64,000 nucleotides of DNA, from IMG/VR virus record IMGVR_UViG_3300025057_000004, positions 1-64,000 of that record. The stretch is one strand, 5' to 3'. The notes below the pieces were generated by a model. It searched no databases, was not told the DNA's origin, and saw nothing but the letters and a program-made list of their open reading frames with translations. This DNA comes from a virus. The position numbers were made by a program, and so were the translations under genes. Shown here piece by piece: positions 1 through 64,000 of this stretch. How positions within the stretch are numbered: position 1 is the first letter of the stretch; every line of letters starts with the position of its first letter.

Positions 1-593
1 GAACCCATTGTCTTTGCTGAACGATCCCCAAAAGATCTTATCTGTGAAAGAACAGGGGTCAATGTGTTTGATGCTGAGACAATAAGATCCAATGATATCT
101 TAGTAGCATTATTTCCACCCTTACTGAAATTAAAATCCTTGGATAATTGATAGGTAGTGGATACTGAAGTATCCAATACTGTCTGCGTACCAAAGCTTAC
201 TTTGAAATCATATTTTGATGAGAGAGCATCCGCTGCATAATCTCCTATTAACATAAAATTGAATCTTATAATATCTCCTACACCATTGATGTTCTGATCA
301 TTTCCATTTATTATTAGGGAAACAACAGGGTCATCAGGGTCTGCACCATAAGTTGATGCAGTAACATCTTTTTGAACAACGTCCGTAAAAAGTACATTAC
401 TATCCCCATTAGTCCCTGTAAAACTTACTACATAAGGGTCTACACCTGTACCTGAACCTATTACAGAAATATTAGTTCCTGCATTTATAGTTGTTGCACC
501 ATCGGCACCATCTGCTCCGTCAGCACCTGCTGGACCTTGTGCTAATTGAACACTTTCATCAAAGCATCCGTCATTACATCCTACACAACTCAT
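1..593 (-). CDS. Tail fibre/appendage-like structural protein, partial (runs off window start)
   Basis: Not in ORF track; my translation from ATG 593: MSCVGCNDGCFDESVQLAQGPAGADGADGADGATTINAGTNISVIGSGTGVDPYVV...; short collagen-like G-X-Y run; downstream of capsid/tail genes. Confidence 0.6.
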   Translation of the reverse strand, partial: MSCVGCNDGCFDESVQLAQGPAGADGADGADGATTINAGTNISVIGSGTGVDPYVVSFTGTNGDSNVLFTDVVQKDVTASTYGADPDDPVVSLIINGNDQNINGVGDIIRFNFMLIGDYAADALSSKYDFKVSFGTQTVLDTSVSTTYQLSKDFNFSKGGNNATKISLDLIVSASNTLTPVLSQIRSFGDRSAKTMG

Positions 594-603
594 TATCTAT
601 GTA

Positions 604-1158
604 TTATGAACAACCGCAGCCTGAAGTAGTATCGTCCACCTCACACAGTTGTTGTAGTCTTGTTAATATCTCTGTTGCCTGTGATTCGCTGCATCCATTT
701 GCAGAATACAACATAGAGTTGTAAAGATTCCACATATGCATCAGCGAGGCAATTCTTTCACTGTCTTTGCAAATATCAAAGTCATTCATCTCCAACATCT
801 TGTTAAAGACACAACACTTTATCTTGCAATATGTAAATATTTTTATGGTAACACTTACAGGCTCTGTAGCTTCAGTGTCCAATGTGTATGTTATGGTATT
901 CCAACCATCAGGAAGACTTACAGTAATATCATCGAATGTAAAGTCTCCTGTTACTGTAGATGGTACTTCATCAGTTACTACAGAATCAGTACCATTAACA
1001 GTTATAGTGGCAACAAAACCTGCGTCATCTGCATCAATGTTAGGTGAACCCCAACCTGTCAGATTATCAGGATCGTTGTAGGCACCTGTTGTATCAGTTA
1101 CCCTCAGTTTTGTACAGTTCTCTACAGAACATGCTTTTATTGTAGGTTTAAGTGCCAT
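604..1158 (-). CDS. Virion structural protein, tail hub-like (beta-rich N-terminus, Cys-rich helical C-terminus ending GCGCS)
   Basis: 184 aa; position after the auxiliary capsid gene matches crAss-like gene order; function inferred from synteny. Confidence 0.5.
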   Translation of the reverse strand: MALKPTIKACSVENCTKLRVTDTTGAYNDPDNLTGWGSPNIDADDAGFVATITVNGTDSVVTDEVPSTVTGDFTFDDITVSLPDGWNTITYTLDTEATEPVSVTIKIFTYCKIKCCVFNKMLEMNDFDICKDSERIASLMHMWNLYNSMLYSANGCSESQATEILTRLQQLCEVDDTTSGCGCS

Positions 1159-1173
1159 TTAAAGTTTTAGGTT

Positions 1174-1221
1174 AAAAAAAATAGAGTGTAGGAAATCCCC
1201 GAAGGGACTTCCTTTACTCTA
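1174..1221 (-). terminator. Intrinsic terminator after the capsid gene block
   Basis: Minus strand AGAGUAAAGGAAGUCCC-UUCG-GGGAUUUCCUACACUCU followed by a U-tract. Confidence 0.8.
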
Positions 1222-1229
1222 AATTAAAT

Positions 1230-2555
1230 TTACGGTACTAGAGTCGCGCTTACTTGTGCGTTAGCTGGAATAATAAATTCCAACAAATCACAAAGCCCGT
1301 CAGTAGGAGTAACTGCGTAAGCAGCAGCAATTGGCCCTCCTGCGACAGGTACTGGAATAGCAATTACAAGCTCCTTTGGAGAAACTTCATTCTGGAAAGA
1401 TACAACTCGTGTATCACTCCATTTCAAAGTGATAAGACCGTAACCTGCAGCTGAAAGATCAGCAAGAAGGTCTTCGTCAATATCAAAGATGAATGGTGAT
1501 CCCATTTCGTAAGACTCAGACATGAATCTTGCAAGGAAGTTCTCAAGCTGTGCAACAGATTCTGGAGTACCTGAACCTTCAGATGCATTAGCAGTATTTG
1601 CAGCAGCAGTAGAACCAAAAGATTCACTCAAGCTAACATCAAAACGGCACTTAGCGTATCGTTTTTTGCTTCTGTTGAAAGGAAGAGCAGTTCCGTCAAG
1701 AACAATACCCCAATCAGCAGCAGCTCCTAAAGCAGCACTAATTGTTTCTGCGTTACCTGCAGTAAGTGTAGCACTTGCCTCAAGAACTTCAGAATCAACA
1801 GTAATTGTGTTATTTGCTTGATCTACAGCAACAACTTTGTAAACAGCATCAGTTTGAGCTGTACCAAAACGCACATAAGCTCCTACAGGAAGCTGAGTAG
1901 CAATACCTGCTCCTGAAGCTCCTACAAGAGCAGAACCTTTAGTAGTTGTAAGTGTGCCTGTACTTGCTGCAGTTACAACACCTGCATCGCTGCAAAGAGC
2001 TTTAGCTACAATCGGCTTGTCTCCGTCAGAGTTGCTTACTTCACGATTAAAGTTCTTGTTTACAGAACTTCTAATACCCAAAGCGATCTCAGCTTGTCCG
2101 TCAGTCAATTGTGACTGATAGTAACCTGCTTTCAGTTTTTCACTATCTGTACCTGAAAGAAACTGATGTACAAGAATTGTTACCTTGTAAAGTTCTCCTG
2201 CGTATGTAGCAACGTCAGCAATAAGACCGCTTGTTCCGTTGTACCCGATAGCAAGAGATTGTTCGGTTGCTACATCATTTGTTTTTGCATTTGCAACAGT
2301 TACTTTAGAACCATCAATAAGATCTGATACTAGAGGTGCTTTACCTGCTCCTCTACTTACAGCAATAACAAACTCCATTCCGGCTGAAATGTTTAAGTTA
2401 ACTGTATTTACACGTGTACCTTCTTTGGTAAACACGCCTATTTCGCCTTCAGCGGCTTCAAACGCAGCAGATTTAAGGTCAGTAGCTCCCAATGCTACAG
2501 GAGTTTTACCGATGATAATCTGTCTTGCGTTATTAATTGCACTTGGTGCACTCAT
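1230..2555 (-). CDS. Auxiliary (stabilising) capsid protein
   Basis: 441 aa, A/G/T/V-rich; a few genes downstream of MCP and followed by a strong terminator, like the crAss001 auxiliary capsid gene. Confidence 0.6.
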   Translation of the reverse strand: MSAPSAINNARQIIIGKTPVALGATDLKSAAFEAAEGEIGVFTKEGTRVNTVNLNISAGMEFVIAVSRGAGKAPLVSDLIDGSKVTVANAKTNDVATEQSLAIGYNGTSGLIADVATYAGELYKVTILVHQFLSGTDSEKLKAGYYQSQLTDGQAEIALGIRSSVNKNFNREVSNSDGDKPIVAKALCSDAGVVTAASTGTLTTTKGSALVGASGAGIATQLPVGAYVRFGTAQTDAVYKVVAVDQANNTITVDSEVLEASATLTAGNAETISAALGAAADWGIVLDGTALPFNRSKKRYAKCRFDVSLSESFGSTAAANTANASEGSGTPESVAQLENFLARFMSESYEMGSPFIFDIDEDLLADLSAAGYGLITLKWSDTRVVSFQNEVSPKELVIAIPVPVAGGPIAAAYAVTPTDGLCDLLEFIIPANAQVSATLVP

Positions 2556-2626
2556 TTTTCCTATTTTTTAGGGTTATAAAAATCAAATCATTCCCTCTTA
2601 TATAAGCGGAGAGTCGCTTTTTATCA

Positions 2627-3097
2627 TTAAGCTACTACTGGAGTGGCTCCTGTACCTAAAAGGCTCGAAGTGTCAACTAATACCCATTCAGTGCCGTTCC
2701 ACACAAGTGTTACTTCATCACCTACATTGCTGAATGTAATAGTAGTTCCTTGTGCAAAATTCACTGGAGTAAGCGTTCCGTCACCTCCATAATTAACCAT
2801 TTTTACTTTCTTCAACTGTCCTGCGACCGTACCGTCAGCAAGTGTGTAAGCATTTGCACCTGTGGTAGCGATGTTACTCTTATACTGCGTAAGCGTGATA
2901 GCTCCTGGCCCTACAAGAAACTGTGGTGCGGCAGCGACAATTATACCTACTACGGAATTAGTTGGTGGTTGAGTAGGAAACAACGATAATACGTCATCTA
3001 CAACCTCGTTGAACTGCTTGCTATAGACGTAAAAACGTGCGTTGTCCTTTCCAGGTAAAAAATTAGCCTTAGTTACTTTTTTTAACCAATTACTCAT
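2627..3097 (-). CDS. Head fibre/decoration-like protein
   Basis: 156 aa, beta-rich C-terminal domain (TITFSNVGDEVTLVWNGTEWVLV) of the kind seen in phage fibre tips; structural module. Confidence 0.45.
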   Translation of the reverse strand: MSNWLKKVTKANFLPGKDNARFYVYSKQFNEVVDDVLSLFPTQPPTNSVVGIIVAAAPQFLVGPGAITLTQYKSNIATTGANAYTLADGTVAGQLKKVKMVNYGGDGTLTPVNFAQGTTITFSNVGDEVTLVWNGTEWVLVDTSSLLGTGATPVVA

Positions 3098-3831
3098 TAT
3101 TCAATTATTTTAGAATTTTCAATCATCTTAGACTGCAAACCAGGTCTATCGGTTGTTTGCATTGCAAGTTCAACAGCAAGATCTGCAATCTTTTCGTGAT
3201 GCATCTCATCAAACTCACAGAAAGTATTAGGATCTGTAAGATCAATGTTTCTTGGTGCTCTATAATAGGACACCCTATAATTATCAGGAGTTGCACCATC
3301 AAAAAGGATCACTTCGTGTCTTTTACTGTTGGTTGCACTTACCTGATTGGTTATATCATCTCTTTCTCTGTCAAACCTCCACACAAGTTCCTCGTAAGGA
3401 CGCTTGTATGGATTCTTGACGTTTGCATTATAGTAATCCTCTCTGATAGGTTTTACAGGTATTCTTGAATCTGAGATCGTATCACCACAACTGTTAGTAT
3501 AGCTGATATCAATCTCTTCTTTCAAAGTTACCCAAAAATCTTCAGGAAGATCTACAAAGTATGAGTTAGGATGATCTCCTACTGCAAAAGGTGGTGTAAG
3601 TGTAATTACATCGTGAGCTTTCAACTGCACAAGATCCTTTGAACGCTTTTCGCTCTCCTCTGCACCTTTACGTGTAGGATTGCCAAATTCGTTATACAAT
3701 GATTTAGCGAAAACCTTTTGAGCCTTATTGAAAAGCTTTACAAGGTCATCATCATCATAACCAGGAGCGTCCTGCGATGCATACGCATCATAACGCAATC
3801 TCATGTAGTCCAATATCTCAGTTACGGTCAT
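3097..3831 (-). CDS. Tail ring / head-tail adaptor protein
   Basis: 244 aa; LFNKAQ N-terminal helix and YYRAP...CEFDEMHHEKIADLAV C-terminus resemble crAss-like ring proteins; synteny. Confidence 0.65.
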   Translation of the reverse strand: MTVTEILDYMRLRYDAYASQDAPGYDDDDLVKLFNKAQKVFAKSLYNEFGNPTRKGAEESEKRSKDLVQLKAHDVITLTPPFAVGDHPNSYFVDLPEDFWVTLKEEIDISYTNSCGDTISDSRIPVKPIREDYYNANVKNPYKRPYEELVWRFDRERDDITNQVSATNSKRHEVILFDGATPDNYRVSYYRAPRNIDLTDPNTFCEFDEMHHEKIADLAVELAMQTTDRPGLQSKMIENSKIIE

Positions 3832-4733
3832 TACTTACCTTCTGCTCTTGCAATCATTGTTTCAATCAAGATACGATGATCACTATTTTGTTTGTTATTC
3901 AGGAAAGCAATAGTCGCTGTAAGATCTACACCCATGAGATCTCCTCCCATTGTGCGATATGCAGTACCATCTTTCTGAATAGCATTATATGTCAATCCTT
4001 TTGTAATAAGAACTCTCGTCATAAGGTCTTTGTCGTTGACAACCTCAATGAATCTTTTAGGATTGCTTGCAATGAAATCTCCGATCTGTCCTTGTAACCA
4101 GATAAGTGTCGAATTAGGTGACACACGCTGATTCGTAAGTAAGAACAAGATGTCTGAAAGTGCAACTTTATCTTCGCGGATCTTACCATACTCAAGGTAT
4201 GCGTCAGCAATAAGATTTGCAGTTGCAGATTTGTTATTGTCCTCGTAACCCTCATCAACGATCATATACTTATAAGATGCTTTACGCTGTGCACTGTATG
4301 CATCAGGAGCAATAAAGTCCTTATTAAGTAACAATACTTTATAAGTAATGTAATCCATAGGATCTGATAGATCAAGAGTTCGTGGATCTTTACCGAGTTT
4401 TACAGGTTTGAATGTACTTTTCCAAAAGTTATTTTCACGCTTATGTACAGAAAGATCACCCTCTTTAATAGAAAGTCCAGGATGCGACTCAAGCATATCC
4501 TGTTCTTCACTTGTAAGCGGATTAATGTACGATCCGTTCATTGCGTTCTTTGGTACTGTAAAAGTATTCATTGAGTGCTGATATAGAAATTCAGCTTCGT
4601 GACCTTTCGGTAACCATGTCTTTTTAACCACAGGTAATACTGTGACCTTTTTTCTTGGTAAGGAGAATGCAGGAGCAGTCATTTCGACCGCCCCTGTTTC
4701 TACCTCAGTTTTTGTTGTACGCTTCTTAGCCAT
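3831..4733 (-). CDS. Conserved crAss-like protein following MCP
   Basis: 300 aa; LDLSDPMDYITYKVL motif; immediately downstream of MCP. Confidence 0.6.
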   Translation of the reverse strand: MAKKRTTKTEVETGAVEMTAPAFSLPRKKVTVLPVVKKTWLPKGHEAEFLYQHSMNTFTVPKNAMNGSYINPLTSEEQDMLESHPGLSIKEGDLSVHKRENNFWKSTFKPVKLGKDPRTLDLSDPMDYITYKVLLLNKDFIAPDAYSAQRKASYKYMIVDEGYEDNNKSATANLIADAYLEYGKIREDKVALSDILFLLTNQRVSPNSTLIWLQGQIGDFIASNPKRFIEVVNDKDLMTRVLITKGLTYNAIQKDGTAYRTMGGDLMGVDLTATIAFLNNKQNSDHRILIETMIARAEGK

Positions 4734-4764
4734 TGTTATTCCCTCTTCTAAACGTTAGCAATTA

Positions 4765-6273
4765 TCAATACAAGATATTAGGAATAAGTGACTTAGTACG
4801 ACTTGGGTCGTAAACAGCAACACCTACCTGACATCCTCTGTGTACGGTATAACCGTCAGTTGAATGTGACATCTGTGACATCTTACCTGTTGGAGAGTAA
4901 GGATCTCTCAATCCTGGCTCGTAACCGTAGATGTTATCACTGTTCTTCACATAGAACTTCTGAATGTTCGGCTCTCCGTTAGTAGTACCGATATCCATGA
5001 TATCGTAACGGTAAGACTCAGCAACACCACCATTCGGGTGAAGAATCTTGTTACGCTCTCTGTCATCGTACATAGAATCTACAGAGATAGAGAAACGGAT
5101 TCCGTTAGGTCCCATATAATCTAGGAACTGACCTCCGTAACCGTATGTCATAGATACACCTGCCATCCCTCCGTTCTCAGAAGTAGAGAACATACGAGTA
5201 GCATCAAACAATGGTCTGAACAACTGTGCATAATTTTCTAATGCAAGGTGGAACTGTACAGCTCCTCGCTCACCTGTTCTTGCTACAAAGTGTCGTTGGT
5301 CAGTAGGAAGTTTTCCTTCAGAAAGATCCATCAATGTAGATAGCAACCACTCGATAGAGAAATCACTGTAGAACTCAGTACCTGAAGACTCCATCTGCTG
5401 ACGGATACCTGCACCTTGCTTTTTAACGTGACCTGACTTACCGAAGTTGTAGTATTGACCGTTTGTTCCTCTGTTAGAACGTCCGAACATCATCAATCTG
5501 TTCTTTTCAAGACGATACTGCTGATCGAATACGTAATCCTCATACTGCATCCAAGTAACGAAGTTCTCAAGCTTTCCGCTTTTTGCATCCTTTACTTTGA
5601 ATCCTGTAGCAAATGGTCGGTTAACCATGTTTCCAGGAAGTGTATGCTGCATACGGATCATTGAGAAAGTGTTTCTCATTCCAAATGGAGACTCGAAGTT
5701 GATACCACCACCTTTCTTAGAAAGAGTAGATTCAACAAGAGACCACTCACGGCTCCATCTTTTACCTGCTGCAAGTTCTTCAACTGGTACGAAAAGATCA
5801 GGATCTCCAGTGATCAATTTCACTTCGTAGATCCAGTTAGTACCATCAGCTACAGGCTCAGACTGAATCTGTAGTGAATACAATTCATTCTTATGACCAA
5901 CAATGATATGCTCATCAGTGAACCATCTTTCTGGGAAAACCAAGTAGAAAGAAGTTACGTTCTTTCCTGGCTCATCACCTACTGCAACTGGTAACCCTGT
6001 TGGAGTCAATCGTGCTTCGATCAAAGGAACGTTTTTCTTACCGCTTCCGATAAGTTCCCAAGTGAAGTCATCATCAGTATCAAGATATTTTACCTTGTAC
6101 TTAGATAGTTGAGAATCCAAGTCTACACCAAAATTGGTAGTGTGGATTCTTCGCATGATATCAGTAGCCTTCTGTGGACGACCCTGATAGATGCTATGCA
6201 AGTGATTCGCAGTTGTCAATCCTGACCAGTGCTGCGCATCATACATTTGAAATTCTGAAAATTGAAGTGCCAT
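4765..6273 (-). CDS. Major capsid protein (crAss-like)
   Basis: 502 aa; WSGLTTANHL N-terminus, GAGIRQQ, TGERGAVQF, HPNGGVAESYRYDI motifs recalled from crAss-like MCPs; order TerL-portal-scaffold-MCP. Confidence 0.9.
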   Translation of the reverse strand: MALQFSEFQMYDAQHWSGLTTANHLHSIYQGRPQKATDIMRRIHTTNFGVDLDSQLSKYKVKYLDTDDDFTWELIGSGKKNVPLIEARLTPTGLPVAVGDEPGKNVTSFYLVFPERWFTDEHIIVGHKNELYSLQIQSEPVADGTNWIYEVKLITGDPDLFVPVEELAAGKRWSREWSLVESTLSKKGGGINFESPFGMRNTFSMIRMQHTLPGNMVNRPFATGFKVKDAKSGKLENFVTWMQYEDYVFDQQYRLEKNRLMMFGRSNRGTNGQYYNFGKSGHVKKQGAGIRQQMESSGTEFYSDFSIEWLLSTLMDLSEGKLPTDQRHFVARTGERGAVQFHLALENYAQLFRPLFDATRMFSTSENGGMAGVSMTYGYGGQFLDYMGPNGIRFSISVDSMYDDRERNKILHPNGGVAESYRYDIMDIGTTNGEPNIQKFYVKNSDNIYGYEPGLRDPYSPTGKMSQMSHSTDGYTVHRGCQVGVAVYDPSRTKSLIPNILY

Positions 6274-6303
6274 GTTTTTAAATGGGTATTATTTCAAATT
6301 CTA

Positions 6304-7515
6304 TTAAATATCTGCACCGTCAAGCATGCGGAGGTAATTCTCCTTCATTTCTCTTTCGGTGATACTCTCAAGGGAAGCTCCCCTCCCTGCTTCATAGATC
6401 CCTTCAGTTGAAAGGCTCTTTTCAAGTTCCTCTACAGCACTGCTCATAGAGCGTCTTGTGAAGAGGGACAAGTCAGGTTTCTCGTCAAAGAGACCCATTT
6501 TAATAAAGTAGTGCAACCGCGTATCAAAATTGAACGGATTCTCACTACGTTTATCACTTACGGTGGTTCGCAACTGACCGTTTTCATTCCTACCCGTAGG
6601 ATTTGTCATTGCTTCTGCCATCCATTTTGCAGTTTCTTCGTTAACAGGCATACCAGGAAGAACTTCTTTCAATTCAGCAACTCTTTTAAAAAGATCCTGA
6701 CGAGAGTTCTCGTGTTGTTGTTGAGTCTGTTTTGCCTGTTCGATCTCTGCTTGTTTTCTTTGTGCTGCAATACTTTTAAGACTGCTTAATGCAAGTTTTG
6801 CATCTGCCTCATCATCACCTGAGTTGAATGATTGACGAGTACGTCTTTCAGCATCTGCCTGTGAATAACCACGGGCTATAAGATCATTATAGATAAGATT
6901 CTGTCGGATATTCTTCTTAGTATCGGCAACATCTTCATCATCCATATCAGATTCAATAAAACGATCTTCTGTGAAGTCTGCCAGCTTGGTTTCCGCATTA
7001 TGATGTTTTACAACATTCTCAAGTGGAACTCCCGCACGAATAGCATCAAGTGCCTGTCTTGTACGGTCATCAAGATCAGAGTACTCATTCTGTTTAATGG
7101 TACCTTTGATCATCTCAGCAAGCTTTGGAATATCTACGTCCTTGATGTCCTCCTCAGTTACACCAGTAAGAACACCGTCCTTTTGGAGTGCCGAGGCAAG
7201 CCTCGTCAAGAGATGAGGAGAAGAGGGAGCACTGTCAGAGGACGGCTTATCTTCAGGTAAAGTGAATGTGGTATCTCCCTCCTTTTCGGAACCACTGATC
7301 GCATTTTTCAATGTGACCTCAAATGTACCTGCATCGGAAGTAGCATCTTCTGCCTCAGTGCTTTCACCGTCTGTAGTATTCGCTGATTTTACGGCAGCGT
7401 CTGCAGCAGAGCTTGGTGCGTCTTCCTTTAATTCAATCTCAAAGGTTCCAGCATCTTCGACACCATCGATGTCAAAGCTAAAACCTAAATCGTTTTCGTT
7501 GTTTTGAAACTCCAT
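6304..7515 (-). CDS. Capsid scaffolding-like protein
   Basis: 403 aa, acidic low-complexity N-terminus, helical C-terminus; between portal and MCP. Confidence 0.65.
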   Translation of the reverse strand: MEFQNNENDLGFSFDIDGVEDAGTFEIELKEDAPSSAADAAVKSANTTDGESTEAEDATSDAGTFEVTLKNAISGSEKEGDTTFTLPEDKPSSDSAPSSPHLLTRLASALQKDGVLTGVTEEDIKDVDIPKLAEMIKGTIKQNEYSDLDDRTRQALDAIRAGVPLENVVKHHNAETKLADFTEDRFIESDMDDEDVADTKKNIRQNLIYNDLIARGYSQADAERRTRQSFNSGDDEADAKLALSSLKSIAAQRKQAEIEQAKQTQQQHENSRQDLFKRVAELKEVLPGMPVNEETAKWMAEAMTNPTGRNENGQLRTTVSDKRSENPFNFDTRLHYFIKMGLFDEKPDLSLFTRRSMSSAVEELEKSLSTEGIYEAGRGASLESITEREMKENYLRMLDGADI

Positions 7516-7525
7516 TTCTAATTTA

Positions 7526-7556
7526 CAAAATTAAGTCAATTAATATCTGATGTCAA
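7526..7556 (-). promoter_or_regulatory. Bacteroidota housekeeping-sigma promoter for scaffold/MCP operon
   Basis: Minus strand TTG(ACA)-N20-TAATTTTG, matching the -33 TTG / -7 TAnnTTTG consensus, 10 nt upstream of ATG 7515. Confidence 0.75.
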
Positions 7557-7580
7557 TACCCTCTTCTAGTTTAACAACCT

Positions 7581-9971
7581 TTACTTTATAGACTTTTCAG
7601 ATTTCATCCTTTCGATTTCCTCTTTAGATTCTCTATCAAGCTCATTTTGTTGTGCCTCGTGTTGCAATTCCTTAGAGAGTTTCTCAACATCTGCTTTTGT
7701 TTTAATGAGAGTATCTGAACTCTCGGTCATCTTAAGGTCTCTCTGAAGTTCAGCTTTTACTCTTTCAAGTTCAATCTTCCCATCATTCCTTACCTTCTCT
7801 AATTGCATTGCAATATCTGCTTTGAATTGCTCTGCCTGTTTATTTCCTTCCTGTCTCATCTGCTCAACCTGCTGCATTGCTTGTTGTTGCTGTGCTTGCA
7901 GTTCTTGCTGTTGTTGCATCTGTTGTTGTTGCTCCTGCAACTTCTGACGTTCAGCAGTTTCGATCTTACGTCTCACCGAACTGATACTCGGATCTGTCAT
8001 AATATCCATAATCTGAGAGAAGTTCACTTTATCATTCTGCAGTCCTGCCTGTGCTAACTGCATCAACATCTGTTGCATTTGAGAGTATTCAAGACTATTA
8101 TTCACAGTAAGACCGTAATCAATCTCACGTATCGCATTACCATCTATCTCAGAAAGCACCTGAGACATATCATCTGTAATGTACTGTACGTTGATCTTAC
8201 GTCCTCTGTATGCGTGTTTTGCAACTTCAAGTGCTGCCTTCAATACCGCAACCTTTATTCTATCGTGAAACTGAAAGTAAAGTTCAGTGATATGCGATGA
8301 CTGCATTACAGAACGTTGCGTGTTACCCACAAGCTCACTACTTGAGATAGCACCTTCTCTCTGACGACTTACACCTGAGATGTTACTGATCTCTTCTTTA
8401 ATAAAGTTAAGAATGTACATGTTCTGCTGCAGATAGTTACCCATATCAAAGTTCATAGGGCTTCTATTGGCATTCATGTTACCTGCAATCGTTCCAGTAG
8501 CTGCACCCTTACGTGCTTCTTTAAAAGAATCTATCGGTAACCATCCCATCTTATCTGCAAAGTAGAGTGCATCCTCTATCTCCCAACTTTCAGGAATCAT
8601 TGCAAGATCCAAGTATCCTACAACTCCCTTATGTTTAGTAAGTGTTTCCCATTGTTTGAACATCAAGAAGTCATAGTAGTAAGAGTAAGGCTTCATACGA
8701 CCCATCAATGATGTTGTCGGCTCACCTTCCTGTGTATAGTCACCACCTACATATGGACACAATGTACCTGTAGGGTTATTGATACCGTATGCCTTTACAG
8801 GAAACGGACGCATCTTAACAAAGATACTCTCACCGATACGTGTACCTTCCCACCAATCAGTTACCCAAATGTATTTCTCAATCTCCTCACCTCGCTCAAC
8901 ACGTGGTTTGTAGAACTCATCAACGAATCTGTATAGCTGCTCACCTGTCTTACGGTCATAATATTTTAGTTTACCGATCTTTCGATAAGACCTCCACACT
9001 ACACGTGTAACAAGAACAGCACCATCCTCACTGATAGGAGATAGTAACGTATCTGCTGTTGCAGTTGACGGTGTAAGATTACCATCTGCATCTTCGATCA
9101 TACTGAACGTACCTGCTACAAGATCTGGTTCTCTACCCTGTGCTACTGCTTCGTCAGCACCTGAGTTCATTGTAACACCCATTCTTTCTATTTCAGAGAC
9201 CTCATCACTTGTAAGATAATCAGAGTAGTCATCTACCACATTACCCTTTGAATGATAACCCCACTCAAGAATAATATCTGCATCCTGAATATCAGGTGAC
9301 TGACCCTTACGTATGATACGCACGTTTGCAGGGTTACACTTACGCACTCTTGGTTCACCATTTACAATGTCAAGTGCATACACCTCTCTACCTGCAACAA
9401 GACCGTCAAGGAATCCCATGTTCCACTTGTACTTCAGGTTCTCCTTCTCCATTATATGATTAAGTAGATCCGTAGCACGTTTCTCACGTATGTCCTGATA
9501 ATCATATCTTAGGTAGTTATCAAGTTCCTGTATCTTCTCAGCCATCTGATCCTGCGGTGTCTTAGACATCACAAACTCAAGAAACTGATCATTGATCATC
9601 TTTTTGATATCCTGCTCCTTTTCAGTTACAGCATCTTGATTAATGACACGTACTTTCCAATCAAACTTACGCTTCATCTCCTCACCAAGCAGTAGATTTA
9701 TCTTACTGTTTGCTACAGGGTAGTGTTGCGGTTCAAATGGAAAATCATTGTTGTTAATACCAAAAGGGTCACACATACTCAACATATCATCTGTGTTAAG
9801 TATATTATTGTAGAGATCCATGTTTGTACGGATCTCATAATAGTCATCACGGAAACTACCCGTGTAAAGTCCCATGTCAGAAGCTGCTCTTACACAACTT
9901 TCTGCCCACTTTTTATCTTTTTGCCGTTCTGTCTTTTTCTGAAACGGAAATTCTTCTTGTCCTAGTGTCAT
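7581..9971 (-). CDS. Portal protein
   Basis: 796 aa; KINLLLGEE, WWEGTRIG, ISGVSRQREG motifs; Q-rich coiled-coil C-terminus; directly after TerL. Confidence 0.9.
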   Translation of the reverse strand: MTLGQEEFPFQKKTERQKDKKWAESCVRAASDMGLYTGSFRDDYYEIRTNMDLYNNILNTDDMLSMCDPFGINNNDFPFEPQHYPVANSKINLLLGEEMKRKFDWKVRVINQDAVTEKEQDIKKMINDQFLEFVMSKTPQDQMAEKIQELDNYLRYDYQDIREKRATDLLNHIMEKENLKYKWNMGFLDGLVAGREVYALDIVNGEPRVRKCNPANVRIIRKGQSPDIQDADIILEWGYHSKGNVVDDYSDYLTSDEVSEIERMGVTMNSGADEAVAQGREPDLVAGTFSMIEDADGNLTPSTATADTLLSPISEDGAVLVTRVVWRSYRKIGKLKYYDRKTGEQLYRFVDEFYKPRVERGEEIEKYIWVTDWWEGTRIGESIFVKMRPFPVKAYGINNPTGTLCPYVGGDYTQEGEPTTSLMGRMKPYSYYYDFLMFKQWETLTKHKGVVGYLDLAMIPESWEIEDALYFADKMGWLPIDSFKEARKGAATGTIAGNMNANRSPMNFDMGNYLQQNMYILNFIKEEISNISGVSRQREGAISSSELVGNTQRSVMQSSHITELYFQFHDRIKVAVLKAALEVAKHAYRGRKINVQYITDDMSQVLSEIDGNAIREIDYGLTVNNSLEYSQMQQMLMQLAQAGLQNDKVNFSQIMDIMTDPSISSVRRKIETAERQKLQEQQQQMQQQQELQAQQQQAMQQVEQMRQEGNKQAEQFKADIAMQLEKVRNDGKIELERVKAELQRDLKMTESSDTLIKTKADVEKLSKELQHEAQQNELDRESKEEIERMKSEKSIK

Positions 9972-12307
9972 CTTCTTCTAATACGTTCTCTGATACTGAT
10001 CCTGTCTTCATCTACTTCCATTGGAATAAATCTTTCAGACATGCTCCTTCTATTTCTAAGAAAGAACGGATCAATCTGTTTTCGATTTTCGTTATTATCA
10101 ATAAAACCCTCTTCTTCTATGCCATACTTCTCAAGGTCAGCACGATAAATCAACACCATACCTAACGCAGAAATCCTATCGTAGTTTCCTACATACGGAT
10201 CATACGCTATCAGCTCTCTGAGCATTCCAGGTGATACTATCGTACTGTAGTTCCTCTCTCCCTCTTCTTTTCCGTAAGCTTGCTCCATAAGATACGACCT
10301 TATCAGACTGTTTCTCCATCCATTGACAGCCTTTGTCGTATGCGTACCTTTTGCAAAGTTACCGTAACCTGTTCTCTTTGTGATCTGCATATCACGCAAT
10401 ATCCCAGGTGTATCGCACAACATATACGTTGCATTTATTCTATCAAAATATTGGAACATACCTTTCTTGTTGTTCTCATAGTTGCAACGTGCATTGTAAT
10501 ATTTCATCAATCGGTAGCATATCTCGTAGAACTCCTCTGCCGTTCTTGGACGACCTGTATATTCTGCGACTATCCTACCTGTTAGACGGTTCATTATGAT
10601 AATACTCCCTAATGATGGTCCGACCGACATATCATCATCATAAGGGTCAGCTCCTGCTATATAGACATTTGGCTGTATATGACCATCTATCTCAACAGGA
10701 TGCTCAAATATCTCTACACACGAGGCAAGATCCTTGACATCCATAACAGGAAACTGTCGTATCGGGTAATTATCGCTCAGTTTCCAGTTTACCTCACCAT
10801 CTTGAAAGTAAAGCTTGACCTTCCATGTAGCATCTGTGTATTTCTTAGGATTTGTCTCCACCTCCGCAAGATGTATACGCATATCCTCTACATTGAACAG
10901 ATGACCCTCCTTTTTCATCATCGCCTCTTGCGGTGTGATGGAACGGTCAGCTTTTTCCTGTATCAAAGCGTTAGGATCGTCTGTACTGGTCGCAATAACT
11001 GCACGTGCATCAAAAACCTCTATCAATGCCTTTACAATATCAGAGTTACCATCTACATCGTAGCAACCTTCACGGTTCATATACTCACCGCAGTAGTAAC
11101 CGCACACTGTACCCTGTGGCATATTACGGTCAAACACGTTCGGTAACGCATAAATATTATATGCATCAGGTTTAGTGAACAATTCACGCATACCTGCAAA
11201 GTCAGCACCCTCTGTACCACCTGTACCCCATACTACAATGGTACCGAATGTCATTTTACCCTGCTCAACCGAAGGTCGTGCAATCGCATATGTCTTTTTC
11301 AGGTGTGGAAACTTTCCTGCCTCCTCAAACAAAAGCAGTTTACCCCTCTTTCCCCTTGCACGTTCTGGCTGACCTTTGGTAGATACACCGATTATCTCGG
11401 TCTTTATACCTTTTTCCGTCTTTGTTCTCGGATCTCTGTAGGATGCCCTCTTGTGGTCGTTCCTATCTGCATAATCACGTGACTTTCTCCACGGTGTATG
11501 GTTATCTATGAAGTTCAGTGTGTCCCATGCTTTAGATAAGATACCATCATCGTACAGATACTCACCTTCCGATGCTATCGCAAAAGACTTTGAACGTTTA
11601 AAATGGTAATAATTACGTGTACCCATAGAAGAACCCTTGAACGAGTAGCCTCTACCCCTTGTTTTCAAGTTTCCACAGTGCATACCACGCTGTTCTGCCT
11701 GTTCTACATAATGATACCATAGATAATCACTGTCCCATACTCTCGGAAAGTCCTCTACACGGTCAGCCTTTATGTTGCCTACCTGCTTTTCTAACTCCTC
11801 TGTAGATTGTGGTACCTCCTGTGTCATCAGTATCGGACAGTAATTCAGATACCAATAATAATAGCCTGGTATCCACTCACCATCAGAAGGTCGTATCAGA
11901 CCCTCTCTACATCTACGCTGTTCCTCTCTCCAAAACTTCATATAACGTGAAGACGGAAATCTATTGGGAACCAAGTCGGTATACTTACCGTACTTCTTAA
12001 AATACAATGCTCTCTCCCTGAAGAAGTCCATATCTTCAAGGATATGTGGAGATGTAATATCAACCTCTATCTTACCATCGTCATCCTTTGGCAGATCCTT
12101 TGCGTAAGGTCTGTTACTTGACAACATATTGTAAACAAAAGGTATCTCATCAATAGCCTGAATGATATCTGCACGTAACTCCTCATCTTCCAACGAGTTT
12201 ATACGCACACTCACATCGAAACGTAAGCTGTCAAGTAATGACCTCTCTTCGTGTGTATCAGTCTGGGTTGAGTTCTTCATCTTCAAATTCAGCTTTCTCC
12301 CTTCCAC
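9968..12307 (-). CDS. terL: Terminase large subunit (true start may be slightly downstream of 12307)
   Basis: Walker A-like LKTRGRGYS, Walker B LLFEEAG, coupling motif GTGG, nuclease motifs GADPYDDD and YDRISA. Confidence 0.92.
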   Translation of the reverse strand: MEGRKLNLKMKNSTQTDTHEERSLLDSLRFDVSVRINSLEDEELRADIIQAIDEIPFVYNMLSSNRPYAKDLPKDDDGKIEVDITSPHILEDMDFFRERALYFKKYGKYTDLVPNRFPSSRYMKFWREEQRRCREGLIRPSDGEWIPGYYYWYLNYCPILMTQEVPQSTEELEKQVGNIKADRVEDFPRVWDSDYLWYHYVEQAEQRGMHCGNLKTRGRGYSFKGSSMGTRNYYHFKRSKSFAIASEGEYLYDDGILSKAWDTLNFIDNHTPWRKSRDYADRNDHKRASYRDPRTKTEKGIKTEIIGVSTKGQPERARGKRGKLLLFEEAGKFPHLKKTYAIARPSVEQGKMTFGTIVVWGTGGTEGADFAGMRELFTKPDAYNIYALPNVFDRNMPQGTVCGYYCGEYMNREGCYDVDGNSDIVKALIEVFDARAVIATSTDDPNALIQEKADRSITPQEAMMKKEGHLFNVEDMRIHLAEVETNPKKYTDATWKVKLYFQDGEVNWKLSDNYPIRQFPVMDVKDLASCVEIFEHPVEIDGHIQPNVYIAGADPYDDDMSVGPSLGSIIIMNRLTGRIVAEYTGRPRTAEEFYEICYRLMKYYNARCNYENNKKGMFQYFDRINATYMLCDTPGILRDMQITKRTGYGNFAKGTHTTKAVNGWRNSLIRSYLMEQAYGKEEGERNYSTIVSPGMLRELIAYDPYVGNYDRISALGMVLIYRADLEKYGIEEEGFIDNNENRKQIDPFFLRNRRSMSERFIPMEVDEDRISIRERIRRR

Positions 12308-12824
12308 CTCTCAGTATCAGGTTCTCAGCCACTTCAGTCTCCACTAATCTCTGCGTATCCTGCAACGACTTAACAGTCTTAGGCAAAGAGTTTATCATAT
12401 CCATTATCTGCTTTGCGTTGAACACAGGCTTACCATTGTTATCACGCTCATTCAGATTCACATTACCAAGAAAGTTGTCCAACTCCGTCTGTGCCTTCCA
12501 AGCAGACTCCAGCGTATCCATTGAACGTGTCCTACTCATCTCCCTATACTTATCTATACAAGCATTGATGTGTTGGTCAACCTCCCAATCAGGAAACATA
12601 TAAAGCACATCCTCTTTGATATAACTCCATCTTTCTTCCTCATCCATTCGCATATACGGAGAACGCATATCCACAAAAAACCAAATGGCAGAAAGTTCAG
12701 CATTCAATCGTGCTTTCCCTCTCTTACCTCTTTTCTTGGCAAGTTCTGCAAACTCCTTTATCATCAGGATCTGCGGGGAGATACTAAGTTCTCCCTGCTC
12801 GTCCATCTCAAACATATGCTTCAT
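12258..12824 (-). CDS. Putative terminase small subunit
   Basis: 188 aa helical protein directly upstream of and overlapping TerL; positional inference. Confidence 0.45.
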   Translation of the reverse strand: MKHMFEMDEQGELSISPQILMIKEFAELAKKRGKRGKARLNAELSAIWFFVDMRSPYMRMDEEERWSYIKEDVLYMFPDWEVDQHINACIDKYREMSRTRSMDTLESAWKAQTELDNFLGNVNLNERDNNGKPVFNAKQIMDMINSLPKTVKSLQDTQRLVETEVAENLILRGGREKAEFEDEELNPD

Positions 12825-13282
12825 TATCCTATTGGATTTCCGTCAGGATCTAAAATAGAAGTACTCTCAGTAAGCACCTCGCTTTCATCCTTCTCAGTAA
12901 TATTAGCTTTTACCTTTGACAACTTATCAATCTTCACATACTCTGTAAGATCTCTCACAATACTCGTATCAGTACCTATGATAACCTCATAGTCAGGCTT
13001 CTCATCGAACATTACCTGTACATCATGCTCTTGAAAGAAGTAAAACAACTCCTCTCCATACTTGAACTGTCCAGGTTGTACATTATCACGCACTAAACAC
13101 CATTGTCCTTCCTTCACATATTTGACATCAGGACCTACCTTCATGATCTCAACACAAGGAACGATCTCCTTATTATCAAGACCCAATATGATACTCTTCG
13201 GTTTAAGATACGCACGTACGATCATCTTACTACCAAGCGGTGTACACTTGATATCCTCACTCTTCAACATCTTCTTGCTCAT
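12824..13282 (-). CDS. GroES/Cpn10-like co-chaperonin
   Basis: PLGSKMIVR...IMKVGPDVKYVKEGQWCL...FFQEHDV matches the Cpn10 pattern PLxDRVLV...VxAVGP...VKxGDxV...xxExDI. Confidence 0.7.
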   Translation of the reverse strand: MSKKMLKSEDIKCTPLGSKMIVRAYLKPKSIILGLDNKEIVPCVEIMKVGPDVKYVKEGQWCLVRDNVQPGQFKYGEELFYFFQEHDVQVMFDEKPDYEVIIGTDTSIVRDLTEYVKIDKLSKVKANITEKDESEVLTESTSILDPDGNPIG

Positions 13283-13580
13283 TATTCTCTTCTTGTTGTT
13301 TTTTCATCTGCTCAATAAAAGCAGTTACCGTCTCACGATTTCTCTCGTTATGCTGCAAACCCTTACTATTACCAAGAATATAAGGATTCCACAACATCCT
13401 CCCTCTCTTAAAACGCTTCATAGAGCCACGATTTATTTTTCTTCTCGTTTTATACTCTTCGTGCGTCTCCTCTTCAAGTCTTGAGGGTGAATTGCTTACA
13501 AACATCTTAAGTATCCTATCCTCTACAGGGTACTCAAAATACACAATACCACTCTCTGTGACCTTCTCTTCACTCATCAT
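13257..13580 (-). CDS. Hypothetical protein
   Basis: 107 aa ORF overlapping its neighbours in the late operon. Confidence 0.6.
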   Translation of the reverse strand: MMSEEKVTESGIVYFEYPVEDRILKMFVSNSPSRLEEETHEEYKTRRKINRGSMKRFKRGRMLWNPYILGNSKGLQHNERNRETVTAFIEQMKKQQEENNEQEDVEE

Positions 13581-13737
13581 CGTAAATGTCCTCTGTATAA
13601 CTGTTCATTGTTTCCATGATCCTATTAGGATCTACAACATCCTCCTTATCCGCAATAAACTTGCGAATATCATCTGCTCCCTCTATAACATCGGTAAGCT
13701 CTCCATCCTCAATAACATTCAGAACATACTCTACCAT
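13570..13737 (-). CDS. Small acidic hypothetical protein (55 aa)
   Basis: Not in ORF track; MVEYVLNVIEDGELTDVIEGADDIRKF...DIYDDE; fills the gap between adjacent genes. Confidence 0.55.
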   Translation of the reverse strand: MVEYVLNVIEDGELTDVIEGADDIRKFIADKEDVVDPNRIMETMNSYTEDIYDDE

Positions 13738-13955
13738 TTTGGTCCTCCTTTATCTTGAGGGTTTGGACACTCACTCTTCATACTCCTTGTCTTCATTGCA
13801 AGAGGACAGTTGCATATCCCACATCTAGGAATACCCATATCATCTTTTGCATGCTCACATGAGGCACATATTGCTGCCCTACGTTTTGCTTCAGCCTCTA
13901 CAAGTGGAGTCTTAACAATGTAATTCTTCCAACCCTCAACTATCTCGTTTATCAT
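13731..13955 (-). CDS. Small Cys-rich zinc-binding protein
   Basis: ICASC...RCGICNC...ECP...KW pattern. Confidence 0.65.
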   Translation of the reverse strand: MINEIVEGWKNYIVKTPLVEAEAKRRAAICASCEHAKDDMGIPRCGICNCPLAMKTRSMKSECPNPQDKGGPKW

Positions 13956-14178
13956 CTCTATTATTCATATAACGCATCTCTGCAACTCTTGGAACAAACT
14001 TACCAAGATGCCTTATATATACCGTTTTAAAACTTTCAATATCTTCTCTATCGCTACTACTGATCGTATCTTTGACAACCCTGAACTGATTCTTCCAAGC
14101 ACGTTCAATGATCGGCACTGCAATACCATGCTCTTTAGCAACTTCCTTAAGCAACCTATCAAATAACTCATTTTGCAT
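13936..14178 (-). CDS. HU/IHF-like DNA-binding protein
   Basis: Two N-terminal helices then VYIRHLGKF, like HU VxIxGFGxF; IHF-like genes are common in crAss-like late modules. Confidence 0.6.
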   Translation of the reverse strand: MQNELFDRLLKEVAKEHGIAVPIIERAWKNQFRVVKDTISSSDREDIESFKTVYIRHLGKFVPRVAEMRYMNNRDDKRDS

Positions 14179-14557
14179 TTCTTATTGTAAAATTGAAAAC
14201 AATACCATTCTTCTCACTTGGATACACTCTCAACCTTTCATGCAAATAGTTATCTGCATTCAGCAATCCATGCTTTCTCAAAGAGCTTAAACAATTTGCA
14301 AAGCTTGCCTCTGACATCTTACCTACAGCGTCTGCCATTTCTTGCTTACGCTCGTAGGAAAGTAACTCCCTCCATTTCTTTGGGTCTTCAGGATTCCTAT
14401 AATCCTTTGCTAAATTACTGTTCTGATACATGATCTCAGCAAGAACTTGCCTTTCCTGCTTACGAAGTTTGTTAATAGGCGACTGCACAGTCATCAACTC
14501 AACATACATATTAAAGAACGCTCTTTCGGTAGCTTTTAAATTATATACCTTCTCCAT
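14168..14557 (-). CDS. Winged-HTH DNA-binding protein (RepL-like/regulator)
   Basis: KQEMADAVGKMSEASFANCLSSLRKHGLL HTH-like segment. Confidence 0.55.
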   Translation of the reverse strand: MEKVYNLKATERAFFNMYVELMTVQSPINKLRKQERQVLAEIMYQNSNLAKDYRNPEDPKKWRELLSYERKQEMADAVGKMSEASFANCLSSLRKHGLLNADNYLHERLRVYPSEKNGIVFNFTIRNAK

Positions 14558-14574
14558 ATCTCTATGATTTCATG

Positions 14575-14605
14575 CAAATATAATACAAATAACAGGACAT
14601 GTCAA
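14575..14605 (-). promoter_or_regulatory. Bacteroidota housekeeping-sigma promoter for late/packaging operon
   Basis: Minus strand TTG(ACA)-N20-TATATTTG, 17 nt upstream of ATG 14557. Confidence 0.75.
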
Positions 14606-14646
14606 GAATGCTAATAAATTTCATTACAAATAAGGGTAAAAAAATT

Positions 14647-15066
14647 TTATTCAAACCTTTCAGAACCCATACTTATATCACCTTTATCTTGATTCCCCAT
14701 ATAAATATCATAACACTTCTCGTGAAACTCCAGACTAAGTACAACCTCTACATCTACATCCTTATCCCCATGATAAGTATACCTACCTTCAAGCATAACT
14801 TCCATAAGTCCTTCTTTGGGAGTAAATACAAAAGAAGAATACGTAATTAGCACAAGTTCCTGCTCATCCTCAACTATAAGTTCTCTTGTAAACTTATATC
14901 TTGGATATTCAAACTCGTGCTCCATTCTATCTTCAATGCCTTCCTCTCCCATTTTTTTTTGCATTTTGAAATTCACCTCGTAAAAACACTCGCTTTTGCG
15001 AGTCAAAAACTCAGACCTTATACCTACATCGAAGTTTTTGAGTATATCAATATTTACCTGAACCAA
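14647..15066 (-). CDS. Hypothetical protein (start uncertain)
   Basis: 139 aa acidic ORF with a non-ATG upstream start; internal Met starts possible. Confidence 0.5.
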   Translation of the reverse strand: MVQVNIDILKNFDVGIRSEFLTRKSECFYEVNFKMQKKMGEEGIEDRMEHEFEYPRYKFTRELIVEDEQELVLITYSSFVFTPKEGLMEVMLEGRYTYHGDKDVDVEVVLSLEFHEKCYDIYMGNQDKGDISMGSERFE

Positions 15067-15107
15067 CAGGAGTGGTTACCTGAAGACACAACTAAGAGGT
15101 ATATAAC

Positions 15108-15168
15108 GTCCCATTTGATCAACCTTACGGGGTTGCGCAGTCTTAGATACTGCATTCTCAAACGAGAC
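15108..15168 (-). ncRNA. Structured three-way-junction leader or small RNA
   Basis: 11-bp outer stem 15108-15118/15158-15168 with G-U pairs only on the minus strand, enclosing GCAGU/ACUGC and CAACC/GGUUG hairpins; begins just after promoter 15173-15203. Confidence 0.5.
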
Positions 15169-15172
15169 AATA

Positions 15173-15203
15173 CAAAACTAATACATCAAAGAGCGTTTGT
15201 CAA
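15173..15203 (-). promoter_or_regulatory. Bacteroidota housekeeping-sigma promoter
   Basis: Minus strand TTG(ACA)-N20-TAGTTTTG. Confidence 0.75.
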
Positions 15204-15334
15204 GTCTTTTCTAAAATTTTTTTTTAAAATTTTTTTGAGTAGCTGCGTGTGATGACCTCCATAACAAAAAGCCACTACTAAATTTTAGCAGCGGGAATAG
15301 TCCCGTTGCCGAACTTTTCACAATTATCAAAGCT

Positions 15335-15622
15335 ATGAGTAAAGAGCTAAAGTTTACAGATGAAGTCCTAACTGTCGCACAATTCAAAGCGAGTCAAGGC
15401 ACCGAGAGTATCGCGTTTGTTCGCAGCCCGAAAACCGACAAGTTGTTCGCGGCTGATGACGCAGGTAACACAATTGCAGCTGTTTCAGAGGCTGCAGTTG
15501 AAGCAGAAGAATTGCTCGTAACTCTCTGCGAAAGAGAGAACGCAGAGGGCAAGACTGAGCAGTTCTACCTGATTCACGCGAAAGGTAAGGGCGGTACGCA
15601 GAACGTTGAGAGAACCATCTAA
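15335..15622 (+). CDS. First early-region protein, hypothetical
   Basis: 95 aa; A-rich leader; GC-richer than its flanks; strong hairpins on both sides. Confidence 0.75.
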   Translation: MSKELKFTDEVLTVAQFKASQGTESIAFVRSPKTDKLFAADDAGNTIAAVSEAAVEAEELLVTLCERENAEGKTEQFYLIHAKGKGGTQNVERTI

Positions 15623-15673
15623 GGTTCCCTCAGCGGCTTCTGCCGTTTGAGCCAGTGCATCTATATGATGCAA

Positions 15674-15750
15674 ACACACAGACCGAAAGGAGTTGTTACG
15701 GTAAATGTGTGTCAGTGTTAGAAGAGCAGCAACTCCAAGCTGCTTTTCTA
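15674..15750 (+). ncRNA. Two-hairpin kissing-loop RNA candidate
   Basis: ACACACA/UGUGUGU plus ACCG/CGGU hairpin with loop GGAGUU, complementary to loop AACUCC of the 12-bp hairpin 15719-15750. Confidence 0.55.
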
Positions 15751-16024
15751 CCCTTTTGGGTATACAATAGTTTCCTACTATGTATCTAAATACATAGACT
15801 TTTAGCACCGTGTGAACAGGTGTATCGTTGTTCACAATATAACTATGCTTCCGACTATGAAGACATTTGTTATCGTCAACGGAGTAGTAACTCTTGTTGA
15901 GTACATCATTAACACTAACGCATAGTTAGTGTGATGTATTGAATCAGATTCGGAGTAAGTGAACACCAAATCACTTTCTTGGCAACAGAAATCTTAGGTA
16001 TTTGGAGAGAACCTTAATCTCTCC

Positions 16025-16086
16025 TGTATTAATGCAACTGAACATAGTTCAACGGTCACAAGTCCGTGTAAATGCAGAGTGGTACA
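16025..16086 (+). ncRNA. Twister self-cleaving ribozyme, type P1
   Basis: P1 UGUAU/GUACA; UAA cleavage loop 16030-32; P2 UGCA/UGCA; P3 UGAAC/GUUCA; P4 ACGG/CCGU with loop UCACAAGU; GAGUG strand; both pseudoknots pair (CAC:GUG and AC:GU). Confidence 0.9.
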
Positions 16087-16274
16087 AAAAGGTTATGAGT
16101 GTTAGACCTGTCTAACTTCCGTAGGGTCGCTACCTAAAAAACTCTTATTTGGTCGTTGTCAATTTGCTGTTAGACTGGTCATCTTATACCAACAGTGTCG
16201 TCAACCGTGATAACGGTACAGCAAGGGTAAGCAGTCCTTGCACTTTTTATTAACCTTTTAATCTATAATCTACT

Positions 16275-16628
16275 ATGCAAATAGAAGAGTTATTGGATAT
16301 AAAGGCAGAGTTGACCAATTCATTGCGTGATATCAATACAAAGATAAAGCAATATGAAGACGGTTATATCTACATTGTAGTAACCAGAGAATATGGTTCA
16401 ATCTGGTTTGATTCTTTCAAGAACAAATATGCATTGGAAGATTACATTGCAGACTACTATGGAGATAACGGAATCACTGAAGTGTATACCGATTATGATG
16501 CTGATATTGAGCATTGTGATTCAAGGTTCTACACTTTAGAAGATTTCACTGAATACTTAAAGGATATGAAATATTATCCTAACAGTGTTCAGAAGATTCT
16601 GTCTGAATATCCACAATTGAACAGCTGA
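16275..16628 (+). CDS. Hypothetical early protein
   Basis: 117 aa, ATG with A/T-rich leader. Confidence 0.7.
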   Translation: MQIEELLDIKAELTNSLRDINTKIKQYEDGYIYIVVTREYGSIWFDSFKNKYALEDYIADYYGDNGITEVYTDYDADIEHCDSRFYTLEDFTEYLKDMKYYPNSVQKILSEYPQLNS

Positions 16629-16838
16629 AAAGCGGGTTCGGAGCAGTTATGCTTGGCAACAGAAAATAACATTTTAATTTCTAACCGACTAATACAATAG
16701 CTTTGAAACACAAAGACAAACAATCATACTTTGATCTGTTGGTGTTGTTTGCACCAGCAATATTCTTTTTCATTTATCAACTCATTAAATGATGATACTT
16801 CTGTTCAATACTATTTTGGATGGTAAAATACTTTAGTC

Positions 16839-16873
16839 GGTCGCATTCCTTTTCGGAGGGTGTGACCTTCTTT
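16839..16873 (+). terminator. Strong hairpin/terminator-like element
   Basis: GGUCGCAUUCC...GGGUGUGACC stem followed by UUCUUU. Confidence 0.55.
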
Positions 16874-16955
16874 AAATCCACCAAATCAGGGTGGCTTTAT
16901 TAACCCTCGCAGATATAAACAAGCCATCACTGCGATAATATAAATTAAAGAGCCA

Positions 16956-17265
16956 GGTCGCTGGGATAGAGAAGACCATATAAATAACTATCCATTTTTA
17001 ACACGTCATAAGGTCGGTAAAATTCCGAATACGTTCGTGCAGAGCCGTGGGGAGCGGAATGTAAAAACCCCAAACAAGTGTAAGCCAGAGTTATGTTTGC
17101 TCTCAGACAGGAGTCCATACATCTAGGTGCCCTGATGGACTTAGCAAGGAGAATTTGAGGGATAATGTAAAAATGGACAGGCAACGATCCGTTTATGTAA
17201 CTCTGGCAAACACTTACTTTACAATAATTCTCAAGTAATAATGTATGGTCAGGCCTGAATCGACC
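16956..17265 (+). ncRNA. Multi-stem structured RNA candidate (~310 nt)
   Basis: Nested long-range stems 16956-60/17261-65, 16974-82/17242-50, 17076-81/17210-15, 17084-95/17196-207, 17111-18/17135-42, 17171-77/17188-94; G-U wobbles on plus strand. Confidence 0.65.
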
Positions 17266-17348
17266 ATTGCAATACAATGACTGTTTGGCGTGTCATTGGC
17301 ATTATCACTTGTCAATATATATTTTATAAACCCTTTAATTCATACATT

Positions 17349-17654
17349 ATGAATGCGCTTAAAGAAATAGAACCGTTTATTAATGAGATCCAAGCTATTA
17401 CTGTACAGCACTCTGATTTCAGTTGGGATGAAGATAATCTTAAGAGTTATACTCTTTATCCTGATTATACTCCTGAAGAATTTGAAGATTTCAAAGACTT
17501 TATGAACTTTGAATATGATAACGGTTACGGAGCACAGGAATTATACGGTACTATCTGGTTTAAAGACGGTACTTGGTGTACTCGCGGAGAGTATGACGGT
17601 AGTGAGTGGTGGGAACATCACGAAAGACCTGATATTATTACAAGGGAGCGTTGA
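17349..17654 (+). CDS. Hypothetical early protein (likely start MNALKEI at 17349 rather than 17277)
   Basis: YDNGYGAQELYGTIWFKDGTWCTRGEYDGSEWW segment; leader aaaccctttaattcatacattATG resembles other early-gene leaders. Confidence 0.7.
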   Translation: MNALKEIEPFINEIQAITVQHSDFSWDEDNLKSYTLYPDYTPEEFEDFKDFMNFEYDNGYGAQELYGTIWFKDGTWCTRGEYDGSEWWEHHERPDIITRER

Positions 17655-17728
17655 TCGCTCTCTTGTTTCTACATAAGGTTAAGCAATAGACCTATCAACT
17701 TATTGCACAATTTATACAATACTATACA

Positions 17729-18055
17729 ATGAAATTTACTTACACATTTCCAACACGATTCTGGGACGCAGCAGCAAATTGTCTTAGTGAATCATTAAGA
17801 GCACTATCATTTAGAATAAGTCACAACACTGAAGGCAAAGTAAACCTTGATGCATCAGTGTTTACAATACTTAAAGATGATTTTCAAGGTGTTCAGGTCA
17901 ACTTAGCCTTTGTTGTTAAAGATTCATTGGCTCCTAAAGAGATCAAAGCTATTCTTGAAGAGATAATCTATCTTGAAAAGAATCTTGAAAAAGATGTTGA
18001 AAGGTCTGATAAAAAAGCAAATCAATTACACGAAAAATATTTTAAAGTAGCATAA
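17729..18055 (+). CDS. Hypothetical protein
   Basis: 108 aa ORF in early operon. Confidence 0.6.
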   Translation: MKFTYTFPTRFWDAAANCLSESLRALSFRISHNTEGKVNLDASVFTILKDDFQGVQVNLAFVVKDSLAPKEIKAILEEIIYLEKNLEKDVERSDKKANQLHEKYFKVA

Positions 18056-18056
18056 G

Positions 18057-18260
18057 ATGGAAACAATAGCTAAAAGATTCTTACTGTTCATCGGTATTAG
18101 TTCATCACCTATGTTAATAGTCACTGCGATGTGGCTATTAACTGTAGGTTACTTTAATTGGCTTGATGCAATACATTCAGAAGTATATGGTGTATTCACA
18201 TCATTCTGTGTGTTCTTTGCGTTCTTTGTGTCATTAGTTATACCTTCAAACGAGCTGTAA
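18057..18260 (+). CDS. Small two-TM membrane protein
   Basis: Two hydrophobic segments in 67 aa. Confidence 0.6.
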   Translation: METIAKRFLLFIGISSSPMLIVTAMWLLTVGYFNWLDAIHSEVYGVFTSFCVFFAFFVSLVIPSNEL

Positions 18261-18261
18261 T

Positions 18262-18501
18262 ATGATGGCAAGACCTAATTTCAACAGAGGAGATAATGAG
18301 AGCTACATCAGCTCTCTTATTTCCCAACATGGTTACAAAGACATAGGATGGTCAAACAGTGGTGCTGATTTCAGTAAACCACTTGACCCTATTATAGGTG
18401 CTGAAGAAATAGACTGTTCGTTGTACAGTTTCAGATGCACCAATATGGTATACGTCAATCATCTTACACGTGAGATACTTCACGTTGACATGAGTGATTA
18501 A
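18262..18501 (+). CDS. Hypothetical protein
   Basis: 79 aa, tightly packed with neighbours. Confidence 0.6.
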   Translation: MMARPNFNRGDNESYISSLISQHGYKDIGWSNSGADFSKPLDPIIGAEEIDCSLYSFRCTNMVYVNHLTREILHVDMSD

Positions 18502-18504
18502 TTG

Positions 18505-19009
18505 TAAGAGGGGTCAAATGACTTCTCTTATTTCAAACCTTTTAATTACAATAAAATGAAATACTTAATTCTTAGTTTATTACTGCCATTGGTGTCTTGC
18601 TCAAAAGATACAGAACCAGGTTTATTCATCATTGATGTTTATGAGCAAGACAACATCAATACTATGTCATTTGTATTGGACATAGAAACAGAACCGTTTA
18701 CATACACAGAAGATTTCTTGCTTGAAGTTGTTGTGATAGCAAAGCCTATCATTGATGTATCTTCAGAAGAAGCATGGCTTGAGTCAGTAAGCAGACCTAC
18801 CTATTATAAAGCAATAGGTATCACTTGTCAGGATCTGATGATGTGTAACGGTAAACTTGTGCACGGGTTAGGTTATAGATTTGATGAGAACTTTGATTCA
18901 GATCTGTACTATATTACCTTTGATGTGTTGACAGAACAAGATTATATAGAGAGGGTCGATTGACCTTCTCTTATTTTAAAATCTTTAATTACAATAAAAT
19001 GAAATACTT
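18505..19009 (+). repeat. Duplicated hairpin plus translation-start unit (18505-18566 and 18948-19009)
   Basis: Related GGGTC...GAC hairpins, each followed by the identical 26-mer TTTAATTACAATAAAATGAAATACTT at 18541 and 18984. Confidence 0.85.
18556..18963 (+). CDS. Lipoprotein
   Basis: MKYLILSLLLPLVSC signal peptide II with lipobox-like Cys. Confidence 0.7.
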   Translation: MKYLILSLLLPLVSCSKDTEPGLFIIDVYEQDNINTMSFVLDIETEPFTYTEDFLLEVVVIAKPIIDVSSEEAWLESVSRPTYYKAIGITCQDLMMCNGKLVHGLGYRFDENFDSDLYYITFDVLTEQDYIERVD

Positions 19010-19304
19010 GATTATCATATTGACATCTGTCATAATATTGACAGGATGTTCAAAAACAATGGAATATGAAGATGTCGAATTTAAATTCGTATATGATGTT
19101 CCTCAAGATGACCGTGTGAATCCAGGTGATACGGTCATAATCAGCGTTACTACTTTATCAACTTCTTATGTTCCTCGCAGGAAAATAGTTGATATTTACA
19201 GAGGTCAAGCTTTACCTGAACCTGTAAAAGACAGTGTTGTTCATGAAGACGATTTTGTAACGCATATGTATACGTTTTATACACTTGGAAAAATATTAGA
19301 ATAG
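18999..19304 (+). CDS. Lipoprotein (true start 18999)
   Basis: MKYLIIILTSVIILTGC lipobox; same leader as 18556. Confidence 0.7.
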   Translation: MKYLIIILTSVIILTGCSKTMEYEDVEFKFVYDVPQDDRVNPGDTVIISVTTLSTSYVPRRKIVDIYRGQALPEPVKDSVVHEDDFVTHMYTFYTLGKILE

Positions 19305-19418
19305 AGTAAAACAACAAGTTGTATAGATAGTAACAATCAGATGCTGCAGCATCCAACACACACAGGAGAGTGTGTACTATTATGAAAAGACAAAGAAAGA
19401 AAGCAATTTGTTGAATTA

Positions 19419-19860
19419 AAGGTCAAACCTACGACCTTGTGATTGAGAACGTTAGTACTTTGGAAAGCTCAGTACCAATCACTAAAAGAAGATAAACGAA
19501 ATAGGTGGATTAGTTTACCGAATAAGTTTATCCAGTGTACCCTTGAAATGCCATTTGAGAGGGATGAAACAAAGATGCATTAAGTTGCGGGATACGTATC
19601 ACTGAGGAGTTGGCAGCTAGACCATTGAAAGATGGTGCTAATCATAGACAGTTGTGGTATACACTCTTGACAACGATCAACTGTCTCAGACGCATGTAAA
19701 ATAGCGGTCATGCGTTGGTAACCCTCCGTGATGAGATAGACCCTCATCTCACTAAACAGTAAGAACCTGGAAAGTCAAGCTGGTTCTGAATTACATAGGT
19801 GTACAACTATGTAAGCGGTCATACAAGGCAGGCTATTGCCTGTATGATTTTTAATACACT
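19419..19860 (+). ncRNA. Large ornate structured RNA candidate (~440 nt)
   Basis: Within a ~620-nt gap lacking a credible ORF; more than 10 stems, e.g. 19439-45/19476-82, 19491-97/19526-32, 19646-54/19678-86, 19690-96/19709-15, 19791-98/19807-14, 19819-25/19841-47; UGAAA/UGAGA T-loop-like loops. Confidence 0.7.
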
Positions 19861-19929
19861 AAACCAAAACAAATAAGAGGAAGCTGAAAATCTTGAATAG
19901 AGTAGGCATACATCATCTTATAAAAAATT

Positions 19930-20205
19930 ATGAAAGATGAAAGTAACATTTTACAACACGTTCCAGTTACTACCGAATGTAGTATGGATACAAGAAACGA
20001 AGGAAGTAATTATTATGTTACCGTTCTATGGAACTTTCTGTTTAGAACGTTAACATTTGTAATGTCAATAGGGTTAACAGCACAGTTTTATTACAATCTT
20101 ATGTGTGATCAACCTGCCAGTAAAGCATTTGCATACATGATGATGTTTGTATGTGCGGTGATTTTACTATCAGATCTTCTTGTCTATGATGAAGAAACTG
20201 ATTAG
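19930..20205 (+). CDS. Small two-TM membrane protein
   Basis: Two hydrophobic helices in 91 aa. Confidence 0.55.
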   Translation: MKDESNILQHVPVTTECSMDTRNEGSNYYVTVLWNFLFRTLTFVMSIGLTAQFYYNLMCDQPASKAFAYMMMFVCAVILLSDLLVYDEETD

Positions 20206-21040
20206 AAAGAGTATGAAGATACGTCCATCTGGAAGAAGCAGTGATTTCATATCACCTTCTTTCGGGTACGGATGTCTCCTCAACTGTAGCTACTGCTATA
20301 TGAAACGTCACAAGCCTGAAGGACTTGATGTTGCAACCAATACGAATGACATACTTACAGAGATCAACAATCATGCATTCTTTGCAACGGTAGATAAGCC
20401 GAATCAAACAGATCCTGAGTATGTAACATACGATATTGCTTGCAATGAAGACTTTGCATTACATGCCAAGCATCACGAGTGGGAGAAGATATTCACATTC
20501 TTCAGAGACCACCCTGTAGCAAAGGCAACACTTGCAACTAAGATAGTTCCTGATAGATTTCTTACTTTTGACCCTAAAGGTAAGGTACGTATACGATTCA
20601 GTCTTATGCCGCAGAAGATAAGTTCAATACTTGAACCTGAAACTGCAAGCATAGAAGATAGATTACGTGCTGTAGATAGATTCATAGCTGCAGGTTATGA
20701 TATACATTTGAACTTCTCACCTGTATTATACTATGATGGTTGGGAGGATGATTATGTAGAACTATTTCATCTTGTAGATGAGCTTGTTGACAACAAAGAG
20801 TGTGTAAAAGCGGAGGTTATCTTCCTCACACACAACGAGAACAAGCATATATACAATATGAATCACGGTCTACCAGGAGAAGACCTTCTATGGACACCTG
20901 ATGTTCAGGAAGCAAAGACCTCTGAATACGGAGGTAAGAACATACGATACAAAGCAGATCTAAAATCTGATATGATTGCTGTGTTTAAAGATTTACACGG
21001 ATGTATTATACCGTGGAATCAGATACGTTACATCTTTTAA
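20180..21040 (+). CDS. splB: Spore photoproduct lyase-family radical SAM enzyme
   Basis: GYGCLLNCSYCYM CxxxCxxC(Y) motif; YDIACNED resembles the Bacillus SplB H-donor Cys141 region; RIRFSLMP, IEDRLRAV, LNFSPV motifs. Confidence 0.8.
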   Translation: MSMMKKLIRKSMKIRPSGRSSDFISPSFGYGCLLNCSYCYMKRHKPEGLDVATNTNDILTEINNHAFFATVDKPNQTDPEYVTYDIACNEDFALHAKHHEWEKIFTFFRDHPVAKATLATKIVPDRFLTFDPKGKVRIRFSLMPQKISSILEPETASIEDRLRAVDRFIAAGYDIHLNFSPVLYYDGWEDDYVELFHLVDELVDNKECVKAEVIFLTHNENKHIYNMNHGLPGEDLLWTPDVQEAKTSEYGGKNIRYKADLKSDMIAVFKDLHGCIIPWNQIRYIF

Positions 21041-21049
21041 TCAAGTACA

Positions 21050-21256
21050 ATGACAACAGAAGTAGGTTTAGTTATATCACCTGTAACTGGTCAGAAAGTA
21101 CTCGGTGTCAGAAAGACAACCGATGATACTGTCATTTTTGTACGTGAGTTGAACAATGAAACACAACGAGTAGAGCTTACAGGAGAGTCTGGAAGCGTAT
21201 TCAACTATGTGACATTGGAACACTACGGCAAAGGTGAGATCATTCGTAAATTCTAA
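21050..21256 (+). CDS. Hypothetical protein
   Basis: 68 aa ORF. Confidence 0.55.
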   Translation: MTTEVGLVISPVTGQKVLGVRKTTDDTVIFVRELNNETQRVELTGESGSVFNYVTLEHYGKGEIIRKF

Positions 21257-21302
21257 TAACAGTACCCGACTGATTTCGGGCAACAATATCAAAAACTAAA
21301 AC

Positions 21303-21710
21303 ATGACAGTTGATATTGATAACAATCCTCTTAAACAAGGGGATACAGTAGTATGTATTGAAAGCAGTATAATCTTAGCACCTTATTGTAAGAACCCTTA
21401 CAAAAGACCTTCTATCATCTCAAAGAAAAAGCGTAAGCCTATTGAGATAGAAGATAATGATACTGCAGATGACATCACTATCAAAAAGTACAACAATTCC
21501 ATGCGTGAAGCAAGGCTTGTTCGTGATGAGATAGTCGGTGAAAAGACCATCAGATCATTGAATCCTAAGAAGAAAAGATTATCAATGCAATGGTACAAAG
21601 TGAAGGAAGTCAGTGGAGATCATATCTCTTTCTATCCTACATCAGACGATAGCAGGACAAGACATTTTCATCCTGCTAGAAAATTCAGAAAAGTAACTAA
21701 ATCCAAGTAA
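21303..21710 (+). CDS. Hypothetical protein (SH3-like ends)
   Basis: LKQGDTVVCIE...YKVKEV...ARKFRKV. Confidence 0.6.
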   Translation: MTVDIDNNPLKQGDTVVCIESSIILAPYCKNPYKRPSIISKKKRKPIEIEDNDTADDITIKKYNNSMREARLVRDEIVGEKTIRSLNPKKKRLSMQWYKVKEVSGDHISFYPTSDDSRTRHFHPARKFRKVTKSK

Positions 21711-21712
21711 CT

Positions 21713-22198
21713 ATGAACGAGAAAGAGATATATAGTTTTTTGTATATGCTTTATGAATTAAAGCAGGGTGTAGTGTTATATGATCTTAAGTATGACTTTA
21801 TAAGTGATCTGAGTGGTAAGACTGTAGGTTATATCAAAGATGTAGGCACGGACAATGAAGGTACATTATATCACGTGTACAATTATGATTACGATTCTAT
21901 TGATGTAAATATCAAAGGTGTTAAAGATCCTGATCATAAGCATACTAATGTACCGAAGATAGAGCTGTGTGAGATGTTTGACATTCACAATATACCATCA
22001 ATGAGATCAAGTACTAAAGATCTTGTTCAAAGGATACATCATTTGAAAGCAATGGTAGCTTACTTTGATGACCATTCTGATGATATTAGAATGTTAAAGA
22101 TGTTTGAAGACAATGATGAAATTGTCAGAAAAATAGCCAATAGATCTAACTTCAAATTGTCAGATATACAACCTATATTGGATTTAGTAGCAACATGA
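21713..22198 (+). CDS. Hypothetical protein
   Basis: 161 aa, overlaps the PolB start. Confidence 0.65.
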   Translation: MNEKEIYSFLYMLYELKQGVVLYDLKYDFISDLSGKTVGYIKDVGTDNEGTLYHVYNYDYDSIDVNIKGVKDPDHKHTNVPKIELCEMFDIHNIPSMRSSTKDLVQRIHHLKAMVAYFDDHSDDIRMLKMFEDNDEIVRKIANRSNFKLSDIQPILDLVAT

Positions 22199-24135
22199 GA
22201 ATAGAGGTAGGTGACATTGAGGTGTATCCGAATTTGTTCATCTATGTAGGACATTCGTTAGAGGGTGATGAGCGTTATGAATACGTTCTTCACGCCTCTG
22301 ATGATGTCAACACATTAGGTGCATTCTTGGATAGGATGGCTGATGGTATTGCAATGATGGGTTTTAACAATAAAGGATACGATTATCCTGTATTGCATCA
22401 TATGTTCGGTATGTATCGTGATGTATCACCTGCTAAGACATGCATAGGTATATATACATACTCTGAACAGCTCATCAATAGCAACGATAAACCTTGGTTT
22501 AAAGACAGCGAGATACGCATACCACAGTTCGATCTGTATCTATTACATCACTTCAACAATAAGGCTAAAGCTTGTGGTCTCAAACATATTGAGATCGCTA
22601 TGCGAATGGACAACGTGGAAGATCTTCCATTTGCTCCAGGAACCTTCATTGAACAGAGTGATGTAAAGACCGTGCTTGACTATTGTCATCACGATGTAGC
22701 AGCTACAAAGCAGTTTGCTCTTGCTTCAAGCAAAGAGATAGACCTGCGTAAAGGATTGAGTAGCACGTATAACCTTAAGTTATATGATGCAAATGATCCA
22801 AAGATAGGTAGCGAGATCATTCTCAAATTCATTACTGAGAAAATGGGTATCCCACATTGGGAGATACGTAAGATGCGTACATATCGTAACGGAGGATTGG
22901 ATCTCAATGATATCATTCTGCCATATGTGAAGTTCGATACACCAGAGTTCAGTTCTGTACTTGACAAGTTCAAGAACACCATAGTACGTGATACTAAAGG
23001 TGACCTGAAACATCAGATGGTATTCAGAGGTGTACCATACGATTACGGTACAGGTGGTATACATGCCTGTAGAGAAAGCGGTTCGTATCACGAGGATGAA
23101 CAGCATATGATATATGATATCGATGTGCAGTCATACTATCCTAACTTAGCTATACGCAATAAGAAAGCACCGCTACATTTAGGTGATGCGTTCTGTGAAG
23201 TATACGAAACTATATTTGAGACACGTAAAACCTTTGCGAAAGGAACTCCAGAGAATTATGGATTAAAGATCGCATTGAATGGTGTGTACGGTAAATCAAA
23301 TGATATTTATTCGTATCTTTATGACCCCAAATTCACAATGTTCATTACGGTCAACGGGCAGTTACTGCTCAGTATGTTGACAGAGTGGGTACTTACATCA
23401 ACAGATGCTGTACTACTTCAGGCAAACACAGACGGTATCACCGTTAGAATGCCACGTGATCAGTACAGTATTGTGCAGACATTGATGAAGAAGTGGGAAG
23501 AACTCACAGGTCTTGTGCTTGAAGATGCTCACTACAAGAGCATGTTCATCAGAGATGTAAACAACTATATAGCTGTTACAACTGATGACAAGTATAAGTT
23601 CAAGGGTGCATTTGAGATAGATAAAGCATGGCATAAGGATCAGTCACATAGAATTGTGGCAATTGCTGTAGCACGTGCATGTATATTCGGAGTAAGTCCT
23701 TCACAGACATTACTTGAACATATGACAACAGAATATTATGATGACCTTGGTGTGAAAGCACATGGTATCTATGATTTCTGCGGTAGTGTTCGAGCAAGAG
23801 GAGGGGCAAAGTATGAAACAGAATCACTTGTTAATGGAAGTCATACGATAGTTCCAGTTCAAAAGACAAACAGATATTTTGTAAGTAATGATGGTGTAAG
23901 ATTGCGTAAGATCCTGCCACCTGATGAAAACAAGAAGGACATTCTTGAGCTTGAACCTGCAAATCAGCTTAATATCTTTGATATAGTAGAGGATGTAAAA
24001 GTTGAAAAAGAGCGTGTGTCATACATAGAAGCAGGTCATAATGTGACAATGTTCAATAGAGCATTTGATGGACCGTATGATCTCAATTTTGAATATTACC
24101 TGAAAGAATGTAATAAAATATTGGAGCAATTATGA
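22195..24135 (+). CDS. polB: Family B DNA polymerase with 3'-5' exonuclease
   Basis: ExoI DIEVY, ExoII GFNNKGYD, ExoIII YCHHDV; motif A DVQSYYP, motif B KIALNGVYG, motif C ANTDG; DVNNY. Confidence 0.92.
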   Translation: MRIEVGDIEVYPNLFIYVGHSLEGDERYEYVLHASDDVNTLGAFLDRMADGIAMMGFNNKGYDYPVLHHMFGMYRDVSPAKTCIGIYTYSEQLINSNDKPWFKDSEIRIPQFDLYLLHHFNNKAKACGLKHIEIAMRMDNVEDLPFAPGTFIEQSDVKTVLDYCHHDVAATKQFALASSKEIDLRKGLSSTYNLKLYDANDPKIGSEIILKFITEKMGIPHWEIRKMRTYRNGGLDLNDIILPYVKFDTPEFSSVLDKFKNTIVRDTKGDLKHQMVFRGVPYDYGTGGIHACRESGSYHEDEQHMIYDIDVQSYYPNLAIRNKKAPLHLGDAFCEVYETIFETRKTFAKGTPENYGLKIALNGVYGKSNDIYSYLYDPKFTMFITVNGQLLLSMLTEWVLTSTDAVLLQANTDGITVRMPRDQYSIVQTLMKKWEELTGLVLEDAHYKSMFIRDVNNYIAVTTDDKYKFKGAFEIDKAWHKDQSHRIVAIAVARACIFGVSPSQTLLEHMTTEYYDDLGVKAHGIYDFCGSVRARGGAKYETESLVNGSHTIVPVQKTNRYFVSNDGVRLRKILPPDENKKDILELEPANQLNIFDIVEDVKVEKERVSYIEAGHNVTMFNRAFDGPYDLNFEYYLKECNKILEQL

Positions 24136-25358
24136 AAATAGACGAAAAGAAACGTGCAATAGGTATCCAGGCGAAAGAAGCTTGGGAGGCTTGTGATCAG
24201 TTAGGTACTGTAGAACTTGCGACAGGTATGGGTAAAACGTTTCTTGCGCTTGACTGTATGGCATCATTACCAAAGGGTAGTGATGTCGTATTTCTTGCAG
24301 AGACTGCACAGCGTGAACACGATCTCAATGTAGATATTGATAAGTTCAAGTCTGCATTCGGTGTTGATGTACGTGAGCATGTAAACCTTGAGTTTGCCTG
24401 TTATCAGTCTGCTTGTAAGTGGAGACGCAAGTCATTTGATCTTGCAGTATGCGATGAGATACACGATTCAATGAGTCCTGTATATGTGCAGTTCTACAAG
24501 AATAACAAGTGTAAGCGCATACTTGGTCTGAGTGCTACGGTAAAGTCTGATAGAACCTATGTGATAGATGATGTAGAGGTCAACAAAGAGATACTCTTGG
24601 ATGACATAGCACCTGTATGTTTTACATACGATGTAGGTGCAGGTCAACGTGAGGGTACATCAAGACAGCTTGATATACACGTTATCTATCATAGACTTGA
24701 TCAGAGTACTCGTAACATAGATGGTGGCAGCAAGAAGAATCCTTTCAAGACAACTGAAGCACGTAGCTACAAGTATCTTGATGACCTGTTCTGGCAGGGT
24801 GTATATAGTAAGAAGGATTACTTGGTAAAATCATCTATGATGAAACGCTCAAAACTTTTGTATTCACTTCCTTCTAAGGTAGAGGCTACTAAGCAGTTGA
24901 ATAAGATCATCAAGGGTAAGACGATCATATTCAATAATGATCTGTCCACACTTGAGAAGGTTACTGCAAATGTGGTGCGTTCTGCAAAGAAAGGTGAGAC
25001 AAAGAAACAGCGTGATGAGTTGAACTTTGACCTCCGCAATAGATTTGACAAAGGTAATATACGTACCATCGGTTCGTTCAAGATGCTCAAGCAGGGTGCA
25101 AACCTCAAAGGAGCAGACAACGTGATAATGATGTCATACTATAGTAGTTCCATAGATATGATACAGCGTATAGGCAGATTGCGTAAGAACGGAAACAAGA
25201 AAGGAAGCGTGTTCATCTTTGTTACAGTCGGTACACAAGAGGAGAAGTGGTTCAAAAAGATGACAGAGACAATTCCTATGGAAGAGTTCAATGTCATTAC
25301 TCATTTGGACATTGATCAATTTGTAAAGACCTATGGTAACACTACAGATGATAAGTGA
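24132..25358 (+). CDS. Superfamily 2 (DExH) helicase
   Basis: ATGMGKT, DEIH, LSAT, QRIGRLR motifs. Confidence 0.9.
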   Translation: MKIDEKKRAIGIQAKEAWEACDQLGTVELATGMGKTFLALDCMASLPKGSDVVFLAETAQREHDLNVDIDKFKSAFGVDVREHVNLEFACYQSACKWRRKSFDLAVCDEIHDSMSPVYVQFYKNNKCKRILGLSATVKSDRTYVIDDVEVNKEILLDDIAPVCFTYDVGAGQREGTSRQLDIHVIYHRLDQSTRNIDGGSKKNPFKTTEARSYKYLDDLFWQGVYSKKDYLVKSSMMKRSKLLYSLPSKVEATKQLNKIIKGKTIIFNNDLSTLEKVTANVVRSAKKGETKKQRDELNFDLRNRFDKGNIRTIGSFKMLKQGANLKGADNVIMMSYYSSSIDMIQRIGRLRKNGNKKGSVFIFVTVGTQEEKWFKKMTETIPMEEFNVITHLDIDQFVKTYGNTTDDK

Positions 25359-25542
25359 TGTTCTCTGGTCAGATATGCTTGATGCTGATGACTATGAGGG
25401 TATTGCAAACTCTATTAACATGAGAGAGGGTGTCGGTACCACGTGTGCCGAACATATAAGGGAGTTGATGCAAGATGAAATTGTTGATGTTCCTGATATT
25501 GATATGATAACACAGATGAATAATCTAAAAATTGTTTACTAA
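25333..25542 (+). CDS. Small acidic hypothetical protein
   Basis: 69 aa between helicase genes. Confidence 0.45.
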   Translation: MVTLQMISDVLWSDMLDADDYEGIANSINMREGVGTTCAEHIRELMQDEIVDVPDIDMITQMNNLKIVY

Positions 25543-26116
25543 TGAAGAAATACTAATGGATATAATAGGTGTAAATGTGAAGTTGATGGAAGCGAGAGGA
25601 ATGACACCTAATGAGGTCTTTTTTCTTAAAGGTTTGTGTGAGAATATTGAATTTACAGTTGGAAATATCTGTAATATTAACTATCTTCACAGTCTTGGTT
25701 ACGTTGGTGATGACGGTGCTATAACCGATAAAGGTAGAACTATTGTAAAGGCTCTATTCAGAGAGAAGAGGAACTTTGTTCCACCTACTACTGATGAGAT
25801 AAAAGAGCTTGCTGATAAGTTCAGAGAGTTCTTTCCAAAAGGTGTAAAGACCAACAATCATCCCGTAAGAGGCAATATGACCAATATCATACGTAAGTTC
25901 AGGAAGTTCAAAACTGAGTTTCCGCAGTATGATAACGACACGATACTTAAAGCAACCGAAAAGTATGTCAAAGCAAAGGCGAAGGAGAACTATGCGTTTA
26001 TGAAAGTAAGCGAATATCTCATTTACAAAGATGGTACATCCATGCTTGCTTCTCTTTGTGATGCTATACTTGAAGATGAACCTGAAAAGGATGTCAAGTG
26101 GGGACGGCATATTTGA
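25532..26116 (+). CDS. Replication-associated protein (wHTH plus helical domain; possible initiator or helicase loader)
   Basis: Directly upstream of the DnaB-like gene; FREFFP...ILKATEKYV...YLIYK; start probably near 25556. Confidence 0.5.
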   Translation: MFTNEEILMDIIGVNVKLMEARGMTPNEVFFLKGLCENIEFTVGNICNINYLHSLGYVGDDGAITDKGRTIVKALFREKRNFVPPTTDEIKELADKFREFFPKGVKTNNHPVRGNMTNIIRKFRKFKTEFPQYDNDTILKATEKYVKAKAKENYAFMKVSEYLIYKDGTSMLASLCDAILEDEPEKDVKWGRHI

Positions 26117-27203
26117 TGCAGCTCTGTCTCAGATAAAACAGAGACAGGAAAGAGCTGCTTTAGGACATGTGAACTGCATTCCTTTTCCTTTTGAACGAAC
26201 ATCAAGGTTCTTTCCTGGTATAGAACGAGGTACATACGATATATGTACAGCAAACTCAGGCGTTGGTAAGTCCAAGCTTGCACGTTTTCTGTATGTTATC
26301 GTCCCTTACACGTTCATCAAGGAGAACCCTGAGACGGATATCAGATTGAAGATATTCTATTTTAGTTTAGAAGAGAGTAAGGAAAAGTTCATGATGTCCA
26401 TCATATCATATTGGCTGTTCGTCAAACACAATATGCGTGTGTCCATCAAGGAGTTACGTTCTGTCGGTAAGGTAGGCTACTATCTGCCTGACAGTGTGAT
26501 TCAAAAGATCGAAGAAGCAAAGGATTACTTTGCTGATCTTGAGAAATACGTGACCATTGTGGATGACATACATAATCCTACAGGTATCTTCAAGACGATG
26601 AAGACATACAATGAGCAGAGGGGTAGTTGGACAAAACGAAAGATAACCATTGACGGTATTGAGAAAGAGGTCAATGATTCGTATACTCCAAACGATCCTA
26701 ATGAGTATGTCATCTGTATCACAGATCATATCGGTCTGTTGAGAACAGAGAGAGGTCTTACAAAACACGAGACGATAAGCAAATTCTCATCTCAGCACTG
26801 CATTGAACTGCGTAACAAGTATGCTAACATAGTTGTGAACGTTCAACAGCAGAGTTCAGATAAAGAGAAGAAGCAGTACACTTTCAAGGGTCAATCAATT
26901 GATGAGAAACTTGAGCCATCATTGGACGGTCTTGCAAACAACAAAGAGACACAGCGTGATGCTGATAATGTCTTCGGTCTGTTTGCTCCTGATCGTTATC
27001 AGATGGAAGAGTGTGACAACTATCGTGTTGATGTATTGCAAGATCACTTCAGAGTATTATTGATACTTAAGAGTCGTGACGGTGAGTCAAACATCAGAAC
27101 TCCGCTTTTCTTTGACGGTGCCTGTAGTTACTTCAAAGAGATGCCGAGATCAGAAGACAGTACAGAGGTAGAAAAGGTCTACCAGTACGTACAGAACCTT
27201 TAA
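26031..27203 (+). CDS. dnaB: DnaB-like replicative helicase (likely start about 26091)
   Basis: ANSGVGKS Walker A, FSLEES, ITDHIGLL, VQQQ, TQRDAD, LKSRDG motifs. Confidence 0.88.
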   Translation: MVHPCLLLFVMLYLKMNLKRMSSGDGIFDAALSQIKQRQERAALGHVNCIPFPFERTSRFFPGIERGTYDICTANSGVGKSKLARFLYVIVPYTFIKENPETDIRLKIFYFSLEESKEKFMMSIISYWLFVKHNMRVSIKELRSVGKVGYYLPDSVIQKIEEAKDYFADLEKYVTIVDDIHNPTGIFKTMKTYNEQRGSWTKRKITIDGIEKEVNDSYTPNDPNEYVICITDHIGLLRTERGLTKHETISKFSSQHCIELRNKYANIVVNVQQQSSDKEKKQYTFKGQSIDEKLEPSLDGLANNKETQRDADNVFGLFAPDRYQMEECDNYRVDVLQDHFRVLLILKSRDGESNIRTPLFFDGACSYFKEMPRSEDSTEVEKVYQYVQNL

Positions 27204-27214
27204 TTTTAAGAAGA

Positions 27215-27928
27215 ATGAGCGCAATTGGCGTGTTGGTCGTAGGACCATCAGGTGCAGGTAAAAGCACCTCAATGATGAATCTTGATCCTAAGAGTACATA
27301 CATTGTGAATGTACAAGGAAAGGCATTGCCGTTTCCTAAAGGTAGAGATTACAAACGTGTTCCGAAAGGAGGAAGACCTGATTCAGGTAATATGTACAGC
27401 ACAGATGATGTACCTACAATTTTGCAGGTGCTTCAGTATGTGAGTGACAAGATGCCTGATATGAAAACAGTAGTGATAGACGATTGGCAGTATTGTGCTG
27501 CTAACGAGTTTATGCGTAAAGCAGAGGTGAAAGGTTTTGAGAAGTTTACACAGATAGGTAAACATATCTGGGAGCTTGCTAATGCACCTACTAACTTACG
27601 TGATGACCTTACAGTTATCTATCTTACTCACGAAGAGGAACTTACGGACTCCACAGGTGCTCGTAAGAAGAAAGCGAAGACCATTGGTAAGCTTGTAGAT
27701 GATAAGATCACACTTGAAGGTATGTTCACCATTGTATTGTATGCAGATGTTGAGACAAAAGAAGAGGGTGGTAGCAAGAAACTATGGAATCACTTCGTAA
27801 CTCAGAATGTGGGTGATACTACTGCAAAGTCCCCAATGGGAATGTTCAGTGAACTCAAGATCGATAACGATCTTAAGACAGTCGTTGATACTATCAACGA
27901 ATACTATGGGAGAGGATCCCAAAATTGA
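27215..27928 (+). CDS. AAA/RecA-fold ATPase (Sak4/AAA_24-like)
   Basis: GPSGAGKST, VVIDD, LTH, TAKSPMGMF. Confidence 0.8.
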   Translation: MSAIGVLVVGPSGAGKSTSMMNLDPKSTYIVNVQGKALPFPKGRDYKRVPKGGRPDSGNMYSTDDVPTILQVLQYVSDKMPDMKTVVIDDWQYCAANEFMRKAEVKGFEKFTQIGKHIWELANAPTNLRDDLTVIYLTHEEELTDSTGARKKKAKTIGKLVDDKITLEGMFTIVLYADVETKEEGGSKKLWNHFVTQNVGDTTAKSPMGMFSELKIDNDLKTVVDTINEYYGRGSQN

Positions 27929-27959
27929 TCAATTTTAATCTTTAATTATTAACTAAGAA

Positions 27960-28307
27960 ATGGAAAACTCCAATTCTAAAAAACAGATCTCTATCAGCGA
28001 GATCATCACCCTTATGGGAGCAGGATACACACGAACTAATACAGCTCGTAATTACAATCCAGAGATCGGATGTATTCAAGATTACTATGACCTACCGAAA
28101 GATCAGGTAAGACTTTTGTTCGAGCATCCAAAATTGGCGAATGTTAAGACGACAAAGGTTGTTGTTCCTATGTTCGATCTTGTAGATGACACTACTACTA
28201 CAAGTAGTGAAGATGAGAATGCCTCTGCTATTCCAGGTGTAACAGCTAATGAAGAGCCTGTAACAGAGACGTTTACTAACACTAACACTTATAATACTTT
28301 TAACTAA
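27960..28307 (+). CDS. Hypothetical protein
   Basis: 115 aa, LFEHPKL motif, acidic/Thr-rich tail. Confidence 0.6.
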   Translation: MENSNSKKQISISEIITLMGAGYTRTNTARNYNPEIGCIQDYYDLPKDQVRLLFEHPKLANVKTTKVVVPMFDLVDDTTTTSSEDENASAIPGVTANEEPVTETFTNTNTYNTFN

Positions 28308-29101
28308 TGGCGATCGGAGTAAGAGACAGTGCAGAAAAGGTAACAGGAGGAGTAAAATTGATGACAGGTGCAAACTTCGTATATGTCAAAGCAATTGCTC
28401 CATCTGTTGAGGAGATGAAGAATGTTCTCGGATTCGAAGAACCAAAGGCACCAACACCATCAGTTGATACAGACGCAGAGGGTAACACCCGTGTACGTAT
28501 TGATATGTGGTTGAGTAGACCAGAAGATGACTTCCTATATCGTGAGTCTTTCTTCATTACAAAGAAGGATGTAGTATCTCAGAGTGGTAAAGTTCAGTTC
28601 GTGAACAACTTTGCTCAGTTCTGTTATGCAGATCCTGAAGAAGGACCTCAGTATGAGTGGTTCAACAAGGAAGGTCTGAGAAGAGCTTTCAATGGCGAAG
28701 AGCAGTTTATGAACTTCATCCGTGTATGGGTAAACCATAAGGGTGGTAAGAAAGGTGAGCAATTGTTCTTTGATAATTGGGATGCTATCTTCGCAGGTAA
28801 CTTCGGAGAGATCAAAGGTATTCTACAGATGACCAATGATGGTGAACCTAATCGTGTAGGCATGCTATTCGGTGTGAAGACAACTGACGATGGTAAGCAG
28901 TATCAGACATCATACAGAAAACTGTATGTACGTCCTTATCAGAATGCTGCTACTGAGTTTCAAAAGTCTTTGAACGATGAGTATGGTGCATTCAATCACG
29001 ATTATCAAGGAAGCCTTGTGTGGCAGGACTACAATCCTACCGCAGTAAAAGACCCTGTGGGTTCTGAAGCACCAGGTGCATCAGATTCTCCTTGGGGATG
29101 A
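28307..29101 (+). CDS. Single-stranded DNA-binding protein (crAss-type), putative
   Basis: Beta-rich; C-terminal tail ending SDSPWG resembles SSB tails; between AAA ATPase and primase. Confidence 0.6.
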   Translation: MAIGVRDSAEKVTGGVKLMTGANFVYVKAIAPSVEEMKNVLGFEEPKAPTPSVDTDAEGNTRVRIDMWLSRPEDDFLYRESFFITKKDVVSQSGKVQFVNNFAQFCYADPEEGPQYEWFNKEGLRRAFNGEEQFMNFIRVWVNHKGGKKGEQLFFDNWDAIFAGNFGEIKGILQMTNDGEPNRVGMLFGVKTTDDGKQYQTSYRKLYVRPYQNAATEFQKSLNDEYGAFNHDYQGSLVWQDYNPTAVKDPVGSEAPGASDSPWG

Positions 29102-29130
29102 TAAACAGTTAATATTCATTATGCTATACT

Positions 29131-30069
29131 ATGCCTGTAAACGTAAGAAAAGAATTGAGTATCGAAAAGATACTCAGCAAAACATCACAGCTTGACATAT
29201 ATAGAAAGTACATCGGAGATGTTTCTCCAAAGAAGATGATATCGTCACCTCTACGTGAGGGCGACAGTACACCTTCATTCAGACTTTACTATGGTAACAA
29301 CGGTGATCTGCGATTCGTTGATTACGGTACAGGTATAAGAGGAGGAGTATTTGATCTCGTATCAATGCTTTATCCTTATCTCACTTTCGGGGAGTTGCTT
29401 GAAAAAGTATGGGAGGATCTGCAATGCAGGTCTCTCCCGCAACTTCCGATAGTATCAAACAAGAGGATAAAACCTAAAAGCTTTCCAACGATACTCATAA
29501 AGAAACGTCAGCCCACAGAGGATGATGTACAGATGTGGAAACAATGGGGAATCTCTACTGATACACTCAATCACTTCAGAGTAAGTCCGATATCTAAGTT
29601 CTGGATAGACAGGTCTTTGTTTAAATGCAAGACCCTCTCTTATGCTTATGATCTGTTCACAGAGTTTAAGATATACAGACCTCTTGAAGAAAGAATGAGA
29701 TTCATATCAGGTGGTATGGAACTGCAAGGTTACAGATTGCTACCTCATAAAGGTGAGATATGTGTGATACAGAAGTCTTACAAAGATGTAATGCTGATGC
29801 ATGAAATGGGAATACCTTCATTTGCACCACAGGCAGAATCTATTGATGTGCCAGAGGATAAGATGGAGAGTATCATGTCACGTTTTGACCGTGTATTCAT
29901 TTGGGGTGATCCAGACACAGCAGGTAATCTGTTCGCAGATAGACATGTTGAGAAGTATGGTGTAACCCCTGTATTCAATGATGACGGTACAAAAGACATT
30001 ACTGATTCTTATGCAATGCACGGTAAGTATCACGCTTATGGTATGATGGAAAAGCTGTTGGGTATCTGA
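29131..30069 (+). CDS. dnaG: DNA primase (DnaG-like TOPRIM)
   Basis: SSPLREGDSTPSF, DYGTG, IQKSYKDVM, GDPDTAG, KDITD. Confidence 0.85.
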   Translation: MPVNVRKELSIEKILSKTSQLDIYRKYIGDVSPKKMISSPLREGDSTPSFRLYYGNNGDLRFVDYGTGIRGGVFDLVSMLYPYLTFGELLEKVWEDLQCRSLPQLPIVSNKRIKPKSFPTILIKKRQPTEDDVQMWKQWGISTDTLNHFRVSPISKFWIDRSLFKCKTLSYAYDLFTEFKIYRPLEERMRFISGGMELQGYRLLPHKGEICVIQKSYKDVMLMHEMGIPSFAPQAESIDVPEDKMESIMSRFDRVFIWGDPDTAGNLFADRHVEKYGVTPVFNDDGTKDITDSYAMHGKYHAYGMMEKLLGI

Positions 30070-30089
30070 TGGCAAAGTGAAGTTGAAAA

Positions 30090-30437
30090 ATGGCAAACCG
30101 CAATAGAAATGCAGGTCATTCGTGGGAGAGAGAGTGCGTAAAGCTGTTATCAGAGTTTTTTCCAGACGTTGTGACATCACGTTCGGAGTCAAGAAGAAGA
30201 GACGACCAGAAGGTTGACCTCTGCTACACTGACTACCTGAATGTACAGTGCAAAACACTGAAAGACCGTGTAGATTATATATCTGTACTTAAGACTATGC
30301 CTGTAGAGGAAGGTCAACTCAATGTGATATTTGAGAAGAAGACCACTAAAAGTCCTAAAGGAAGATTTGTAACACAGGGCAAATATGTACATATGACGCT
30401 GGATGATTTTATTAACTTAATCCGTAAGACATGTTAA
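30090..30437 (+). CDS. Holliday junction resolvase-like PD-(D/E)XK nuclease
   Basis: GHSWERE...VDL...NVQCK. Confidence 0.75.
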   Translation: MANRNRNAGHSWERECVKLLSEFFPDVVTSRSESRRRDDQKVDLCYTDYLNVQCKTLKDRVDYISVLKTMPVEEGQLNVIFEKKTTKSPKGRFVTQGKYVHMTLDDFINLIRKTC

Positions 30438-30784
30438 ATCTATCAATATCATTTGCAATACTGCATACGTTTGTAACGGCAACATGCTATCAAGCAGTTC
30501 CTGAACAATGTGATGCAGATCCGTATGTTACAGCATTCAACTACCGTATTGATCCTAAAGATCCATTATCACACAGGTATGTGGCGATAAGCAGAGATCT
30601 TGAGGCATTCTATTCACCAGGTGATTCCATATATATTGTGGGAGTAGGTGAGTATGACGGTATGTGGATGGTTGCTGACAGAATGAATAGAAGATGGTCT
30701 AACAGGATTGATCTTCTTGTAAATAATGATTCCTATGTTGACAGATTTACGGACGTAAGAATCATAGAACATGTTCGGAAATGA
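30431..30784 (+). CDS. 3D (Asp-Asp-Asp) domain protein, MltA-like peptidoglycan lytic transglycosylase fold
   Basis: VTATCY...QCD...TA...VAISRDL...GDSIYI...VADRM...IDLL; hydrophobic N-terminus. Confidence 0.75.
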   Translation: MLNLSISFAILHTFVTATCYQAVPEQCDADPYVTAFNYRIDPKDPLSHRYVAISRDLEAFYSPGDSIYIVGVGEYDGMWMVADRMNRRWSNRIDLLVNNDSYVDRFTDVRIIEHVRK

Positions 30785-31043
30785 ACTGTCGGAAACGACA
30801 ATCTCCAAAACATGTGAAGTATTGAATCGTGACAGGGAATCCATTGAGAACTGTAATGTTAGCACATTGCGGTTCGAAGTGGAGGAACTGTACGATATCT
30901 CACATGACCACGTACTTTCATCAGCAATGGCAGGAGATGCTATTGAAGCTGAGATAAAGTACAAAAAGAATGTTGATGAGCTGTATTCACTGCTTATGAA
31001 CGATATTGAAGCCCACCTTGATACAGGTGGCATTTTAATCTGA
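30771..31043 (+). CDS. Hypothetical acidic protein
   Basis: 90 aa ORF. Confidence 0.55.
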   Translation: MFGNELSETTISKTCEVLNRDRESIENCNVSTLRFEVEELYDISHDHVLSSAMAGDAIEAEIKYKKNVDELYSLLMNDIEAHLDTGGILI

Positions 31044-31058
31044 CAAAAAACTATAATA

Positions 31059-31493
31059 ATGTCAAGAGCAATCTATATTAAATCAGAAGGTAACGCAAGA
31101 CCAAAGAAAGTAACTGACTTCGAAGGAACTACATTCGGTGAGTTGAAAGCTCACGTAACAGATGTAAACTTTGAGAACGCGAATGTGATCATTCACTCTA
31201 CAAAGACAACATTGTTCGATGATACATCATTGATTCCTGCAGAAGGTGATGTCATCTTGCTTGTGGTACCAAAACAAATGAAAGCAGGTAATGATGAACT
31301 ACAGGTATCTGATACCGATGAGTTCAGCGACCTTATGGAGTGCTACAACGAGCTTGTAGATGCCTCATCTCGTTTTAACGAAGCACTTAAGGCAGTAGGA
31401 GAACTTATTGTAGAGGATGAAGAAAATGTTGAAGTTGGTGGTAGCACTCTTGCTGCTATTAACAGAGCATTCAGAAACTTCTCAGGTAAGTAA
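31059..31493 (+). CDS. Ubiquitin-like (beta-grasp) protein precursor with C-terminal extension
   Basis: Residues 1-77 show a beta-beta-alpha(TFGELK)-beta-beta-beta(ILLVVP) pattern ending KMKAG-type Gly77 (PKQMKAG), then a 67-aa acidic helical tail; upstream of E2, JAB and E1 genes. Confidence 0.65.
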   Translation: MSRAIYIKSEGNARPKKVTDFEGTTFGELKAHVTDVNFENANVIIHSTKTTLFDDTSLIPAEGDVILLVVPKQMKAGNDELQVSDTDEFSDLMECYNELVDASSRFNEALKAVGELIVEDEENVEVGGSTLAAINRAFRNFSGK

Positions 31494-31500
31494 TTGATTA

Positions 31501-31530
31501 GGAGACCCTTCTGAAATACGGAGGGTCTCC
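31501..31530 (+). promoter_or_regulatory. Intercistronic hairpin between Ubl and E2 genes
   Basis: GGAGACCCUU/GAGGGUCUCC 10-bp stem without a strong U-tract. Confidence 0.7.
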
Positions 31531-31550
31531 ATTCATTTAAAACGATAAAT

Positions 31551-32633
31551 ATGCGACCACTTGCGTTTAAAATTAAGGGTGATTTCGGCACAGTATATAT
31601 TACAGAGGGTGGTATCAAAGATGTTGCTCCTGAAGGTGTATTGTACGTAGCTAATATTCATCCTGATGATGACATCATAGACAGAGATAGTTTTAAATAT
31701 CATATTATTTTGAAACATCTTTATGATATATTGGATCATAGATACAAATGTGATGGTGATATAAGTAATATTGATATTGATGTAAGGTATATACATTATT
31801 CTGATGCATATAATATCAATATAAAAATGTATCATGGTGATATTGAGATCATTAATAGTTTGGGTCATAAAGCTTTGATCAAAGAAGTGTATACTAAAAC
31901 GTTTATCATAGCAGATGAAAGAGGTATGAAGTTTCGAGATCTTAATATACTTCGCACTTGTATCAACACCATCGAAGCAGAAAAAAAATTCTGTCATTCT
32001 CATGCTCCTGGTTTATCAACATTTCGACCTAGTTGGAGTTCTATGTGTTTAGGTGATTCTGAATTGTATAAACATTTCTTTAAAAGAAAGAGAAAGCATA
32101 CAGATATGAGCCTTTATTCAGTATATCTTGATACTTATCTTGCTTGGGAGAGTAAAGAAGGTGGACCTTACAGCACTATTGAAAGTGTTTATAATTGTCC
32201 TATTAATGATTCAAGTGTTAATATAAGTATTGACGATGTGAATGTTGATAATCTTATATACAAGTATGCAGATGTGTTTCAAGTAGTTGATTATAACGGT
32301 AAACTTACCGTATCATCTGACTTTATGAATCATATTGAAATAGAAGGTGTACGTAAGACCAATTCATATGGTAATTACTTTGATTTTGACATTTTTAAAA
32401 CAACCACTAGTTATACAGGAGGTAATGATGTTGAATGTTCATCCGCAACATTCAGGGGTGTTCCGTTAAGAATGGCTATAAAGGATATTGACAAAGATGA
32501 ACTGATGTCATATATGCCTACTATTTATAACAGACCGCCAGGAAACCTAATGGATACAATAAAAAATAGAGTTTCTTCAATTATAAATCTTAATTATGAA
32601 AAAAGTAACAGAGAAGAAGTACGAAACGCTTGA
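31551..32633 (+). CDS. Prokaryotic E2 (ubiquitin-conjugating enzyme)-like protein
   Basis: FCHSH-x13-MCLG resembles the E2 HP(N/H)...CL catalytic signature; downstream WESKEGGPY; between Ubl and JAB genes. Confidence 0.65.
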   Translation: MRPLAFKIKGDFGTVYITEGGIKDVAPEGVLYVANIHPDDDIIDRDSFKYHIILKHLYDILDHRYKCDGDISNIDIDVRYIHYSDAYNINIKMYHGDIEIINSLGHKALIKEVYTKTFIIADERGMKFRDLNILRTCINTIEAEKKFCHSHAPGLSTFRPSWSSMCLGDSELYKHFFKRKRKHTDMSLYSVYLDTYLAWESKEGGPYSTIESVYNCPINDSSVNISIDDVNVDNLIYKYADVFQVVDYNGKLTVSSDFMNHIEIEGVRKTNSYGNYFDFDIFKTTTSYTGGNDVECSSATFRGVPLRMAIKDIDKDELMSYMPTIYNRPPGNLMDTIKNRVSSIINLNYEKSNREEVRNA

Positions 32634-33708
32634 GCTGAAAGAAAAAGGTAAGCTCATTATTACAGAAGATGTAAAGAAAAAGATCGATCAGATGCATGAT
32701 CGTGTAGGTAATACTGAATGGTGTGGTTTTATCTTTTATGAAAAAGTTGAAGGTAGCATCAGTGATCCTGAAACATATGTGGCTAAGACTACAGATGTCT
32801 ATATGATGGATATCGGCAGTCATAGTTATACTGAGAGTGATAATCATACTGATGATGTTGTTAGTATGGTAGATCGTATTCCTGCATATATGGAAAACAG
32901 ATATGGTCTGATACATACGCATCATAATATGAGTGCTTTCTTTTCAGGTACTGATATTCAAGAGTTGCACGATAACGTTCATCTATATTCTTATTATCTG
33001 TCACTGATCGTTAATTTCGATGGTAAGTGGTGTGCTAAGATTGCTAAGTTGATAGATGTTGAAAGCAGTTCTTATACCATTACTGAAGAAGATGAGGATG
33101 ATGTAATTGTAAACATTCCATCAAAGAAGGTGATGATCACATTTGATCTTGACATTGAGTTTGAACAGCCTGAAGCTTATGATGATGTAGTTGAATTACG
33201 TATTGCTGAGATCAGAGAACGTAAGAAGAAGGAAGAAGAAGAGAAGAAGAAAAACAAATCTCTTTTCAACAATCCTTATCAGACAAACATGTTCAAAAAC
33301 ACTGATTACTACAGTCACTCAAGTCTTAATGCATACAATAATTGGTATGCTCAATATGATGAATTGGTACAGCAACCTAAAACAGGTTTTACAGAAGATG
33401 ATGAGATAGAGTGGTTCATATCATCTCTTATTTATCTTGATCCTTATGCTGATGAACCATTGCACGATGCATTATCAGATCTTAAGGATCATGAATCAGA
33501 TCCTTATTTCAATGTGTATGTAGATCAATTGAATGACAATGCAGTAAACTATGCTATCGATCATTTTGATATTACTGGGGCATACGAGGGTGTATGCAGT
33601 ACATTAAAAAAGCTGAAGCCTTACTCAGGTAAAGGTGTTGAGAAGCTTAGAGAAGCACTTGAGTTAGCTAAACACGAGTTAAATAAGAATAACGAATACT
33701 CACTATGA
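32596..33708 (+). CDS. JAB/MPN+ metallopeptidase (deubiquitinase-like) with C-terminal extension
   Basis: TEWCGF...GLIHTHHNMSAFFSGTD = E...HxH-x7-S-x2-D JAMM motif. Confidence 0.88.
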   Translation: MKKVTEKKYETLELKEKGKLIITEDVKKKIDQMHDRVGNTEWCGFIFYEKVEGSISDPETYVAKTTDVYMMDIGSHSYTESDNHTDDVVSMVDRIPAYMENRYGLIHTHHNMSAFFSGTDIQELHDNVHLYSYYLSLIVNFDGKWCAKIAKLIDVESSSYTITEEDEDDVIVNIPSKKVMITFDLDIEFEQPEAYDDVVELRIAEIRERKKKEEEEKKKNKSLFNNPYQTNMFKNTDYYSHSSLNAYNNWYAQYDELVQQPKTGFTEDDEIEWFISSLIYLDPYADEPLHDALSDLKDHESDPYFNVYVDQLNDNAVNYAIDHFDITGAYEGVCSTLKKLKPYSGKGVEKLREALELAKHELNKNNEYSL

Positions 33709-34394
33709 TAGAAGTACAACACAAGGATTCTCATACGAGATTCAATAGTGTTGACTGGTTCGGTGATTTCAGAGAGATAACTATCGGTGGTGTCGGCACT
33801 ATCGGTAGTTGGCTTTCTCTGTTATTGGCAAGAACTGGTGAACACGAATTGATCATGTATGATGATGATCAGGTTGAAAGCATCAATCTATCAGGACAAC
33901 TGTTCTCGAAAGATGATGTTGGCAGATCTAAAACGGACAGTGCACGTGATAACATATTCTCATTTACTGAGATATCAGATCAGAAAGTGCATTCGATGAA
34001 TCAGAAACTTACGAGCGAATCGTATGTATCTGCAATCTCATTCTCTTGCTTTGACAATATGAAAGCACGTAAAGAGATGTTCAACAAATGGAAGACCCTT
34101 GAGAACAGAGAGCTTTTCATTGATGGTCGTATGACCATTGAAACATACGAAGTGTATGTTGTAAAGAAAGGAGATGAGAAACGCTACGAGCAGACACTGT
34201 TTGATGATTCACAGGTAGCAGAACAGATATGTTCTTTGAAGAACACATCACATACAGGTGCGCTCATTGCTGCAAGAATGGTAACTTCATTCACAAACCA
34301 TATTGCCAATCAGATAATGGGCATTGATATACGTGAAGTACCATTTCATTTTAGAGAAGATATGCAATTACAGTTAATTACTATGGAATGTTAG
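33705..34394 (+). CDS. ThiF/MoeB/E1-like activating enzyme
   Basis: GGVGTIGS, YDDDQVESINLSGQLF, CFDN, DGRM; single Cys in the crossover loop (EQICSLK). Confidence 0.88.
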   Translation: MIEVQHKDSHTRFNSVDWFGDFREITIGGVGTIGSWLSLLLARTGEHELIMYDDDQVESINLSGQLFSKDDVGRSKTDSARDNIFSFTEISDQKVHSMNQKLTSESYVSAISFSCFDNMKARKEMFNKWKTLENRELFIDGRMTIETYEVYVVKKGDEKRYEQTLFDDSQVAEQICSLKNTSHTGALIAARMVTSFTNHIANQIMGIDIREVPFHFREDMQLQLITMEC

Positions 34395-34876
34395 CAGAAA
34401 TAATAAAACATTATGATGATCCTTATAAAATTGATCTTTATGATTTTAGACGTTTATATCTTTCTAATGAAAAACAGTCTTTTAAAAGATTGTCTCCTAT
34501 AGTACATAATACACTTGTACCTGTTATTTATGCTATTACAGGTACCAATAAAATAAATGATCGTCAGGTAAATGGTATATACGAAAGTATATATGATTCT
34601 AATCGAGGCTTTTATGTAAATGCTGTTGCGTGTATAGATCATAGAGAAGTAAAGAAAGTGCGTGAGAATTTTATTCATGCATTACTTAACCACCACGATT
34701 TTATGAAAGTGACAAATATCACGTTTGTTCTTGAAAATGATAACGCTGAAGTAGCTATTCCAAGTGATTTTATAGCTAAGAAAGAAATGCTTGCTGATGT
34801 ACAGAACAATCTGTCAACTATGATCAAGCAGTCTATTGAGAAAGATAATGAATTAGGTTTAATGATAGTAGAATAA
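34388..34876 (+). CDS. Hypothetical protein overlapping the E1 gene end
   Basis: 162 aa; AT-rich 5' half. Confidence 0.6.
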   Translation: MLAEIIKHYDDPYKIDLYDFRRLYLSNEKQSFKRLSPIVHNTLVPVIYAITGTNKINDRQVNGIYESIYDSNRGFYVNAVACIDHREVKKVRENFIHALLNHHDFMKVTNITFVLENDNAEVAIPSDFIAKKEMLADVQNNLSTMIKQSIEKDNELGLMIVE

Positions 34877-35949
34877 TGGAAAGAAACAATTATTTTGAAA
34901 GGAAGGCAGTGTCACGTTCACTGCTTTCCGAATTTGCTCGTCATCCACAACGAGCTAAAGCAATGCTTGACGGTACTGCAGTAAAAGTAGAGAGTGATGC
35001 GATGAACTTCGGTAGCATGTTCGATTCTTTGATGTTTGATACAGCACAGGAGTTTTCTTCTAAGTATCGTGTATCGCAATATGAGAATCCTTGGACAGAC
35101 AGACGTAAGAATACAGGTAAGTTTACATATGCTCTTGAGCAGATAATGCAGGAGACACTTGCTAATGATGCGACTGCAGACCTTGAGACAATGTTTATGC
35201 AAGCATATACACAGTCAGGTATCAAGAGTCCTAAAGTATATGATCTTATTGCTGAGTTTGTAGAAGTAGGAGGTAGAGATTGGGCATCCGAGTATATGAT
35301 GGCAAGTAAGATCACTCTTATTACTCAAGAAGAGTACAACAAAGCTGCTGCAATGAAAGCAATGCTTATCAACAATAAGTATGTAGGTGATATGTTTGTA
35401 ATGGATGTACCTGAAAGTCATAGTGTGTTGCGTGATAAGGTTGAAATCATATATCAAATGGATATATCATTTGAAATGGAAGGCGTTCAATGTAAGGCAC
35501 TTCCAGATATTGTTATTATTGATCACGAGACGAAGGTTATACAGGTTGTAGACCTTAAAACAACATCTTCTTACGATCATAGTGTGATGTCATCATTTAT
35601 GAAGTTTGGATATGATTATCAGGCTGCATGGTATACACTTGCTATTGAGATGATCACACAGCAAGCAGGACCATTGCAAGGCTATACAGTATCTCCTTCA
35701 TTCTTATTTGTATTTGTTGATACAGTACAAGGTAATGAGCCTATATGTGTAAAGATGTCAGAAATGGATGTTGATTGTGCTATCAATGGTGGTTATAGAT
35801 ACAACAGAAAACGCAAAGGTATTCTTGACGTATTCAGAGACTATCTATGGCATGTCAATAATGATCTGTGGGATTATCATAGAGACTATTACGAGAACGA
35901 TGGTGTTATCATAACTGATATTTACGACAATGTTCTTGAAGGAGTCTGA
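34876..35949 (+). CDS. PD-(D/E)XK exonuclease (RecE/exonuclease VIII-like)
   Basis: SRSLL, FGSMFD, CKALPD...VVDLKTT, YDYQAAWY. Confidence 0.8.
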   Translation: MERNNYFERKAVSRSLLSEFARHPQRAKAMLDGTAVKVESDAMNFGSMFDSLMFDTAQEFSSKYRVSQYENPWTDRRKNTGKFTYALEQIMQETLANDATADLETMFMQAYTQSGIKSPKVYDLIAEFVEVGGRDWASEYMMASKITLITQEEYNKAAAMKAMLINNKYVGDMFVMDVPESHSVLRDKVEIIYQMDISFEMEGVQCKALPDIVIIDHETKVIQVVDLKTTSSYDHSVMSSFMKFGYDYQAAWYTLAIEMITQQAGPLQGYTVSPSFLFVFVDTVQGNEPICVKMSEMDVDCAINGGYRYNRKRKGILDVFRDYLWHVNNDLWDYHRDYYENDGVIITDIYDNVLEGV

Positions 35950-36709
35950 GATAAAAGGTGTCATTACCTATACAGGCTTTCACATTCAGATAAGTGTAAA
36001 AGAAGATGGTGAGATTGAAGAGATGGAAGACGAAAACGGTTTTTTCTATGAAATTAGAAAGAACGGAAAACGTTTATTCTTCAAAGGAGACCATATCTAT
36101 GTCAAAGATGTAGGTTGGTATCAACTCAACGATATTGCTCTGATGCGTTCTCATAACGGTATCAGAGTATATCGCGGTCTTACTATGGAGAGATCAGATA
36201 CATCACTCTTGATACTGCCTGTATATGGTGGTACAAGAGCTGATGTGTCATTCTCTACACATCTTATGAATGCTTATCTATATCGTGAAGGTTGTATGGA
36301 TGGTTGCATATGGGTTCTTATGAAAAGACCTTATGTTGTTGACAGTAGATATGAGAATGCAATGCATTTCTTCAGGTCATCTGATCACTTTATGCGTGAA
36401 GAAGAACTCGGTAGTGAGTATGTAATGCTTACACTTGCAATACCTGATGACTTTGTTGAAGATCTTGTACGCATTCGCGTTGGTAAATTTTCAGAGATCA
36501 GTGAGTCTCATAAAAAGCGTATTTATGATTTTCATATGATACGTGATAAATACAACAAGATTCGTCTTGAATTGGAGAAGAGTCCTCTTCTGCGTGATAA
36601 GATGGAGAAAGAGTATGATATTGAGATTCCAGAAGGTAGTGAATTACGCTCACGTATGGATGAAGATAGAGAAACATTTTATGATAAATACATAATATAT
36701 GAGCGTTGA
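35930..36709 (+). CDS. Hypothetical protein
   Basis: 259 aa; GKFSEIS...K and ELRSR motifs. Confidence 0.65.
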   Translation: MFLKESEIKGVITYTGFHIQISVKEDGEIEEMEDENGFFYEIRKNGKRLFFKGDHIYVKDVGWYQLNDIALMRSHNGIRVYRGLTMERSDTSLLILPVYGGTRADVSFSTHLMNAYLYREGCMDGCIWVLMKRPYVVDSRYENAMHFFRSSDHFMREEELGSEYVMLTLAIPDDFVEDLVRIRVGKFSEISESHKKRIYDFHMIRDKYNKIRLELEKSPLLRDKMEKEYDIEIPEGSELRSRMDEDRETFYDKYIIYER

Positions 36710-37406
36710 AAAGGTAATGACAGACCTTTTCGGTATCGGTTGGTATGGTGCTATGAGGACATATCTTCAGTCTCAGGACTTTGCAAACTTAGGTCATTGG
36801 TTGATGGCTGAACGTAAGCAAAGAGTAGTATATCCTGAACAGAAGAATGTCTTCAAGGCATTCCAATTGACACCGTATGAAAAGGTAAAAGTAGTATTCT
36901 TAGGTCTTGATCCTTACATCAGAAAAAATCAGGCAACAGGTTTGTCTTTTGGTGTTGATATTGACAAGACAGACAGAAAGATACCACCATCACTGAAGAC
37001 CATCATTAAAGAGTTGGAGGAAGATCTTGATACATTGTGTCTTGATTTTGATTATTCTTTGGAAGGATGGGCAAAACAGGGAGTGCTTATGCTCAATACA
37101 TCATTGACCGTACAGGATGGACAGACGAACTCACATTTGAATATGTGGAAACCGTTCACACTGGAGGTAATTGATGCAATAAATGATATGAATGAGAATG
37201 TCATATTCATTCTATTGGGTAGAACAGCACAATCCTATGAGAAATATCTTGACCCTGATTCTACAAGAATCATAAAAGCACCACACCCTGCAGCAGAAGC
37301 ATACGCAGGAGGCAAGGCAGGATTCTATGGGAGTAAGATATTCAGTAAGTGTAACAGCATGCTGTATATGCTTGGAAAAGAAGAGATAAACTGGAATATA
37401 AAATAA
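36699..37406 (+). CDS. ung: Uracil-DNA glycosylase (family 1)
   Basis: VKVVFLGLDPY, ATGLSF, PPSL, WAKQGVLMLN, PHP motifs. Confidence 0.92.
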   Translation: MSVEKVMTDLFGIGWYGAMRTYLQSQDFANLGHWLMAERKQRVVYPEQKNVFKAFQLTPYEKVKVVFLGLDPYIRKNQATGLSFGVDIDKTDRKIPPSLKTIIKELEEDLDTLCLDFDYSLEGWAKQGVLMLNTSLTVQDGQTNSHLNMWKPFTLEVIDAINDMNENVIFILLGRTAQSYEKYLDPDSTRIIKAPHPAAEAYAGGKAGFYGSKIFSKCNSMLYMLGKEEINWNIK

Positions 37407-37409
37407 ACT

Positions 37410-38854
37410 ATGTATTTAGACTATAAGTGTACAGTTTGGAGAAGGATACATTTTTCTGAAAAACAGAATGATGTAGACAAAATCCTTGAAGATATCAAGG
37501 GAGGGTATCATCCTGATATTGTAGATGCAGAGTATGAAACTCTATATGATACTTCAGAAGATATGACAGTAGATGAGAATGGAGGTTCTTCAACTATTGA
37601 ATTGTATGATAATAATGAATTAATATTTCAAAACGGAGAGTAATGGGAAGATATTATAACGGAGATGTAGAAGGTAAATTCTGGTTTGCCATTCAAGGCA
37701 GTGATGCACCTGAAAGATTTGGTGCGTTTGAAAGAGATCGGGAGTATATAGACTATGCTATTGATCGTGAATCTTTACCTGAGATCATAGAAGAAATAAA
37801 AAGCATTGAATCAAACCCTAAAGTTCAATTGCTTATGAAGCTATGTGATGAATCAGACACGATATCTATAACAGATGCATGGCAAAAAGAGAACGGTGTA
37901 TCAAGAGAAGACCTTGCAGAATATGCAGATCTTACTCTTGGTAGAAAGATACGTGACTTCTTTGAGTCTGATTCAGACAATGATTATTGTGAAATACAAG
38001 CAGATCTATAATGAGTAAAGAAAAAACAATACGACCCGAGCTATTTGAAATAATAGTTGAGCACGGTACATACTATGTAGTAGCTTACGATGCAGCTCAT
38101 GCTATTACATCATTGATTGAAAAATGGAGTAGTGAAAAAGATATTAAATCAGTAAAGAAATTGACGGATGATGTATTGAAAATTCTATTCGTAGCTAAAG
38201 AATGTTTACCTCAAGGGCTTGTAAATAAAACTATAGAAAATGAGTGATGTAATAATGACGAATAAGCTTGAGCTTGCTTCAGAACTTGCTCATAGGATGC
38301 TTGTGATAGAATGGGATGACCGTTCTGAGAGCATATATGAAGATGATACCGCAGGCGTGACAGTATATACTGAGAACGCACAGGACATCTTCAATGACTA
38401 TTACGATATGTTTTTAACAATTATAGAAGATACACGTTATGACAAATAAAGATTCTATTATCAACCATGTTCAAAAAATATCATGGTTCGATCACGATGA
38501 AACTGATGGTAACAAGCTTACTTTCAGTACACGTGAGAACGGTAATGTCGGTGATGAAGAGCCAGGAGATAAAGATATTCAAATGGCACACCGTGTAGCT
38601 GGTGATATACGTCATCAGTATGATGTGAAGAATATTGAAGTTTCTTCAGTAGATGAATGGGTATACCTTGAATTTGAAATAGTATGAAAAGAACATATGC
38701 ATATATTGTAACGCTTACCAATGATGGTGGAGATACACAATTTAAAGTTGCTATTGCAGCTACTGATGATGATGGATTAAAAAAGCAAGTTGCTGAATTA
38801 TATCCTGATTACGAGTGGTACTCGCATGTTGATGAAAAATATCCGTTAGTGTAA
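37410..38854 (+). CDS. Cluster of six small hypothetical proteins (37410-37643, 37643-38011, 38011-38247, 38240-38449, 38439-38687, 38684-38854)
   Basis: Overlapping ORFs of 56-122 aa, mostly acidic; the last was translated by me and is not in the track. Confidence 0.6.
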
Positions 38855-38885
38855 AATTAATTGATATTTTATTTGCAAAACCTAT

Positions 38886-38926
38886 AAGGGAGGCTGTATA
38901 TTCGCAGCTTCCCTTTTTTATTTTTT
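38886..38926 (+). terminator. Intrinsic terminator
   Basis: AAGGGAGGCUG...CAGCUUCCCUU followed by a long U-tract. Confidence 0.8.
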
Positions 38927-39110
38927 GAATATGGCAAATTTCTATAGTATACAAGGTCAATGCGCAGCTTTTGTGGCTGGTAGACTCAGTGACCTTCAGT
39001 GGAAGAATATATCTCATGTAAAGAGGGGTAAAAAGCAGTGTATACTGCATATGAAGAATGGAGATAGATATGAACTCAAGATTGAAAAACTAAAACGTAA
39101 TGAAAGTTAA
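38925..39110 (+). CDS. Hypothetical protein
   Basis: About 60 aa, overlapping the next gene. Confidence 0.5.
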   Translation: MNMANFYSIQGQCAAFVAGRLSDLQWKNISHVKRGKKQCILHMKNGDRYELKIEKLKRNES

Positions 39111-39609
39111 TCCATTACACTCGTACATAACAGTGTGGTTAGAAAAGATCGGCATGAAAAAGCCTAATAGACCATCCCTTATGACACCTGAACAGAAAAA
39201 GATGAATATGATGCTCATCGATGAAGAAGTTCAGGAACTTATGATTGCATTGTCAAAGAATGATGACATTGTAGAACTATGTGATGCGTACTTTGATGTA
39301 CTATGGGTAGTTACTCAGTCAGCAATGATGAACGGTATCAATATCAATGATATTGTACGTGCAGGAGCTGCGAGTAACCTTAGTAAATTCTGTGATACGC
39401 ATGAAGAAGCTATTCAAACAGTCACAGCATATATGAATGGTACACATCCTAATAAAAAAGGTGTATTTATTGAAACCCGTATTGAGGAGGTCAACGGTTC
39501 TTATGTTATTAAACGTACTAAAGATGGTAAAGTACTGAAGAGTATCAGTTTCAGAGAACCTGATTTCAGCTTTATTGAAAACCGTATGAAAAAAACAGAA
39601 GCCGTATGA
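39100..39609 (+). CDS. MazG-like/PRA-PH NTP pyrophosphohydrolase (dUTPase-like)
   Basis: DEEVQEL...ELCDAYFD...SNLSK...DGKVLKS..F.EPD. Confidence 0.8.
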   Translation: MKVNPLHSYITVWLEKIGMKKPNRPSLMTPEQKKMNMMLIDEEVQELMIALSKNDDIVELCDAYFDVLWVVTQSAMMNGININDIVRAGAASNLSKFCDTHEEAIQTVTAYMNGTHPNKKGVFIETRIEEVNGSYVIKRTKDGKVLKSISFREPDFSFIENRMKKTEAV

Positions 39610-42140
39610 ATAGCAAGGAATATTTCAATGATGATGAACTTGCCGCTTCCGTATGGGAAGGTAAGTATGCTGCAGAAGGTGAAAACAATCCTGATGACAT
39701 GCATAGACGCATGGCAAAAGAGTTTGCGAGAATTGAAGAATCGTATCTTAAAAATGACGAACCGATAGAGATCGTTGCAGTAAAACATTCAAATCTTAGC
39801 AATTACGGTAAGAGCAGAAGCTTTCTTACAGCAGATAAAATATATATGCTGTTCAAGAATTTCAAATACATAGTTCCTCAAGGTTCTATTATGTCAATGC
39901 TCGGAGTAGATAAGATAGGTTCTCTGTCTAACTGCTTTGTAATAGGACAACCTGAAGACAGCTACGGTGGTATCCTTCAAAAGGATGAACAGCTTGTACA
40001 GCTTATGAAGAGGCGTGGAGGTGTCGGTATAGACATCTCTACACTTAGACCAAGTGGTACAGATGTTACCAATGCTGCTAAGACATCTACTGGTGCAGCT
40101 TCATTCATGGAGCGTTTCTCTAATAGTACAAGAGAGGTAGCACAAGGAGGTCGTAGAGGTGCGTTGATGATTACTATTGATGTACGTCATCCTGATGTCT
40201 TTGAGTTTGTCAACATCAAGAAGGACAGAACAAAAGTTACAGGAGCTAACATCTCAGTTATGCTTCGAGATGATTTCATGGAAGCTGTCAAGAATGATGA
40301 GGATTACATGCTTAGATTTCCATGTAATCTTGAAAATAGGGATATTATAGGGACTCTTGAAGAATCTGAAAAAGTAGTTACTAAAAAGATCAGAGCCAAA
40401 GAACTCTATGATTCGATTGTAGAGAATGCATGGGAGAATGCAGAGCCAGGACAGATGTTCATTGATAGACATTGGGATTATAGTCCTGATGGTGCATATG
40501 AACAATATCGCGGTGTAACTACAAATCCTTGCGGTGAAATATTCATGCAACCTTATGATGCATGTAGATTGATGGCTATTAATCTGCTCAGTTTTGTAGA
40601 GAATCCTTACACAGATGAGGCGTATATTGATTGGGTAAAACTGTATGAAGTTGCTTATGAACAACAAAGACTCGCTGATGATCTGGTCGATCTTGAACTT
40701 GAACACATATCTCGAATCCTTGCTAAGATACACTCCGATGAAGAATCTGATGAAGTTAAAAGAACTGAAATTAAACTTTGGGAAAAAGTGTATGATGTTG
40801 CTTCTGCAGGTAGGCGTACTGGTTGCGGGTTTACTGCTCTCGGTGATATGCTTGCTGCTGTGGGGGTTGCTTACGACTCTCAACAAGGTTGTGATTATAT
40901 TGAGAAAGTAATGCATACCAAGATGGAAGCAGAGCTTGATTGTACTATTGATCTTGCTATTCTTAGAGGTTCGTTTGAAGGTTGGGATTATAATGAAGAA
41001 TTTGTAAAAATGAGTTCTGTTGGAACTAATGATTTTTACCAAATGCTTTGTGATGAATTTCCTGAACAAGCTGAGAGAATGTATATTTATGGACGCAGAA
41101 ACGTTTCGTGGAGTACAGTTGCACCTACAGGTTCAGTAAGTATCCTGACACAGACTACATCAGGTTTAGAGCCTTTATTTGCTCCTTACTACATGCGTAG
41201 AAAGAAAGTGAATCCAGGCGAAGAAGGTGTACGTGTTGACTTTGTAGATCAGAATGGTGATAATTGGATGGAATATCCCGTTATGCATCCTCAATTTATT
41301 GAGTGGTGTAAAGAACATGAACCTGATGCAACTAAAGATGTATTGGAAAGCTTAACTAAAGCTCAATTAGACTCTTTATTTGAAGAGTCACCGTGGTATA
41401 ACTCATGTGCTCCTGATATTGATTGGAAGAAACGTGTAGATGTGCAAGCTATCATTCAGAAGTATACATCACATTCGATAAGTTCAACTATTAACTTGCC
41501 GAATGATGTTACCAAAGAAGAAGTAGCTGAGATCTACATACATTCCTATGATAAAGGTCTGAAAGGAGTTACAGTATATCGTGACGGTTGTCGTACAGGT
41601 GTGCTTGTAACAGAAACTGCAAAATCAAATGATAAGTTTGAGTATCACGATGCTCCTAAACGTCCTGATTGTTTACCTGTAGATATTCATACTACAGTAT
41701 CAAAAGGAGTAAAATGGAATGTCATTGTAGGACTGTTCGATAGTAAGCCGTATGAGGTCTTTGCCATTCCGCACTTTACGAATGAAACTGAACTCGAACT
41801 GTGCAAGATCAAAAGAGGTAGATACGATCTGCTGAAAAACGGTGATACATACAGTGAAGATATAACCTCTCAGATTACTGATGAGCAGGATGTATTGACA
41901 CGTATGGTAAGCACAGCGTTAAGACACGGAGCTGATATAACATTCATTGTTGAGCAATTGAATAAGTCTCACGGTGATATTACCAGTTTCAGCAAAGCTA
42001 TTGCAAGAACTCTTAAAAAATACATCGATGAAAAGAAGATGGTATCAAGAGCAGCCTGTACCGAATGCGGAAGTAATAATGTCGTATTTGAAGAAGGTTG
42101 TCTTATGTGTAAAGACTGCGGTAGCTCGAAATGTGGATAG
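39606..42140 (+). CDS. nrdJ: Class II (adenosylcobalamin-dependent) ribonucleotide reductase
   Basis: SNCFV, GGRRGALM, TNPCGEI, TVAPTGS, KGVTVYRDG, C-terminal Zn ribbon and SKCG; no R2 subunit gene nearby. Confidence 0.9.
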   Translation: MNSKEYFNDDELAASVWEGKYAAEGENNPDDMHRRMAKEFARIEESYLKNDEPIEIVAVKHSNLSNYGKSRSFLTADKIYMLFKNFKYIVPQGSIMSMLGVDKIGSLSNCFVIGQPEDSYGGILQKDEQLVQLMKRRGGVGIDISTLRPSGTDVTNAAKTSTGAASFMERFSNSTREVAQGGRRGALMITIDVRHPDVFEFVNIKKDRTKVTGANISVMLRDDFMEAVKNDEDYMLRFPCNLENRDIIGTLEESEKVVTKKIRAKELYDSIVENAWENAEPGQMFIDRHWDYSPDGAYEQYRGVTTNPCGEIFMQPYDACRLMAINLLSFVENPYTDEAYIDWVKLYEVAYEQQRLADDLVDLELEHISRILAKIHSDEESDEVKRTEIKLWEKVYDVASAGRRTGCGFTALGDMLAAVGVAYDSQQGCDYIEKVMHTKMEAELDCTIDLAILRGSFEGWDYNEEFVKMSSVGTNDFYQMLCDEFPEQAERMYIYGRRNVSWSTVAPTGSVSILTQTTSGLEPLFAPYYMRRKKVNPGEEGVRVDFVDQNGDNWMEYPVMHPQFIEWCKEHEPDATKDVLESLTKAQLDSLFEESPWYNSCAPDIDWKKRVDVQAIIQKYTSHSISSTINLPNDVTKEEVAEIYIHSYDKGLKGVTVYRDGCRTGVLVTETAKSNDKFEYHDAPKRPDCLPVDIHTTVSKGVKWNVIVGLFDSKPYEVFAIPHFTNETELELCKIKRGRYDLLKNGDTYSEDITSQITDEQDVLTRMVSTALRHGADITFIVEQLNKSHGDITSFSKAIARTLKKYIDEKKMVSRAACTECGSNNVVFEEGCLMCKDCGSSKCG

Positions 42141-42149
42141 ATAATAATT

Positions 42150-42182
42150 GAAGGGGAGGGAAACCTCCTCTTCTTTATTTTT
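42150..42182 (+). terminator. Intrinsic terminator after nrdJ
   Basis: GAAGGGGAGG-GAAA-CCUCCUCUUC followed by U-rich tail. Confidence 0.8.
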
Positions 42183-42187
42183 ATATT

Positions 42188-42574
42188 ATGGAAGATATTA
42201 TAAAAAAGTGGCAGCATATTCTTAGGCTTAAGGATTGGATTATTAAAACCAATAAGATTTATCCAGAGAGTATAATCTATAATGGCGAGAAGTATTTTAT
42301 AGGTATTCATAGAGATTTTGGTAGAAAACTTGGAATCATATACCACGATGTAGATCTTACAGAAGAAGACATAATACACGAACTCCTTCACATCGTATTT
42401 CCTATACCTCAAGAAGATGAGTCTTATGAAGACTATGAGCGTTGGATAACTGAGGCTGCAGAGAATCTTGCTCAATCTGAAGATGTTTGGAAACCTGTTT
42501 GTAATATTCCAAAAATGTTTACAGGATTTCAACCTTATCATCACTTAGAAGCATTCAATAAAAATGAAAAATGA
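42188..42574 (+). CDS. Minimal zincin-like (HExxH) protein
   Basis: WQHILRLKDW...IIHELLHI. Confidence 0.6.
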   Translation: MEDIIKKWQHILRLKDWIIKTNKIYPESIIYNGEKYFIGIHRDFGRKLGIIYHDVDLTEEDIIHELLHIVFPIPQEDESYEDYERWITEAAENLAQSEDVWKPVCNIPKMFTGFQPYHHLEAFNKNEK

Positions 42575-42654
42575 GATACGGATATATAGGATATTCTTAT
42601 GTATCCTTCTCATTATTCTTATAATAGTATCACATAAATATTATAGACTTAAAA

Positions 42655-42873
42655 ATGAATCCACAACTACACGTAGAGAGAGTGCTAAAGAGATGCTTTG
42701 AAGTTTACCCACCCAAGGGTAAGGAGCATCGTAAGTTTTTTAAGAACCTTGTTAAGCAGGGTAGTATGCCTGAGAAGATGGCGAGTATGATCGTCAGGAT
42801 CATTGAGAACCCGAACTGTGTGTACATAGTGAAGGCTGACGGAACGCTGAAGATATTAGATAGTGCGGAATAA
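42655..42873 (+). CDS. Hypothetical protein
   Basis: 72 aa ORF. Confidence 0.55.
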   Translation: MNPQLHVERVLKRCFEVYPPKGKEHRKFFKNLVKQGSMPEKMASMIVRIIENPNCVYIVKADGTLKILDSAE

Positions 42874-43158
42874 CGCACTTTATCGTAAATCGCAATTTGC
42901 GAATCACGAATTGAAGTCAAATAGTGCGGTAAATCACACTAAACAAATAAGATATGTAGTGCTTTGAGTATTTTAATTGATAAGCTTAAATGTGGTGAAT
43001 CCAACCCAGCTACATTACTCAATAAATGCAAATATTTTACAAAAAAGGCGTTTTGAGTGCAGTTATTTTACAATCTTTACAGTTGTCGAATTAACTAAAA
43101 GTAACCCAGTAGTTACAGAACCGTCAAAAAACGAACAAAATGTAACGAGGTAGTTACA
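42862..43158 (+). repeat. Cluster of short interrupted palindromes
   Basis: AGTGCG-N6-CGCACT, TCGCAA-T-TTGCGA, TAGTGCG-N6-CACACTA, GTAAC-N6-GTTAC, TGTAAC-N6-GTTACA. Confidence 0.6.
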
Positions 43159-43176
43159 CTTTAAACCAAAACAAAG

Positions 43177-43428
43177 ATGAGTAAAGAAACAGAATGCCCT
43201 TTCTGCCATAAGGTAGGATTCCATAAGCTGAGTTGCCCAACGCAGAAGGTGACGGTGTTCCTGTCAGATGTGAAAGTTGAGGGAGTAACTGCTGAAAGTG
43301 AGGGAGCAACTAAAAGACGCTGTAAGAATCATGTATGGCGCAAGGACTACTTAAACGGTGGTAAGAAGTGTCAGGTGTGTGGCAAGGCACGGGAAGAAGT
43401 GAAACGAAGTAAAGACGTAGAAGAATGA
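43177..43428 (+). CDS. Small zinc-finger protein
   Basis: CPFC...H...C and C..H...CQVC motifs. Confidence 0.6.
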   Translation: MSKETECPFCHKVGFHKLSCPTQKVTVFLSDVKVEGVTAESEGATKRRCKNHVWRKDYLNGGKKCQVCGKAREEVKRSKDVEE

Positions 43429-43706
43429 TGTTTTTCTTAAAGATAATCGCACTTGCTTATATACAGAATATCAGTTTTGCGTTAATATCAAGAGCAAGGA
43501 ACAGAGACAATATGTATTACCATGCTGTAGCATCAGTGTTCAGTAATGCAATATGGTTTCTCACAATGAAAGAGATAGTAATAAATGATTTCAGCCTTGA
43601 TCTGTTCATACCTTATACATTTGGTACAGTAGCAGGAAGTCTTACTGGTGCCAAGGTATCAATGAGAATAGAGAAGTGGTTGGATGCAAAAGCAGACAGT
43701 AAATGA
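43425..43706 (+). CDS. Small membrane protein
   Basis: Three hydrophobic segments; GTVAGSLTG. Confidence 0.65.
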   Translation: MMFFLKIIALAYIQNISFALISRARNRDNMYYHAVASVFSNAIWFLTMKEIVINDFSLDLFIPYTFGTVAGSLTGAKVSMRIEKWLDAKADSK

Positions 43707-44035
43707 AAATAGATTGGAAAGAAATACTCAGCCCTATTAAGATAGCTGAGTTAACATATGGAAAGGATGCATCAAGATTCAATGGTCTTGATATCATTGT
43801 AAAAGAGATCAATGATGTATCAGAAAGATGGCAAGAGTTTGTAAAAGAGAACTTTATACCAAAGACAAAAGCTGATAAGGAACGTAAGGAAGCATTGGAA
43901 GCACTGCTTGCAGTTGTAGAAGATATTCAAATGCTACGTACAGGCACTTGGGAGCCAGATAATGATAGTTGTGATGCAACTACTGATAATTTAAAATTGG
44001 TTATCAAGTATATAGAAAAAACAAAGGGGTCTTAA
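43703..44035 (+). CDS. Hypothetical protein
   Basis: 110 aa, last plus-strand gene. Confidence 0.6.
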   Translation: MKIDWKEILSPIKIAELTYGKDASRFNGLDIIVKEINDVSERWQEFVKENFIPKTKADKERKEALEALLAVVEDIQMLRTGTWEPDNDSCDATTDNLKLVIKYIEKTKGS

Positions 44036-44055
44036 TTGACCCCCTTTTTGTTGTT
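44016..44055. terminator. Bidirectional terminator between convergent modules
   Basis: A-rich run, GGGGTC-TTAATT-GACCCC stem, then T-run. Confidence 0.8.
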
Positions 44056-44071
44056 CACAAGTGAGTAGTTA

Positions 44072-44308
44072 TTACTTCTTACGAGCACCACCCATCTTCA
44101 TCATCTTTTTAGCACCACCGTTTTTCATATAACCCATTTTGTTACGTACAGATGTTGGTAGTTTTTTAAGACCAGTTTGACTTGCTGCAGGTTTCTTAAG
44201 ACCTGATTTAGCTTTAGGTGCAGATTTCTTAGCACCTCCTGATTTGTAAGTTGACTTTTTCATCATAGAAGATGCTCCACCTCCCATGTACTTCTTTTTT
44301 GACATCAT
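44072..44308 (-). CDS. Highly basic K/G/M-rich microprotein
   Basis: 78 aa, no acidic residues; GLKKLPTSVRNKMGYMKNGG. Confidence 0.75.
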   Translation of the reverse strand: MMSKKKYMGGGASSMMKKSTYKSGGAKKSAPKAKSGLKKPAASQTGLKKLPTSVRNKMGYMKNGGAKKMMKMGGARKK

Positions 44309-44565
44309 TATTTCTTAGATTTTTTTCTGATTGATGAAGTACGGTTACCCATACCTACTCTTCTTTTTTCTGCAACAACTGCAGACTTTCTCTTGCCTAC
44401 ACCTTTCCAGGTGACAGGTGTTTCCTTACTAACACTTTTAGAAGGACGGCATTTTTTTACACCTTTTGTCTTTGAAGAACCACAAGGTCTCCCATGTTGG
44501 TCTGTCCATTTTTCTTTAAACCAACGTTTAAGGTTAGCTCCTGCTTTTGTTTTACGAACAGCCAT
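44308..44565 (-). CDS. Highly basic microprotein
   Basis: LKRWFKEKW...PCG...CRPSK...TPVT; TAATG overlaps with both neighbours. Confidence 0.75.
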   Translation of the reverse strand: MAVRKTKAGANLKRWFKEKWTDQHGRPCGSSKTKGVKKCRPSKSVSKETPVTWKGVGKRKSAVVAEKRRVGMGNRTSSIRKKSKK

Positions 44566-44732
44566 TATTTCTTCTTTTTTGGTTTCATTCCGCGCATTTT
44601 CTTTCCTTTTGCAGCAGCTTCTTGAAACTTCTTCTTACCGTATTTCTTACGACCTATGGATGCAGCAATAGCAGCACCTTTTTTACCTCCACCAAGTTTC
44701 TTTGCTAGTTTTTTAAATCCTACGTATGCCAT
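44565..44732 (-). CDS. Highly basic microprotein (55 aa)
   Basis: Not in track: MAYVGFKKLAKKLGGGKKGAAIAASIGRKKYGKKKFQEAAAKGKKMRGMKPKKKK; TAATG overlaps on both sides. Confidence 0.75.
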   Translation of the reverse strand: MAYVGFKKLAKKLGGGKKGAAIAASIGRKKYGKKKFQEAAAKGKKMRGMKPKKKK

Positions 44733-44875
44733 TATTTTTTTCCTTTATTCTTCCTACACTTAGCGATTGCTCCACTTGCATACGCTGAAGGAAACACCTT
44801 ATATTGTGCTTTTACCTTGTGGTAGCAAGCATCGTGTAAGGCTTTGTTCTTTTTGTTCATTTTCTTTTTTGCCAT
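44732..44875 (-). CDS. Highly basic microprotein (47 aa)
   Basis: Not in track: MAKKKMNKKNKALHDACYHKVKAQYKVFPSAYASGAIAKCRKNKGKK. Confidence 0.75.
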   Translation of the reverse strand: MAKKKMNKKNKALHDACYHKVKAQYKVFPSAYASGAIAKCRKNKGKK

Positions 44876-44879
44876 AATA

Positions 44880-45176
44880 CTAACATTTCCATCGTCTTCT
44901 TGCAGCACAAATACGTTTATCAGGTGTTTTACTGCAACTGATGTTGTGCATCTTCATCTGTCCTGCAGATCTTGAACAATACGAACTTCTTCGTTTTGCA
45001 GCTTTAGATCCTGCTTTTACCTTTCCTGTAACTGCGCCTTTCAGTTTAGATCCAGGATTGGCTCTTCTATGTGCAGCTATACCTTTCTTGGTCATTCCTG
45101 CACCACTCTTAGTAGATCGGAAGTTACCTCCCTTACCTACTGTTCGTCTTACATTTTTTTGTCTTCGAGCAGCCAT
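44880..45176 (-). CDS. Highly basic microprotein (DUF6321-like, from memory)
   Basis: GMTKKG...NPGSKLK...RRSSYCSRS...ARRRWKC. Confidence 0.75.
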   Translation of the reverse strand: MAARRQKNVRRTVGKGGNFRSTKSGAGMTKKGIAAHRRANPGSKLKGAVTGKVKAGSKAAKRRSSYCSRSAGQMKMHNISCSKTPDKRICAARRRWKC

Positions 45177-45177
45177 T

Positions 45178-48100
45178 TTACATGTTTGTAAAGAATCTTA
45201 ATCTTTCTTCAGGGTAGAATACATCTTCTATTGTATCTACCATTGGTATCTGCCTCTTTGCCCAAACACCTAATTTAAGATCACCTTTATTTCTTCCAGC
45301 CTTGTACTCTGAAAAGAAAGGGTCATCATTGTAGAACCACCAAGGGTTGATGGTTCTTGTAATATCAAGAAGGTTTTCAAATTGATCAACCGCAGCAGAT
45401 GGTGATTTAAGAATCTTTGTTGCTTCTTTAATATTCCAAACGGGAATGAATATACCAAGTTCTGTACTAAATCTATTTACCTGGTAAGCAAGCATATTCA
45501 AAGCCCAATTATCATCATCATCTCCAGCTAAAGCAGCGAGAAACCCACCTGCTATGACAGCAGTTAAGAAATAACCTACCTCAACCATACTTCTTTTAAT
45601 ATTTGCTTTTTCCATTGGAGATAACTTATCAAAAGCATCTCCCGCAGAAGCAAATGTAAATTGACCTTCTTTGATCTCTTTTACAAGTTGTAACATAAAA
45701 CGACCAGAAGTTCGATACATACCTTCTATTTCGTCACCTATCATATAGTTACGATATTTTCTTTCAAAACGTCTATGAATACCTGTTGGCATCCACTTTC
45801 TAAACAACATTCCTGCTCTACCGAGAGCTGATTTTTGAATAGCGTTTCTATCATTTATATTATAGATACCATGCAGTCTTTGATTTACAGATTGCATTTT
45901 TAGAATAAATTGGTTCTTATCTGCGTCCGTAAAATCAGAACCGTCAAGATTCTTAACACCATCACGCACTTTTAATCTATTATTTTCTACTTCAAGAACA
46001 TCATAGAAATCTACCTTTTTACCATCAAGCAATACTTTTTTATTGAATGCCATACCAAGTGCCATGCGTGATTGCATTTGGTGTTCACCCATATGGTTTA
46101 GCAAAAAGAAAGCAGATTCTGTCATTTGTCTTCCGAATCTATTACGATCTGTATTTGCTTCACTTACACGATTTTCAAAATCTTGCAATACATCAAAATC
46201 TTCAAGAAATAATCTAAGTTTATTATCGGATCTTGTTTTACCAGTATCTCCCATAAGACCTGCTAAACCATCGTTTGTATCAGTCCAATACGCTTTACGC
46301 GCTTTAGAAAGATCTTCTTGAGTTACAAACTGTTTTGCAAATGCTTCTTCTCTTATAAGTGCATTACCAAGAATAACGTTTGACATACCAGAGAAAACGT
46401 TGAGAGCAAGATTATTAACAGAAGTATACTTTATAAGACCATCTATGATTTTTGCTTCGCTTACACTATCAGGAAGAATAAGATTCTTATTATCTTTTAG
46501 TTCACCATAAAATATCATATCAATATATGATTTATATCTATCATAAACATTTCCACCTTCTGTAGATTCTACATTTATACCTCCTAACTTTTTTGCTTTT
46601 GCTAATAGACTTTCATCTACAACTTTACGTTCCCTCATTACATCAGCACCTATTTCTATTACGCCTACGATTGAATTGAGTTCACGATGTCTGTTTGCCA
46701 TGTTTGCAAATAGAACCATTGAGGCTGTTGCGTCTGTAGACAGATCATTCATATTCTTTAAAGGACTGCTGTAATAGATAGGAACCTGTTTAATCGGTCT
46801 TCCCATTTCATCAAGCATACCGAATGCTGTGTCATCCTGCTGGATCCTTAATATATCATTCAATGTCTCTTGAGCAGTATTCTTAGGGTCACTTTTAAGA
46901 CGTTCCAATATATCTTTACGTATCTGTGGAGCTAACATCTTATTGCGATACCTATCATTCATATGTGACATCAAAGATGTACGCATGTTCATATACTTCT
47001 CATAGTACTCTTTTTTAGGAGCACTACTCATAATTTCAGCATACTGACGATTCTTATATTTATTGGCAGGTTGAGCAAATTCTTTTCGATATCGAATATT
47101 ACCATCTATATCTTTCCAAATACGCTCGTTTTTCCAACGGTTATAATTTTTCAGTGCTCTTACTGTATTATTATATACAACCTTGTTTTCTTTTTTAAGC
47201 TTGTCAAGAAAGTCTTCAGGGTACTTGTTCTTTATTTCATAATAAAGATCAATGTCCTTTTTAAATTTTAAAGTATTCTCTATAAACTCCTTTCTTTTTT
47301 GCTGAAGAGCTTTTTTATATTCAGGATTAAGCTGTGAATTTTCTTCATACCACCTGTTTTCAGCCTCAATATAATCCTGATCAAGATTAGGATTATTTGA
47401 TCTGATCTTAAATCTCTCAAGAGAATCCTCGTGAGGTAAATTCAATCTTTCGTGTAATTCTTTATAGAATTTCTCTTTTGCTTTCTCATACTCACCTTGA
47501 TTATATTCTGAAACAAGATTACCTGTAAGGTTTCCGTCAACATCTCTTTCATAAATAAATTCTGTATTTGGAACACCAGCAGCTTTTAATTTAGCATCCA
47601 TATCAAAAAGATCACGCATGTCACGGATCGTAGATGTCTGAGCGTTTAGAATACGGTCTTTGACAAGACGGTCTGTAAGCCTAAGAAGTTCATCAGGATT
47701 TTCTGCCATAGAAGAAATAAGACGATTCCAATGAATTATATCAGGAGTGACCTCTTCAGTCATTCTCAATAACTCTTCAAGCTCAAGATTTACCTGATTT
47801 GATAGCTCATCTTTTGATAACCCTTTATCTTTATGATAGGTTTCAAGAAACGGTCTCATAGTATGAACAAATATATTACGGGCATAAAACTTATAATCAT
47901 TTTCCATTTGTTCTATACCTGTACTAATATTTTCAAGGGCTTCAATAAGTGCATTATGCCTATCAAGAGTATCTCCTGACACACCTGCGTTAACTAATTT
48001 ACGTTTATCAAAACGTGTTTCCTGAAGAACAGACGTTACAATAGGTTTGTATATCGTAATGAATTTGCTCATATCATTTACTATAGTTGAAAACTCTGCA

Positions 48101-51100
48101 AGTTCATCATTATACATACCAGATGAAAAAGCATCACGCATATACAATAATCTATTCATTACTTTATCAGCTTCACTTTCAGCATGATTGATAAATTTGA
48201 TAAGACCTTGTGTTACTCTTATATCCTGTGTATCAACAGCATATCTATCATTAAATACTTTAGCCCTCTTACCAAGAACAAGAGATTCCCACGCTTTCTT
48301 TTCATCAGCAGTAAGTTGTGTTAACGGTTTTGATACTGCTGTTGAAAGTTTTTGTATTTTAAAGAAAGCTCCTAAAAGAGAAGGTTCTATGTTTTTATAT
48401 TCAGGCTCTACAGTCATACTTTCAACTACATTCTTATCATTGAGCTTTATTTCTGCAGCTTTTTCACCTTTATATATTACATCATATACACCAGGCTCAG
48501 ATCTTTCTACGGATACTTTCTTTTCAAATTGCGTAAGCGCATTTAGATCTCTGTTCAAAGCTCTTATTAAAGCTTTTTCTTCTTGTAAAAATTCTGAACT
48601 ACCTCTTTGTTTGTAAGCATTTATACGTGTGCCAAGAACGTCAACTGCTTTTTCAAGTTCTTTCTTCATGCCATCAAGCATTTTAGAGTTCTTGAACATT
48701 TTAGGATCTATCTGAAAGAATTGTGCATCTTCTTTCATATCTTCCATTGCATCAATTCTATCTTTTACAATAGATGGAGATTCAAGTGTTTCAGCTACCA
48801 ATGCGTCAAGACCTTCACGAATACGTCTTTCTTTTGCTCTATTACCTATTCTAAAGAATGACATAAAAGCATTGAATATTCTTGAAAGAAGAGTTTTCCA
48901 TTTAGGAGTAATGCTTCCATCAGCTACTTGATCCAATAAGGAATCATTAAGCATTTTACCAACAATCTCAAGTTTTACTTTCTCAACATCATTGTTATAT
49001 GCTTCCATATATTGCTCAGAGTATTGTTCCCAATATTTAGTTGATTCTACACCATTAAGTGCTTCGAGAACTCTCGGATCTTCCTTCATTGCATATACAA
49101 TAAAGTGAGAAACTTCCTCGCCTAATGTGTCTTTTCTTCTAGTACCTTCGCGTACAGCAATAGACCTGTTAAGTATATCCGCTACTGCATTTGCAGTAAG
49201 AGGTTTGCCGTATCTTTTTTCATACCATGACTTATATTCATCATAATTAACAAGTGATATACCAAGGTCATTCATTAATGACATCAATCGCTTGTCAAGT
49301 TTTTCATCAGGTACCGTTTCTTCTCTAGACTCTCTTTGAAAAAATGAAGGAGAAGGGTTTATCTTAATAAAGAATATCTCACGACCTCCTCTACCGAATT
49401 TACTTGATTTATGTACTGTTACAGCTTTTGATCCTATCTGTCTGTTTACACGACCTACCTTGTTTACTGCATCTACATAACCGTTCTTAGTTATCATCAA
49501 GCCACCTTGATATCTTTTAATGCCAGGTGATCTGAGCAGTTCAGTTTCAATTTCAGCTATCGTATTAAGGGAAGGTTCTTGAAAAAATATAGGAGTGTCA
49601 AGTTCTTTATTTACATCTAATATTATTTCATTCCAAGTGTTACCATATTCATCAGTAATTACTTTTACATCGTATAATTTGTTAAGGATATTGGTTACTC
49701 TATTAGTATAGAAAGCTTCTATAGGCTTAAGTTTTTCTAAACCTTCTGTTTTTGCCCGATCTATTCGTGCTTGTTGTGCTTTTTTTATTTCCTCAAGTTC
49801 ATTGCGTTTTATGTTATAATCTTCTTCTGGGTCATAACGATATCCAGTCTCTTGATCGTATAAAGGAACACTGTTTTTACCGATAGTTAATGTCCATTCA
49901 CCGTTTATTTTTTTGTATTTTCGAGAACCATAATTAAAAGATTCTACTGTATCAAAAGGTTTTATAGCTTTAAGTTTTTTATTGACAGAATTAATTGATT
50001 CTTGTGCTGATTTGATATCTTCAGCAATAGTTTGATGTCCTTCTATTTTAGCAGCAGTTTCTCCTGTAGGAAATAATACTTTTTCATAGCCTTTTTTAGC
50101 AGAGTCTTTTACAATAGATTGTATAAAAAAATTAACCCATTTACCATCTTTGTTTAGAAGTTGTAGGAATTGATTTTCCTTCTCGCCTTTTTTTAAAGTT
50201 TGTTCTTTATATTTTTTAAAACCTCTTTTATTAGCTATTTCTAAAGTAGGGGCTTTTCTACCTGTAGGATTACCATTTTCATCTATTTCTACTAACCAAG
50301 CTTTAATATAATTATCTGTTAAATCCTTTTTATCTCTACCTTTCTGAAATAAATCAGATTGTACTTCAAGAATACGCCTTGTTTTAATGTTTTTAGAAGG
50401 CTCCTCTTGAGCCTTTTGTAAAGCAGTTATAAACTCGTCTTGAGATATAAGTTCTTTGTTTTTCCAAAAATCATTGATTTCATAACCTAGTTCAAAATCT
50501 TGTTCAAAAACATGCTCGTATACATCTCCATTATATACAAATTTCTTACTATTACCTTTATAGCTATAATCTTCCAGTGGGTTACTACTATATCTTGATA
50601 ATGAACTTTCAGACAATGTTGATTTATCATCACTTCTAAACCACCCAATACCTTGATCTGTAGCAAACTGAGCATGTCCTTTAATGTTAGGAGTAATAGC
50701 AGGTGTAGCTATTTCATTTTCTGTATAATTGGTACCTCCTGGAACTGTTAGGTTAGAGTAATACTGAGAAGGCTTCATAACAGATTCATCATAAGCACTT
50801 CTAAATTCTTTATATGATATTTCTATCCCATTCTTAAAATATTTATTACCTTTTCCAAGACTATATGATGAAGAATAAGAATCTTCATTTAATAAAAATC
50901 CTTCTCCAGTATTGGGAGTTACTTGTGTTCCAGTTGGGCGACCTTTAGCAATATTAATCTCAACAGTAAAACTATTATCGGCTAATAATACAGCTATCAT
51001 ATCCTCAACAGGCATTTCTTTAATGTTGTTAGTCTTCATATAATCAAATACTATATCTATTTGATTATTACTAACTCCTTTATTTTGAAGCCGTTTTCTT

Positions 51101-51411
51101 AAATTGCTTTCTAAGTTAGGACGTTCTTTAGTATTGAGTCTTAATGTCAGTCTTTCAGGACCTGAAGTTTCTCCATATTTTCTTGTCCTTTTTGTATCTT
51201 CAGGTTTTATAAACTCACGTAAAGCTTTTGTAACATTCATAAGATACTTTACTTCTTGATCTCTATACTCAAGACTATCTGCAGTAGGAAACTCATCAGA
51301 ATTATTTTCTTGTTGCCACTCCATTATAGACATTTCAAGATCAAAAGATCTCATTCCTGTCTCAACAAGAAGATCTTTAAATTCGGTACTTGATGTATTT
51401 ATACAACTCAT
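45178..51411 (-). CDS. Giant virion cargo/ejection protein (~2,077 aa; likely start MSCINTS at 51411)
   Basis: Directly downstream of the vRNAP gene; degenerate zincin LGEEVSH; long helical region; hydrophobic segment near C-terminus. Confidence 0.75.
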   Translation of the reverse strand: MSCINTSSTEFKDLLVETGMRSFDLEMSIMEWQQENNSDEFPTADSLEYRDQEVKYLMNVTKALREFIKPEDTKRTRKYGETSGPERLTLRLNTKERPNLESNLRKRLQNKGVSNNQIDIVFDYMKTNNIKEMPVEDMIAVLLADNSFTVEINIAKGRPTGTQVTPNTGEGFLLNEDSYSSSYSLGKGNKYFKNGIEISYKEFRSAYDESVMKPSQYYSNLTVPGGTNYTENEIATPAITPNIKGHAQFATDQGIGWFRSDDKSTLSESSLSRYSSNPLEDYSYKGNSKKFVYNGDVYEHVFEQDFELGYEINDFWKNKELISQDEFITALQKAQEEPSKNIKTRRILEVQSDLFQKGRDKKDLTDNYIKAWLVEIDENGNPTGRKAPTLEIANKRGFKKYKEQTLKKGEKENQFLQLLNKDGKWVNFFIQSIVKDSAKKGYEKVLFPTGETAAKIEGHQTIAEDIKSAQESINSVNKKLKAIKPFDTVESFNYGSRKYKKINGEWTLTIGKNSVPLYDQETGYRYDPEEDYNIKRNELEEIKKAQQARIDRAKTEGLEKLKPIEAFYTNRVTNILNKLYDVKVITDEYGNTWNEIILDVNKELDTPIFFQEPSLNTIAEIETELLRSPGIKRYQGGLMITKNGYVDAVNKVGRVNRQIGSKAVTVHKSSKFGRGGREIFFIKINPSPSFFQRESREETVPDEKLDKRLMSLMNDLGISLVNYDEYKSWYEKRYGKPLTANAVADILNRSIAVREGTRRKDTLGEEVSHFIVYAMKEDPRVLEALNGVESTKYWEQYSEQYMEAYNNDVEKVKLEIVGKMLNDSLLDQVADGSITPKWKTLLSRIFNAFMSFFRIGNRAKERRIREGLDALVAETLESPSIVKDRIDAMEDMKEDAQFFQIDPKMFKNSKMLDGMKKELEKAVDVLGTRINAYKQRGSSEFLQEEKALIRALNRDLNALTQFEKKVSVERSEPGVYDVIYKGEKAAEIKLNDKNVVESMTVEPEYKNIEPSLLGAFFKIQKLSTAVSKPLTQLTADEKKAWESLVLGKRAKVFNDRYAVDTQDIRVTQGLIKFINHAESEADKVMNRLLYMRDAFSSGMYNDELAEFSTIVNDMSKFITIYKPIVTSVLQETRFDKRKLVNAGVSGDTLDRHNALIEALENISTGIEQMENDYKFYARNIFVHTMRPFLETYHKDKGLSKDELSNQVNLELEELLRMTEEVTPDIIHWNRLISSMAENPDELLRLTDRLVKDRILNAQTSTIRDMRDLFDMDAKLKAAGVPNTEFIYERDVDGNLTGNLVSEYNQGEYEKAKEKFYKELHERLNLPHEDSLERFKIRSNNPNLDQDYIEAENRWYEENSQLNPEYKKALQQKRKEFIENTLKFKKDIDLYYEIKNKYPEDFLDKLKKENKVVYNNTVRALKNYNRWKNERIWKDIDGNIRYRKEFAQPANKYKNRQYAEIMSSAPKKEYYEKYMNMRTSLMSHMNDRYRNKMLAPQIRKDILERLKSDPKNTAQETLNDILRIQQDDTAFGMLDEMGRPIKQVPIYYSSPLKNMNDLSTDATASMVLFANMANRHRELNSIVGVIEIGADVMRERKVVDESLLAKAKKLGGINVESTEGGNVYDRYKSYIDMIFYGELKDNKNLILPDSVSEAKIIDGLIKYTSVNNLALNVFSGMSNVILGNALIREEAFAKQFVTQEDLSKARKAYWTDTNDGLAGLMGDTGKTRSDNKLRLFLEDFDVLQDFENRVSEANTDRNRFGRQMTESAFFLLNHMGEHQMQSRMALGMAFNKKVLLDGKKVDFYDVLEVENNRLKVRDGVKNLDGSDFTDADKNQFILKMQSVNQRLHGIYNINDRNAIQKSALGRAGMLFRKWMPTGIHRRFERKYRNYMIGDEIEGMYRTSGRFMLQLVKEIKEGQFTFASAGDAFDKLSPMEKANIKRSMVEVGYFLTAVIAGGFLAALAGDDDDNWALNMLAYQVNRFSTELGIFIPVWNIKEATKILKSPSAAVDQFENLLDITRTINPWWFYNDDPFFSEYKAGRNKGDLKLGVWAKRQIPMVDTIEDVFYPEERLRFFTNM

Positions 51412-51412
51412 T

Positions 51413-54400
51413 TTATCCGTAACATTTTTTAAGGTATTGATCAAGAAGATTAAGACCACTCTTACCTTCTGAATCCCATTTATTAACCCATTCTTTTAAA
51501 ACATCAGCAGTAGTATCTGGATGTTTTGCGTTTATTTGATCTTGATACTTTTCAAATAACTTTTCAATAGCTTCGTTTTGCACAGTACCAACCTCTGTAA
51601 AATTATTGAGTATTGCTTCAAGTATCATATAACCAGTTCGAGATGTTGATCCTACAAGATTTTTTAATTGTACTTTTTTATCATTAGGTAAAGCTTCTAT
51701 CTTTTGAATAAAAGGATGTGTCTTTACCTCTTTTACATTCTCTACAGGTCTTATCTCATTAATGTTAAAATCAGGAATGATATTCATCATTTCAATCATT
51801 GTTTGAGCAATACCTACATCTGATATATTAAGATCTTTAGCCTCTGTTTCTTCTTTTGTGGGAATATATTCAAGAGATGCCATTTGAGATACTAAAGGTT
51901 TATTTAATACTGCAGAATCATAGTCAAACTCCATCATTTCATTATGCAGACCTAATGGTTGAACTTGCTCATATATTATATAATCTCCTTCAGATTCAAT
52001 CGCTTTCATTAATGCTGACCGCATTCCTTGCTTGTCATTTATGACAGTCTTTATGTATTGAAGTTGAAATGTTTCACCTTTTTCTTTTTTTGTAACATCT
52101 TCATACCATACTTTTTGTCTGTAAGTACCGTTTACTTTATACGGCTTTACTTCATCAGGATTAATATATTTTACAAAACTAAAGCTTCTATACATATTTC
52201 TTAATATCTGATCTATCATTTGCAAAACTACAGGTCCAGAATTTTCATAATCAAACATATCTTTAGAATATATGTCTTCAATAGATTCCACAAATCTTTT
52301 CTTTCCTGGCTCTCTTAAATCTGAAGTGTACATAACAGGAATCATATCAGTAAACTTAAATGGAGTTACTACATATCCTGAAGTCGCAAAAGCATATTTA
52401 ACAAGGTCATTTGCAATTTTTGAAACATTAGGATCAGAATCATTAATCATACTATACCAATCATTCTTAATATCGGTCTGTTGTATCTTGTCAACTCCAT
52501 TTCTTGTAAACTTCATTATAGCAAGTGCTTTCTGTTGTTTTGAAGGTATTGCCATGAAATGTCTAAGAAAAGGTACATACGGACTATCCTCATTTGCAGA
52601 TATAAAATTACTTATCTCAGAAGGAAGATTTTCTATTACACGTTTTAGTTCAACAGGTTTGAATGTTTCATAAGATGTAGCTATCAGCGTTTCAATAGCA
52701 CGATAAATCTTATTTGTATCATCTGGATTTATAGATCTACCTTCAGGTGCAATATATTGTTTTATTGTCTTTTCTGTAAAATTGAAAATGTTAAATTCAT
52801 CTGTACTAGCATACGGAATATTTGTAACTTCCCCTATAATTTTAACAGCTTCTTTTAAACCATATTCTCTAAAGGCTGCAACATATCGTTCTGGGTTTGA
52901 TTCAATATCTGATATAAGTTGTCTAAAACCTGCAATACCTTTTACTTCTAAAGCACTGTCGTATCGATCAAGTTTATTTTTTGTATGAGCTACAGTAGGT
53001 CCTGCTGCATTTTTACTTGAATCATATCTCATTGCAGACATTACAGTTTTAAGATCTGATGCTTGATTGTTCATTAGGTTTCTGAATGAACTGATAACGT
53101 TAAGTCTAAGCTTTATCTCATTAAGATCTTTCTCTTTAATAAGATCTTCAGTACTCATATTTGATTTTTTAATTGAATCAAGAAGATTACCTTTTTTAGT
53201 TTTTCTGTCGTAAGTAAGATATAAAGAGCTTAATCCTTTATCTAAAATCTTATCTGCTTGGGTACTTCCTGCAACTTTTCTAAGAGCGACCTTAAGCTCT
53301 GATTCAATTTCATTGATTGTATCATTTATTGTGCTGCTATATGTATTACCTGCTTTAGACAATCTATTTGTAAAGTCTTTAAGCGTAGGATTTGCGGTAA
53401 ACATCATTACTGATTCAATAGGATGTCCCACACGAACCATTGAGGCAACAAGGTCTGCTGTAATAGTTGTTACATTTAAGAATGAAGCAACAGGGTCTTT
53501 ACCGTTATCAACAGCAGCAGCAAGGAACTCTTTAAGGTCTGCAATGTTAACATCACCTACCATCATTTGACTAAGACCTGCAAGTTCTTTACCATTGAAC
53601 TTTATTGGTTTTGTAAATGCTACATTACCAAGAGTCATAAGAGAATGATTGACCGTATGGTTTGCAAAGATTCCGATAAGATCAAGACCTGTCATCATAC
53701 GATTATGAATCTCTCTAACAGTAGAATTAAGCATTGGGTTGATCTGACCTTTATCTGCACCTTGTGCTTTAAGAATCATATCTACAAGGTCTTTTAATGT
53801 TTCAAATCCACCAGGAGTTGTCTGCTCAACGGCAGTTCTTTTATTTGAAAGTATAGAAAATGCAATATCAAGTTTTAAATTATCTCTGCCTTTTTTAGTG
53901 TCCATACTGGATTCTACCTTTCGCAAAGACTTTTTAGTAAATACATTTTCATCGGCATTCCATCTCAGACCTTCTTTAGCTGCAAATTCTCTACGTGCTC
54001 TTGCGTCATCAAAATTTGGAATATTCTTTCTTATGATGTTTCTTCCTAATTTCTTAGAAAAATTAGATGAGTTTATATAATTCTGATATGCAATTTCTTT
54101 TTCAGGAAGAGGTTGACCATATACTTCTATATTGTACAATAGACCGTACAATTTATCAATATCGAAGTCAAGACCTGCAAGAGTAGTAGCTTCATCAGGT
54201 AGAATAATTTGCCCTGCAACACCTTGAGGTAGGAATCCTATGACCTTAATATGGAACATAGAATACTTATGCTCTGTAGGAATACGATAAAATACACCTT
54301 TAAGTAGATCAGGTTCTATTTCTTCGATCTTTTTGATATCAATGAATCCATTTTCGTCAGCATAATCTAACAATGCTTCAGACGTAACAGGCATGATAGC

Positions 54401-57400
54401 TTCCATATATTCGATACCTCCATCTTCACTCCATTTGATCTTAGGTTTTCTAAGCCCTTTAGGATTCTCATTTTCAAACCCCCAAGAAGAAGCATTGTAC
54501 AACGAAGCACCTGCAGACTTATCAGTTCTTTGTTTTGTTACTCTATTCTTAAAGAAAGAGTTCATCATACTTTCAACCTGATACACAATATCAGGATGCC
54601 ATAATGGAAGAACAGTTACTTGAGATGCTTTTTTTAGATTACCGTTTTCATCAACAGTATATCCTTCATTATTTTCAAGAAAATCAAGAGCTGTAAGAAA
54701 ATCATCTGGAAGTTCCTGTTCAATAGCTTGTTCTCTAAGTGCTGTAAGAATTTTGTTATTATCAGGAAGACCTGTTTCTTCATCGTAGAATAACTTCTTA
54801 AGTTCTTCATACGATTCCTTTACATTCAGGTATACAGCTTCGTTGAAATCTTTTACAAGTTTATCACCTTTTACTTTAGTACCATCAGGTAAAGTATATT
54901 CAGCATTAGGGTCTACATTCTCAATAATAAGCTTTCTGTATTGAGTACCCTCCATAATATCTGTATCAATATGATGCTCTGGTGTTTCCATCTGAATACG
55001 ATAATTCGCATTTTTAAATGTATGAGCATCTGTTTCTACAGCATCTTCAATATTATCAATCGTACCTTTTTCTCCAACCTTAACTGCTGTTGTATACATA
55101 ACAGCATCGGTAATACGCTTAGATGAATCGTATGTCCAAGAACCGTCTTTTTTAAATACATACCCAAACTTTTCCATCATTTTTTCAAGCTTTGGATTAC
55201 CTACAGCCATAGATGGTGTGATTAAAAATTCAGCATTCTTGTGTTGTACTGGATTGAATCGTGTAGTATTATTCGTATCAGTACTTTTTTCAAACATGAA
55301 TTGGAAAGGTTTGTAAACGATCGATGTAGCTTCTTCTCCTATATGTCTGATAGTTTTTCCTGTCATCAAAGAATCATACATTTCATATAAAGAGGCATTG
55401 AGACCTTTAGAACCCAAATGTATCTCTCTTGCTCTTATGGGGTCTATGATCGTAGCAGCATCTGTATTGTTCAGTTTTGAAAAAGCATCGATTATCTGAT
55501 CTTTTTTAGGATTGTTCTTATGAACACGTTCAAGTTCTTTTATGCTTTCAGATACAATGTTTTCTACTTCACCTGGATCTTTTACATATATTACTTTATA
55601 ATCATTTCTTACTTTTACTTTTTCTGAGGTCTCTCCTTCTTTAACATGTGTATATACAGCATCTGTATTGATATAGTCACCTGGTGACCATATCTCTTTA
55701 ATACGTTTATATACATCTGTAAAATCAGTCAGACCGTCTTTTCCAGCTTTATAAAAAGCAGTGTCACCACCGAAAGTAACAAGGGTCTGAATGTTCATAA
55801 CCATCGTATTATAAACGTATTGAGTAAGATTATCTCTTCTTACTTTTTCGTCAAGAATACGCTCATCTAGCATATCTGTAGCATCATTACCGTCTTTATC
55901 AAATATGCCTTCTTCTATTAAAGATCTCAGTTCACTGTTCAAATTTTCTTGAATCATATTCATTACAGCATCTTCAAACTGACTTTCTGTAGAAAGATCC
56001 ATATCATTGAGTCCTCTGAATATCTGATACTTAAGACCATTCTTAAGCATGTTGTATTCAATATCTTTTAGTTGTTCAGGTAATTTTGCTTTTTCTTTAT
56101 AAGGCTTGTTGCGATCATTTTGATCTGCTAACCACTTGTTGTACTCTTTTTGTACAGGTTTTATTCTACCTTCTAACCATTCAATACGTTCTCGTTCCTG
56201 TCTTGCAGAATCTACTAGTGCAGCTTTTGCCTCTTCAGTAGTATACTTCTTAAATCTTAGGAACGCAGACGATGTAGAATCTGAGAATATAGGCATCATA
56301 AAATACCCATATGCAGTATCTGTTTTACCTCCAAATTGAAGATTGAAGAAAGCATTTATTTTCAATGCCTCAAGCTGTTGTCTTGTAAGTTTAGTATAAG
56401 GGATAGCACTTCCGTCATTTGTTCTTAATGTATCAAATACAGCCATTCGCATATTTCCTGCAAGATCTGGTATTTCAAGTATCTTACTTAAGAAAGGAGA
56501 ATTTTTGTAAAAAGGATCCTGCATCCTTTCTTCAATGTAAGCATCTCTTTCTTTTTTGTTTGGATTTTGCAGTTCACGCATAAAGTTCTGCATAAATCGT
56601 GATTGTAGAAATGAATAAGCAAGTTCTCCTTCTCCAGTTCTGAATGATGATTGATATGTTTCAGGATACGCTATCATATAGACTTCCATCATATCATTAA
56701 AGTTATCACTAGCTTCCTTATTACCGTCATAAGGATTTTCTCCTTTTTTGATCCTGTTCATATAATATGTAAGACCAGAAGCAAACTGCAGGAATCTCTC
56801 TTTACCACCTTTTACATTTTCTCCATTATCAGGAGTAGAGAACATATCGATTACTTCATTTCTTGTAACAGGTATGTTCAAAAACTTTAAAACGTTATAT
56901 ATTTCACCTGCTTGAGATCTTGATATGTTACCTTCTTTATCAAGCCTTTCTGTTTTCTTCTTTTTTTCTATATCATCAACAATACGTGATAATACTTCGT
57001 ACTTTTCATCAAACCTAGCAGTAGGTGCAATAATATTATTTGATACATCATAGAACGGAGAATCGAAGAAGTTCTGTTGCCAAGTAGCTTTTAAATCTTT
57101 TCTTGCATCCTTCTCATTACCTATAAATGTACGGGTTCGTTTACCATCATTTTGCAATACAAGGAATGGTGTAAATTTTCGCTGCCCAATGTTTTTCCAA
57201 AACTCTGTTGCTATTGTAGAATCTTCACTGGTCAATGCATTTTTAATAACCTTATATCCTGGATTATAATTGATAAGATCATCTAACTTTCTTTTCATAT
57301 CCTCAAGATTCTTTGAGTCTGAAAGTCTTGAACTTAACTTATTGAATACATGTGCAGGAGTTTCAAATACAGGAAACCCTCCGAACTTAGCATTCTTTAC

Positions 57401-60400
57401 AGGAACCATTGAAAAAAGAGCTTTTGATTTTTGAGAAAACTTTTCTTTTGCAGAAATGAATTTCTCTTTTACCATCCAGTTTTCAATTACATCTTCTGTT
57501 TCTTCTAAAAGGTCTGATTCCTCAATATTATCATTTGTTGTGTCTACACTACCTGTATCATAAGCCATTCTGATACCGTAGTATTGTAATGAACGTGCTG
57601 CTTTAATATACAGACGTTTCATTTTAAGAGTATTACCTTCTTCTGTAGCAAAACTATTAAGCAACCTACCAAGAGTTTTCCTATCATTTTCACTACGTCT
57701 TTTATCCTCAGATGCAGTTTTAAGGAACTGATACACATTAGTATATAAAGCCTGTACTGAATATCTTGGATCATTATCACGAATACCTTTTTTAATGATT
57801 GCTTTTATTATTTCAGTATCATCTGCATGAGGCATATTAAGCAGGGTTTTATATCTTGGTAATACATCACTTATAAGTATACCATTCATTAAACGTTTTG
57901 CTACATCTGCTTCACGTGCATTTAACAACCCATTATTTTCTATTTCCTTTGGTCTAAAACGAGTGACGCTGTTTCTGAATTTTACATTACCTATTTTACG
58001 GATAAGACCTTTGTTGTAAAGACCCCTACTTACACGATACATATAATCATTCATAGAAGCAGGACTTGCAAAACCTACACGTTCTGCAGCAATACGTATC
58101 ATATGCCATAGGCGTTTAAAGAAATCAGCAACTTTTGCAGGAAGCGTGTGTGCGCTTGCACCTTCTGACAACTGATATTCCATATATTCATCTGCCCAAT
58201 ACTCTTCAATAGCAACAGCTCCTTTTGCTTTTGTAGCACCTTCTTCAAGAATTTGTTTACGTTCAGCATCAGTAAGCATAAGGTTGAATACAACGTGAAA
58301 AGCTTCGTGATATAATGTTCCTGTTTTAGCATTTGTTGCTATGAATACAGAAGCATTACGGAACATTCCCCACAACTCAGGACCTCCTTTACCTACAACT
58401 TCACGAAGGTCATCAAGGACTTCCAACGGTACATTCGGATAGTTTTTTTTGAACCATGCTACTTCTTTTTCTTGATCCCATAATTCATATGAACCATCAG
58501 GGTCAGTAATTTCTCTAAGTCTTTTAACAACATCAGACTCTGAAAATGGCTCGTTATCATCATCATCTTTCTTTTTATCTTCCTCCTCTGTAGGTTCTTG
58601 ACCTAAAGTATCAAGTGATGATGTTTGACCTGTAAAATCAATAGCAGTATTCATAGACACATTTACAGTAGGTTCTTCTGCAGATACATCATTCTGTTCT
58701 GTCTGCTTTGCAACTTCCTGTATACGCTCTTCTACTTCTTTTGCACGACCTTCAAGAATTTTTTGTTCACGGATTGATAACCCTTCGCCTTTAATAATCT
58801 TATCAGCAATAGTATTTATACGAGCTTGATCTACTGTACCATCATTTACAAAAGCATCGTATTCTTTTTTAGAAATAACTTCCCCTTCTTCTGCTGCTTT
58901 CTGTTGCGCATCAAATTCCTGTGCTCTTTTAACAGCAGCTTCATAAGTAGGTAAGTAGTCTCCAATAATACCTTCACCTTCATATTCTACATCAAATAAA
59001 CCATCAGTTTCATATATAGATGCCTTCTCTGGCACTTGAAGTTCTGTTGTAGTTGTTTTAGTAAGTAGTCTTTCTAAATCTTTATATTCTTTACTTGCTT
59101 TTACTTCCGCTTCTGCTTGGTCATATTCTTCTCTACTTTCAAAAGCATCTGGAGGAGGGAGCATTGCATCCATTGCGGCTTTAATTGTAGCTCGTTCTGC
59201 TTCTGCTATTCCTTGTTCTCCAGATTCTGCTTCTCTAAGTTGTTGTGTTGCTGTAGATCGAGCAGAAGTTTGTTGTGTTGGCTGTACAGGTGCAGGTACT
59301 TCTCCTGCTTGTTCAAGTATACTTGTTCTTTGCTTTGAATCTTTTATCCATTTTTCTTTGCCAGTATTTGATTTTGACATCGAAATAATACGATTATCAG
59401 AAAGAATCTTATATTCTGTATTATTGTATGTAGCTGTTCTTATAGTACCCTGTTGTGTTTCATATCTTACAAGTGCTTTATTTACCACTGTTTCTTCAGT
59501 AACAGGATTACCAGAAGTCTTAAATGTCATCTCACCCGTCTGAGGGTTGTAGACAATAGTCATATTATTTACAGGTATATCTACAGTTCCTTCAGTAGTA
59601 GATTGAGATTTTAAAGCTGCTAGTTCTGCATCGTATTGTTTTATTAATCTATCTGCTATTTTTTGTCTTAAATTAAATATAATACTATTACCCTCTTTGC
59701 TATTTTTATTTCGTCTACTGAGTCCTCTAGAAAATTCTCTCCATTCATCTATAGAGATTTCTATAGAATCTGTTAATTTTTTACCTGTAATATCTATATA
59801 ATAAGCTATAGTTTTATTAGAATCATGCCTAGAAGGAAAACTTAATTTATATTCATTATCTTTAAGTAATTCTGCTAATACTTTTCTTCTTTCTATATCA
59901 GCTTTCTTAGCATCAATATCAGTAGTTGGTGCTGTTGTAGTATCAAACTCACCTCTTCTCCATGCAGCAAATGATTGTTTGTTATTACCGATTTCAGGAG
60001 CATCTGAAGTTCTATCATTAATATACGCAGCTATTGAATCCATCTCATTAACGAGAAATGCATATTCTCTAGAAATCTGCTCTATTGCTTGCTGCGCTGT
60101 TATCTTGCCACTTAAAACATTTTGGATTTTGTTTTCAATACGTATTTCATGTCTTTTTGCATCTAGTCCTGTTGCAATCTCGTCACCCCACGATTGCCCT
60201 TCTTTTATTCTCGTTCTAATAGAAATACCGTATCCTTTAGGTAAGTTACCCCTTTTAGCATTCTTTTTAGCAACATCTAAATCTTTACCAAGCTGTTTAA
60301 ACTCAGCCACATTTTCTTTAGGAACAGTACCATCTTCTCCTCTTAGAGCTTGTCTTTTTTCTTCTATTTCTTTTACTTTATTTTCTAACTTCTCTTGTCT

Positions 60401-63400
60401 TTTTGTATCTGTATCACTAGTTTGTTGCGTAGGTTGTGCTTGAACTTTTGTAGCTTTGATATCAGGAACTGAATCAATATGCATAGTTATCATAGAGTTG
60501 ATAAAAGGCATCTCAGGATCAATATTCACTTCATACCATCCTTTTTTAGAAAGGTCAGCATTGTACGAACCTGTATTCATTTTATCAACATTGAATCGCA
60601 TTACCTTTTTAGAAGCAATATCTTTTGCTTCAGCACGATTGATATAACCTGTCTTAAATACCCGAACACCATCTTTTCCTTGACGGTATTCTTTTATCTT
60701 TCCTTTATTTCCATCGTAATAAAGAGTGTAAGGAATGTAATCAAGAGATTTTTTATTAAACTCTTTTATAGCTTGAAACTTTTGACTGACTGAAAGAGCA
60801 GGGTCTTCAATCTTATCATAAAGAGCATCTATTAATGAGTTTACGACAGCTTGCTCTTTTGGTAATTGAGAAAGCTTTTTAGGCTTCATTCTTACAGGTT
60901 TAAAATCACCATTAGGTGTTTGAATAAGAATGAATACGTTACCTTTTTTATCTACAAGTTTAGAATTATCATTGTAATCTATATCTGTACCTTTAGGTAA
61001 CTGAGACCTTGCGTTGTCGTCAATAAGTTTTACGGTACCATCGGCTGTAGTATCTGTAATGACTACAAGATAATTTTCATTTAAAATATGAGGAGGTATG
61101 GATTTCTTACTAAAAGTAGAATTGAATTTTTCATTTACACGACCTCCAGAACGTACAGTATCTATAGATGATTTGAATACCCCACCTGTTTGTCCTGAGT
61201 TTTTAAATTCATTGAATATACTTTGACGCAACTGTTTGATAGGGTCGGAGCCGAGTAGTCCTCTACTATTCTTTATCATACCCACCTTAAGTTCTTTCTC
61301 TACACCGTTAACCTCTGTTACAAGACTTACCATGATAAGAAGGTCATCAGCATTACGAGCAGAATCTTTATTGAAATCAACATCTGCAGGTACTGAAAAT
61401 ATCAACTGCTTTCCAAGCATATCTACAGAAGGATCATTCAACGCAGCAATCTCCTCATCTGTAAATACTTCAACATCAACACCATTTATTTTTACAGTGC
61501 TTTGAGCGTGTTTTACAGGAATACCTTCTTTAGTAAATAGTACACGCTGACCTGGAATAAAATCATCATAACCTAATTTTCTTGCATCCTCAATAGACAT
61601 TCTTCTATTGTTCTCAGCACCAATGAATTGTACAGTTCCTTCTTGAGCGTTATATACATATAGAGCGTTTTGCTGCGCAAGAAGCTTTGACATTGTACGA
61701 CCTTCCTTTGCAGGATTCGCATCTTCAGAAGCATCAGCAGGAGGTTCATTACTTTCAGCATCCTGCATTTCAGTATAATTATCCTCCTTGTAATTTATTT
61801 CATCGTCCTCTTTTTGTTCCTGTTTTTTTTGAAGTTCAGATGTAAGGTCTTTGTATACCTTTCTCACATCAGCATTATTGCTATATAAATTGTAAAACTC
61901 TTCAGCAGTTTCTACTTTGTCAAGAGCACTTATTGCTTTTGTGTTTCCTTTGGCAAGAGCCTTCATTTTTTGAATCTCTCTATACAATAAAGGTGTAGAA
62001 CGATAACGCTGTTTAAAATCCTGCTCAAATGTTTCAGAACCTTCTTGTGGAATTTCACTTGACATTTCAGCAAGAGTTGCAACCCCCTCAAGCTTTTTCA
62101 TAAGGTCACTATAACCTGGAGTATCCTTTTCGTTCACAAGAGATTTTACAGCATTCATCGTCATGCTAGGTCTGATACTACGTTTTGTCATATCAAGCTG
62201 ACGTTGCTCATGCTCTTTTTGAATTTCTGCTTTACCTTCTACTGTATTTGCATTTTGAATAACACGCTGCGACTCTTGCTGACGCAGGTCAACATAAGCT
62301 TCTTGATCATTCATATTAGCAAGGTCTACATCTCTTGACGTTGTAGGAATTACAGCATCTCCTGTACGCTCTTCAAGTTGTTGTTTTTCTTCAGCAATCT
62401 CTTTTTCTAACTGCTCAATTTTATTATCAAGATAAGATACGACACCCTCAGAACCTTCTTTCTTTCCTACTTGCTCTTTATATTTATCTCGGTATTTCTT
62501 ATAACTATTAAGTTTATATTCTTTATTTTTTATACTGAGCTGATTTGTATCTATCTGATTTGATATTTCTTCTTCAATCTTTGTTTTTTCAGCAGCAATA
62601 ACGTCATTTGCCTGTGCAAGCTTATGCTTTTCATATAAAGAACCTAACTCTTCAATCTTAACAACATTATCTTTAGAAGCGTCTTCTGTAAGTCTTGAAT
62701 ACTCTCTCTCCAAAAAGTCAAGATCAGAAAGTATTTCAGCATCTTTTTTTCTTTTATCTTCTATCTGTTCTGGAGTAAGTCCTTCTGCTTCAAGCTCTTG
62801 ATCTGTTTTATCTGCAAGATCCTGATAAAAACTTCTAAGTGAAGAAAACTTACCTGCATTACCATATTGAACAGCTTGGTTCATAAGAATAGAACCGTCT
62901 ACAAGATATGAGTTAGTAACGTCTAATTTATCTAAGAATGTACGTTTAGCAAGATCAGCATCCTGTGCTTCATATACTCCTGCTAATCTGTTATATAATT
63001 GACCTGTACTACCAGCAGCTTTAAAGAATGTTCCACCTACAGCACCTAATAAAGCAGATGCCTGTGCTTCAGGATCTTTTACATAATCTGACATTCTTCT
63101 GTCAAGACCTTCAAGTTCAAAGAAACTTCTATCGTTCTTTGCTGCTCTTGCTGATTCCTGTGATATTACATACTGTCCAAACTCTTCAAGACCTTCCCCT
63201 GCTGCATTCTTAATATAATCATACCCTCCTTTTGCAAGTTGTTTTCTAAGACCTTTAGCAGCAGGTGCTGCGTAATTCAATCCTTTTGTGAGAGAACCGT
63301 ATTGAACAAGATCTGTAGCGATATTTATCCAGTTTGCTTTCCAAGTATTAGCTGCTGCTTCCCCTGCTTTTAAACGTGCTTCTTGATCGCTTACTCCTTC

Positions 63401-64000
63401 AGCAATAAGTTCTTGATATACAGAATTGAAAGTCTCATTTGCTTCCATTGTATTTTCCATATATCTTGATATGGTAGCAGAAGCACCCGTTCTAAGTAAA
63501 CTTTCAGCCTTCTCACCATACACAAGCTTATTAAGACCTTTTGTTATTTTAGAAGCATCTTGAGCTACGTTAGCAATTCTTGTAGTATTAAGAAGCCCTC
63601 TAGCTGTTTTACCAGCAAAAGCTAGTGCTCTCATTATACCTGCAGTAGGAATGAACATAGAGGCAGTTGTTGCAATACTTTCTATGTTGTTTGCCCACCA
63701 TGTAGCAGAATCCCACGCAAAATCCTGTTGACCTCTTTCAGAACGATATATAGGAGTTACCTCACGTACTTCTTCCTGTGCTTTTTCCATAAGATCAGCA
63801 AACCAGTTGCTATAATCTTTTTCACCTTCCTGCAACGCCATACCGATATTCTCAGCATCAGCAAAATAAGATAATGCCTCTGCACCACCTAAGACCACTG
63901 TAGAAGCTCCTCTGGCAATTGTATTTGCAAATAGACCGAATGCAGATTGATCACGTTCTAACTGCGCTTCAATATTACTATCAGCATAAATAGGAAGGTC
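51413..64000 (-). CDS. Giant virion-packaged RNA polymerase polyprotein (>4,195 aa, start outside window)
   Basis: AGLDFDIDKLY catalytic loop (54155-54169), YRIPT and TQYRK motifs as recalled for crAss-like vRNAP (phi14:2 gp66); HEAFH zincin motif 58295-58309; frame open to 64000. Confidence 0.9.
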   Translation of the reverse strand, partial: DLPIYADSNIEAQLERDQSAFGLFANTIARGASTVVLGGAEALSYFADAENIGMALQEGEKDYSNWFADLMEKAQEEVREVTPIYRSERGQQDFAWDSATWWANNIESIATTASMFIPTAGIMRALAFAGKTARGLLNTTRIANVAQDASKITKGLNKLVYGEKAESLLRTGASATISRYMENTMEANETFNSVYQELIAEGVSDQEARLKAGEAAANTWKANWINIATDLVQYGSLTKGLNYAAPAAKGLRKQLAKGGYDYIKNAAGEGLEEFGQYVISQESARAAKNDRSFFELEGLDRRMSDYVKDPEAQASALLGAVGGTFFKAAGSTGQLYNRLAGVYEAQDADLAKRTFLDKLDVTNSYLVDGSILMNQAVQYGNAGKFSSLRSFYQDLADKTDQELEAEGLTPEQIEDKRKKDAEILSDLDFLEREYSRLTEDASKDNVVKIEELGSLYEKHKLAQANDVIAAEKTKIEEEISNQIDTNQLSIKNKEYKLNSYKKYRDKYKEQVGKKEGSEGVVSYLDNKIEQLEKEIAEEKQQLEERTGDAVIPTTSRDVDLANMNDQEAYVDLRQQESQRVIQNANTVEGKAEIQKEHEQRQLDMTKRSIRPSMTMNAVKSLVNEKDTPGYSDLMKKLEGVATLAEMSSEIPQEGSETFEQDFKQRYRSTPLLYREIQKMKALAKGNTKAISALDKVETAEEFYNLYSNNADVRKVYKDLTSELQKKQEQKEDDEINYKEDNYTEMQDAESNEPPADASEDANPAKEGRTMSKLLAQQNALYVYNAQEGTVQFIGAENNRRMSIEDARKLGYDDFIPGQRVLFTKEGIPVKHAQSTVKINGVDVEVFTDEEIAALNDPSVDMLGKQLIFSVPADVDFNKDSARNADDLLIMVSLVTEVNGVEKELKVGMIKNSRGLLGSDPIKQLRQSIFNEFKNSGQTGGVFKSSIDTVRSGGRVNEKFNSTFSKKSIPPHILNENYLVVITDTTADGTVKLIDDNARSQLPKGTDIDYNDNSKLVDKKGNVFILIQTPNGDFKPVRMKPKKLSQLPKEQAVVNSLIDALYDKIEDPALSVSQKFQAIKEFNKKSLDYIPYTLYYDGNKGKIKEYRQGKDGVRVFKTGYINRAEAKDIASKKVMRFNVDKMNTGSYNADLSKKGWYEVNIDPEMPFINSMITMHIDSVPDIKATKVQAQPTQQTSDTDTKRQEKLENKVKEIEEKRQALRGEDGTVPKENVAEFKQLGKDLDVAKKNAKRGNLPKGYGISIRTRIKEGQSWGDEIATGLDAKRHEIRIENKIQNVLSGKITAQQAIEQISREYAFLVNEMDSIAAYINDRTSDAPEIGNNKQSFAAWRRGEFDTTTAPTTDIDAKKADIERRKVLAELLKDNEYKLSFPSRHDSNKTIAYYIDITGKKLTDSIEISIDEWREFSRGLSRRNKNSKEGNSIIFNLRQKIADRLIKQYDAELAALKSQSTTEGTVDIPVNNMTIVYNPQTGEMTFKTSGNPVTEETVVNKALVRYETQQGTIRTATYNNTEYKILSDNRIISMSKSNTGKEKWIKDSKQRTSILEQAGEVPAPVQPTQQTSARSTATQQLREAESGEQGIAEAERATIKAAMDAMLPPPDAFESREEYDQAEAEVKASKEYKDLERLLTKTTTTELQVPEKASIYETDGLFDVEYEGEGIIGDYLPTYEAAVKRAQEFDAQQKAAEEGEVISKKEYDAFVNDGTVDQARINTIADKIIKGEGLSIREQKILEGRAKEVEERIQEVAKQTEQNDVSAEEPTVNVSMNTAIDFTGQTSSLDTLGQEPTEEEDKKKDDDDNEPFSESDVVKRLREITDPDGSYELWDQEKEVAWFKKNYPNVPLEVLDDLREVVGKGGPELWGMFRNASVFIATNAKTGTLYHEAFHVVFNLMLTDAERKQILEEGATKAKGAVAIEEYWADEYMEYQLSEGASAHTLPAKVADFFKRLWHMIRIAAERVGFASPASMNDYMYRVSRGLYNKGLIRKIGNVKFRNSVTRFRPKEIENNGLLNAREADVAKRLMNGILISDVLPRYKTLLNMPHADDTEIIKAIIKKGIRDNDPRYSVQALYTNVYQFLKTASEDKRRSENDRKTLGRLLNSFATEEGNTLKMKRLYIKAARSLQYYGIRMAYDTGSVDTTNDNIEESDLLEETEDVIENWMVKEKFISAKEKFSQKSKALFSMVPVKNAKFGGFPVFETPAHVFNKLSSRLSDSKNLEDMKRKLDDLINYNPGYKVIKNALTSEDSTIATEFWKNIGQRKFTPFLVLQNDGKRTRTFIGNEKDARKDLKATWQQNFFDSPFYDVSNNIIAPTARFDEKYEVLSRIVDDIEKKKKTERLDKEGNISRSQAGEIYNVLKFLNIPVTRNEVIDMFSTPDNGENVKGGKERFLQFASGLTYYMNRIKKGENPYDGNKEASDNFNDMMEVYMIAYPETYQSSFRTGEGELAYSFLQSRFMQNFMRELQNPNKKERDAYIEERMQDPFYKNSPFLSKILEIPDLAGNMRMAVFDTLRTNDGSAIPYTKLTRQQLEALKINAFFNLQFGGKTDTAYGYFMMPIFSDSTSSAFLRFKKYTTEEAKAALVDSARQERERIEWLEGRIKPVQKEYNKWLADQNDRNKPYKEKAKLPEQLKDIEYNMLKNGLKYQIFRGLNDMDLSTESQFEDAVMNMIQENLNSELRSLIEEGIFDKDGNDATDMLDERILDEKVRRDNLTQYVYNTMVMNIQTLVTFGGDTAFYKAGKDGLTDFTDVYKRIKEIWSPGDYINTDAVYTHVKEGETSEKVKVRNDYKVIYVKDPGEVENIVSESIKELERVHKNNPKKDQIIDAFSKLNNTDAATIIDPIRAREIHLGSKGLNASLYEMYDSLMTGKTIRHIGEEATSIVYKPFQFMFEKSTDTNNTTRFNPVQHKNAEFLITPSMAVGNPKLEKMMEKFGYVFKKDGSWTYDSSKRITDAVMYTTAVKVGEKGTIDNIEDAVETDAHTFKNANYRIQMETPEHHIDTDIMEGTQYRKLIIENVDPNAEYTLPDGTKVKGDKLVKDFNEAVYLNVKESYEELKKLFYDEETGLPDNNKILTALREQAIEQELPDDFLTALDFLENNEGYTVDENGNLKKASQVTVLPLWHPDIVYQVESMMNSFFKNRVTKQRTDKSAGASLYNASSWGFENENPKGLRKPKIKWSEDGGIEYMEAIMPVTSEALLDYADENGFIDIKKIEEIEPDLLKGVFYRIPTEHKYSMFHIKVIGFLPQGVAGQIILPDEATTLAGLDFDIDKLYGLLYNIEVYGQPLPEKEIAYQNYINSSNFSKKLGRNIIRKNIPNFDDARARREFAAKEGLRWNADENVFTKKSLRKVESSMDTKKGRDNLKLDIAFSILSNKRTAVEQTTPGGFETLKDLVDMILKAQGADKGQINPMLNSTVREIHNRMMTGLDLIGIFANHTVNHSLMTLGNVAFTKPIKFNGKELAGLSQMMVGDVNIADLKEFLAAAVDNGKDPVASFLNVTTITADLVASMVRVGHPIESVMMFTANPTLKDFTNRLSKAGNTYSSTINDTINEIESELKVALRKVAGSTQADKILDKGLSSLYLTYDRKTKKGNLLDSIKKSNMSTEDLIKEKDLNEIKLRLNVISSFRNLMNNQASDLKTVMSAMRYDSSKNAAGPTVAHTKNKLDRYDSALEVKGIAGFRQLISDIESNPERYVAAFREYGLKEAVKIIGEVTNIPYASTDEFNIFNFTEKTIKQYIAPEGRSINPDDTNKIYRAIETLIATSYETFKPVELKRVIENLPSEISNFISANEDSPYVPFLRHFMAIPSKQQKALAIMKFTRNGVDKIQQTDIKNDWYSMINDSDPNVSKIANDLVKYAFATSGYVVTPFKFTDMIPVMYTSDLREPGKKRFVESIEDIYSKDMFDYENSGPVVLQMIDQILRNMYRSFSFVKYINPDEVKPYKVNGTYRQKVWYEDVTKKEKGETFQLQYIKTVINDKQGMRSALMKAIESEGDYIIYEQVQPLGLHNEMMEFDYDSAVLNKPLVSQMASLEYIPTKEETEAKDLNISDVGIAQTMIEMMNIIPDFNINEIRPVENVKEVKTHPFIQKIEALPNDKKVQLKNLVGSTSRTGYMILEAILNNFTEVGTVQNEAIEKLFEKYQDQINAKHPDTTADVLKEWVNKWDSEGKSGLNLLDQYLKKCYG

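Follow-up and report, generated by a model that had tools for sequence, protein, structure and literature searches.

A close described counterpart of the region studied here belongs to Cellulophaga phage phi14:2, for which one report describes the long intergenic regions as sources of early, rightward and abundant 'long non-coding RNAs' that remain abundant through infection (Drobysheva et al., bioRxiv 10.1101/2020.03.07.982082). The window, the whole stretch of 64,000 nucleotides analysed here, comes from a marine crAss-like phage and resembles phi14:2 in that long ORF-free stretches lie among small genes at the head of a rightward block, 5' of the DNA polymerase. The original prediction read this part of the window as a dense cluster of structured non-coding RNAs interleaved with small genes. 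This was confirmed in part: a twister ribozyme, a DUF805b motif, covarying hairpins and a loop hairpin proved real, whereas the two largest candidates have no Rfam match and fold like coding sequence.

Setting and folding of the three ORF-poor gaps

Head and packaging genes occupy the minus strand up to ~15 kb, and after the early region the plus strand carries an SPL-like protein, then DNA polymerase, helicase and RNR; the studied region is the head of this replication-side block, adjoining the divergently read head and packaging genes. Its small genes encode 95, 22, 117, 101, 108, 67, 79, 135, 101 and 91 aa. The three predicted gaps, 15623-16274, 16629-17348 and 19305-19929, were confirmed as ORF-poor: they contain no plus-strand ORF of at least 60 aa, and recoding TAG as Q or TGA as W yields none either. 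The largest ORF in the gaps on either strand is a 110-aa frame with a TTG start on the minus strand (16945-17277); a search of 1.84 billion representative proteins gave it 0 relatives at E<=0.001. The gaps are partly coding, with a conserved 22-codon ORF at 15857-15925 and a gene remnant at 16731-16826. A pre-start element, UUAUUAACCUUUUAAU, is common to the phage and its relatives. The features of the gaps are as follows.

15674..15712, + strand: H1, a nested hairpin of the 95-aa gene's 3' UTR; arms ACACACA/UGUGUGU (outer) and ACCG/CGGU (inner)
15722..15747, + strand: terminator-like hairpin H2; its 3' arm continues into a U-rich tail
15811..15836, + strand: hairpin H5, 5' of micro-gene p22; C-G to U-A in L129
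15857..15925, + strand: micro-gene p22, 22 codons plus stop
15892..15948, + strand: long hairpin H6, 22 pairs; 5' arm formed by the final codons of p22, p22 stop in the loop
15949..15991, + strand: loop hairpin copy 1, UUCGGAG plus loop UCUUGGCAACAG; stem UUUC/GAAA
16026..16085, + strand: type-P1 twister ribozyme (RF03160), 56.7 bits; predicted cut U16030/A16031
16086..16248, + strand: hairpin-rich post-twister segment, ending with terminator-like hairpin 16221-16241 and a U run (terminator scan)
16246..16274, + strand: pre-start element UUAUUAACCUUUUAAU, ~12 nt and AUG; repeated, with more copies at 17323, 18531 and 18974
16637..16671, + strand: loop hairpin copy 2, UUCGGAG plus GCUUGGCAACAG loop; stem GUUAU/AUAAC; 8 nt past the stop of the 117-aa gene
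16682..16826, + strand: decayed gene cassette; pre-start element UAACCGACUAAUACAAUAG without a following AUG; last codons ..NDDTSVQYYFGW, then stop
16831..16872, + strand: junction hairpin J1, CUUUAGUCGG plus GGUCGCAUUCC..GGGUGUGACC; also in L084, L085, L086 and L108
16895..17320, + strand: gap-2 cargo, ~430 nt; contains the '310-nt nested RNA' 16956-17265
19305..19415, + strand: gap-3 leader segment, common to relatives in RNA-library contigs
19416..19860, + strand: gap-3 cargo, ~450 nt; ends with terminator-like hairpin 19826-19843 and a U run
19874..19908, + strand: DUF805b RNA motif (RF02914), 21 nt 5' of the start codon (AUG) for a 91-aa membrane-like protein

That nearly all of the gap sequence folds into stems was not confirmed in the form claimed, since the gaps are no better folded than the coding sequence of the same genome. 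Gaps 1, 2 and 3 do fold better than their own shuffles (z -5.58, -3.63 and -3.64), but so do coding windows: thirteen 650-nt same-strand coding windows gave a mean z of -3.44 (range -0.5 to -7.4), five of them reaching -3.63 and two reaching -5.58. With 200-nt windows the mean z was -2.38 in the gaps (n=17), -2.23 in the neighbouring small genes (n=18) and -2.01 in coding sequence at 20.2-24 kb (n=38). The predicted plus-strand bias is present in the gaps (-2.38 on the plus versus -1.42 on the minus strand), but coding sequence has it too (-2.01 versus -1.10).

The twister, micro-gene and loop hairpin

The ribozyme claim is borne out, as judged from the letters, by a type-P1 twister match (56.7 bits, E 4.3e-11) whose two pseudoknots are kept via paired changes. 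The score lies under the Rfam gathering score of 67.2, with the shortfall located at the pseudoknots, whose positions the model treats as fixed letters; the architecture itself is complete, with P1, the U-A cut site, P2, the optional P3, P4 and both pseudoknots. T1 and T2, at positions that are our own assignment, read AC:GU (model consensus GC:GC) and CAC:GUG (consensus CCC:GGG), both sides being changed with pairing kept; they pair in 8/8 close-relative sequences, without variation among those eight. All cells of P1, P2 and P4 are paired in eight relatives, and a twister match was found in all six relatives searched, with a lower score in L084 (41.5 bits), where the conserved GUAAA stretch is broken up. 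A pattern of this twister loop variant retrieved 34 IMG/VR contigs with 26 distinct sequences, among which the P1 and P2 pairs are kept 8/8 in 12, with 7 in 10 and 6 in 1, while three misfit; P2 takes at least seven different sequences, and P1 and P2 covary over the 23 fitting of the 26.

Upstream, p22 has 22 codons in all 13 copies examined, including those of six distant relatives with 55-59% amino-acid identity, and its variable columns at codon positions 1/2/3 (11/4/15) follow a coding-type substitution pattern. In alignment A5 (8 sequences), H6 shows double changes U-A to C-G and A-U to C-G in L129, and A-U to G-U in two sequences. Twister and H6 together have 98.5% of cells paired in the eight close relatives and four pairs changed on both sides, a result reached by 0/500 shuffles. 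Among the other hairpins, H1 in alignment A4 (4 sequences) has one C-G to U-A in two sequences and one C-G to U-G, whereas H2 has nine pairs with every lettered cell paired, a double change (C-G to U-A) in L084 and one-sided changes in two pairs; at the H5 site, L086 and L139 have another hairpin instead. H1, H2 and H5 together have three pairs changed on both sides, equalled by 24/500 shuffles; there are few such compensatory changes, and they were counted on the very sequences from which the structures had been drawn. The proposed covariation check thus finds double changes in the twister, H6, H1, H2 and H5, but nothing measurable in the cargo, for which covariation is beyond measurement because no homologue of 16.9-17.3 or 19.4-19.86 kb was found in IMG/VR or five JGI loci.

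Gap 1 is the best-defined unit of the three. It combines the 95-aa gene's 3' UTR hairpins and terminator, p22 with its stop in a hairpin, the GCUUGGCAACAG hairpin and the twister, which probably cleaves in vivo. The transcript is predicted to be cut between U16030 and A16031, so that the p22 RNA would end in a 2',3'-cyclic phosphate, with the loop hairpin close to that 3' end, and the downstream RNA would have a 5'-OH and be ~215 nt long here, hairpin-rich and terminator-ended. In L084 and L086 the released downstream RNA would be the mRNA of the 117-aa gene. Segment 16086..16248 is present in L082, missing from L084, L086 and L129, swapped for other sequence in L083 and for an apparent short ORF in L085. 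The proposed 'ribozyme-processed arsenal' hinges on one cut site, because only one ribozyme is present.

The repeated loop motif had been correctly recognized, as UUGGCAACAGAA occurs at 15979 and 16653; the second proposed repeat, AGCGGUCAU twice, is near chance level (0.4 expected in 442 nt by our own estimate). In relatives the stem of copy 1 reads UAACGA/UCGUUA or AGAC/GUCU. Of 43 distinct exact matches to the GCUUGGCAACAG loop in phage DNA, 28 are enclosed by a stem of at least 5 pairs, against a control mean of 4.4 and maximum of 10; the arm pairs of these stems take 21 different forms. Because a U-rich tail follows only 7 of these 28 hairpins, the motif is not shown to act generally at the 3' ends of RNAs. 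The motif lies mostly 3' of ordinary protein genes of 45-396 codons; in L246, where ARAGORN calls a permuted tmRNA (tag ..EDYALAA, then stop), it begins 3 nt after the tag stop.

Cassettes and cargo of gaps 2 and 3

In gap 2, the second loop hairpin is followed by a gene in decay, then by junction hairpin J1 and finally by cargo of ~430 nt. The counterpart of the decayed gene is intact in L084 (blastn of 16789-16871 against L084 4388-4474, 78%), and the J1 arms are altered on both sides in L084 and L086. The cargo has z -2.24, with 4/100 shuffles folding equally well, gave no Rfam match (E<=1, gap 2 alone) and is missing from L083-L086. After J1, the L084 slot holds a permuted tmRNA (RF04321; 58.1 bits versus a gathering score of 47) that is without the loop motif. 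ARAGORN found 0 tRNA or tmRNA genes in the window, and neither ARAGORN nor Rfam found in the window cargo the tRNA-like domain and tag frame of a tmRNA; the 3' end of the alpha_tmRNA model aligns weakly to loop copy 2 (17 and 9.9 bits; gathering score 50).

Gap 3 comprises a shared leader, then cargo of ~450 nt that has a terminator of its own and is present or absent among relatives, and last the DUF805b leader of the next gene. Contigs of X21-X24, from relatives seen in RNA libraries, span the leader from 19303 to 19374-19415, and one X21 contig fuses 19374 to 19876 and therefore represents a relative without the cargo. This cargo, with z -4.10, folds no better than coding sequence; it gave no Rfam match (E<=1, gap 3 alone), and a 17-mer scan of IMG/VR hit only two places, without further likeness. 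A role for either of the large cargo stretches is putative. The DUF805b copy, a short hairpin and the conserved tail AAnAGAGUAGGCA, reaches 47.4 bits (gathering score 35.6) over model positions 1-35 of 35. From the family name, a DUF805-domain gene is presumably expected downstream, and the 91-aa protein gave no Pfam family at E<=0.1, with no DUF805 domain detected. The DUF805b pattern occurs in 33 IMG/VR contigs, many of 83-105 kb, 5' of varied small ORFs. The Rfam search proposed for the region thus returned the twister below and DUF805b above their cut-offs, but nothing for the large cargo.

Mosaicism extends over the whole region. L082-L086 (the five JGI relatives), L129 and L139 share common blocks of 75-94% identity, broken by replaced or missing segments, and both large cargo stretches are present or absent among close relatives. 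Contigs of four RNA libraries (two studies) cover parts of all three gaps, and relatives' contigs join 15948 to 16637, 16847 to 16996, 18504 or 18546 to 19303, and 19374 to 19876; these runs are contigs without strand, ends or level; they include the late and replication genes to either side as well, and some of the material may be DNA. L002, the closest IMG/VR relative by SPL protein (78%), has dense genes and no large gap, and large gene-free stretches are therefore no fixed trait of the group. More distant relatives have tmRNA and tRNA genes 5' of the SPL gene, as with a tmRNA and tRNA-Leu in L021.

Readings of the region and known systems

From the observed anatomy, family matches, conservation, compensatory changes and cassette polymorphism, we on balance favour a reading of the region as the hypervariable head of a rightward unit, an array of short cassettes recombining at conserved junction elements. 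These cassettes would supply small protein genes, elements for RNA processing or UTRs, and accessory RNA cargo. A different view is that the gaps encode discrete structured RNAs, released by the ribozyme right after injection to act as decoys or to inhibit host defence or RNA-binding proteins. The twister is real, ORF-free cargo is bounded by terminator-like hairpins, a tmRNA fills the gap-2 slot of L084, early non-coding RNAs of phi14:2 are reported to be persistently abundant, and quick cargo turnover among close relatives would suit an arms race; yet the single ribozyme lies next to a micro-gene (in relatives also next to an mRNA), the cargo folds no more than coding sequence, with neither Rfam family nor measurable covariation, and no element is tied to any defence system. 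We consider this quite unlikely, and a decoy or inhibitor function of the RNAs is pure conjecture.

The two large cargo stretches could also be functionless leftovers, decayed genes or recombination scars that are passively transcribed, which is possible but doubtful. Part of gap 2 is demonstrably decayed, as no AUG goes with its pre-start element and the L084 gene survives there only as its C-terminal codons, and the cargo comes and goes among close relatives, folds like coding sequence and has no homologues found; however, among 85 related loci no reading frame is matched by any fragment of gap 3 or of 16.9-17.3 kb, the search with the 110-aa minus-strand ORF gave no relative, ~0.9 kb of junk is seldom kept in phage genomes, terminator-like ends are retained, and a working RNA gene occupies the same slot in L084. 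Very improbable is a derivation of the p22 frame, stop-in-hairpin and UUCGGAG/GGCAACAG hairpin from the coding piece of a two-piece (permuted) tmRNA, or mimicry of it. The tag stop codons of tmRNAs lie in a hairpin, as the p22 stop does, and the L246 placement and the weak alpha_tmRNA alignment to copy 2 point the same way, but neither a tRNA-like domain nor an acceptor piece nor any tmRNA match was found in the window, p22 has an AUG start, coding-type substitutions and an end ..NTNA unlike usual tags, the loop motif mostly follows ordinary protein genes, and the L084 permuted tmRNA is without it.

We tentatively raise the idea that marine crAss-like phages have a dedicated 'RNA bay' where their early genes begin, with a conserved first unit (22-aa micro-gene, stop-in-hairpin, GCUUGGCAACAG hairpin, subgroup twister) and swappable RNA slots (permuted tmRNA, tRNA, 430-450-nt RNAs). 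The loop hairpin would then be an uncatalogued phage-wide motif, common to the coding-piece end of permuted tmRNAs, by which one shared factor of host or phage would recognize RNAs, and the twister would trim RNA directly behind it in this subgroup.

Early transcription of the region would follow by analogy with phi14:2, a cultured phage that is likewise marine and crAss-like. Blastn and tblastn of 14900-20300 against phi14:2 bases 1-12000 gave nothing significant in its intergenic regions, and its bases 1-6200 gave no twister or DUF805b match at E<=0.1; one ORF-free stretch of phi14:2 holds a tmRNA, whereas the window has none. The suggested comparison with RAGATH, ROOL and GOLLD RNAs failed in the Rfam search, which covered 14.5-20.5 kb at E<=5 and gaps 2 and 3 by themselves at E<=1 and returned no such model; the likeness is that of ORF-free, hairpin-rich sequence next to a twister in a phage. 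Phage tmRNA and tRNA cargo, including the permuted tmRNA of RF04321, fills the equivalent slots of relatives, whereas the window cargo is without such features. Rfam's DUF805b RNA is matched by a full-length copy just 5' of a gene, although this neighbour is without a DUF805 domain. Compared with the Rfam RF03160 consensus, the window twister differs in T1 and T2; it scores below the gathering score, and it has the same architecture as the type-P1 twister in a review (PMC6154101).

Setting, coding content and folding of the gaps

The window is part of an 88.9-kb IMG/VR virus record. Its minus-strand block at 1-15 kb carries the genes for major head protein, portal and terminase, and giant ORFs (2093 and 4161 aa) lie on the same strand at 45-64 kb; a plus-strand block from ~15.3 kb encodes an SPL-like radical-SAM protein, DNA polymerase, helicase and ribonucleotide reductase. 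This arrangement of gene blocks is the layout of crAss-like phages, which rank among the most abundant known viruses and whose early programme is poorly understood. The gap region opens the replication-side block at the point of a sign change in GC skew, and DNA runs containing it come from marine, seawater, sediment, estuary and freshwater metagenomes. A very conserved block was also seen in the divergent intergenic region (15057-15185), with a minus-strand frame at 85% amino-acid identity in the close relative L086 versus 64-69% for the other frames; the block may represent either a regulatory element or a 38-aa ORF on the minus strand (15054-15170, TTG start).

As originally predicted, plus-strand ORFs of >=60 aa are absent from all three gaps, 15623-16274, 16629-17348 and 19305-19929. 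Hidden recoded genes were rejected, since readings with TAG=Q or TGA=W yield no gap-filling ORF of >=60 aa, and the sole long frame in the gaps, minus-strand 16945-17277 (110 aa, TTG start), has no relatives among 1.84 billion representative proteins. All three gaps outdo their own dinucleotide shuffles in folding (z -5.58, -3.63 and -3.64), and so do coding sequences: across 13 plus-block coding windows of 650 nt, z averaged -3.44 (range -0.5 to -7.4), and 16401-16600, inside a 117-aa coding gene, reached -6.07 (200 shuffles). In 200-nt windows the mean z was -2.38 for the gaps, -2.23 for the intervening small genes and -2.01 for 20.2-24 kb. Folding energy is uninformative for the gaps specifically because coding sequence here also beats its shuffles, a caution for similar scans, as better-than-shuffle folding in this genome cannot separate non-coding RNA from coding sequence. 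The proposed 310-nt RNA at 16956-17265 scored only -2.24, with 4 of 100 shuffles folding equally well, and the folding advantage ascribed to the plus strand of the gaps proved not to be gap-specific, the same plus-over-minus difference being found in coding sequence.

Elements of the region
15335-15622: 95-aa gene, one homologue cluster in a 5.8-billion-cluster collection
15857-15925: p22, putative 22-codon micro-gene
15977 and 16651: two copies of a repeated loop motif
16026-16085: type-P1 twister ribozyme, predicted cut U16030/A16031
16831-16872: junction hairpin J1
16895-17320 and 19416-19860: ORF-free cargo of gaps 2 and 3
19874-19908: DUF805b RNA, Rfam score above cut-off

The micro-gene and ribozyme of gap 1

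The 95-aa protein has a homologue (P0012, 125 aa, 97% identity) on a 507-nt NCBI contig and diverged versions in L082 (45%) and L084 (34%), while neither it nor the 117-aa protein matched anything in IMG/VR. Downstream of the 95-aa gene lie two hairpins, one nested and one terminator-like, each with one double change among four sequences, and then a conserved block that begins at ~15785 and includes p22. This frame is exactly 22 codons long in 13 of 13 copies examined, six of them from distant relatives that are hardly alike at the DNA level and only 55-59% identical in amino acids; codon positions 1, 2 and 3 have 11, 4 and 15 variable columns. From these comparisons, p22 is regarded as a genuine micro-gene. 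A 22-pair hairpin takes its 5' arm from the last p22 codons, has the stop codon in its loop and shows two double changes in the relative L129; in distant relatives a different hairpin, judged by eye, covers the stop codon. Downstream of p22 copies in L010, L015 and similar distant loci, 350-850 nt without credible ORFs were seen, a seemingly hairpin-rich stretch common to those loci with no Rfam match at E<=0.01.

The 22-pair hairpin is followed in order by UUCGGAG, a hairpin with loop (G/U)CUUGGCAACAG, and the twister. The predicted ribozyme was recovered by Rfam at E 4e-11, though below the gathering score, and the loss of bits is concentrated in two pseudoknots, which read AC:GU and CAC:GUG here versus GC:GC and CCC:GGG in the model consensus, with complementarity kept in both. 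The architecture conforms to that given in a review (PMC6154101). A pattern scan found the loop variant in 34 IMG/VR contigs, which with the window and four relatives make 39 sequences, 38 parsed and 26 distinct. All 8 P1 and P2 pairs are kept in 12 of these 26, 7 in 10 and 6 in one, the remaining 3 do not fit the P1-type layout, and the set includes at least seven versions of the P2 sequence. Among eight close relatives, 98.5% of cells in the hairpin and twister structure are paired, four pairs are changed on both sides, and 0 of 500 shuffles match, the structures being derived from the same sequences as counted and most pairs being invariant.

Loop motif and proposed cassette exchange

The predicted repetition of a loop motif, UUCGGAG plus a fixed-loop hairpin, was borne out by two copies in the record, the second lying 8 nt 3' of the stop of the 117-aa gene. 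The gapped pattern UUCGGAG, 6-17 nt, GCUUGGCAACAG matches 44 IMG/VR contigs, and 28 of 43 distinct phage instances have a closing stem of >=5 pairs, with 21 different arm pairs, against a mean of 4.4 and a maximum of 10 when downstream sides were dealt to other instances. AA follows the loop core in 32 of the 43 and a GAAUNAGN-type 5' flank precedes it in 25. Most instances sit 0-33 nt past a stop codon that ends an ORF of 45-396 codons, and in contig L246 the motif begins 3 nt after a permuted tmRNA tag frame, which explains why copy 2 aligns weakly with the 3' end of Rfam alpha_tmRNA. Dozens of unrelated phage contigs thus carry the motif behind stop codons, besides its place behind the tmRNA tag frame. 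The motif matched no Rfam family of its own, and its string appeared in the literature only in unrelated primers. A role as a general transcript 3' end was not supported, U-rich tails being present in only 7 of 28. In a far larger bacterial collection the pattern was met at 52 places, close to what we estimate for chance, with a stem in only 3 of 53 distinct matches (control 3.1); the five with the 5' flank are all in Patescibacteria-type genomes. Among Patescibacteria-type or candidate-phyla-radiation contigs, L166, L171, L178 and L192 carry UUCGGAG/GCUUGGCAACAG with the GAAUNAGN flank after ORFs, twice in L192.

In gap 2, motif copy 2 precedes a pre-start element, UAACCGACUAAUACAAUAG, with no AUG behind it in the window; in L083-L086 this element stands before the AUG of real small genes. 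Of the L084-type gene just the final codons (..NDDTSVQYYFGW*) are left, so this is a decayed gene. J1 comes next and is conserved in L084, L085, L086 and the contig L108, its arms differing on both sides in L084 and L086, and the sequence behind it is different in every genome.

Sequence behind J1
Window: ~430 nt, cargo without assigned family
L084, 4486-4746: permuted (two-piece type) tmRNA, RF04321, 58.1 bits versus gathering 47
L085: at least 640 nt, no Rfam match at E<=0.05
L086: ~110 nt

The L084 tmRNA, whose tag ends ..RLAA*, fills a slot corresponding to 16.9-17.3 kb of the window. In gap 3, a leader of ~70-110 nt (19303 to 19374-19415) is common to relatives in RNA-library contigs, one of which joins 19374 straight to 19876, so the ~500-nt cargo is optional. 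A terminator-like hairpin closes this cargo, and DUF805b comes after it, 21 nt ahead of the next AUG. The DUF805b pattern was found in 33 IMG/VR contigs, many crAss-like in size, with a varying stem and, in 14 of 33, a varied small ORF beginning <=35 nt downstream. The two hits of a 17-mer scan for gap-3 homologues showed no wider likeness, Rfam searches of gaps 2 and 3 on their own gave no further families, no tRNA or tmRNA gene was found in the window, and relatives gave tRNA and tmRNA only (11 loci at the gathering threshold, 7 at E<=0.01).

Close relatives were obtained by a JGI scan with the 117-aa protein family (L082-L086) and by the twister scan (L129, L139); alignment of a 79-aa protein returned the L129 contig again and no others. 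Relatives of the SPL-like protein are encoded in 576 IMG/VR stretches, the best 80 of which have no DNA in common with 15.0-20.1 kb; a tmRNA with tRNA-Leu, or a single tRNA, was seen immediately upstream of the SPL-like gene in the more distant relatives L021 (6136-6603), L006, L008 and L010. The close relatives have common blocks of 75-94% identity, between which segments are missing or substituted: L083, L086 and L139 have something else in place of the 95-aa gene; L084, L086 and L129 lack 16088-16242, for which L085 has different sequence that looks like a short ORF; and past 16.7 kb the sequence differs in each. Contigs of related phages from four RNA libraries of two studies show joints of the same type (15948-16637; 16847-16996; 18504 or 18546-19303; 19374-19876). 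Their depth at 15.3-15.9, 16.84-17.07, 18.0-18.7 and 19.2-19.65 kb exceeds that at 20-21.5 kb, a measure that cannot rank genes, and uncovered stretches such as 16372-16605 carry no meaning. Two 49-nt units (18522-18570 and 18965-19013), 90% alike and comprising a hairpin tail, the pre-start element and first codons MKYL, lie ahead of two lipoprotein-like genes (135 and 101 aa); their near identity is another sign of cassette exchange.

The best-supported reading of the region is a recombining cassette array, in whose first unit the twister would separate the micro-gene RNA, with the conserved-loop hairpin at its end, from downstream sequence; transcription timing, twister cleavage and any cargo function are what we infer. 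The dense cluster of non-coding RNAs in the original prediction stands as several real RNA elements between small genes; its extension to nearly all of the gap sequence does not, as the putative micro-gene lies in one gap and a gene remnant in a second, and the biggest stretches are unproven cargo. The locus supplies testable early-region pieces, namely a ribozyme with a defined predicted cut site next to a conserved candidate micro-gene, a fixed-loop hairpin motif, and slots where RNA genes get swapped among relatives.

The phi14:2 precedent

For Cellulophaga phage phi14:2, a preprint (bioRxiv 10.1101/2020.03.07.982082) describes rightward transcription, present already at the earliest time point, of two long intergenic regions close to the left end; the transcripts outnumber those of most genes and persist, and the authors named them long non-coding RNAs of unknown function. 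In its genome (NC_021806), the ORF-free stretch 2905-4601 contains a tmRNA at about 4031-4502 by ARAGORN and Rfam (tag GSSVQKLAMVA*; 46.0 bits versus gathering 47, E 4.7e-16). No literature naming a phi14:2 non-coding RNA as a tmRNA was found, including in the available portion of the preprint. Phage phi14:2 is the one cultured marine crAss-like example, whose early non-coding RNAs were left unexplained, and its tmRNA falls where the published early 'long non-coding RNAs' map.

Follow-up and report, generated by a model that had tools for sequence, protein, structure and literature searches.

The 64,000-nucleotide stretch of DNA analysed here (the window) comes from the 88.9-kb genome of an uncultured, marine crAss-like phage, whose TerL (9968-12307, minus strand) and portal match crAss-type families, TerL being at most about 40% identical to that of known crAss-like phages. 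The stretch from 45 to 64 kb is occupied by two giant reading frames (2093 and 4161 aa), and the DNA occurs in marine and seawater metagenomes; a search for near-identical DNA with positions 14000-19000 against 50,697 phage records gave no match, and a tRNA search of the window found none. The ribozyme described here lies on the strand of its flanking genes, within a small-gene block beginning at 15335 (Table 1). The original prediction placed it in an early region, a name we keep by analogy with a single phage, phi14:2. Excerpts of bioRxiv 10.1101/2020.03.07.982082 describe long, highly transcribed early intergenic regions in phi14:2, and the ribozyme of the window likewise lies in a gene-poor and RNA-rich stretch among the first rightward genes, although phi14:2 differs from the window phage in giving no match to the twister-P1 model and none to the hatchet model.

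Table 1. Features of the ribozyme locus; positions are those of the window except for the hatchet, which lies in a related contig
Feature	Position	Strand	Basis
95-aa gene that opens the plus-strand block	15335..15622	+	Homolog in L243, BLASTP E 2e-16
Conserved 22-codon gene, MKTFVIVNGVVTLVEYIINTNA	15857..15925	+	100 nt upstream of the twister; codon-position differences; alignment A2
Spacer, small gene to ribozyme	15926..16025	+	Sequences, folds
Type-P1 twister ribozyme	16026..16085	+	RF03160 full-model match; homologs in 11 further contigs; pair counts
P1	G16026-U16029 with G16082-C16085	+	Sequence
Predicted cut-site dinucleotide	U16030/A16031, then A16032	+	Aligned to consensus UAA
P2	U16033-A16036 with U16073-A16076	+	Sequence
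L2 dinucleotide AC, T2 partner of G16062-U16063 in the P4 loop	16037..16038	+	Complementarity, co-variation
P3	16039-16043 with 16047-16051	+	Sequence
P4, loop UCACAAGU	16052-16055 with 16064-16067	+	Sequence
Loop CAC, T1 partner of G16079-U16080-G16081 in GAGUG	16057..16059	+	Complementarity, co-variation
GAGUG	16077-16081	+	Sequence
Non-coding module of ~160 nt, optional, closed by a terminator-like hairpin	16087..16246	+	Terminator-like site; homologs
Leader motif TTATTAACCTTTTAATC	16247..16263	+	11 nt before the ATG of the 117-aa gene; directly after the twister in relatives
Cargo gene, 117 aa, P0001, no family match	16275..16628	+	Homologs after the twister in L332, L326, L335
Second copy of TTCGGAG...CUUGGCAACAGAAA (14-mer 16652-16665)	16637..16679	+	Right border of the 688-nt block
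Hatchet ribozyme RF02678	L250:4759-4961	-	55.4 bits, cut-off 51

The Rfam twister-P1 model, RF03160, aligns over its full length (model positions 1-68 of 68) to 16026-16085 on the plus strand with 56.7 bits (E = 5.8e-12 for 801 nt searched and 4.5e-11 for 6.2 kb), and this is the sole twister-P1 match in the whole 88,919-base virus record (E 1.5e-13), so that a covariance-model check returned a significant match for the ribozyme originally predicted. Type-P1 twister self-cleaving ribozymes are reportedly described in Roth et al. 2014, and the locus is a further example of this known RNA type, no new ribozyme. Read 5' to 3', it is GUAU-UAA-UGCA-AC-(UGAAC AUA GUUCA)-ACGG UCACAAGU CCGU-GUAAA-UGCA-GAGUG-GUAC, and has the type-P1 helix order (P1, P2 and P4, with P3 optional and the ends in P1). 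Sequence, coordinates and the full-length model alignment thus agree that every type-P1 element proposed for 16025-16086 is there, with the ribozyme proper at 16026-16085, since the outer pair U16025:A16086 is present in only three of ten lineage relatives. The predicted cut between U16030 and A16031 is supported by the alignment to the consensus UAA, and U16030-A16031-A16032 is invariant among the ten lineage homologs.

The minimum-energy nested fold yields P1-P4 both for the ribozyme alone and in a 350-nt context, where the twister fold is present in the minimum-energy and the centroid structures. The fold energy of the ribozyme itself is unremarkable against shuffles (z -1.51, with 16 of 200 shuffles folding as well), as expected when the pseudoknots go unscored, and that of the 350-nt context is no better than shuffles; because the energies of the twister, its context, the 3' product and three of four upstream products all resemble those of shuffles, folds are used here for shape only.

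The score of 56.7 bits falls short of the Rfam gathering cut-off for RF03160, which is 67.2 bits, so default, routine Rfam annotation passes over this twister. A default Rfam run on the window reported only a DUF805b motif (19874-19908, plus strand, 47.4 bits, above its own cut-off); this motif ends 22 nt 5' of a reading frame starting at 19930. The shortfall can be traced to particular base pairs. The window shares the helix order, the U-A cut site, the P4 loop, the two pseudoknots and GAGNG with the type-P1 twister (RF03160; structure as given in part in PMC5408937), and it differs from the consensus in having A-U for G-C in a T2 pair and A-U for C-G in the middle T1 pair. These subtype pairs cost about 10 bits and so take the window under the curated cut-off. 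The conserved L1 and L4 letters are otherwise matched: the three exceptions are one G to A in L2 and, in the loop, one C to A and one C to U, and all three keep pairing through their partners, the C-to-A change pairing with the U of GAGUG.

As described in PMC5408937, two bases of the P4 loop pair in T2 with the conserved GC of L2, and T1 joins the P4 loop to internal loop L1 by three Watson-Crick pairs. In the window T2 is A16037:U16063 and C16038:G16062, and T1 is C16057:G16081, A16058:U16080 and C16059:G16079, all of them complementary. The AC:GU replacement in T2, read originally as a compensatory change and a mark of selection on structure, is accompanied by a second matched change, in T1, where CAC:GUG replaces CCC:GGG. 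At least 113 viral stretches, many of which are twisters, share the loop 14-mer of the window ribozyme. We drew a co-variation set from viral contigs carrying, among the matches listed, either this 14-mer or the consensus loop 14-mer, using a type-P1 parse that fixed neither the dinucleotide of L2 nor the central base of GAGNG (55 distinct twisters, a spurious second parse in L243 being left out). Among the matches listed, all 24 twisters with a loop U have AC, and 29 of the 31 with a loop C have GC; for T1, all 31 with a loop A have GAGUG, and all 24 with a loop C have GAGGG. The T1 or the T2 change stands alone, without the other, in seven of the 55.

An alignment of these matches (A1) gives the same picture. 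At the T2 pair (columns 18-65) GC occurs 20 times, AU 17 times and another combination once, 17 rows being gapped at T2, and at the middle T1 pair (60-85) AU occurs 31 times, CG 22 times and others twice. Over the alignment, in which the aligner displaced three rows at the 3' end, 90.7% of the cells are paired among the matches listed as compared to 69.6% when shuffled, with none of 500 shuffles as high, and slid partners give 23-43%. Since the parse demanded P2 and P4 pairing, the free tests are P1, T1 and T2 only. The matched changes co-vary across the 55 twisters among the matches listed and hence are real evidence for structure, so both pseudoknots pair as proposed; the AC:GU change is real, but its claim to be special does not hold, as AC:GU marks a common phage subtype and is not a private event of this genome. 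The A-U/A-U combination of the window is likewise common in viral contigs. One unrelated viral contig (L081:5216-8644, plus strand) holds seven matches to the twister loop 14-mer at a spacing of 270-810 nt, each just ahead of a ribosome-binding site and an ATG; these look like permuted twisters set at intervals along a small-gene operon.

Relatives of the window phage were collected as 80 TerL-related loci, of which 50 were searched for twister-P1 over the entire record and the other 30, mostly short contigs, were scanned as loci with the loop motif; hatchets were sought in the whole records of 46 TerL-related loci and four others. Two relatives, L242 (TerL 86%) and L243 (TerL 80%), carry a homologous twister at 56.2 bits each, and at E <=0.001 the model had no match in any of 50 other crAss-like records, four of these at least 97% complete. 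Within the lineage, twisters score 26.8-58.1 bits, with E <=1e-10 except in L337 (2.4e-09) and in insert or changed-junction variants. Ten could be aligned; 96.1% of their cells are paired and the core is invariant, the innermost P1 pair being U-G in seven, U-A in two and C-G in one, with two P3 pairs altered on both sides in L331 and one broken P4 pair in L337. The twisters of L330 and L338 have a P3 insert of about 95-105 nt around an intact core; L330 is the one at 26.8 bits by twister-P1, and L338 went unreported at E <=0.1 and was recognised by eye. A scan of L234, L236, L244, L239 and L240 with all Rfam families at E <=0.01 gave nothing.

A very small gene precedes the ribozyme. The original prediction took the upstream stretch for a non-coding structured RNA, but besides any RNA this stretch holds a conserved 22-codon gene with third-position variation: differences at codon positions 1, 2 and 3 number 32, 15 and 81. 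Positions 15806-15940 are more conserved than the neighbouring genes, and the 22-residue product, MKTFVIVNGVVTLVEYIINTNA, is hydrophobic. The frame is present in nine of 81 loci scanned, constant in position and strand; a search of metagenome contigs with profile A2 found 17 loci, one of which is the contig of L243, and the same search of viral contigs gave only contigs already known, so that TerL-related and metagenome loci combined make 25 distinct contigs with the gene. Next comes the spacer, in which GAAUYAGAUUCGGAG is conserved. It also includes a hairpin region carrying UUGGCAACAG (14-mer, 15978-15991) and, directly adjoining P1, a hairpin of seven pairs (16004-16024). Measured from the stop of the small gene, the spacer of L242 is 59 nt long and that of L243 114 nt, and the hatchet of L250 is preceded by 63 nt.

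What occupies the slot beyond this gene varies. A twister is found there in 12 of the 25 contigs, 59-114 nt past the small-gene stop, a hatchet in one, neither ribozyme in eight, and the 5' part of a twister only in two, the remaining two (L238, L324) being too short to read at the slot; these counts are not independent events, as L246/L248, L333/L334 and L336/L337 are near-identical. Eleven of the slot twisters are recognised by the model (the window, L242, L243, L325, L326, L330, L331, L332, L335, L336 and L337) and the twelfth, in L338 with its P3 insert of about 105 nt, by eye only. The hatchet is the only one in 50 records searched and lies in L250, whose TerL identity is 62%; its conserved blocks are aligned, with a long insert in a variable stem. 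About 1.1 kb beyond it (L250:3257-3662, minus strand) lies a GOLLD-like RNA (62.9 bits, cut-off 150, E 5.6e-14). The first gene of L250 resembles P0002 by eye, and we dropped it as a homolog when BLASTP gave no alignment.

In the eight ribozyme-free contigs (L246, L248, L323, L327, L328, L329, L333 and L334) the slot holds a second type of hairpin followed by a conserved terminator-like hairpin homologous to window 16823-16879. A lax Rfam scan of the L248 slot found no ribozyme, and a twister-like string in L248 was dropped as a divergent ribozyme for want of model support. After the terminator-like hairpin, L333:668-921 and L334:349-602 (plus strand) match a permuted tmRNA at 61.7 bits (cut-off 47). 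The two partial twisters break at different points. In L234 (TerL 93%) the twister stops after the 5' strand of P4 and jumps to other sequence, which in L243 follows the first downstream gene, so that L234 has undergone a deletion. In L240 the first 11 twister bases, through the 5' strand of P2, are followed by other sequence and the contig ends 57 nt later; after the 11 bases (L240:1-60, minus strand) come CC and a hairpin with loop UUCCCAAGG, whose GG could pair with the CC, and L240 may be a different twister variant cut by the contig end.

Downstream of P1 the sequence diverges among twister contigs from the first base on. The window continues with a module of about 160 nt that closes with a terminator-like hairpin at 16221-16241 and a T run, to 16247; L335 has this module whole and L330 its first ~110 nt. 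It is absent from L332, L326, L242 and L243, in which the twister runs directly into a gene leader; for instance, in L332 and L326 the twister is followed by leader TTTATAAACCTTTTAATC, about 10 nt, an ATG and a homolog of the 117-aa gene. The module has no Rfam match, an exact 16-mer from it occurs in two unrelated viral contigs and nowhere else in that search, and shuffles fold as stably as 16031-16250 does (z -0.09). The leader motif, TTATWAACCYTTTAAT, recurs at 17324-17340 and 18531-18547 (plus strand) and in L243, L242, L332 and others, and it stands about 10 nt ahead of the start codons of several small genes. Its reading as a sigma-70 or Bacteroidetes-type promoter was dropped, the simple scan having fitted only the copy at 17296-17323; the motif may be a promoter of some kind, a signal for translation or the border of a cassette. 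Viral contigs yielded no relatives of P0001, and neither P0001 nor P0002 has a PHROG match. Other cargo genes follow the twister in L325, in L336/L337 and in L243/L338, and in L331 it is followed by other non-coding sequence.

The element TTCGGAG...CUUGGCAACAGAAA occurs twice on the plus strand of the window, at 15942-15991 and 16637-16665, and bounds a 688-nt block that comprises the twister and its gene. In contigs without a twister the CUUGGCAACAGAAA hairpin comes right after the small gene, and in RNA-library contigs from two runs of a single study 15948 is joined directly to 16637, the twister and its gene being omitted. The window therefore looks as if a twister-led cassette had been set in front of the arrangement that lacks a ribozyme, and this arrangement is still present at 16637-16879. 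The 57-nt hairpin with a T-rich tail at 16823-16879 (plus strand) is 89-96% identical even at 60% TerL identity (L254-L256, L246, L248); it is terminator-like yet, by this measure, conserved beyond a terminator's needs.

Assembled contigs of four metatranscriptome runs are mostly those of relatives that skip 15949-16636; one 142-nt contig joins 16058-16090 to 16191-16239. The terminator search of the window called no site from the end of the small gene (15925) to the twister (16026), which leads us to suppose that transcription arrives from upstream; L242 has a clear terminator before the small gene and none after. Four predicted upstream cleavage products end, by fold prediction, in a paired 3' end, and the spacer-product fold energies are no better than shuffles in three of the four, L250 being the exception. 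Among type-P1 twisters in viral loci, 29 of 50 are found no more than 40 nt from the stop codon of a frame on their own strand, as compared to 14% of random positions, the frames being crude ones of at least 50 aa and not called genes. For phi14:2, bioRxiv 10.1101/2020.03.07.982082 reports no common early-promoter motif.

The explanation we regard as reasonably probable is that the twister is a functional processing joint that uncouples the conserved small-gene unit from variable downstream cassettes. A plus-strand transcript starting upstream of the 22-codon gene would contain the twister, which would fold into P1-P4 with pseudoknots T1 and T2 and cut itself between U16030 and A16031. The upstream product would be the small-gene message, ending in a 2',3'-cyclic phosphate a few bases past a hairpin, and the downstream product would begin with a 5'-hydroxyl inside the ribozyme fold and carry that phage's cargo: in the window, the ~160-nt RNA with its terminator-like hairpin, the leader and the 117-aa gene. 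Because such a cut parts the small-gene message from variable cargo, the ribozyme would be a processing joint. Its identity and structure are clear from the model match and the co-varying pairs, and its position after the small gene is conserved, with 12 of 25 small-gene contigs carrying a twister, one a hatchet and eight the terminator-like hairpin only, while the cargo varies. Transcription through the site, cleavage and effects on RNA stability are what we infer from this arrangement. Twister of type P1, like hatchet, cuts at its 5' edge. Excerpts of PMC8782182 place the hatchet cut at the 5' edge and the 5' end of the twister 3' fragment buried in the fold, and PMC6765202, in the part available, mentions processing of polycistronic RNA as a proposal for bacterial ribozymes. 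Judged from the contigs, the ribozyme is dispensable and has been repeatedly lost or broken, eight contigs being without it and L234 and L240 having it broken. A counter-point is that the leader motif, if it were a promoter, would free the downstream genes from dependence on the cut.

Alternatively, the main purpose might be the release of a discrete RNA of about 215 nt, with its 5' end at 16031 made by the twister and its 3' end by the hairpin at 16221-16241, close to the original proposal that the cut releases or defines adjacent structured RNAs. On the upstream side of that proposal lies the stretch with the small gene, and on the downstream side are the module and its terminator-like hairpin with a T run at 16221-16247, a module that also follows the twister in L335 and, for its first ~110 nt, in L330; phi14:2, moreover, makes abundant early non-coding RNAs according to excerpts of bioRxiv 10.1101/2020.03.07.982082. 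We nevertheless consider release as the main purpose rather unlikely, as only two of 12 twister contigs (the window and L335) have the whole module and L330 has part, L332 and L326 have the same twister and the same downstream gene without it, the fold of 16031-16250 and the Rfam search are unremarkable, and the exact 16-mer recurs in only two unrelated viral contigs. Release may hold for the window, L335 and partly L330, and there it may be true alongside the processing joint.

That the ribozyme, active or recently so, is a passenger or recombination joint, kept mainly as a patch of homology for cassette exchange and not for any advantage that the cut confers, would account for flanks that switch exactly at its edges, for contigs broken within it (L234 past the 5' strand of P4, L240 past that of P2), for the repeat-bounded 688-nt block of twister and gene missing in relatives and for the eight contigs without a ribozyme. 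Homology alone hardly explains a different ribozyme class in the L250 slot, however, and in ten homologs the core is invariant and the P1 and P3 changes keep pairing while the flanks diverge, all of which makes this account quite improbable in our view. We give still less credence, and indeed very little, to a non-cleaving chance look-alike or dead relic: the score lies under the gathering cut-off and the fold energy is not significant, but set against these are an E of 1.5e-13, consensus letters that are matched or, for the three that deviate, paired with matching partners, and 11 further contigs that conserve the twister with changes that keep pairing.

We may speculate further, and with clear reserve, that in this marine lineage the 60-115 nt beyond the 22-codon gene are a dedicated RNA-end slot, filled by a terminator-like hairpin, a twister or a hatchet. 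Here the ribozymes would substitute for a terminator while allowing read-through, ending and protecting the small-gene message as polymerase enters swapped-in cargo, and their conserved sequence would double as a joint for cargo exchange.

In engineered insulators of the RiboJ type, variable upstream RNA is removed by a self-cleaving ribozyme that borders the gene on its 5' side; the window twister differs in being natural and of another ribozyme class, and an insulating effect here would be presumptive only. Genetic contexts shared between ribozyme classes are said to have been noted by Weinberg in 2015. PMC8782182 likewise states that ribozyme classes share genetic contexts; the hatchet of L250 (RF02678), unrelated to the twister in fold and sequence, is like it in occupying the same slot on the same strand as the small gene with a 5'-edge cut (PMC8782182, in excerpt). 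Twisters near phage genes are already known from what PMC6765202 and PMC13725137 give in excerpt, and the ribozymes near phage genes treated in the accessible part of PMC6765202 are likewise intergenic and on the same strand as small phage genes. As compared to these, the window slot is anchored to one 22-codon gene, so that twister, hatchet and hairpin states can be compared within one lineage. Several ribozymes per operon are often found, as in L075, L081, L183 and L188. Our literature search found no paper linking crAss-like phages with self-cleaving ribozymes.

The curated Rfam cut-off overlooks a common phage twister subtype. The locus also offers a natural comparison, in which close relatives have, after one and the same small gene, either a twister (whole or broken), a hatchet or a terminator-like hairpin, and the cargo beyond varies; it makes testable the idea that ribozymes end one message while transcription continues into exchangeable genes. 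In the excerpted text of PMC6765202, the roles of bacterial and phage self-cleaving ribozymes, which number in the thousands, are still described as open; if the slot after the 22-codon gene is indeed one for RNA ends, twisters of bacteria and phages would have a definite function.

What the first reader, a model, noticed from the sequence alone, without database searches (positions are those of the whole stretch)
19419..19860. ~440-nt ornate RNA with T-loop-like motifs and possible tertiary contacts
Seen: back-to-back stems, including a multibranch closed by AUCAC.GAGG/CCUC.GUGAU (19598-19732) and a symmetric purine-rich internal loop (CGAAAUAG/CGAAUAAG, 19497-19526). A CCCU/AGGG stem (19540-19563) holds both UGAAA and UGAGA, like a paired T-loop module, and ACCAU-UGAAAG-AUGGU forms another such loop. 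AGCGGUCAU occurs twice (19703, 19814), and the loop GGUGUA (19798) is complementary to UACACU (19660 or 19855). Known: interdigitated T-loops bind tRNA elbows in T-boxes, RNase P and the L1 stalk. Inference: a large folded RNA, possibly a new class or a ROOL/GOLLD-like relative.
Basis: partly seen in the sequence, partly recalled or inferred. Interest (0 to 1): 0.75.

Follow-up and report, generated by a model that had tools for sequence, protein, structure and literature searches.

The report
New modular folded phage RNA gene
This gene-free stretch of a marine crAss-like phage encodes a roughly 435-base, intricately folded non-coding RNA from an uncatalogued phage RNA family, which probably includes a very abundant RNA of unknown function seen in a cultured relative.

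Summary
Window 19417-19852 (+ strand) is a conserved structured RNA, not coding and not chance. Rfam 15 has no match for it, ROOL and GOLLD included. Its only hit in the gap is a separate DUF805b motif at 19874-19908.

I found 23 distinct elements of the same family, the window's included, in viral, metagenome and one Flavobacteriales-MAG contig. They share an invariant core: P3, P4, P5, a pseudoknot UGCCA x UGGCA, then GAGGAGUUGGCAGC and P7-GCUAA. Around it sit swappable arms.

Pair counts strongly support the core: 96.8% of cells paired against 34-46% in slid controls, and 14 pairs changed on both sides. A 3' domain of six hairpins plus an intrinsic terminator is shared by 5 elements.

The covarying P4 replaces it.

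A divergent subfamily with the same element order lies in Cellulophaga phage phi14:2. It sits in an intergenic region that a preprint reports as a very abundant, persistent early "long non-coding RNA".

Function is unknown. I favour a stable trans-acting RNA. A loop that switches between two palindromes hints at dimerisation.

Earlier scan notes (e1-5812575) appear to describe the same family on other phage DNA.

The parts
19420..19437 (+). P1 hairpin AGGUC-AAACCUAC-GACCU. The loop is conserved and the stem differs between members.
   Evidence: Stem variants are GGUU/AACC (L208, L253) and UCGCUA/UAGCGA (L293), read by eye. Homology to other elements starts at 19417-19420.
19439..19482 (+). P2, a variable-length arm closed by GUGAU/AUCAC.
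   Evidence: Absent in L118, 12 nt in L195 and L268, over 100 nt in L198 and L226. 6 of 6 closing pairs show changes on both sides (helix 2).
19491..19532 (+). P3 (GAUAAAC/GUUUAUC) enclosing the invariant internal loop GAAA/AUAA and the small arm P3b.
   Evidence: helix 4: 100% of cells paired, 4 of 7 pairs changed on both sides (AC/GU, GG/CC, AG/CU, AU/AU). The invariant G, A and AUAA columns are listed.
19533..19604 (+). P4: CAGUG (19533-19537) pairs with CACUG (19600-19604). It encloses P5 and a variable linker (19565-19597).
   Evidence: helix 5: 16 of 16 paired. L245 has G-C changed to A-U, and L196 has U-A changed to U.G.
19540..19563 (+). P5 stem CCCUU/GAGGG with loop UGAAA-UGCCA-UUUGA. 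Some members carry an extra hairpin inside the loop.
   Evidence: helix 6 (94.9% paired; L253 has U-A changed to C-G). Inserts in L198, L211, L215 and L220b are seen.
19549..19615 (+). Pseudoknot PK1: UGCCA (19549-19553) pairs with UGGCA (19611-19615).
   Evidence: helix 7: 98.8% paired. L118 and L196 have C-G changed to A-U on both sides (GACA with UGUC).
19600..19617 (+). Near-invariant word CACUGAGGAGUUGGCAGC (P4 3' strand, joiner AGGAGU, PK1 3' strand).
   Evidence: Invariant columns. This word was used to find members.
19621..19641 (+). P7 (ACCAUU-GAAA-GAUGGU), minimal form here, followed by the conserved tail GCUAA. In many members an optional arm P6 is inserted just before it.
   Evidence: P7 100% of cells paired, 4 pairs changed on both sides in the long forms. 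P6 is 81% paired; 4 of 12 rows are shifted by one column in that alignment.
19646..19716 (+). 3' domain hairpins H1 (19646-19686, loop with UUGACA) and H2 (19689-19716).
   Evidence: H1 folds in 5 of 5 elements with different stem sequences. H2 is in the RNAalifold consensus.
19726..19818 (+). Junction CCGU/GCGG enclosing H3 (19730-19748), H4 (19762-19787) and H5 (19791-19814). The H5 loop is GUGUACAA, with the palindrome UGUACA at 19800-19805.
   Evidence: 52 predicted pairs, 10 with changes on both sides. H5 loop is GUGUACAA in 4 elements and GUACGUAA in L232.
19820..19852 (+). Intrinsic terminator: a G+C-rich hairpin followed by UUUUU.
   Evidence: 3 terminator-like sites in 18800-20300 against 0.5 expected. 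Its stem covaries (columns 200-228).

Best explanation
Window 19417-19852 is a gene for a stable, structured non-coding RNA of about 435 nt, read from the + strand. It lies inside the early, rightward transcription block of a marine crAss-like phage and ends at its own intrinsic terminator.

It belongs to an uncatalogued, modular phage RNA family. The family has a fixed pseudoknotted core (P3, P4, P5, PK1, the word GAGGAGUUGGCAGC, P7-GCUAA). Arms (P2, P3b, a P5 insert, a linker, P6, the P7 tip) are inserted, lengthened or lost from phage to phage. In 5 elements a second domain of six hairpins is added.

Shown: conservation, covariation, strand, limits and terminator.

Inferred: the RNA itself is the product and acts in trans during host take-over. 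The invariant core would serve as the site that binds a partner or another copy of itself. The arms would be decoration. By analogy with the phi14:2 relative, it would be made very early and outlast the early mRNAs. The partner is unknown.
For: - Rfam has no match.
- No ORF is conserved. The longest ORFs here are 46 aa (+) and 55 aa (-), and they cross arms that are deleted or replaced in relatives.
- 23 distinct elements share the core.
- Core pairs: 96.8% paired against 34-46% slid, 14 pairs changed on both sides, 0 of 500 shuffles as high.
- P6/P7 region: 92.9% against 34-57%.
- 3' domain: 10 of 52 pairs compensatory, and H1 folds in 5 of 5.
- U.G pairs are kept (P5 14 of 16, P7 8 of 8). 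These would be A.C on the other strand.
- The element has its own terminator.
- Tandem copies occur in L220, L211 and L245.
- A subfamily with the same order of elements lies at about 2910-3365 of phi14:2, between g004 and g006. The preprint 10.1101/2020.03.07.982082 (passages read) says the g004-g005 junction is transcribed above most genes from the earliest time point and does not decline.
- Contigs from 4 of 4 RNA libraries (4 studies) hold pieces or variants of 19303-19817.
Against: - No transcript ends, level or strand were measured for this phage. The RNA-library data are contigs, may include DNA, and come from runs picked with this very stretch.
- In 7 elements (L118, L195, L196, L198, L208, L289, L302) the core is followed within 2-41 nt by a start codon with no terminator. 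That looks like a 5' leader.
- The link to phi14:2 rests on shared architecture and junction words, not on a scored model. That g005 is the old gp010 is my inference.
- The 3' domain alignment has only 5 sequences at 79% identity.
- No partner is known.
Confidence: 0.6

Rival explanations
1. Cis-acting 5' leader or processing module. The folded core stabilises, releases or controls the mRNA that follows it, for example as a protective 5' structure or a cleavage site at GCUAA followed by an A-rich tract. The window's copy would be a leader that lost its gene.
For: - 7 elements abut a start codon 2-41 nt after GCUAA with no terminator.
- The P7-GCUAA-A-rich-AUG module also occurs alone in front of genes in L197 and in Cellulophaga phages phi4:1 and phi17:2.
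- 3 of 8 downstream proteins fall in one PHROG of unknown function.
- L198 carries the gene between the core and a copy of the window's terminator piece.
Against: - Downstream genes differ widely: 8 were tested, with no Pfam family and only 3 in one PHROG.
- 5 elements have no gene but a conserved 3' domain and terminator.
- Tandem copies follow one another directly.
- No alternative terminator or antiterminator platform is visible.
- The phi14:2 region stays abundant while early mRNAs fall.
Confidence: 0.2
2. Self-cleaving or otherwise catalytic RNA that cuts the long early transcript into units, with the invariant pseudoknotted core as the active site.
For: - An invariant core with variable peripheral arms is the pattern of ribozymes.
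- Units are butted against genes, tRNA-like sequences and each other.
- An earlier scan note reports ribozyme-cut leader RNAs in a marine phage (e1-6100930; not checked by me).
Against: - No ribozyme family of Rfam matches, even at E<=10.
- The CUGAGGA word looks like the hammerhead CUGANGA box. However, the GAAA lies on the wrong side of the would-be stem II (my reading; the hammerhead consensus is recalled, not from a call).
- No cleavage site can be named.
Confidence: 0.08
3. One reading: the UGAAA/UGAGA pair in P5 forms interdigitated T-loops that dock a tRNA or tmRNA elbow. The RNA would then hold or sense tRNA-like molecules.
For: - Both pentamers are invariant or nearly so and flank a helix.
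- Some members insert a hairpin between them.
- tmRNA genes lie close to 3 elements: L279 directly after the terminator, L209, and phi14:2.
- tRNA genes lie in the flanks of L245 and L289.
Against:
- The segment between the pentamers is used for pseudoknot PK1.
- The window's own genome has no tRNA or tmRNA match.
- The T-loop consensus I compared against is recalled, not from a call.
Confidence: 0.07
4. No RNA function. The stretch would be a patchwork of DNA-level recombination hairpins or decayed genes in a hypervariable slot.
For: - The slot upstream of the DUF805b cassette is mosaic. L115 and L119 (SPL gene 99% and 93% identical) carry protein genes there instead.
- The P1, P7 and terminator modules occur separately elsewhere.
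Against: - Compensatory changes, kept G.U pairs and a covarying pseudoknot indicate selection on RNA pairing on one strand.
- The core is invariant across phages whose flanks are unrelated.
Confidence: 0.03

Closest known systems
Early 'long non-coding RNA' of Cellulophaga crAss-like phage phi14:2 (g004-g005 intergenic transcript; Drobysheva et al. preprint 10.1101/2020.03.07.982082, passages read)
   Same: - Same setting: an early rightward block of a marine crAss-like phage, where the major capsid protein is 42% identical to the window's.
- Same order of elements: a P1-type hairpin, UAAAGAUA, P4, a P5 whose loop pairs downstream, CAGCAAG-P6-GUGACC-P7-GGUGCUAA, then a terminator-like hairpin.
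- The junction-word pattern hits 12 places in 4.3 Mb of held sequence: 10 known family elements, phi14:2 and L059.
   Different: - There is no BLAST-level similarity to the window.
- The core words differ (UGAGAA x UUCUCA instead of UGCCA x UGGCA), so this is a separate subfamily (phi14:2, L059, L245 upstream copy).
- Homology is inferred by eye and by regex, not by a scored covariance model.
- The paper describes only expression, not a structure or family.
GOLLD and ROOL RNAs (large ornate phage and prophage RNAs; Kretsch et al. 2025, PMC12286853, passages read)
   Same: - Large, pseudoknotted, function unknown, phage-borne, often near tRNA islands.
- A conserved part plus a less conserved part.
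- Symmetric kissing loops whose palindromes covary. Here the H5 loop switches GUAC to ACGU within UGUACA/UACGUA.
   Different: - No match to either Rfam model, even at E<=10.
- Different helices and core words.
- Smaller (about 190-650 nt).
- Oligomer formation is untested.
DUF805b RNA motif (Rfam RF02914)
   Same: It lies in the same gap, at 19874-19908, scoring 47.4 bits against a cut-off of 35.6.
   Different: It is a separate 35-nt element sitting 24 nt before the next gene. In 33 other loci with this motif the upstream gap is mostly 4-281 nt and lacks this RNA. Homology breakpoints fall between the two.
Small stable RNAs of phage tRNA regions (T4 RNAC and RNAD)
   Same: Stable non-coding RNAs of unknown function, co-transcribed with tRNA-type genes in a phage early or middle region.
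   Different: Those are much smaller and unrelated in sequence. This comparison comes from an earlier scan note (e1-5788419) and my own recall, not from a test here.

Membership tests
ROOL / GOLLD (Rfam models) | Match to the family covariance model | tested here: not met
   At gathering thresholds, cmscan of the window gives DUF805b only. At E<=10 on 19200-20000 there are 5 matches, none to ROOL or GOLLD. Other family members were also negative.
ROOL / GOLLD (kind) | Phage-borne, near tRNA islands | tested here: inconclusive
   Phage-borne: yes. tmRNA lies near 3 elements and tRNA near 2 within the held flanks. There is none in the window's own genome.
ROOL / GOLLD (kind) | RNA-only homo-oligomer | not testable with these tools
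   The only hint is the palindrome-to-palindrome switch in the H5 loop: 4 elements with UGUACA, 1 with UACGUA.
New family defined here (subfamily 1) | Core words and helices P3, P4, P5, PK1, GAGGAGUUGGCAGC and P7-GCUAA in this order | tested here: met
   All are present in the window at 19491-19641.
phi14:2 g004-g005 lncRNA (subfamily 2) | Same architecture and junction words | tested here: met
   P4, P5 and P7 covary among phi14:2, L059 and the L245 upstream copy (read by eye).
phi14:2 g004-g005 lncRNA (subfamily 2) | Sequence homology by a scored search | tested here: not met
   blastn of the window against 'phages' gives no match. A covariance model could not be built.
phi14:2 g004-g005 lncRNA (subfamily 2) | Abundant, persistent early transcript | not testable with these tools
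   For the window there are only RNA-library contigs. For phi14:2 this is taken from the preprint.
Riboswitch / cis-regulatory leader | Constant downstream gene family and an expression platform | tested here: not met
   Downstream genes are diverse. The window's copy is followed by its own terminator, not by a gene.
Interdigitated T-loop modules (T-box stem I, RNase P, L1 stalk) | Two T-loop pentamers locked into each other, docking a tRNA elbow | not testable with these tools
   UGAAA and UGAGA are conserved, but the segment between them forms PK1. No 3D tool for RNA was available.
tRNA / tmRNA | ARAGORN or Rfam match | tested here: not met
   Searches give nothing in the window or its genome.

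The most novel reading that the evidence does not exclude
This is a new class of ornate phage RNA that works as an RNA-only assembly, like OLE, ROOL and GOLLD. The invariant pseudoknotted core would build a rigid body. The H5 apical loop, whose six-base palindrome switches from UGUACA to UACGUA, would join two copies by a symmetric kissing contact. The class would have spread by module shuffling through unrelated marine phage lineages (crAss-like, large T4-like, Cellulophaga phages). It would also be the unexplained, highly abundant early RNA of the culturable phage phi14:2, so its role in host take-over could be tested genetically.
Probability: 0.25. Interest if true: 0.85.

Novelty: new variant of a known kind. 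Interest (0 to 1): 0.7.

Why it matters
Large, elaborately folded RNAs with no known function are rare, and several of them (GOLLD, ROOL) are phage-borne.

This one is not in Rfam 15. It has a clear covarying core with a pseudoknot, occurs in many uncultured marine phages, and turns up in RNA libraries of seawater.

Its probable relative in Cellulophaga phage phi14:2 was reported only as an abundant, persistent early transcript of unknown function. The consensus given here names the nucleotides to mutate in a phage-host pair that can be grown. That makes an open question directly testable: what do crAss-like phages do with their early non-coding RNAs?

It also shows that phage RNA genes evolve by swapping arms and whole modules, much as phage proteins swap domains.

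Tried and rejected
- **blastn against cultured phages.** The 625-nt gap gave no match among 50,697 phage records.
- **Flanking small proteins.** The 114-aa and 91-aa proteins have no relatives in viral contigs, so synteny could be followed only through the SPL-like gene.
- **DUF805b exact 30-mer.** 0 hits.
- **Covariance model on A5.** I built no model, so there were no model-based searches and no R-scape-type test. I used pair counts and regular expressions instead.
- **32-nt core pattern in host-order genomes.** Allowing <=3 mismatches, 0 of 87 genomes of the order of the MAG that carries L302 matched. This is uninformative, because the pattern missed that MAG itself.
- **Pfam and PHROGs on 8 downstream proteins.** No function.
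- **Sigma-70-type promoter scan of 18800-20300.** 5 sites against 7.3 expected, none placed to drive the RNA.
- **Conserved UUGACA ... UAAAAU in the 3' domain.** The two words are 23-24 nt apart, too far for a sigma-70 promoter, and a terminator follows. I read them as RNA loop motifs.
- **Hammerhead-like CUGAGGA.** Rejected, because the order of elements is wrong.
- **Alternative helix UUGGC/GCUAA.** The MFE fold uses it, but it is broken in L118 and L196, where PK1 is compensated.
Possible in 4 of 5 elements by eye, but not in L232. I prefer the palindrome reading, weakly.
- **ARAGORN and Rfam on tRNA-looking sequences.** Neither calls a tRNA in the tRNA-looking stretches just upstream of L196, L198 and L209.
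- **Uncovered parts in RNA libraries.** The flanks 18900-19302 and 19818-20232 were not covered by contigs of the four RNA runs. This is no evidence of anything, since the runs were picked with the gap itself.
- **Literature searches.** Searches for a published description of this family found only the phi14:2 preprint.
Full report
**What and where**

The window is part of an 88.9-kb IMG/VR virus record. Its 502-aa major capsid protein is 42-44% identical to those of crAss-like phages, including Cellulophaga phage phi14:2. The window also carries the giant 2093-aa and 4161-aa ORFs that, from memory, I take to be typical of that group.

Genes from about 16.3 to 44 kb run rightward. Between the stop of a 114-aa gene (19304) and the start of a 91-aa gene (19930) there is no ORF longer than 46 aa on the + strand or 55 aa on the - strand.

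**Known families**

- At gathering thresholds, Rfam 15 finds one thing in the whole 64 kb: a DUF805b motif at 19874-19908 (47.4 bits, cut-off 35.6).
- With permissive filters on 19200-20000 (E<=10) there are 5 matches. The other four are chance-level, and none is to ROOL, GOLLD, a ribozyme or a riboswitch.
- ARAGORN finds no tRNA or tmRNA.
- The gap folds better than shuffles on the + strand (z -3.64, 0 of 20) and less so on the - strand (z -2.54).
- A terminator-like hairpin plus T-run sits at 19826-19852. The region has three such sites against 0.5 expected.

**The slot is mosaic**

Relatives found through the neighbouring SPL-like radical-SAM gene include metagenome contigs with 93-99% identical protein.

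- In L115 and L119, homology to the window starts only at 19867-19872, just before DUF805b. Protein-coding sequence lies upstream.
- In L120, window 19600-19648 abuts DUF805b directly.
- L118 keeps pieces of 19420-19648, followed by a 147-aa gene.

So DUF805b plus the 91-aa gene plus SPL form a conserved cassette. What sits in front of it varies.

**A family**

I searched with three short conserved words in viral contigs and one in genome contigs. Most hits of the 15-16-mers were chance. I kept loci with at least two family anchors in the right order, added some found by BLAST, and rejected 7 loose candidates by eye.

The result is 23 distinct elements, the window's included:

- Three are cut by contig ends (L120, L215, L279).
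- L242, L253 and L288 are identical over the part shown and are counted once.
- L220 holds two in tandem.
- L211 holds a second, more divergent copy.
- One (L302) lies on a 31.9-kb contig of a Flavobacteriales MAG. It is the only true hit among 7 in 185,579 species genomes.
- The window's genome has one copy.

**Architecture, 5' to 3',**

- P1: a hairpin with conserved loop AAACCUAY.
- P2: closed by GUGA/UCAC, from 0 to more than 100 nt long.
- P3: with an invariant GAAA/AUAA internal loop and arm P3b.
- P4: CAGUG(UA)/(UA)CACUG. It encloses P5 (CCCUU/GAGGG) and a variable linker.
- The near-invariant word GAGGAGUUGGCAGC.
- P6: an optional arm (AAGAGAUAA/UUAUCUCGU).
- P7: ACCAU/AUGGU, from a GAAA-capped 6-bp stem to more than 100 nt.
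- The tail GCUAA.
- The P5 loop word UGCCA pairs with UGGCA of the invariant word. This is a pseudoknot, because it crosses P4.

**Pair counts**

On A2 (16 sequences, 34 pairs including the pseudoknot):

- 96.8% of 496 cells are standard pairs, against 34-46% with the 3' partner slid by 1-3 columns.
- 14 pairs have a change on both sides, against 2-5 in the slid controls.
- No shuffle of 500 reaches any of the five measures.
- P3 is 100% paired, with four doubly changed pairs.
- P4 is 16 of 16 paired, with one G-C to A-U change (L245) and one wobble change (L196).
- P5 has U-A changed to C-G in L253.
- The pseudoknot has C-G changed to A-U in L118 and L196.

On A5 (the 12 elements with P6):

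- 92.9% are paired against 34-57% slid, and 7 pairs are doubly changed against 0-4.
- P7 is 100% paired.
- The unpaired cells in P6 come from four rows shifted by one column in that alignment.
- U.G pairs are kept in P5 and P7, which fixes the + strand as the RNA strand.

The caveat printed with the tool applies: related sequences can beat shuffles without any structure. The slid controls and the number of distinct pair types are therefore the stronger argument.

**The 3' half**

Window 19630-19853 aligns with L204, L220b, L232 and L279 (74-89% identity in BLAST; alignment A3).

- RNAalifold predicts 52 pairs, 10 of them with compensatory changes. They are H2, a junction CCGU/RCGG enclosing H3, H4 and H5, and the terminator stem.
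- H1 was misaligned by MAFFT, but it folds in 5 of 5 with different stems around a loop containing UUGACA.
- The other elements either run straight into a gene (7 elements, 2-41 nt after GCUAA) or have other ORF-free tails of 162-280 nt.

- The AUCAC.GAGG/CCUC.GUGAU closure exists in the window and appears in its MFE fold. The CCUC and the extra U are window-specific, so it occurs in 1 of the 5 elements with a 3' half (by eye). Its CACUG is claimed by the covarying P4.
- The symmetric purine loop is real and invariant.
- The AGCGGUCAU repeat corresponds to a recurring CGGNCA word in H2 and at the junction's 3' strand.

**Link to a cultured phage**

The preprint on phi14:2 (10.1101/2020.03.07.982082; passages read) makes four relevant statements:

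[quoted passage not shown] - Early transcripts, made by the virion RNA polymerase, share no upstream motif.

RefSeq NC_021806.1 places g004 at 2194-2904 and g006 at 4602-4901. Everything between has had its ORFs removed. I infer that g005 is the former gp010 (3590-3910), so that the g004-g005 junction is 2905-3589.

In that stretch (about 2910-3365) I find the same order of elements:

- a P1-type hairpin (loop UAAACAUUGAA);
- UAAAGAUA;
- P4 (GUGUUGU/ACAACAC);
- a P5 hairpin whose loop UGAGAA can pair with UUCUCA just after P4;
- CAGCAAG-P6(GUAGUUA/UAACUAC)-GUGACC-P7-GGUGCUAA;
- and, further on, a terminator-like hairpin.

Two metagenomic relatives of this subfamily are L059 and a copy lying in tandem upstream of the canonical element in L245. 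They change the P4, P5 and P7 stems while keeping the pairing (by eye).

A regular expression for the junction words hits 12 places in 4.3 Mb (both strands) of all held loci: 10 known elements, phi14:2 and L059. This is an architectural match, not a scored homology. blastn sees nothing between the window and any cultured phage.

Part of the subfamily-2 RNA, the P7-GCUAA module, also stands alone in front of genes in Cellulophaga phages phi4:1 and phi17:2 and in L197.

**Environmental occurrence and RNA libraries**

- 20 of 22 listed public runs from 12 studies hold at least part of the gap. They are seawater, marine sediment, mollusc, estuary and one freshwater sample. 10 hold half or more of the sampled words, and one may be the source sample.
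- All four RNA libraries I laid, from four studies, contain contigs covering pieces of 19303-19817.
- One 460-nt contig carries a variant of the whole RNA with other arms and the L232-type H5 loop.
- One 697-nt contig joins the upstream module to the 5' domain.
- These are contigs, so they show presence in RNA libraries and not transcription, ends or level.

**How it may work**

Shown: a conserved, strand-specific, pseudoknotted fold with swappable arms, its own terminator, and occasional tandem copies.

Inferred: the RNA is itself the product, made early and stable, as in phi14:2. The invariant core (about 70 nt of fixed words and short helices) is the functional centre.

One further hint concerns the 8-nt H5 loop. 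It is G-UGUACA-A in four elements and G-UACGUA-A in L232, and again in an RNA-library contig. That is a palindrome changed into another palindrome at four positions. Kretsch et al. (PMC12286853, passages read) used this same kind of switch to support symmetric intermolecular kissing loops in OLE and GOLLD. With only one alternative type this is a lead, not a result.

The main rival is a cis-acting leader or processing module. It is favoured by the seven elements that abut start codons and by the stand-alone P7 modules. It is disfavoured by the diversity of downstream genes, the five gene-less terminated elements, and the tandem copies.

**Novelty**

- The family is absent from Rfam 15.
- My four literature searches found no description beyond the expression note for phi14:2.
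- Earlier notes of this scan describe what seems to be the same or a related family on other phage DNA. The clearest is e1-5812575, which shares 10 of 39 words with the core and comes from a T4-like marine phage. I did not check those notes beyond the shared words.
- I file it as a new variant of a known kind: large ornate phage RNAs of unknown function. It is not a member of any named family.

Noticed in passing
window 19874-19908: DUF805b RNA motif (Rfam RF02914, 47.4 bits), 24 nt upstream of a 91-aa, probably membrane, protein gene. It marks the left edge of a conserved cassette (motif, 91-aa gene, SPL-like radical-SAM gene). The content upstream of that cassette differs even between phages whose SPL gene is 93-99% identical.
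   Followed up: partly
window 19305-19415: A separate stem-closed non-coding module of about 110 nt, with two hairpins including the palindrome GAUGCUGCAGCAUC. It is 91% identical to L196 1254-1361. It is also present in RNA-library contigs of three studies, one at depth 84, with a sharp homology edge at 19303.
   Followed up: partly
L305/L309 (phi14:2, NC_021806.1) 4031-4502: The second abundant intergenic 'lncRNA' region of phi14:2 (g005-g006 junction) matches the Rfam tmRNA model at 46.0 bits (cut-off 47, E about 1e-15 to 1e-18). It is therefore probably a phage tmRNA, which the record does not annotate.
   Followed up: partly
L279 468-651; L209 9765-10142: Phage-borne tmRNA genes lie next to family elements. 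A permuted tmRNA (62.3 bits) follows directly after the element's terminator in L279. A standard tmRNA (58.2 bits) lies about 2 kb from the element in L209.
   Followed up: no
L197 979-1000; L312 (phi4:1) 1520-1600: The P7-GCUAA-A-rich module occurs alone, directly upstream of start codons. It is seen in an uncultured phage and in the cultured non-crAss Cellulophaga phages phi4:1 and phi17:2. This suggests a portable leader or processing signal.
   Followed up: partly
L198 (reverse strand) about 2705-2775 of the oriented locus: After the gene that follows the RNA core there is a P1-type hairpin fused to a copy of the window's terminator piece. This is an example of module shuffling.
   Followed up: no
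L196 about 1790-1905; L198 about 1590-1625; L209 about 545-625 (oriented): tRNA-looking sequences (D-arm and T-arm words) lie just upstream of, or replace, P1 and P2. Neither ARAGORN nor Rfam calls them tRNA genes.
   Followed up: no
window 16025-16086: A first-stage note claims a twister ribozyme here. The Rfam scan of the whole window at gathering thresholds did not report one. I did not run the permissive search on that spot.
   Followed up: no
window 20180-21040: A 286-aa spore-photoproduct-lyase-like radical-SAM protein (Pfam SPL, E 2e-25). It is very widespread in uncultured phages, with more than 500 relatives in each of two collections.
   Followed up: no

Follow-up and report, generated by a model that had tools for sequence, protein, structure and literature searches.

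The 144-residue protein encoded by the ORF at 31059-31493 (+ strand) of the window, the whole 64,000-nt stretch of phage DNA analysed here, is in the account that we favour with reasonable though not firm confidence the pro-form of a phage ubiquitin-like (Ubl) modifier, which would be cut by a JAB peptidase and conjugated, with the hairpin behind its gene acting as an attenuator. Directly observed are the anatomy of the gene, its modular tail, and the conservation of the glycine, the cassette and the hairpin. The marine crAss-like phage probably runs a protein-tagging pathway of its own, because its tag carries an exchangeable tail and its enzyme genes are set apart from the tag gene by a conserved hairpin. 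In this pathway, whose cleavage, thioester cascade, conjugation and attenuation we infer, the co-encoded JAMM peptidase would cut after Gly77 and release a 77-residue β-grasp tag, ending in a reactive glycine, along with an independent acidic protein of 67 residues. The minimal E1 (Cys176) would then adenylate Gly77, and the tag would move to Cys166 of the 360-residue E2-like protein and further to lysines of phage or host targets.

The Ubl-like N-domain (residues 1-77; 31059-31289, + strand) ends in P71-K-Q-M-K75-A-G77, residues 66-77 being ILLVVPKQMKAG. The codon of Gly77, the proposed site of processing and activation, is GGT at 31287-31289 (+), and the acidic tail with its stop codon occupies 31290-31493 (+). 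The original prediction had the Ubl domain closing at Gly77 with an acidic tail after it, and reading of the ORF confirms this division into 77 and 67 residues; the tail (78-144) contains 16 D/E and 5 K/R and no Pro. The drop in conservation past KxG77 that was offered as a check is also found: in the alignment of 20 close homologues (A1) 30/77 columns are invariant up to Gly77 vs 3/67 beyond it, and Gly77 itself is kept in 20/20. Among distant representatives the glycine is present in 145/150 and offset by one column in two more, and it is the sole invariant column across 21 short forms. The ending pattern P-x-x-M-K-A-G77 of the window protein recurs in part, with Lys at -2 in 137 and Pro at -6 in 126 of the 150 representatives, and the residue right after the glycine is Pro in 0/144. 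A profile of the N-domain matches 498 representative proteins (E≤1e-3), N-terminally in every case. Just ahead of the start of the gene, at 31052-31057, lies a TATAAT.

The N-domain is predicted to adopt the β-grasp fold, and this prediction is drawn from ESM Atlas neighbours only. The Atlas model of the whole 144-aa protein is of low confidence (pTM 0.39, pLDDT 0.64); it compares with DWNN at TM 0.62 (by query), with the MoaD/ThiS cluster at TM 0.57-0.60 and with viral clusters at TM 0.75-0.83, and its named feature neighbours are TmoB, ThiS and YukD, all below 0.9. The Ubl protein has no match in Pfam, and Pfam ThiS (PF02597) is found neither with this protein at E≤1, nor among the 13 families matched by the 20 homologues at E≤10, nor anywhere in the 88.9-kb phage record at E≤10. 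Nothing relevant to the Ubl fold came from the Pfam scan of the 20 homologues, and nothing relevant to the protein from PHROGs, PADLOC or NCBIfam; searched against phages, the 144-aa protein (tblastn) and the cassette (blastn) likewise gave nothing relevant. A PDB profile search with the Ubl protein returned coiled-coil noise on the tail and nothing else, and Pfam DWNN is touched by 1/144 relatives only (E 0.0034).

Downstream of the modifier gene, on the same strand, follow the genes of the E2-like candidate (31551-32633, 360 aa), of a JAB/JAMM metallopeptidase (32596-33708, 370 aa), which overlaps the E2-like gene by 38 nt, and of a minimal E1 consisting of a ThiF-type adenylation domain (33705-34394, 229 aa), which shares 4 nt with the JAB gene. 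Of 34 records, 27 preserve the order Ubl, E2-like, JAB, E1, and 6 of the remaining 7 are truncated at contig ends. The cassette is also present in crAss001 (gp79-gp76) and FpV4, and its neighbourhood consists of nucleotide-metabolism and replication genes.

Between the modifier and the E2-like gene a GC-rich, terminator-like hairpin with a weak T tract is located at 31501-31530 (+), separated from the E2-like start by a spacer of 20 nt (31531-31550, +). A hairpin of 10 bp had been predicted at this place; the hairpin is real, and the count is amended to 11 pairs (7 G-C, one U.G) closing an 8-nt loop, namely 9 Watson-Crick pairs in an unbroken row, with U.G and C-G in addition. Its 81-nt context folds at -23.4 kcal/mol (z = -3.8, 0/200 shuffles as stable). 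For the hairpin alone the values are -19.8 kcal/mol (+ strand) and -16.7 kcal/mol (- strand), and the sense-strand hairpin is the more stable one in 16/18 loci. From ~24 kb to 38.9 kb, the + strand of the window has no other intergenic hairpin as strong. A GC-rich hairpin occupies the Ubl/E2-like gap at 19/22 loci, the other 3/22 being below threshold, and hairpin density reaches 6.8 per kb in the gap vs 0.21 per kb elsewhere, ~32 times the background. The stem sequences vary from lineage to lineage. The tract downstream of the hairpin in the window, ATTCATTT, has 5 T in 8 and is interrupted, hence weak, as are the T tracts behind the stems of L001-L004; runs of 6-9 T follow the hairpin in L005, L007, FpV4 and crAss001, and in the last two the hairpin is, by its sequence, a canonical terminator.

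On the sense RNA the hairpin at 31501-31530 may serve as a partial terminator or a 3′ stabiliser, and the message for the E2-like protein, JAB and E1 would then arise mostly by read-through. Either role would therefore leave the modifier-plus-tail message in excess of that of the three enzymes. This role in setting stoichiometry, which the original prediction had assigned to the hairpin, gains partial, comparative support from the position conserved at 19/22 loci and from the closeness of the hairpin to the E2-like start at most loci. A metatranscriptome run (X1) contributes a 1640-nt Logan contig on 29846-31485 which ends there without a loose end, and the run covers nothing in 31486-32706; being assembled contigs only, from one study, these data give no evidence for termination. 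A reading that we rate as rather unlikely, yet the best placed of the alternatives, takes the hairpin as an ordinary full terminator, or a processing or stability element, at an operon boundary, where it would separate two units with no tuning of read-through. The enzyme genes would have, at the same rather low likelihood, a promoter or timing class of their own. The canonical stems with T6-T9 runs in crAss001, FpV4, L005 and L007 agree with such a boundary, and so does a preprint (10.64898/2026.08.19.745784) reporting that promoters and terminators widely overlap in bacteria; the TATAAT ahead of the Ubl start makes local promoters conceivable. However, the distance from the hairpin to the E2-like start is 7-46 nt in 20/22 loci (60 nt in L026 and 78 nt in L027) and 20 nt in the window, a gap so short that it leaves little space for a separate promoter and leader, and the weak T tracts of the window and L001-L004 fit leaky termination.

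The tail behaves as a module. Mean pairwise identity is 51% in the tail vs 84% in the N-domain, and dN/dS against L001 is ~0.19 for the tail and ~0.06 for the N-domain. In three relatives (P0040-P0042) the tail is just 24-26% identical behind an N-domain of 94-96% identity, and the RNA contig of a relative departs from the window sequence immediately past 31289; tails have thus been swapped precisely at the Gly boundary. The length of the post-Gly part is bimodal (n=150), with 0-8 residues in 22/150, 9-19 residues in none and at least 20 residues in 128/150, and in most members the masked part comprises 67-206 residues. Seven G+1 forms (L010, L011, L023, L025, L026, L027 and L028) reside in the same Ubl, E2-like, JAB, E1 cassette, a context that was obtained from a scan with a three-member alignment (A9); single-protein scans of viral contigs with the short forms P0126 and P0095 detected no relative. 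The ~50-aa ORFs found behind short-form Ubls were considered as split-off tails, but no homology came to light: phmmer gave 0 matches (E≤10) against 152 tails, tail HMMs gave ≤6.5 bits and hhalign a probability of 0.4%. Agreement of these ORFs with the tails extends to position, size and charge only.

Two further proposals of the original prediction are partly borne out by these comparisons. Cleavage after Gly77 is made plausible by the conservation of the glycine, the short forms, the lack of Pro behind it and the JAMM residues of the peptidase, and a separate role of the tail by the dN/dS values and the exchange at the Gly boundary. A permanently fused protein is nevertheless conceivable because every one of the 20 closest homologues carries a tail of at least 67 residues. 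According to this view, which we regard as improbable, the protein is never cut, its N-terminal β-grasp is a fixed interaction domain of the UBX, DWNN or Rad23 type, coupled to a tail that binds DNA or is helical, and the enzymes have some other substrate. Besides the tail kept by all close homologues, it can draw on DWNN, the best structural neighbour and mostly an uncleaved N-terminal domain, and on the SAP-like motif that directly follows the glycine in many long forms (Pfam SAP matched by 13/144 relatives, best E 6.9e-6) and points to an adaptor associated with DNA in the replication module. An uncleaved Ubl, however, would have no reason for an invariant terminal Gly and a Lys at -2, and the tails swap exactly at that glycine. 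Forms from G+0 to G+8 exist, the G+1 forms within the same cassette, and the cassette offers no other candidate substrate for the E1, an enzyme that requires a substrate with a free C-terminus.

Among the enzymes the E1 is the most readily recognized, matching Pfam ThiF at 3.8e-18 (66 bits, cut-off 28.1). Invariant in 7/7 E1 sequences are G29xG31 of the GxGxxS loop, R43, D53, D55, N61, Q65 and K76 as well as D117-N118, R122, D140 and C176. Among solved chains the closest are MccB, UBA5, PaaA and ThiF (~2e-12 to 1e-10), and in NCBIfam the best matches are ThiF models, with all scores far under the equivalog cut-offs. The JAB protein matches Pfam Prok-JAB at E 1.1e-4 with 22.5 bits, under the cut-off of 25, and phrog_5556 (tail protein) weakly (E 0.0071). 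It carries the JAMM motif E...HxH-x7-S-xx-D, whose residues E41, H107, H109, S117 and D120 show no variation across 19/19 sequences or across a set of seven (7/7). The E2-like protein is distinguished by a conserved HxH...C...WES.EGGPY motif, with H149, H151, C166, G168, S201, G204, P206 and Y207 invariant in seven sequences including those of FpV4 and crAss001. Its sole family match is phrog_15310, of function unknown; no similarity to UBC or Prok-E2 families was detectable in Pfam, PADLOC or NCBIfam, a PDB profile search gave 0 chains at E≤10, the ESM Atlas no feature match, and Pfam on seven members unrelated singletons only. We treat it as a candidate E2, an assignment made solely from the invariant HxH...C motif.

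The same enzymes would be read differently if the glycine were exposed and adenylated for a sulfur-carrier pathway of the ThiS/MoaD/CysO type, or for one of the MccB/PaaA type, leading to a modified nucleotide, a cofactor or a peptide. We see a poor prospect for this, and an equally poor one for the 360-residue Cys protein as a transferase instead of an E2. The solved structures closest to the E1 (MccB, UBA5, PaaA, ThiF and MoeB) and its best NCBIfam match to ThiF, the poor fit of the E2-like protein to any E2 family, and the position of the cassette amid nucleotide-metabolism and replication genes would suit such a pathway, but the terminus is K-[AS]-G and not the GG in which sulfur carriers usually end, Pfam ThiS finds no match, no rhodanese, cysteine desulfurase or PP-loop gene was noticed in the ORF lists of the cassettes, and every E1 score lies far under the equivalog cut-offs.

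As a putative conjugation cassette the locus is kin, as a variant, to the Bil-like Ubl systems and to TAPI/TAPK of phage lambda. With Bil (BilABCD) it shares four parts, a JAB deubiquitinase and an E1 as well as a putative Ubl and a candidate E2. In the study concerned, BilC pre-processes BilA to expose the glycine, and BilA of E. aridi is cut between Gly97 and Ala98 (10.1101/2023.09.26.559546). Unlike Bil, which is encoded in host defence islands and masks its glycine by 1 residue, the window cassette belongs to a lytic-type phage, the masked part comprises 67-206 residues in most of its members, the 229-residue E1 is a minimal domain and the E2-like protein has no sequence relationship to its Bil counterpart. 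In PADLOC neither the Ubl nor the E2-like protein has a match, the match of the JAB protein is to a generic JAB model (0.0026), and BilD matches the E1 weakly (1.4e-4), less well than 20 of the Cap2-type E1-E2 models do, which places the cassette outside Bil. TAPI and TAPK of lambda/T1 resemble it in having a phage Ubl with a conserved terminal Gly and a C-terminal fusion domain next to a JAB gene, and Iyer, Burroughs and Aravind 2006 (PMC1779556) predict that JAB frees the Ubl fusion at the terminal Gly. TAPI lacks E1 and E2 and is found in tail modules, whereas the window cassette, located in a replication module, includes both an E1 and an E2-like protein.

In the eukaryotic precursors UBA52, RPS27A, SUMO, NEDD8, UFM1 and Atg8 residues past the reactive glycine, either short caps or whole proteins, are translated and then removed by a peptidase. 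The phage modifier likewise has residues past this glycine, its bimodal post-Gly length resembles the Ubl caps, and UBA5 is among the nearest solved relatives of the phage E1, but the phage tails are hypervariable and recombine at the glycine, and the peptidase is a JAMM enzyme encoded in one operon with the modifier. On mobile elements, namely plasmids and ICEs, PRTRC cassettes (TIGR03735-TIGR03738) also bring a Ubl, an E2-like protein, a JAB and a ThiF-family protein together. The window cassette falls outside them, with 15.1 bits for PRTRC_A against a cut-off of 101.8 and 34.4 for PRTRC_ThiF against 144.75 (TIGR03735/TIGR03736), and neither the Ubl nor the E2-like protein is matched by an NCBIfam PRTRC model.

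Public labels of the cassette genes read 'hypothetical', 'thiamine biosynthesis protein' and 'metalloprotease domain', and their PHROG families are of function unknown. A literature search on crAss-like phages, ubiquitin-like, ThiF and JAMM found no description of the cassette. A UBA5-like family of gut-phage proteins is mentioned in passing in 10.64898/2026.03.05.709809, and a text search of the crAss001 RNA-seq preprint (10.1101/2024.11.17.624012) found gp76, gp78, gp79 and ThiF unmentioned. The precursor architecture is a testable handle with a defined scissile bond. Because of the Lys at -2 from the Gly, digestion with trypsin would leave modified lysines marked by Ala-Gly in phages of the window type and by Ser-Gly in those of the crAss001 type, and culturable models are at hand in crAss001 of Bacteroides intestinalis and FpV4 of Flavobacterium psychrophilum.

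To our knowledge, prokaryotic Ubl conjugation has so far been known as a host anti-phage defence (Bil, Bub, CBASS Cap2). If the pathway proposed here is true, a full tagging kit is owned by viruses, in a clade with some of the most abundant gut phages, and the swappable tails and conserved terminator-like hairpin suggest a regulated, stoichiometric co-delivery of a second protein with the tag. A broader and more tentative reading, to which we give somewhat less than even credence, extends this to Crassvirales and related Bacteroidota phages, crAss001 and FpV4 included, which would possess their own Ubl conjugation with the modifier fused to interchangeable cargo (SAP-type DNA binders, acidic helices or lysine-rich tails) and followed by a leaky terminator. 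If this were true, the system would be a viral counterpart to the eukaryotic ubiquitin-fusion genes, in which a single JAMM cut arms the tag and frees the cargo 1:1 and the conserved leaky terminator holds both tag and cargo above the level of the enzymes.

The cassette lies on the + strand in a dense replication block with SNF2-type helicase, DnaB-like helicase, primase, exonuclease and uracil-DNA glycosylase, in a linear IMG/VR virus record of 88.9 kb (CheckV completeness 88), 64 kb of which form the window. Its first gene (31059-31493, +, by ORF reading) encodes the ubiquitin-like (Ubl) protein of 144 amino acids and is followed at its 3′ end by a gap of 57 nt. Three overlapping + strand genes come next, encoding the E2-like candidate (360 amino acids, 31551-32633), the JAB peptidase (370 amino acids, 32596-33708) and the E1 (229 amino acids, 33705-34394). 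A PHROGs search with the cassette proteins matched families of unknown function only. An ORF of 162 amino acids (34388-34876) shares 7 nt with the 3′ end of the E1 gene and was matched by no family in Pfam, PHROGs, PADLOC or NCBIfam. The related loci L001-L006 have ORFs of 119-154 amino acids at the equivalent position, and in the window's subgroup this ORF is a possible fifth member of the cassette. Upstream of the Ubl gene, a small terminator-like hairpin of 6 pairs (31013-31030) stands at the end of a 90-aa gene, and a perfect TATAAT (31052-31057) precedes the Ubl start codon by one base; the Ubl gene might form its own transcription unit. In a relative from the metatranscriptome run X5, 533 nt at window positions 30427-30961 are exchanged for 228 other letters, which takes out a gene of 117 amino acids and a portion of the 90-aa gene, both upstream of Ubl.

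The original prediction placed the mature end of the modifier at the internal Gly77 and expected conservation to fall beyond it. A word-indexed search with the Ubl protein found 45 homologues (30 of exactly 144 amino acids), and an alignment of 20 bore out the expected fall: Gly77 is invariant, as are 30 of the 77 columns before it versus 3 of the 67 after it, mean pairwise identity drops from 84% to 51%, and in homologues of 189-212 amino acids the additional residues sit directly after Gly77. When crAss001 gp79 and the 289-aa protein of the cultured phage FpV4 were added, ten invariant columns were left, every one in the N-terminal domain (residues 1-77), P71, K75 and G77 included. A profile of this domain was run over 1.84 billion representative proteins and matched 498 of them (E ≤ 1e-3), each at its N-terminus. 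Of the best 150 among these 498, 145 have Gly in the Gly column and two more have it one column later; Lys occupies -2 in 137, 126 have Pro at -6, and Pro directly follows Gly in 0 of 144. The number of residues after Gly in these 150 is bimodal: none in one protein, 1 in seven, 2-3 in eight, 4-8 in six, 9-19 in none and 20 or more in 128. Gly is the sole invariant column among 21 short forms. Read from the sequences, these lengths and this invariance constitute a Ubl-precursor pattern, with small caps beside a majority of long fusions.

Two IMG/VR scans gave 31 loci, on which HMMs built from our own alignments were run; with FpV4, crAss001 and the window, 34 records were scored. The order Ubl, E2-like, JAB, E1 was found by HMM scan in 27 of the 34, and six stop less than 1 kb past the Ubl gene. 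The remaining locus, L027, has Ubl, E2-like and a split JAB, and E1 was not seen there by the same scan. About 1.15 kb separates the two parts of this JAB gene (L027:7282-9717), and at L012:7725-8974 and L013:6991-8240 the E1 HMM matches two ORFs with about 540 nt between them. An intron, an intein, a homing endonuclease or another inserted element may explain both kinds of split. In seven loci (L010, L011, L023, L025, L026, L027 and L028) the Ubl ends one residue past K-S-G, and therefore the cassette enzymes would work there with a modifier having a nearly free Gly; for this reason, the long forms likely need cutting at the same Gly.

The tail of the window protein is acidic, as originally described (16 D/E vs 5 K/R). 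Its dN/dS against L001 is about 0.19 vs about 0.06 for the N-terminal domain, with dS close to saturation, which points to purifying selection weaker than that on the domain. Three homologues (P0040-P0042) share 94-96% identity with the window protein in the domain and only 24-26% in the tail, and the metatranscriptome contig of such a relative matches the window as far as 31289, the final base of the Gly77 codon, past which it is unlike the window and begins a long-form tail. By these divergences, tails are swapped as modules with the boundary exactly at Gly. The first module after Gly in long forms looks like a SAP/HeH DNA-binding motif, e.g. L003:5232-5633 and L009:2565-2972 (crAss001 gp79 tail); Pfam SAP is matched by 13 of 144 family members (best E 6.9e-6), SAP_new25 by three and Rho_N by one, and the 144-aa subgroup of the window is without this module. 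Six of the seven loci with one residue after Gly have a separate ORF of 46-63 amino acids after the Ubl gene, five of them of 46-51 amino acids (L010:5277-5423, L011:5238-5387, L023:1530-1682, L026:4994-5137 and L028:5234-5371). In L023, L026 and L028 the start codon of this ORF (ATG) overlaps the stop codon of Ubl, and four of these ORFs share the motif K-[KE]-[IY]-D-x-[YFL]-F. Homology between them and the fused tails was not detectable by phmmer, tail HMMs or hhalign.

Pfam gave nothing relevant for the Ubl or the 360-aa protein. For the exact 144-aa sequence the ESM Atlas has a model of modest quality (pTM 0.39), in which residues 1-77 align with viral clusters (TM 0.75-0.83), DWNN (0.62) and a MoaD/ThiS cluster (0.57-0.60); the closest named feature neighbours are TmoB, ThiS and YukD, with all scores under the tool's 0.9 line. 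DWNN, MoaD/ThiS, TmoB and YukD are beta-grasp families, and a beta-grasp N-terminal domain is a lead that fits the terminal Gly and the alternation of strands and helices.

The JAB matches Pfam Prok-JAB weakly (1.1e-4; 22.5 bits, under the cut-off of 25), and E41, H107, H109, S117 and D120 are invariant in 19/19 sequences. The E1 matches ThiF over the cut-off (3.8e-18), and its nucleotide-binding residues and Cys176 are invariant in 7/7 sequences; the closest solved structures are MccB, UBA5, PaaA and ThiF, and in PADLOC it is matched by Cap2-type E1-E2 models and weakly by BilD. Compared with the E1 of the window, FpV4 and the IMG/VR relatives, that of crAss001 (gp76, L009:5554-6705) is longer by about 150 residues at the N-terminus. 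In the 360-aa protein, H149, H151, C166, G168 and the motif S201...G204-x-P206-Y207 (consensus WES.EGGPY) are kept in 7/7; Pfam, NCBIfam, PDB profile and ESM Atlas searches gave no match to an E2 family, a PDB chain or an Atlas cluster, and E2 is a putative label, assigned by reasoning.

The hairpin between the Ubl and E2-like genes (31501-31530) proved real and exceptional for its region. After exclusion of seven near-duplicates and five truncated loci, 22 non-redundant loci having the E2-like gene were searched for at least 9 uninterrupted pairs with at least 4 G-C, from the end of the modifier gene, or of the small ORF where there is one, up to the E2-like start. Nineteen of the 22 reach this threshold, at a density of 6.8 per kb in the gap vs 0.21 per kb over the rest of that strand; below it, with weaker or bulged stems, are FpV4 (14 pairs with 3 G-C), crAss001 (about 15 pairs, with a bulge) and L018 (7 pairs). 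The position is kept across lineages while stem sequences vary, the sense-strand fold is more stable in 16 of 18 loci (mean difference 3.5 kcal/mol), and in 20/22 loci 7-46 nt separate its end from the E2-like start (20 nt in the window). By these results the hairpin is a conserved cassette part; it divides the catalytic components from the predicted stoichiometric ones (tag, tail or small ORF). In loci with one residue after Gly it stands after the small ORF. T6-T9 runs occur in L005, L007, FpV4 and crAss001. The simplest reading of the hairpin would be a leaky terminator with read-through; less simply, it may stop transcription fully and overlap a promoter.

BilA has been shown to be pre-processed by BilC, the JAB of its own operon, with one residue removed (10.1101/2023.09.26.559546), and for lambda TAPI/TAPK it was predicted in 2006 that a JAB frees the phage Ubl from the C-terminal domain fused to it (PMC1779556). 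The cassette would work like the Bil, PRTRC and ThiS systems, but PADLOC models, NCBIfam and Pfam, respectively, did not place it in these families. In the literature searched, the cassette was not described save for a passing mention of a UBA5-like phage protein family (10.64898/2026.03.05.709809).

The observation of a Ubl precursor followed by a hairpin is thus confirmed, and the proposed interpretation is well supported by comparison. New here are the bimodal cap and tail lengths, the exact recombination boundary at Gly, the SAP-like module in long tails and a terminator-like hairpin conserved family-wide.
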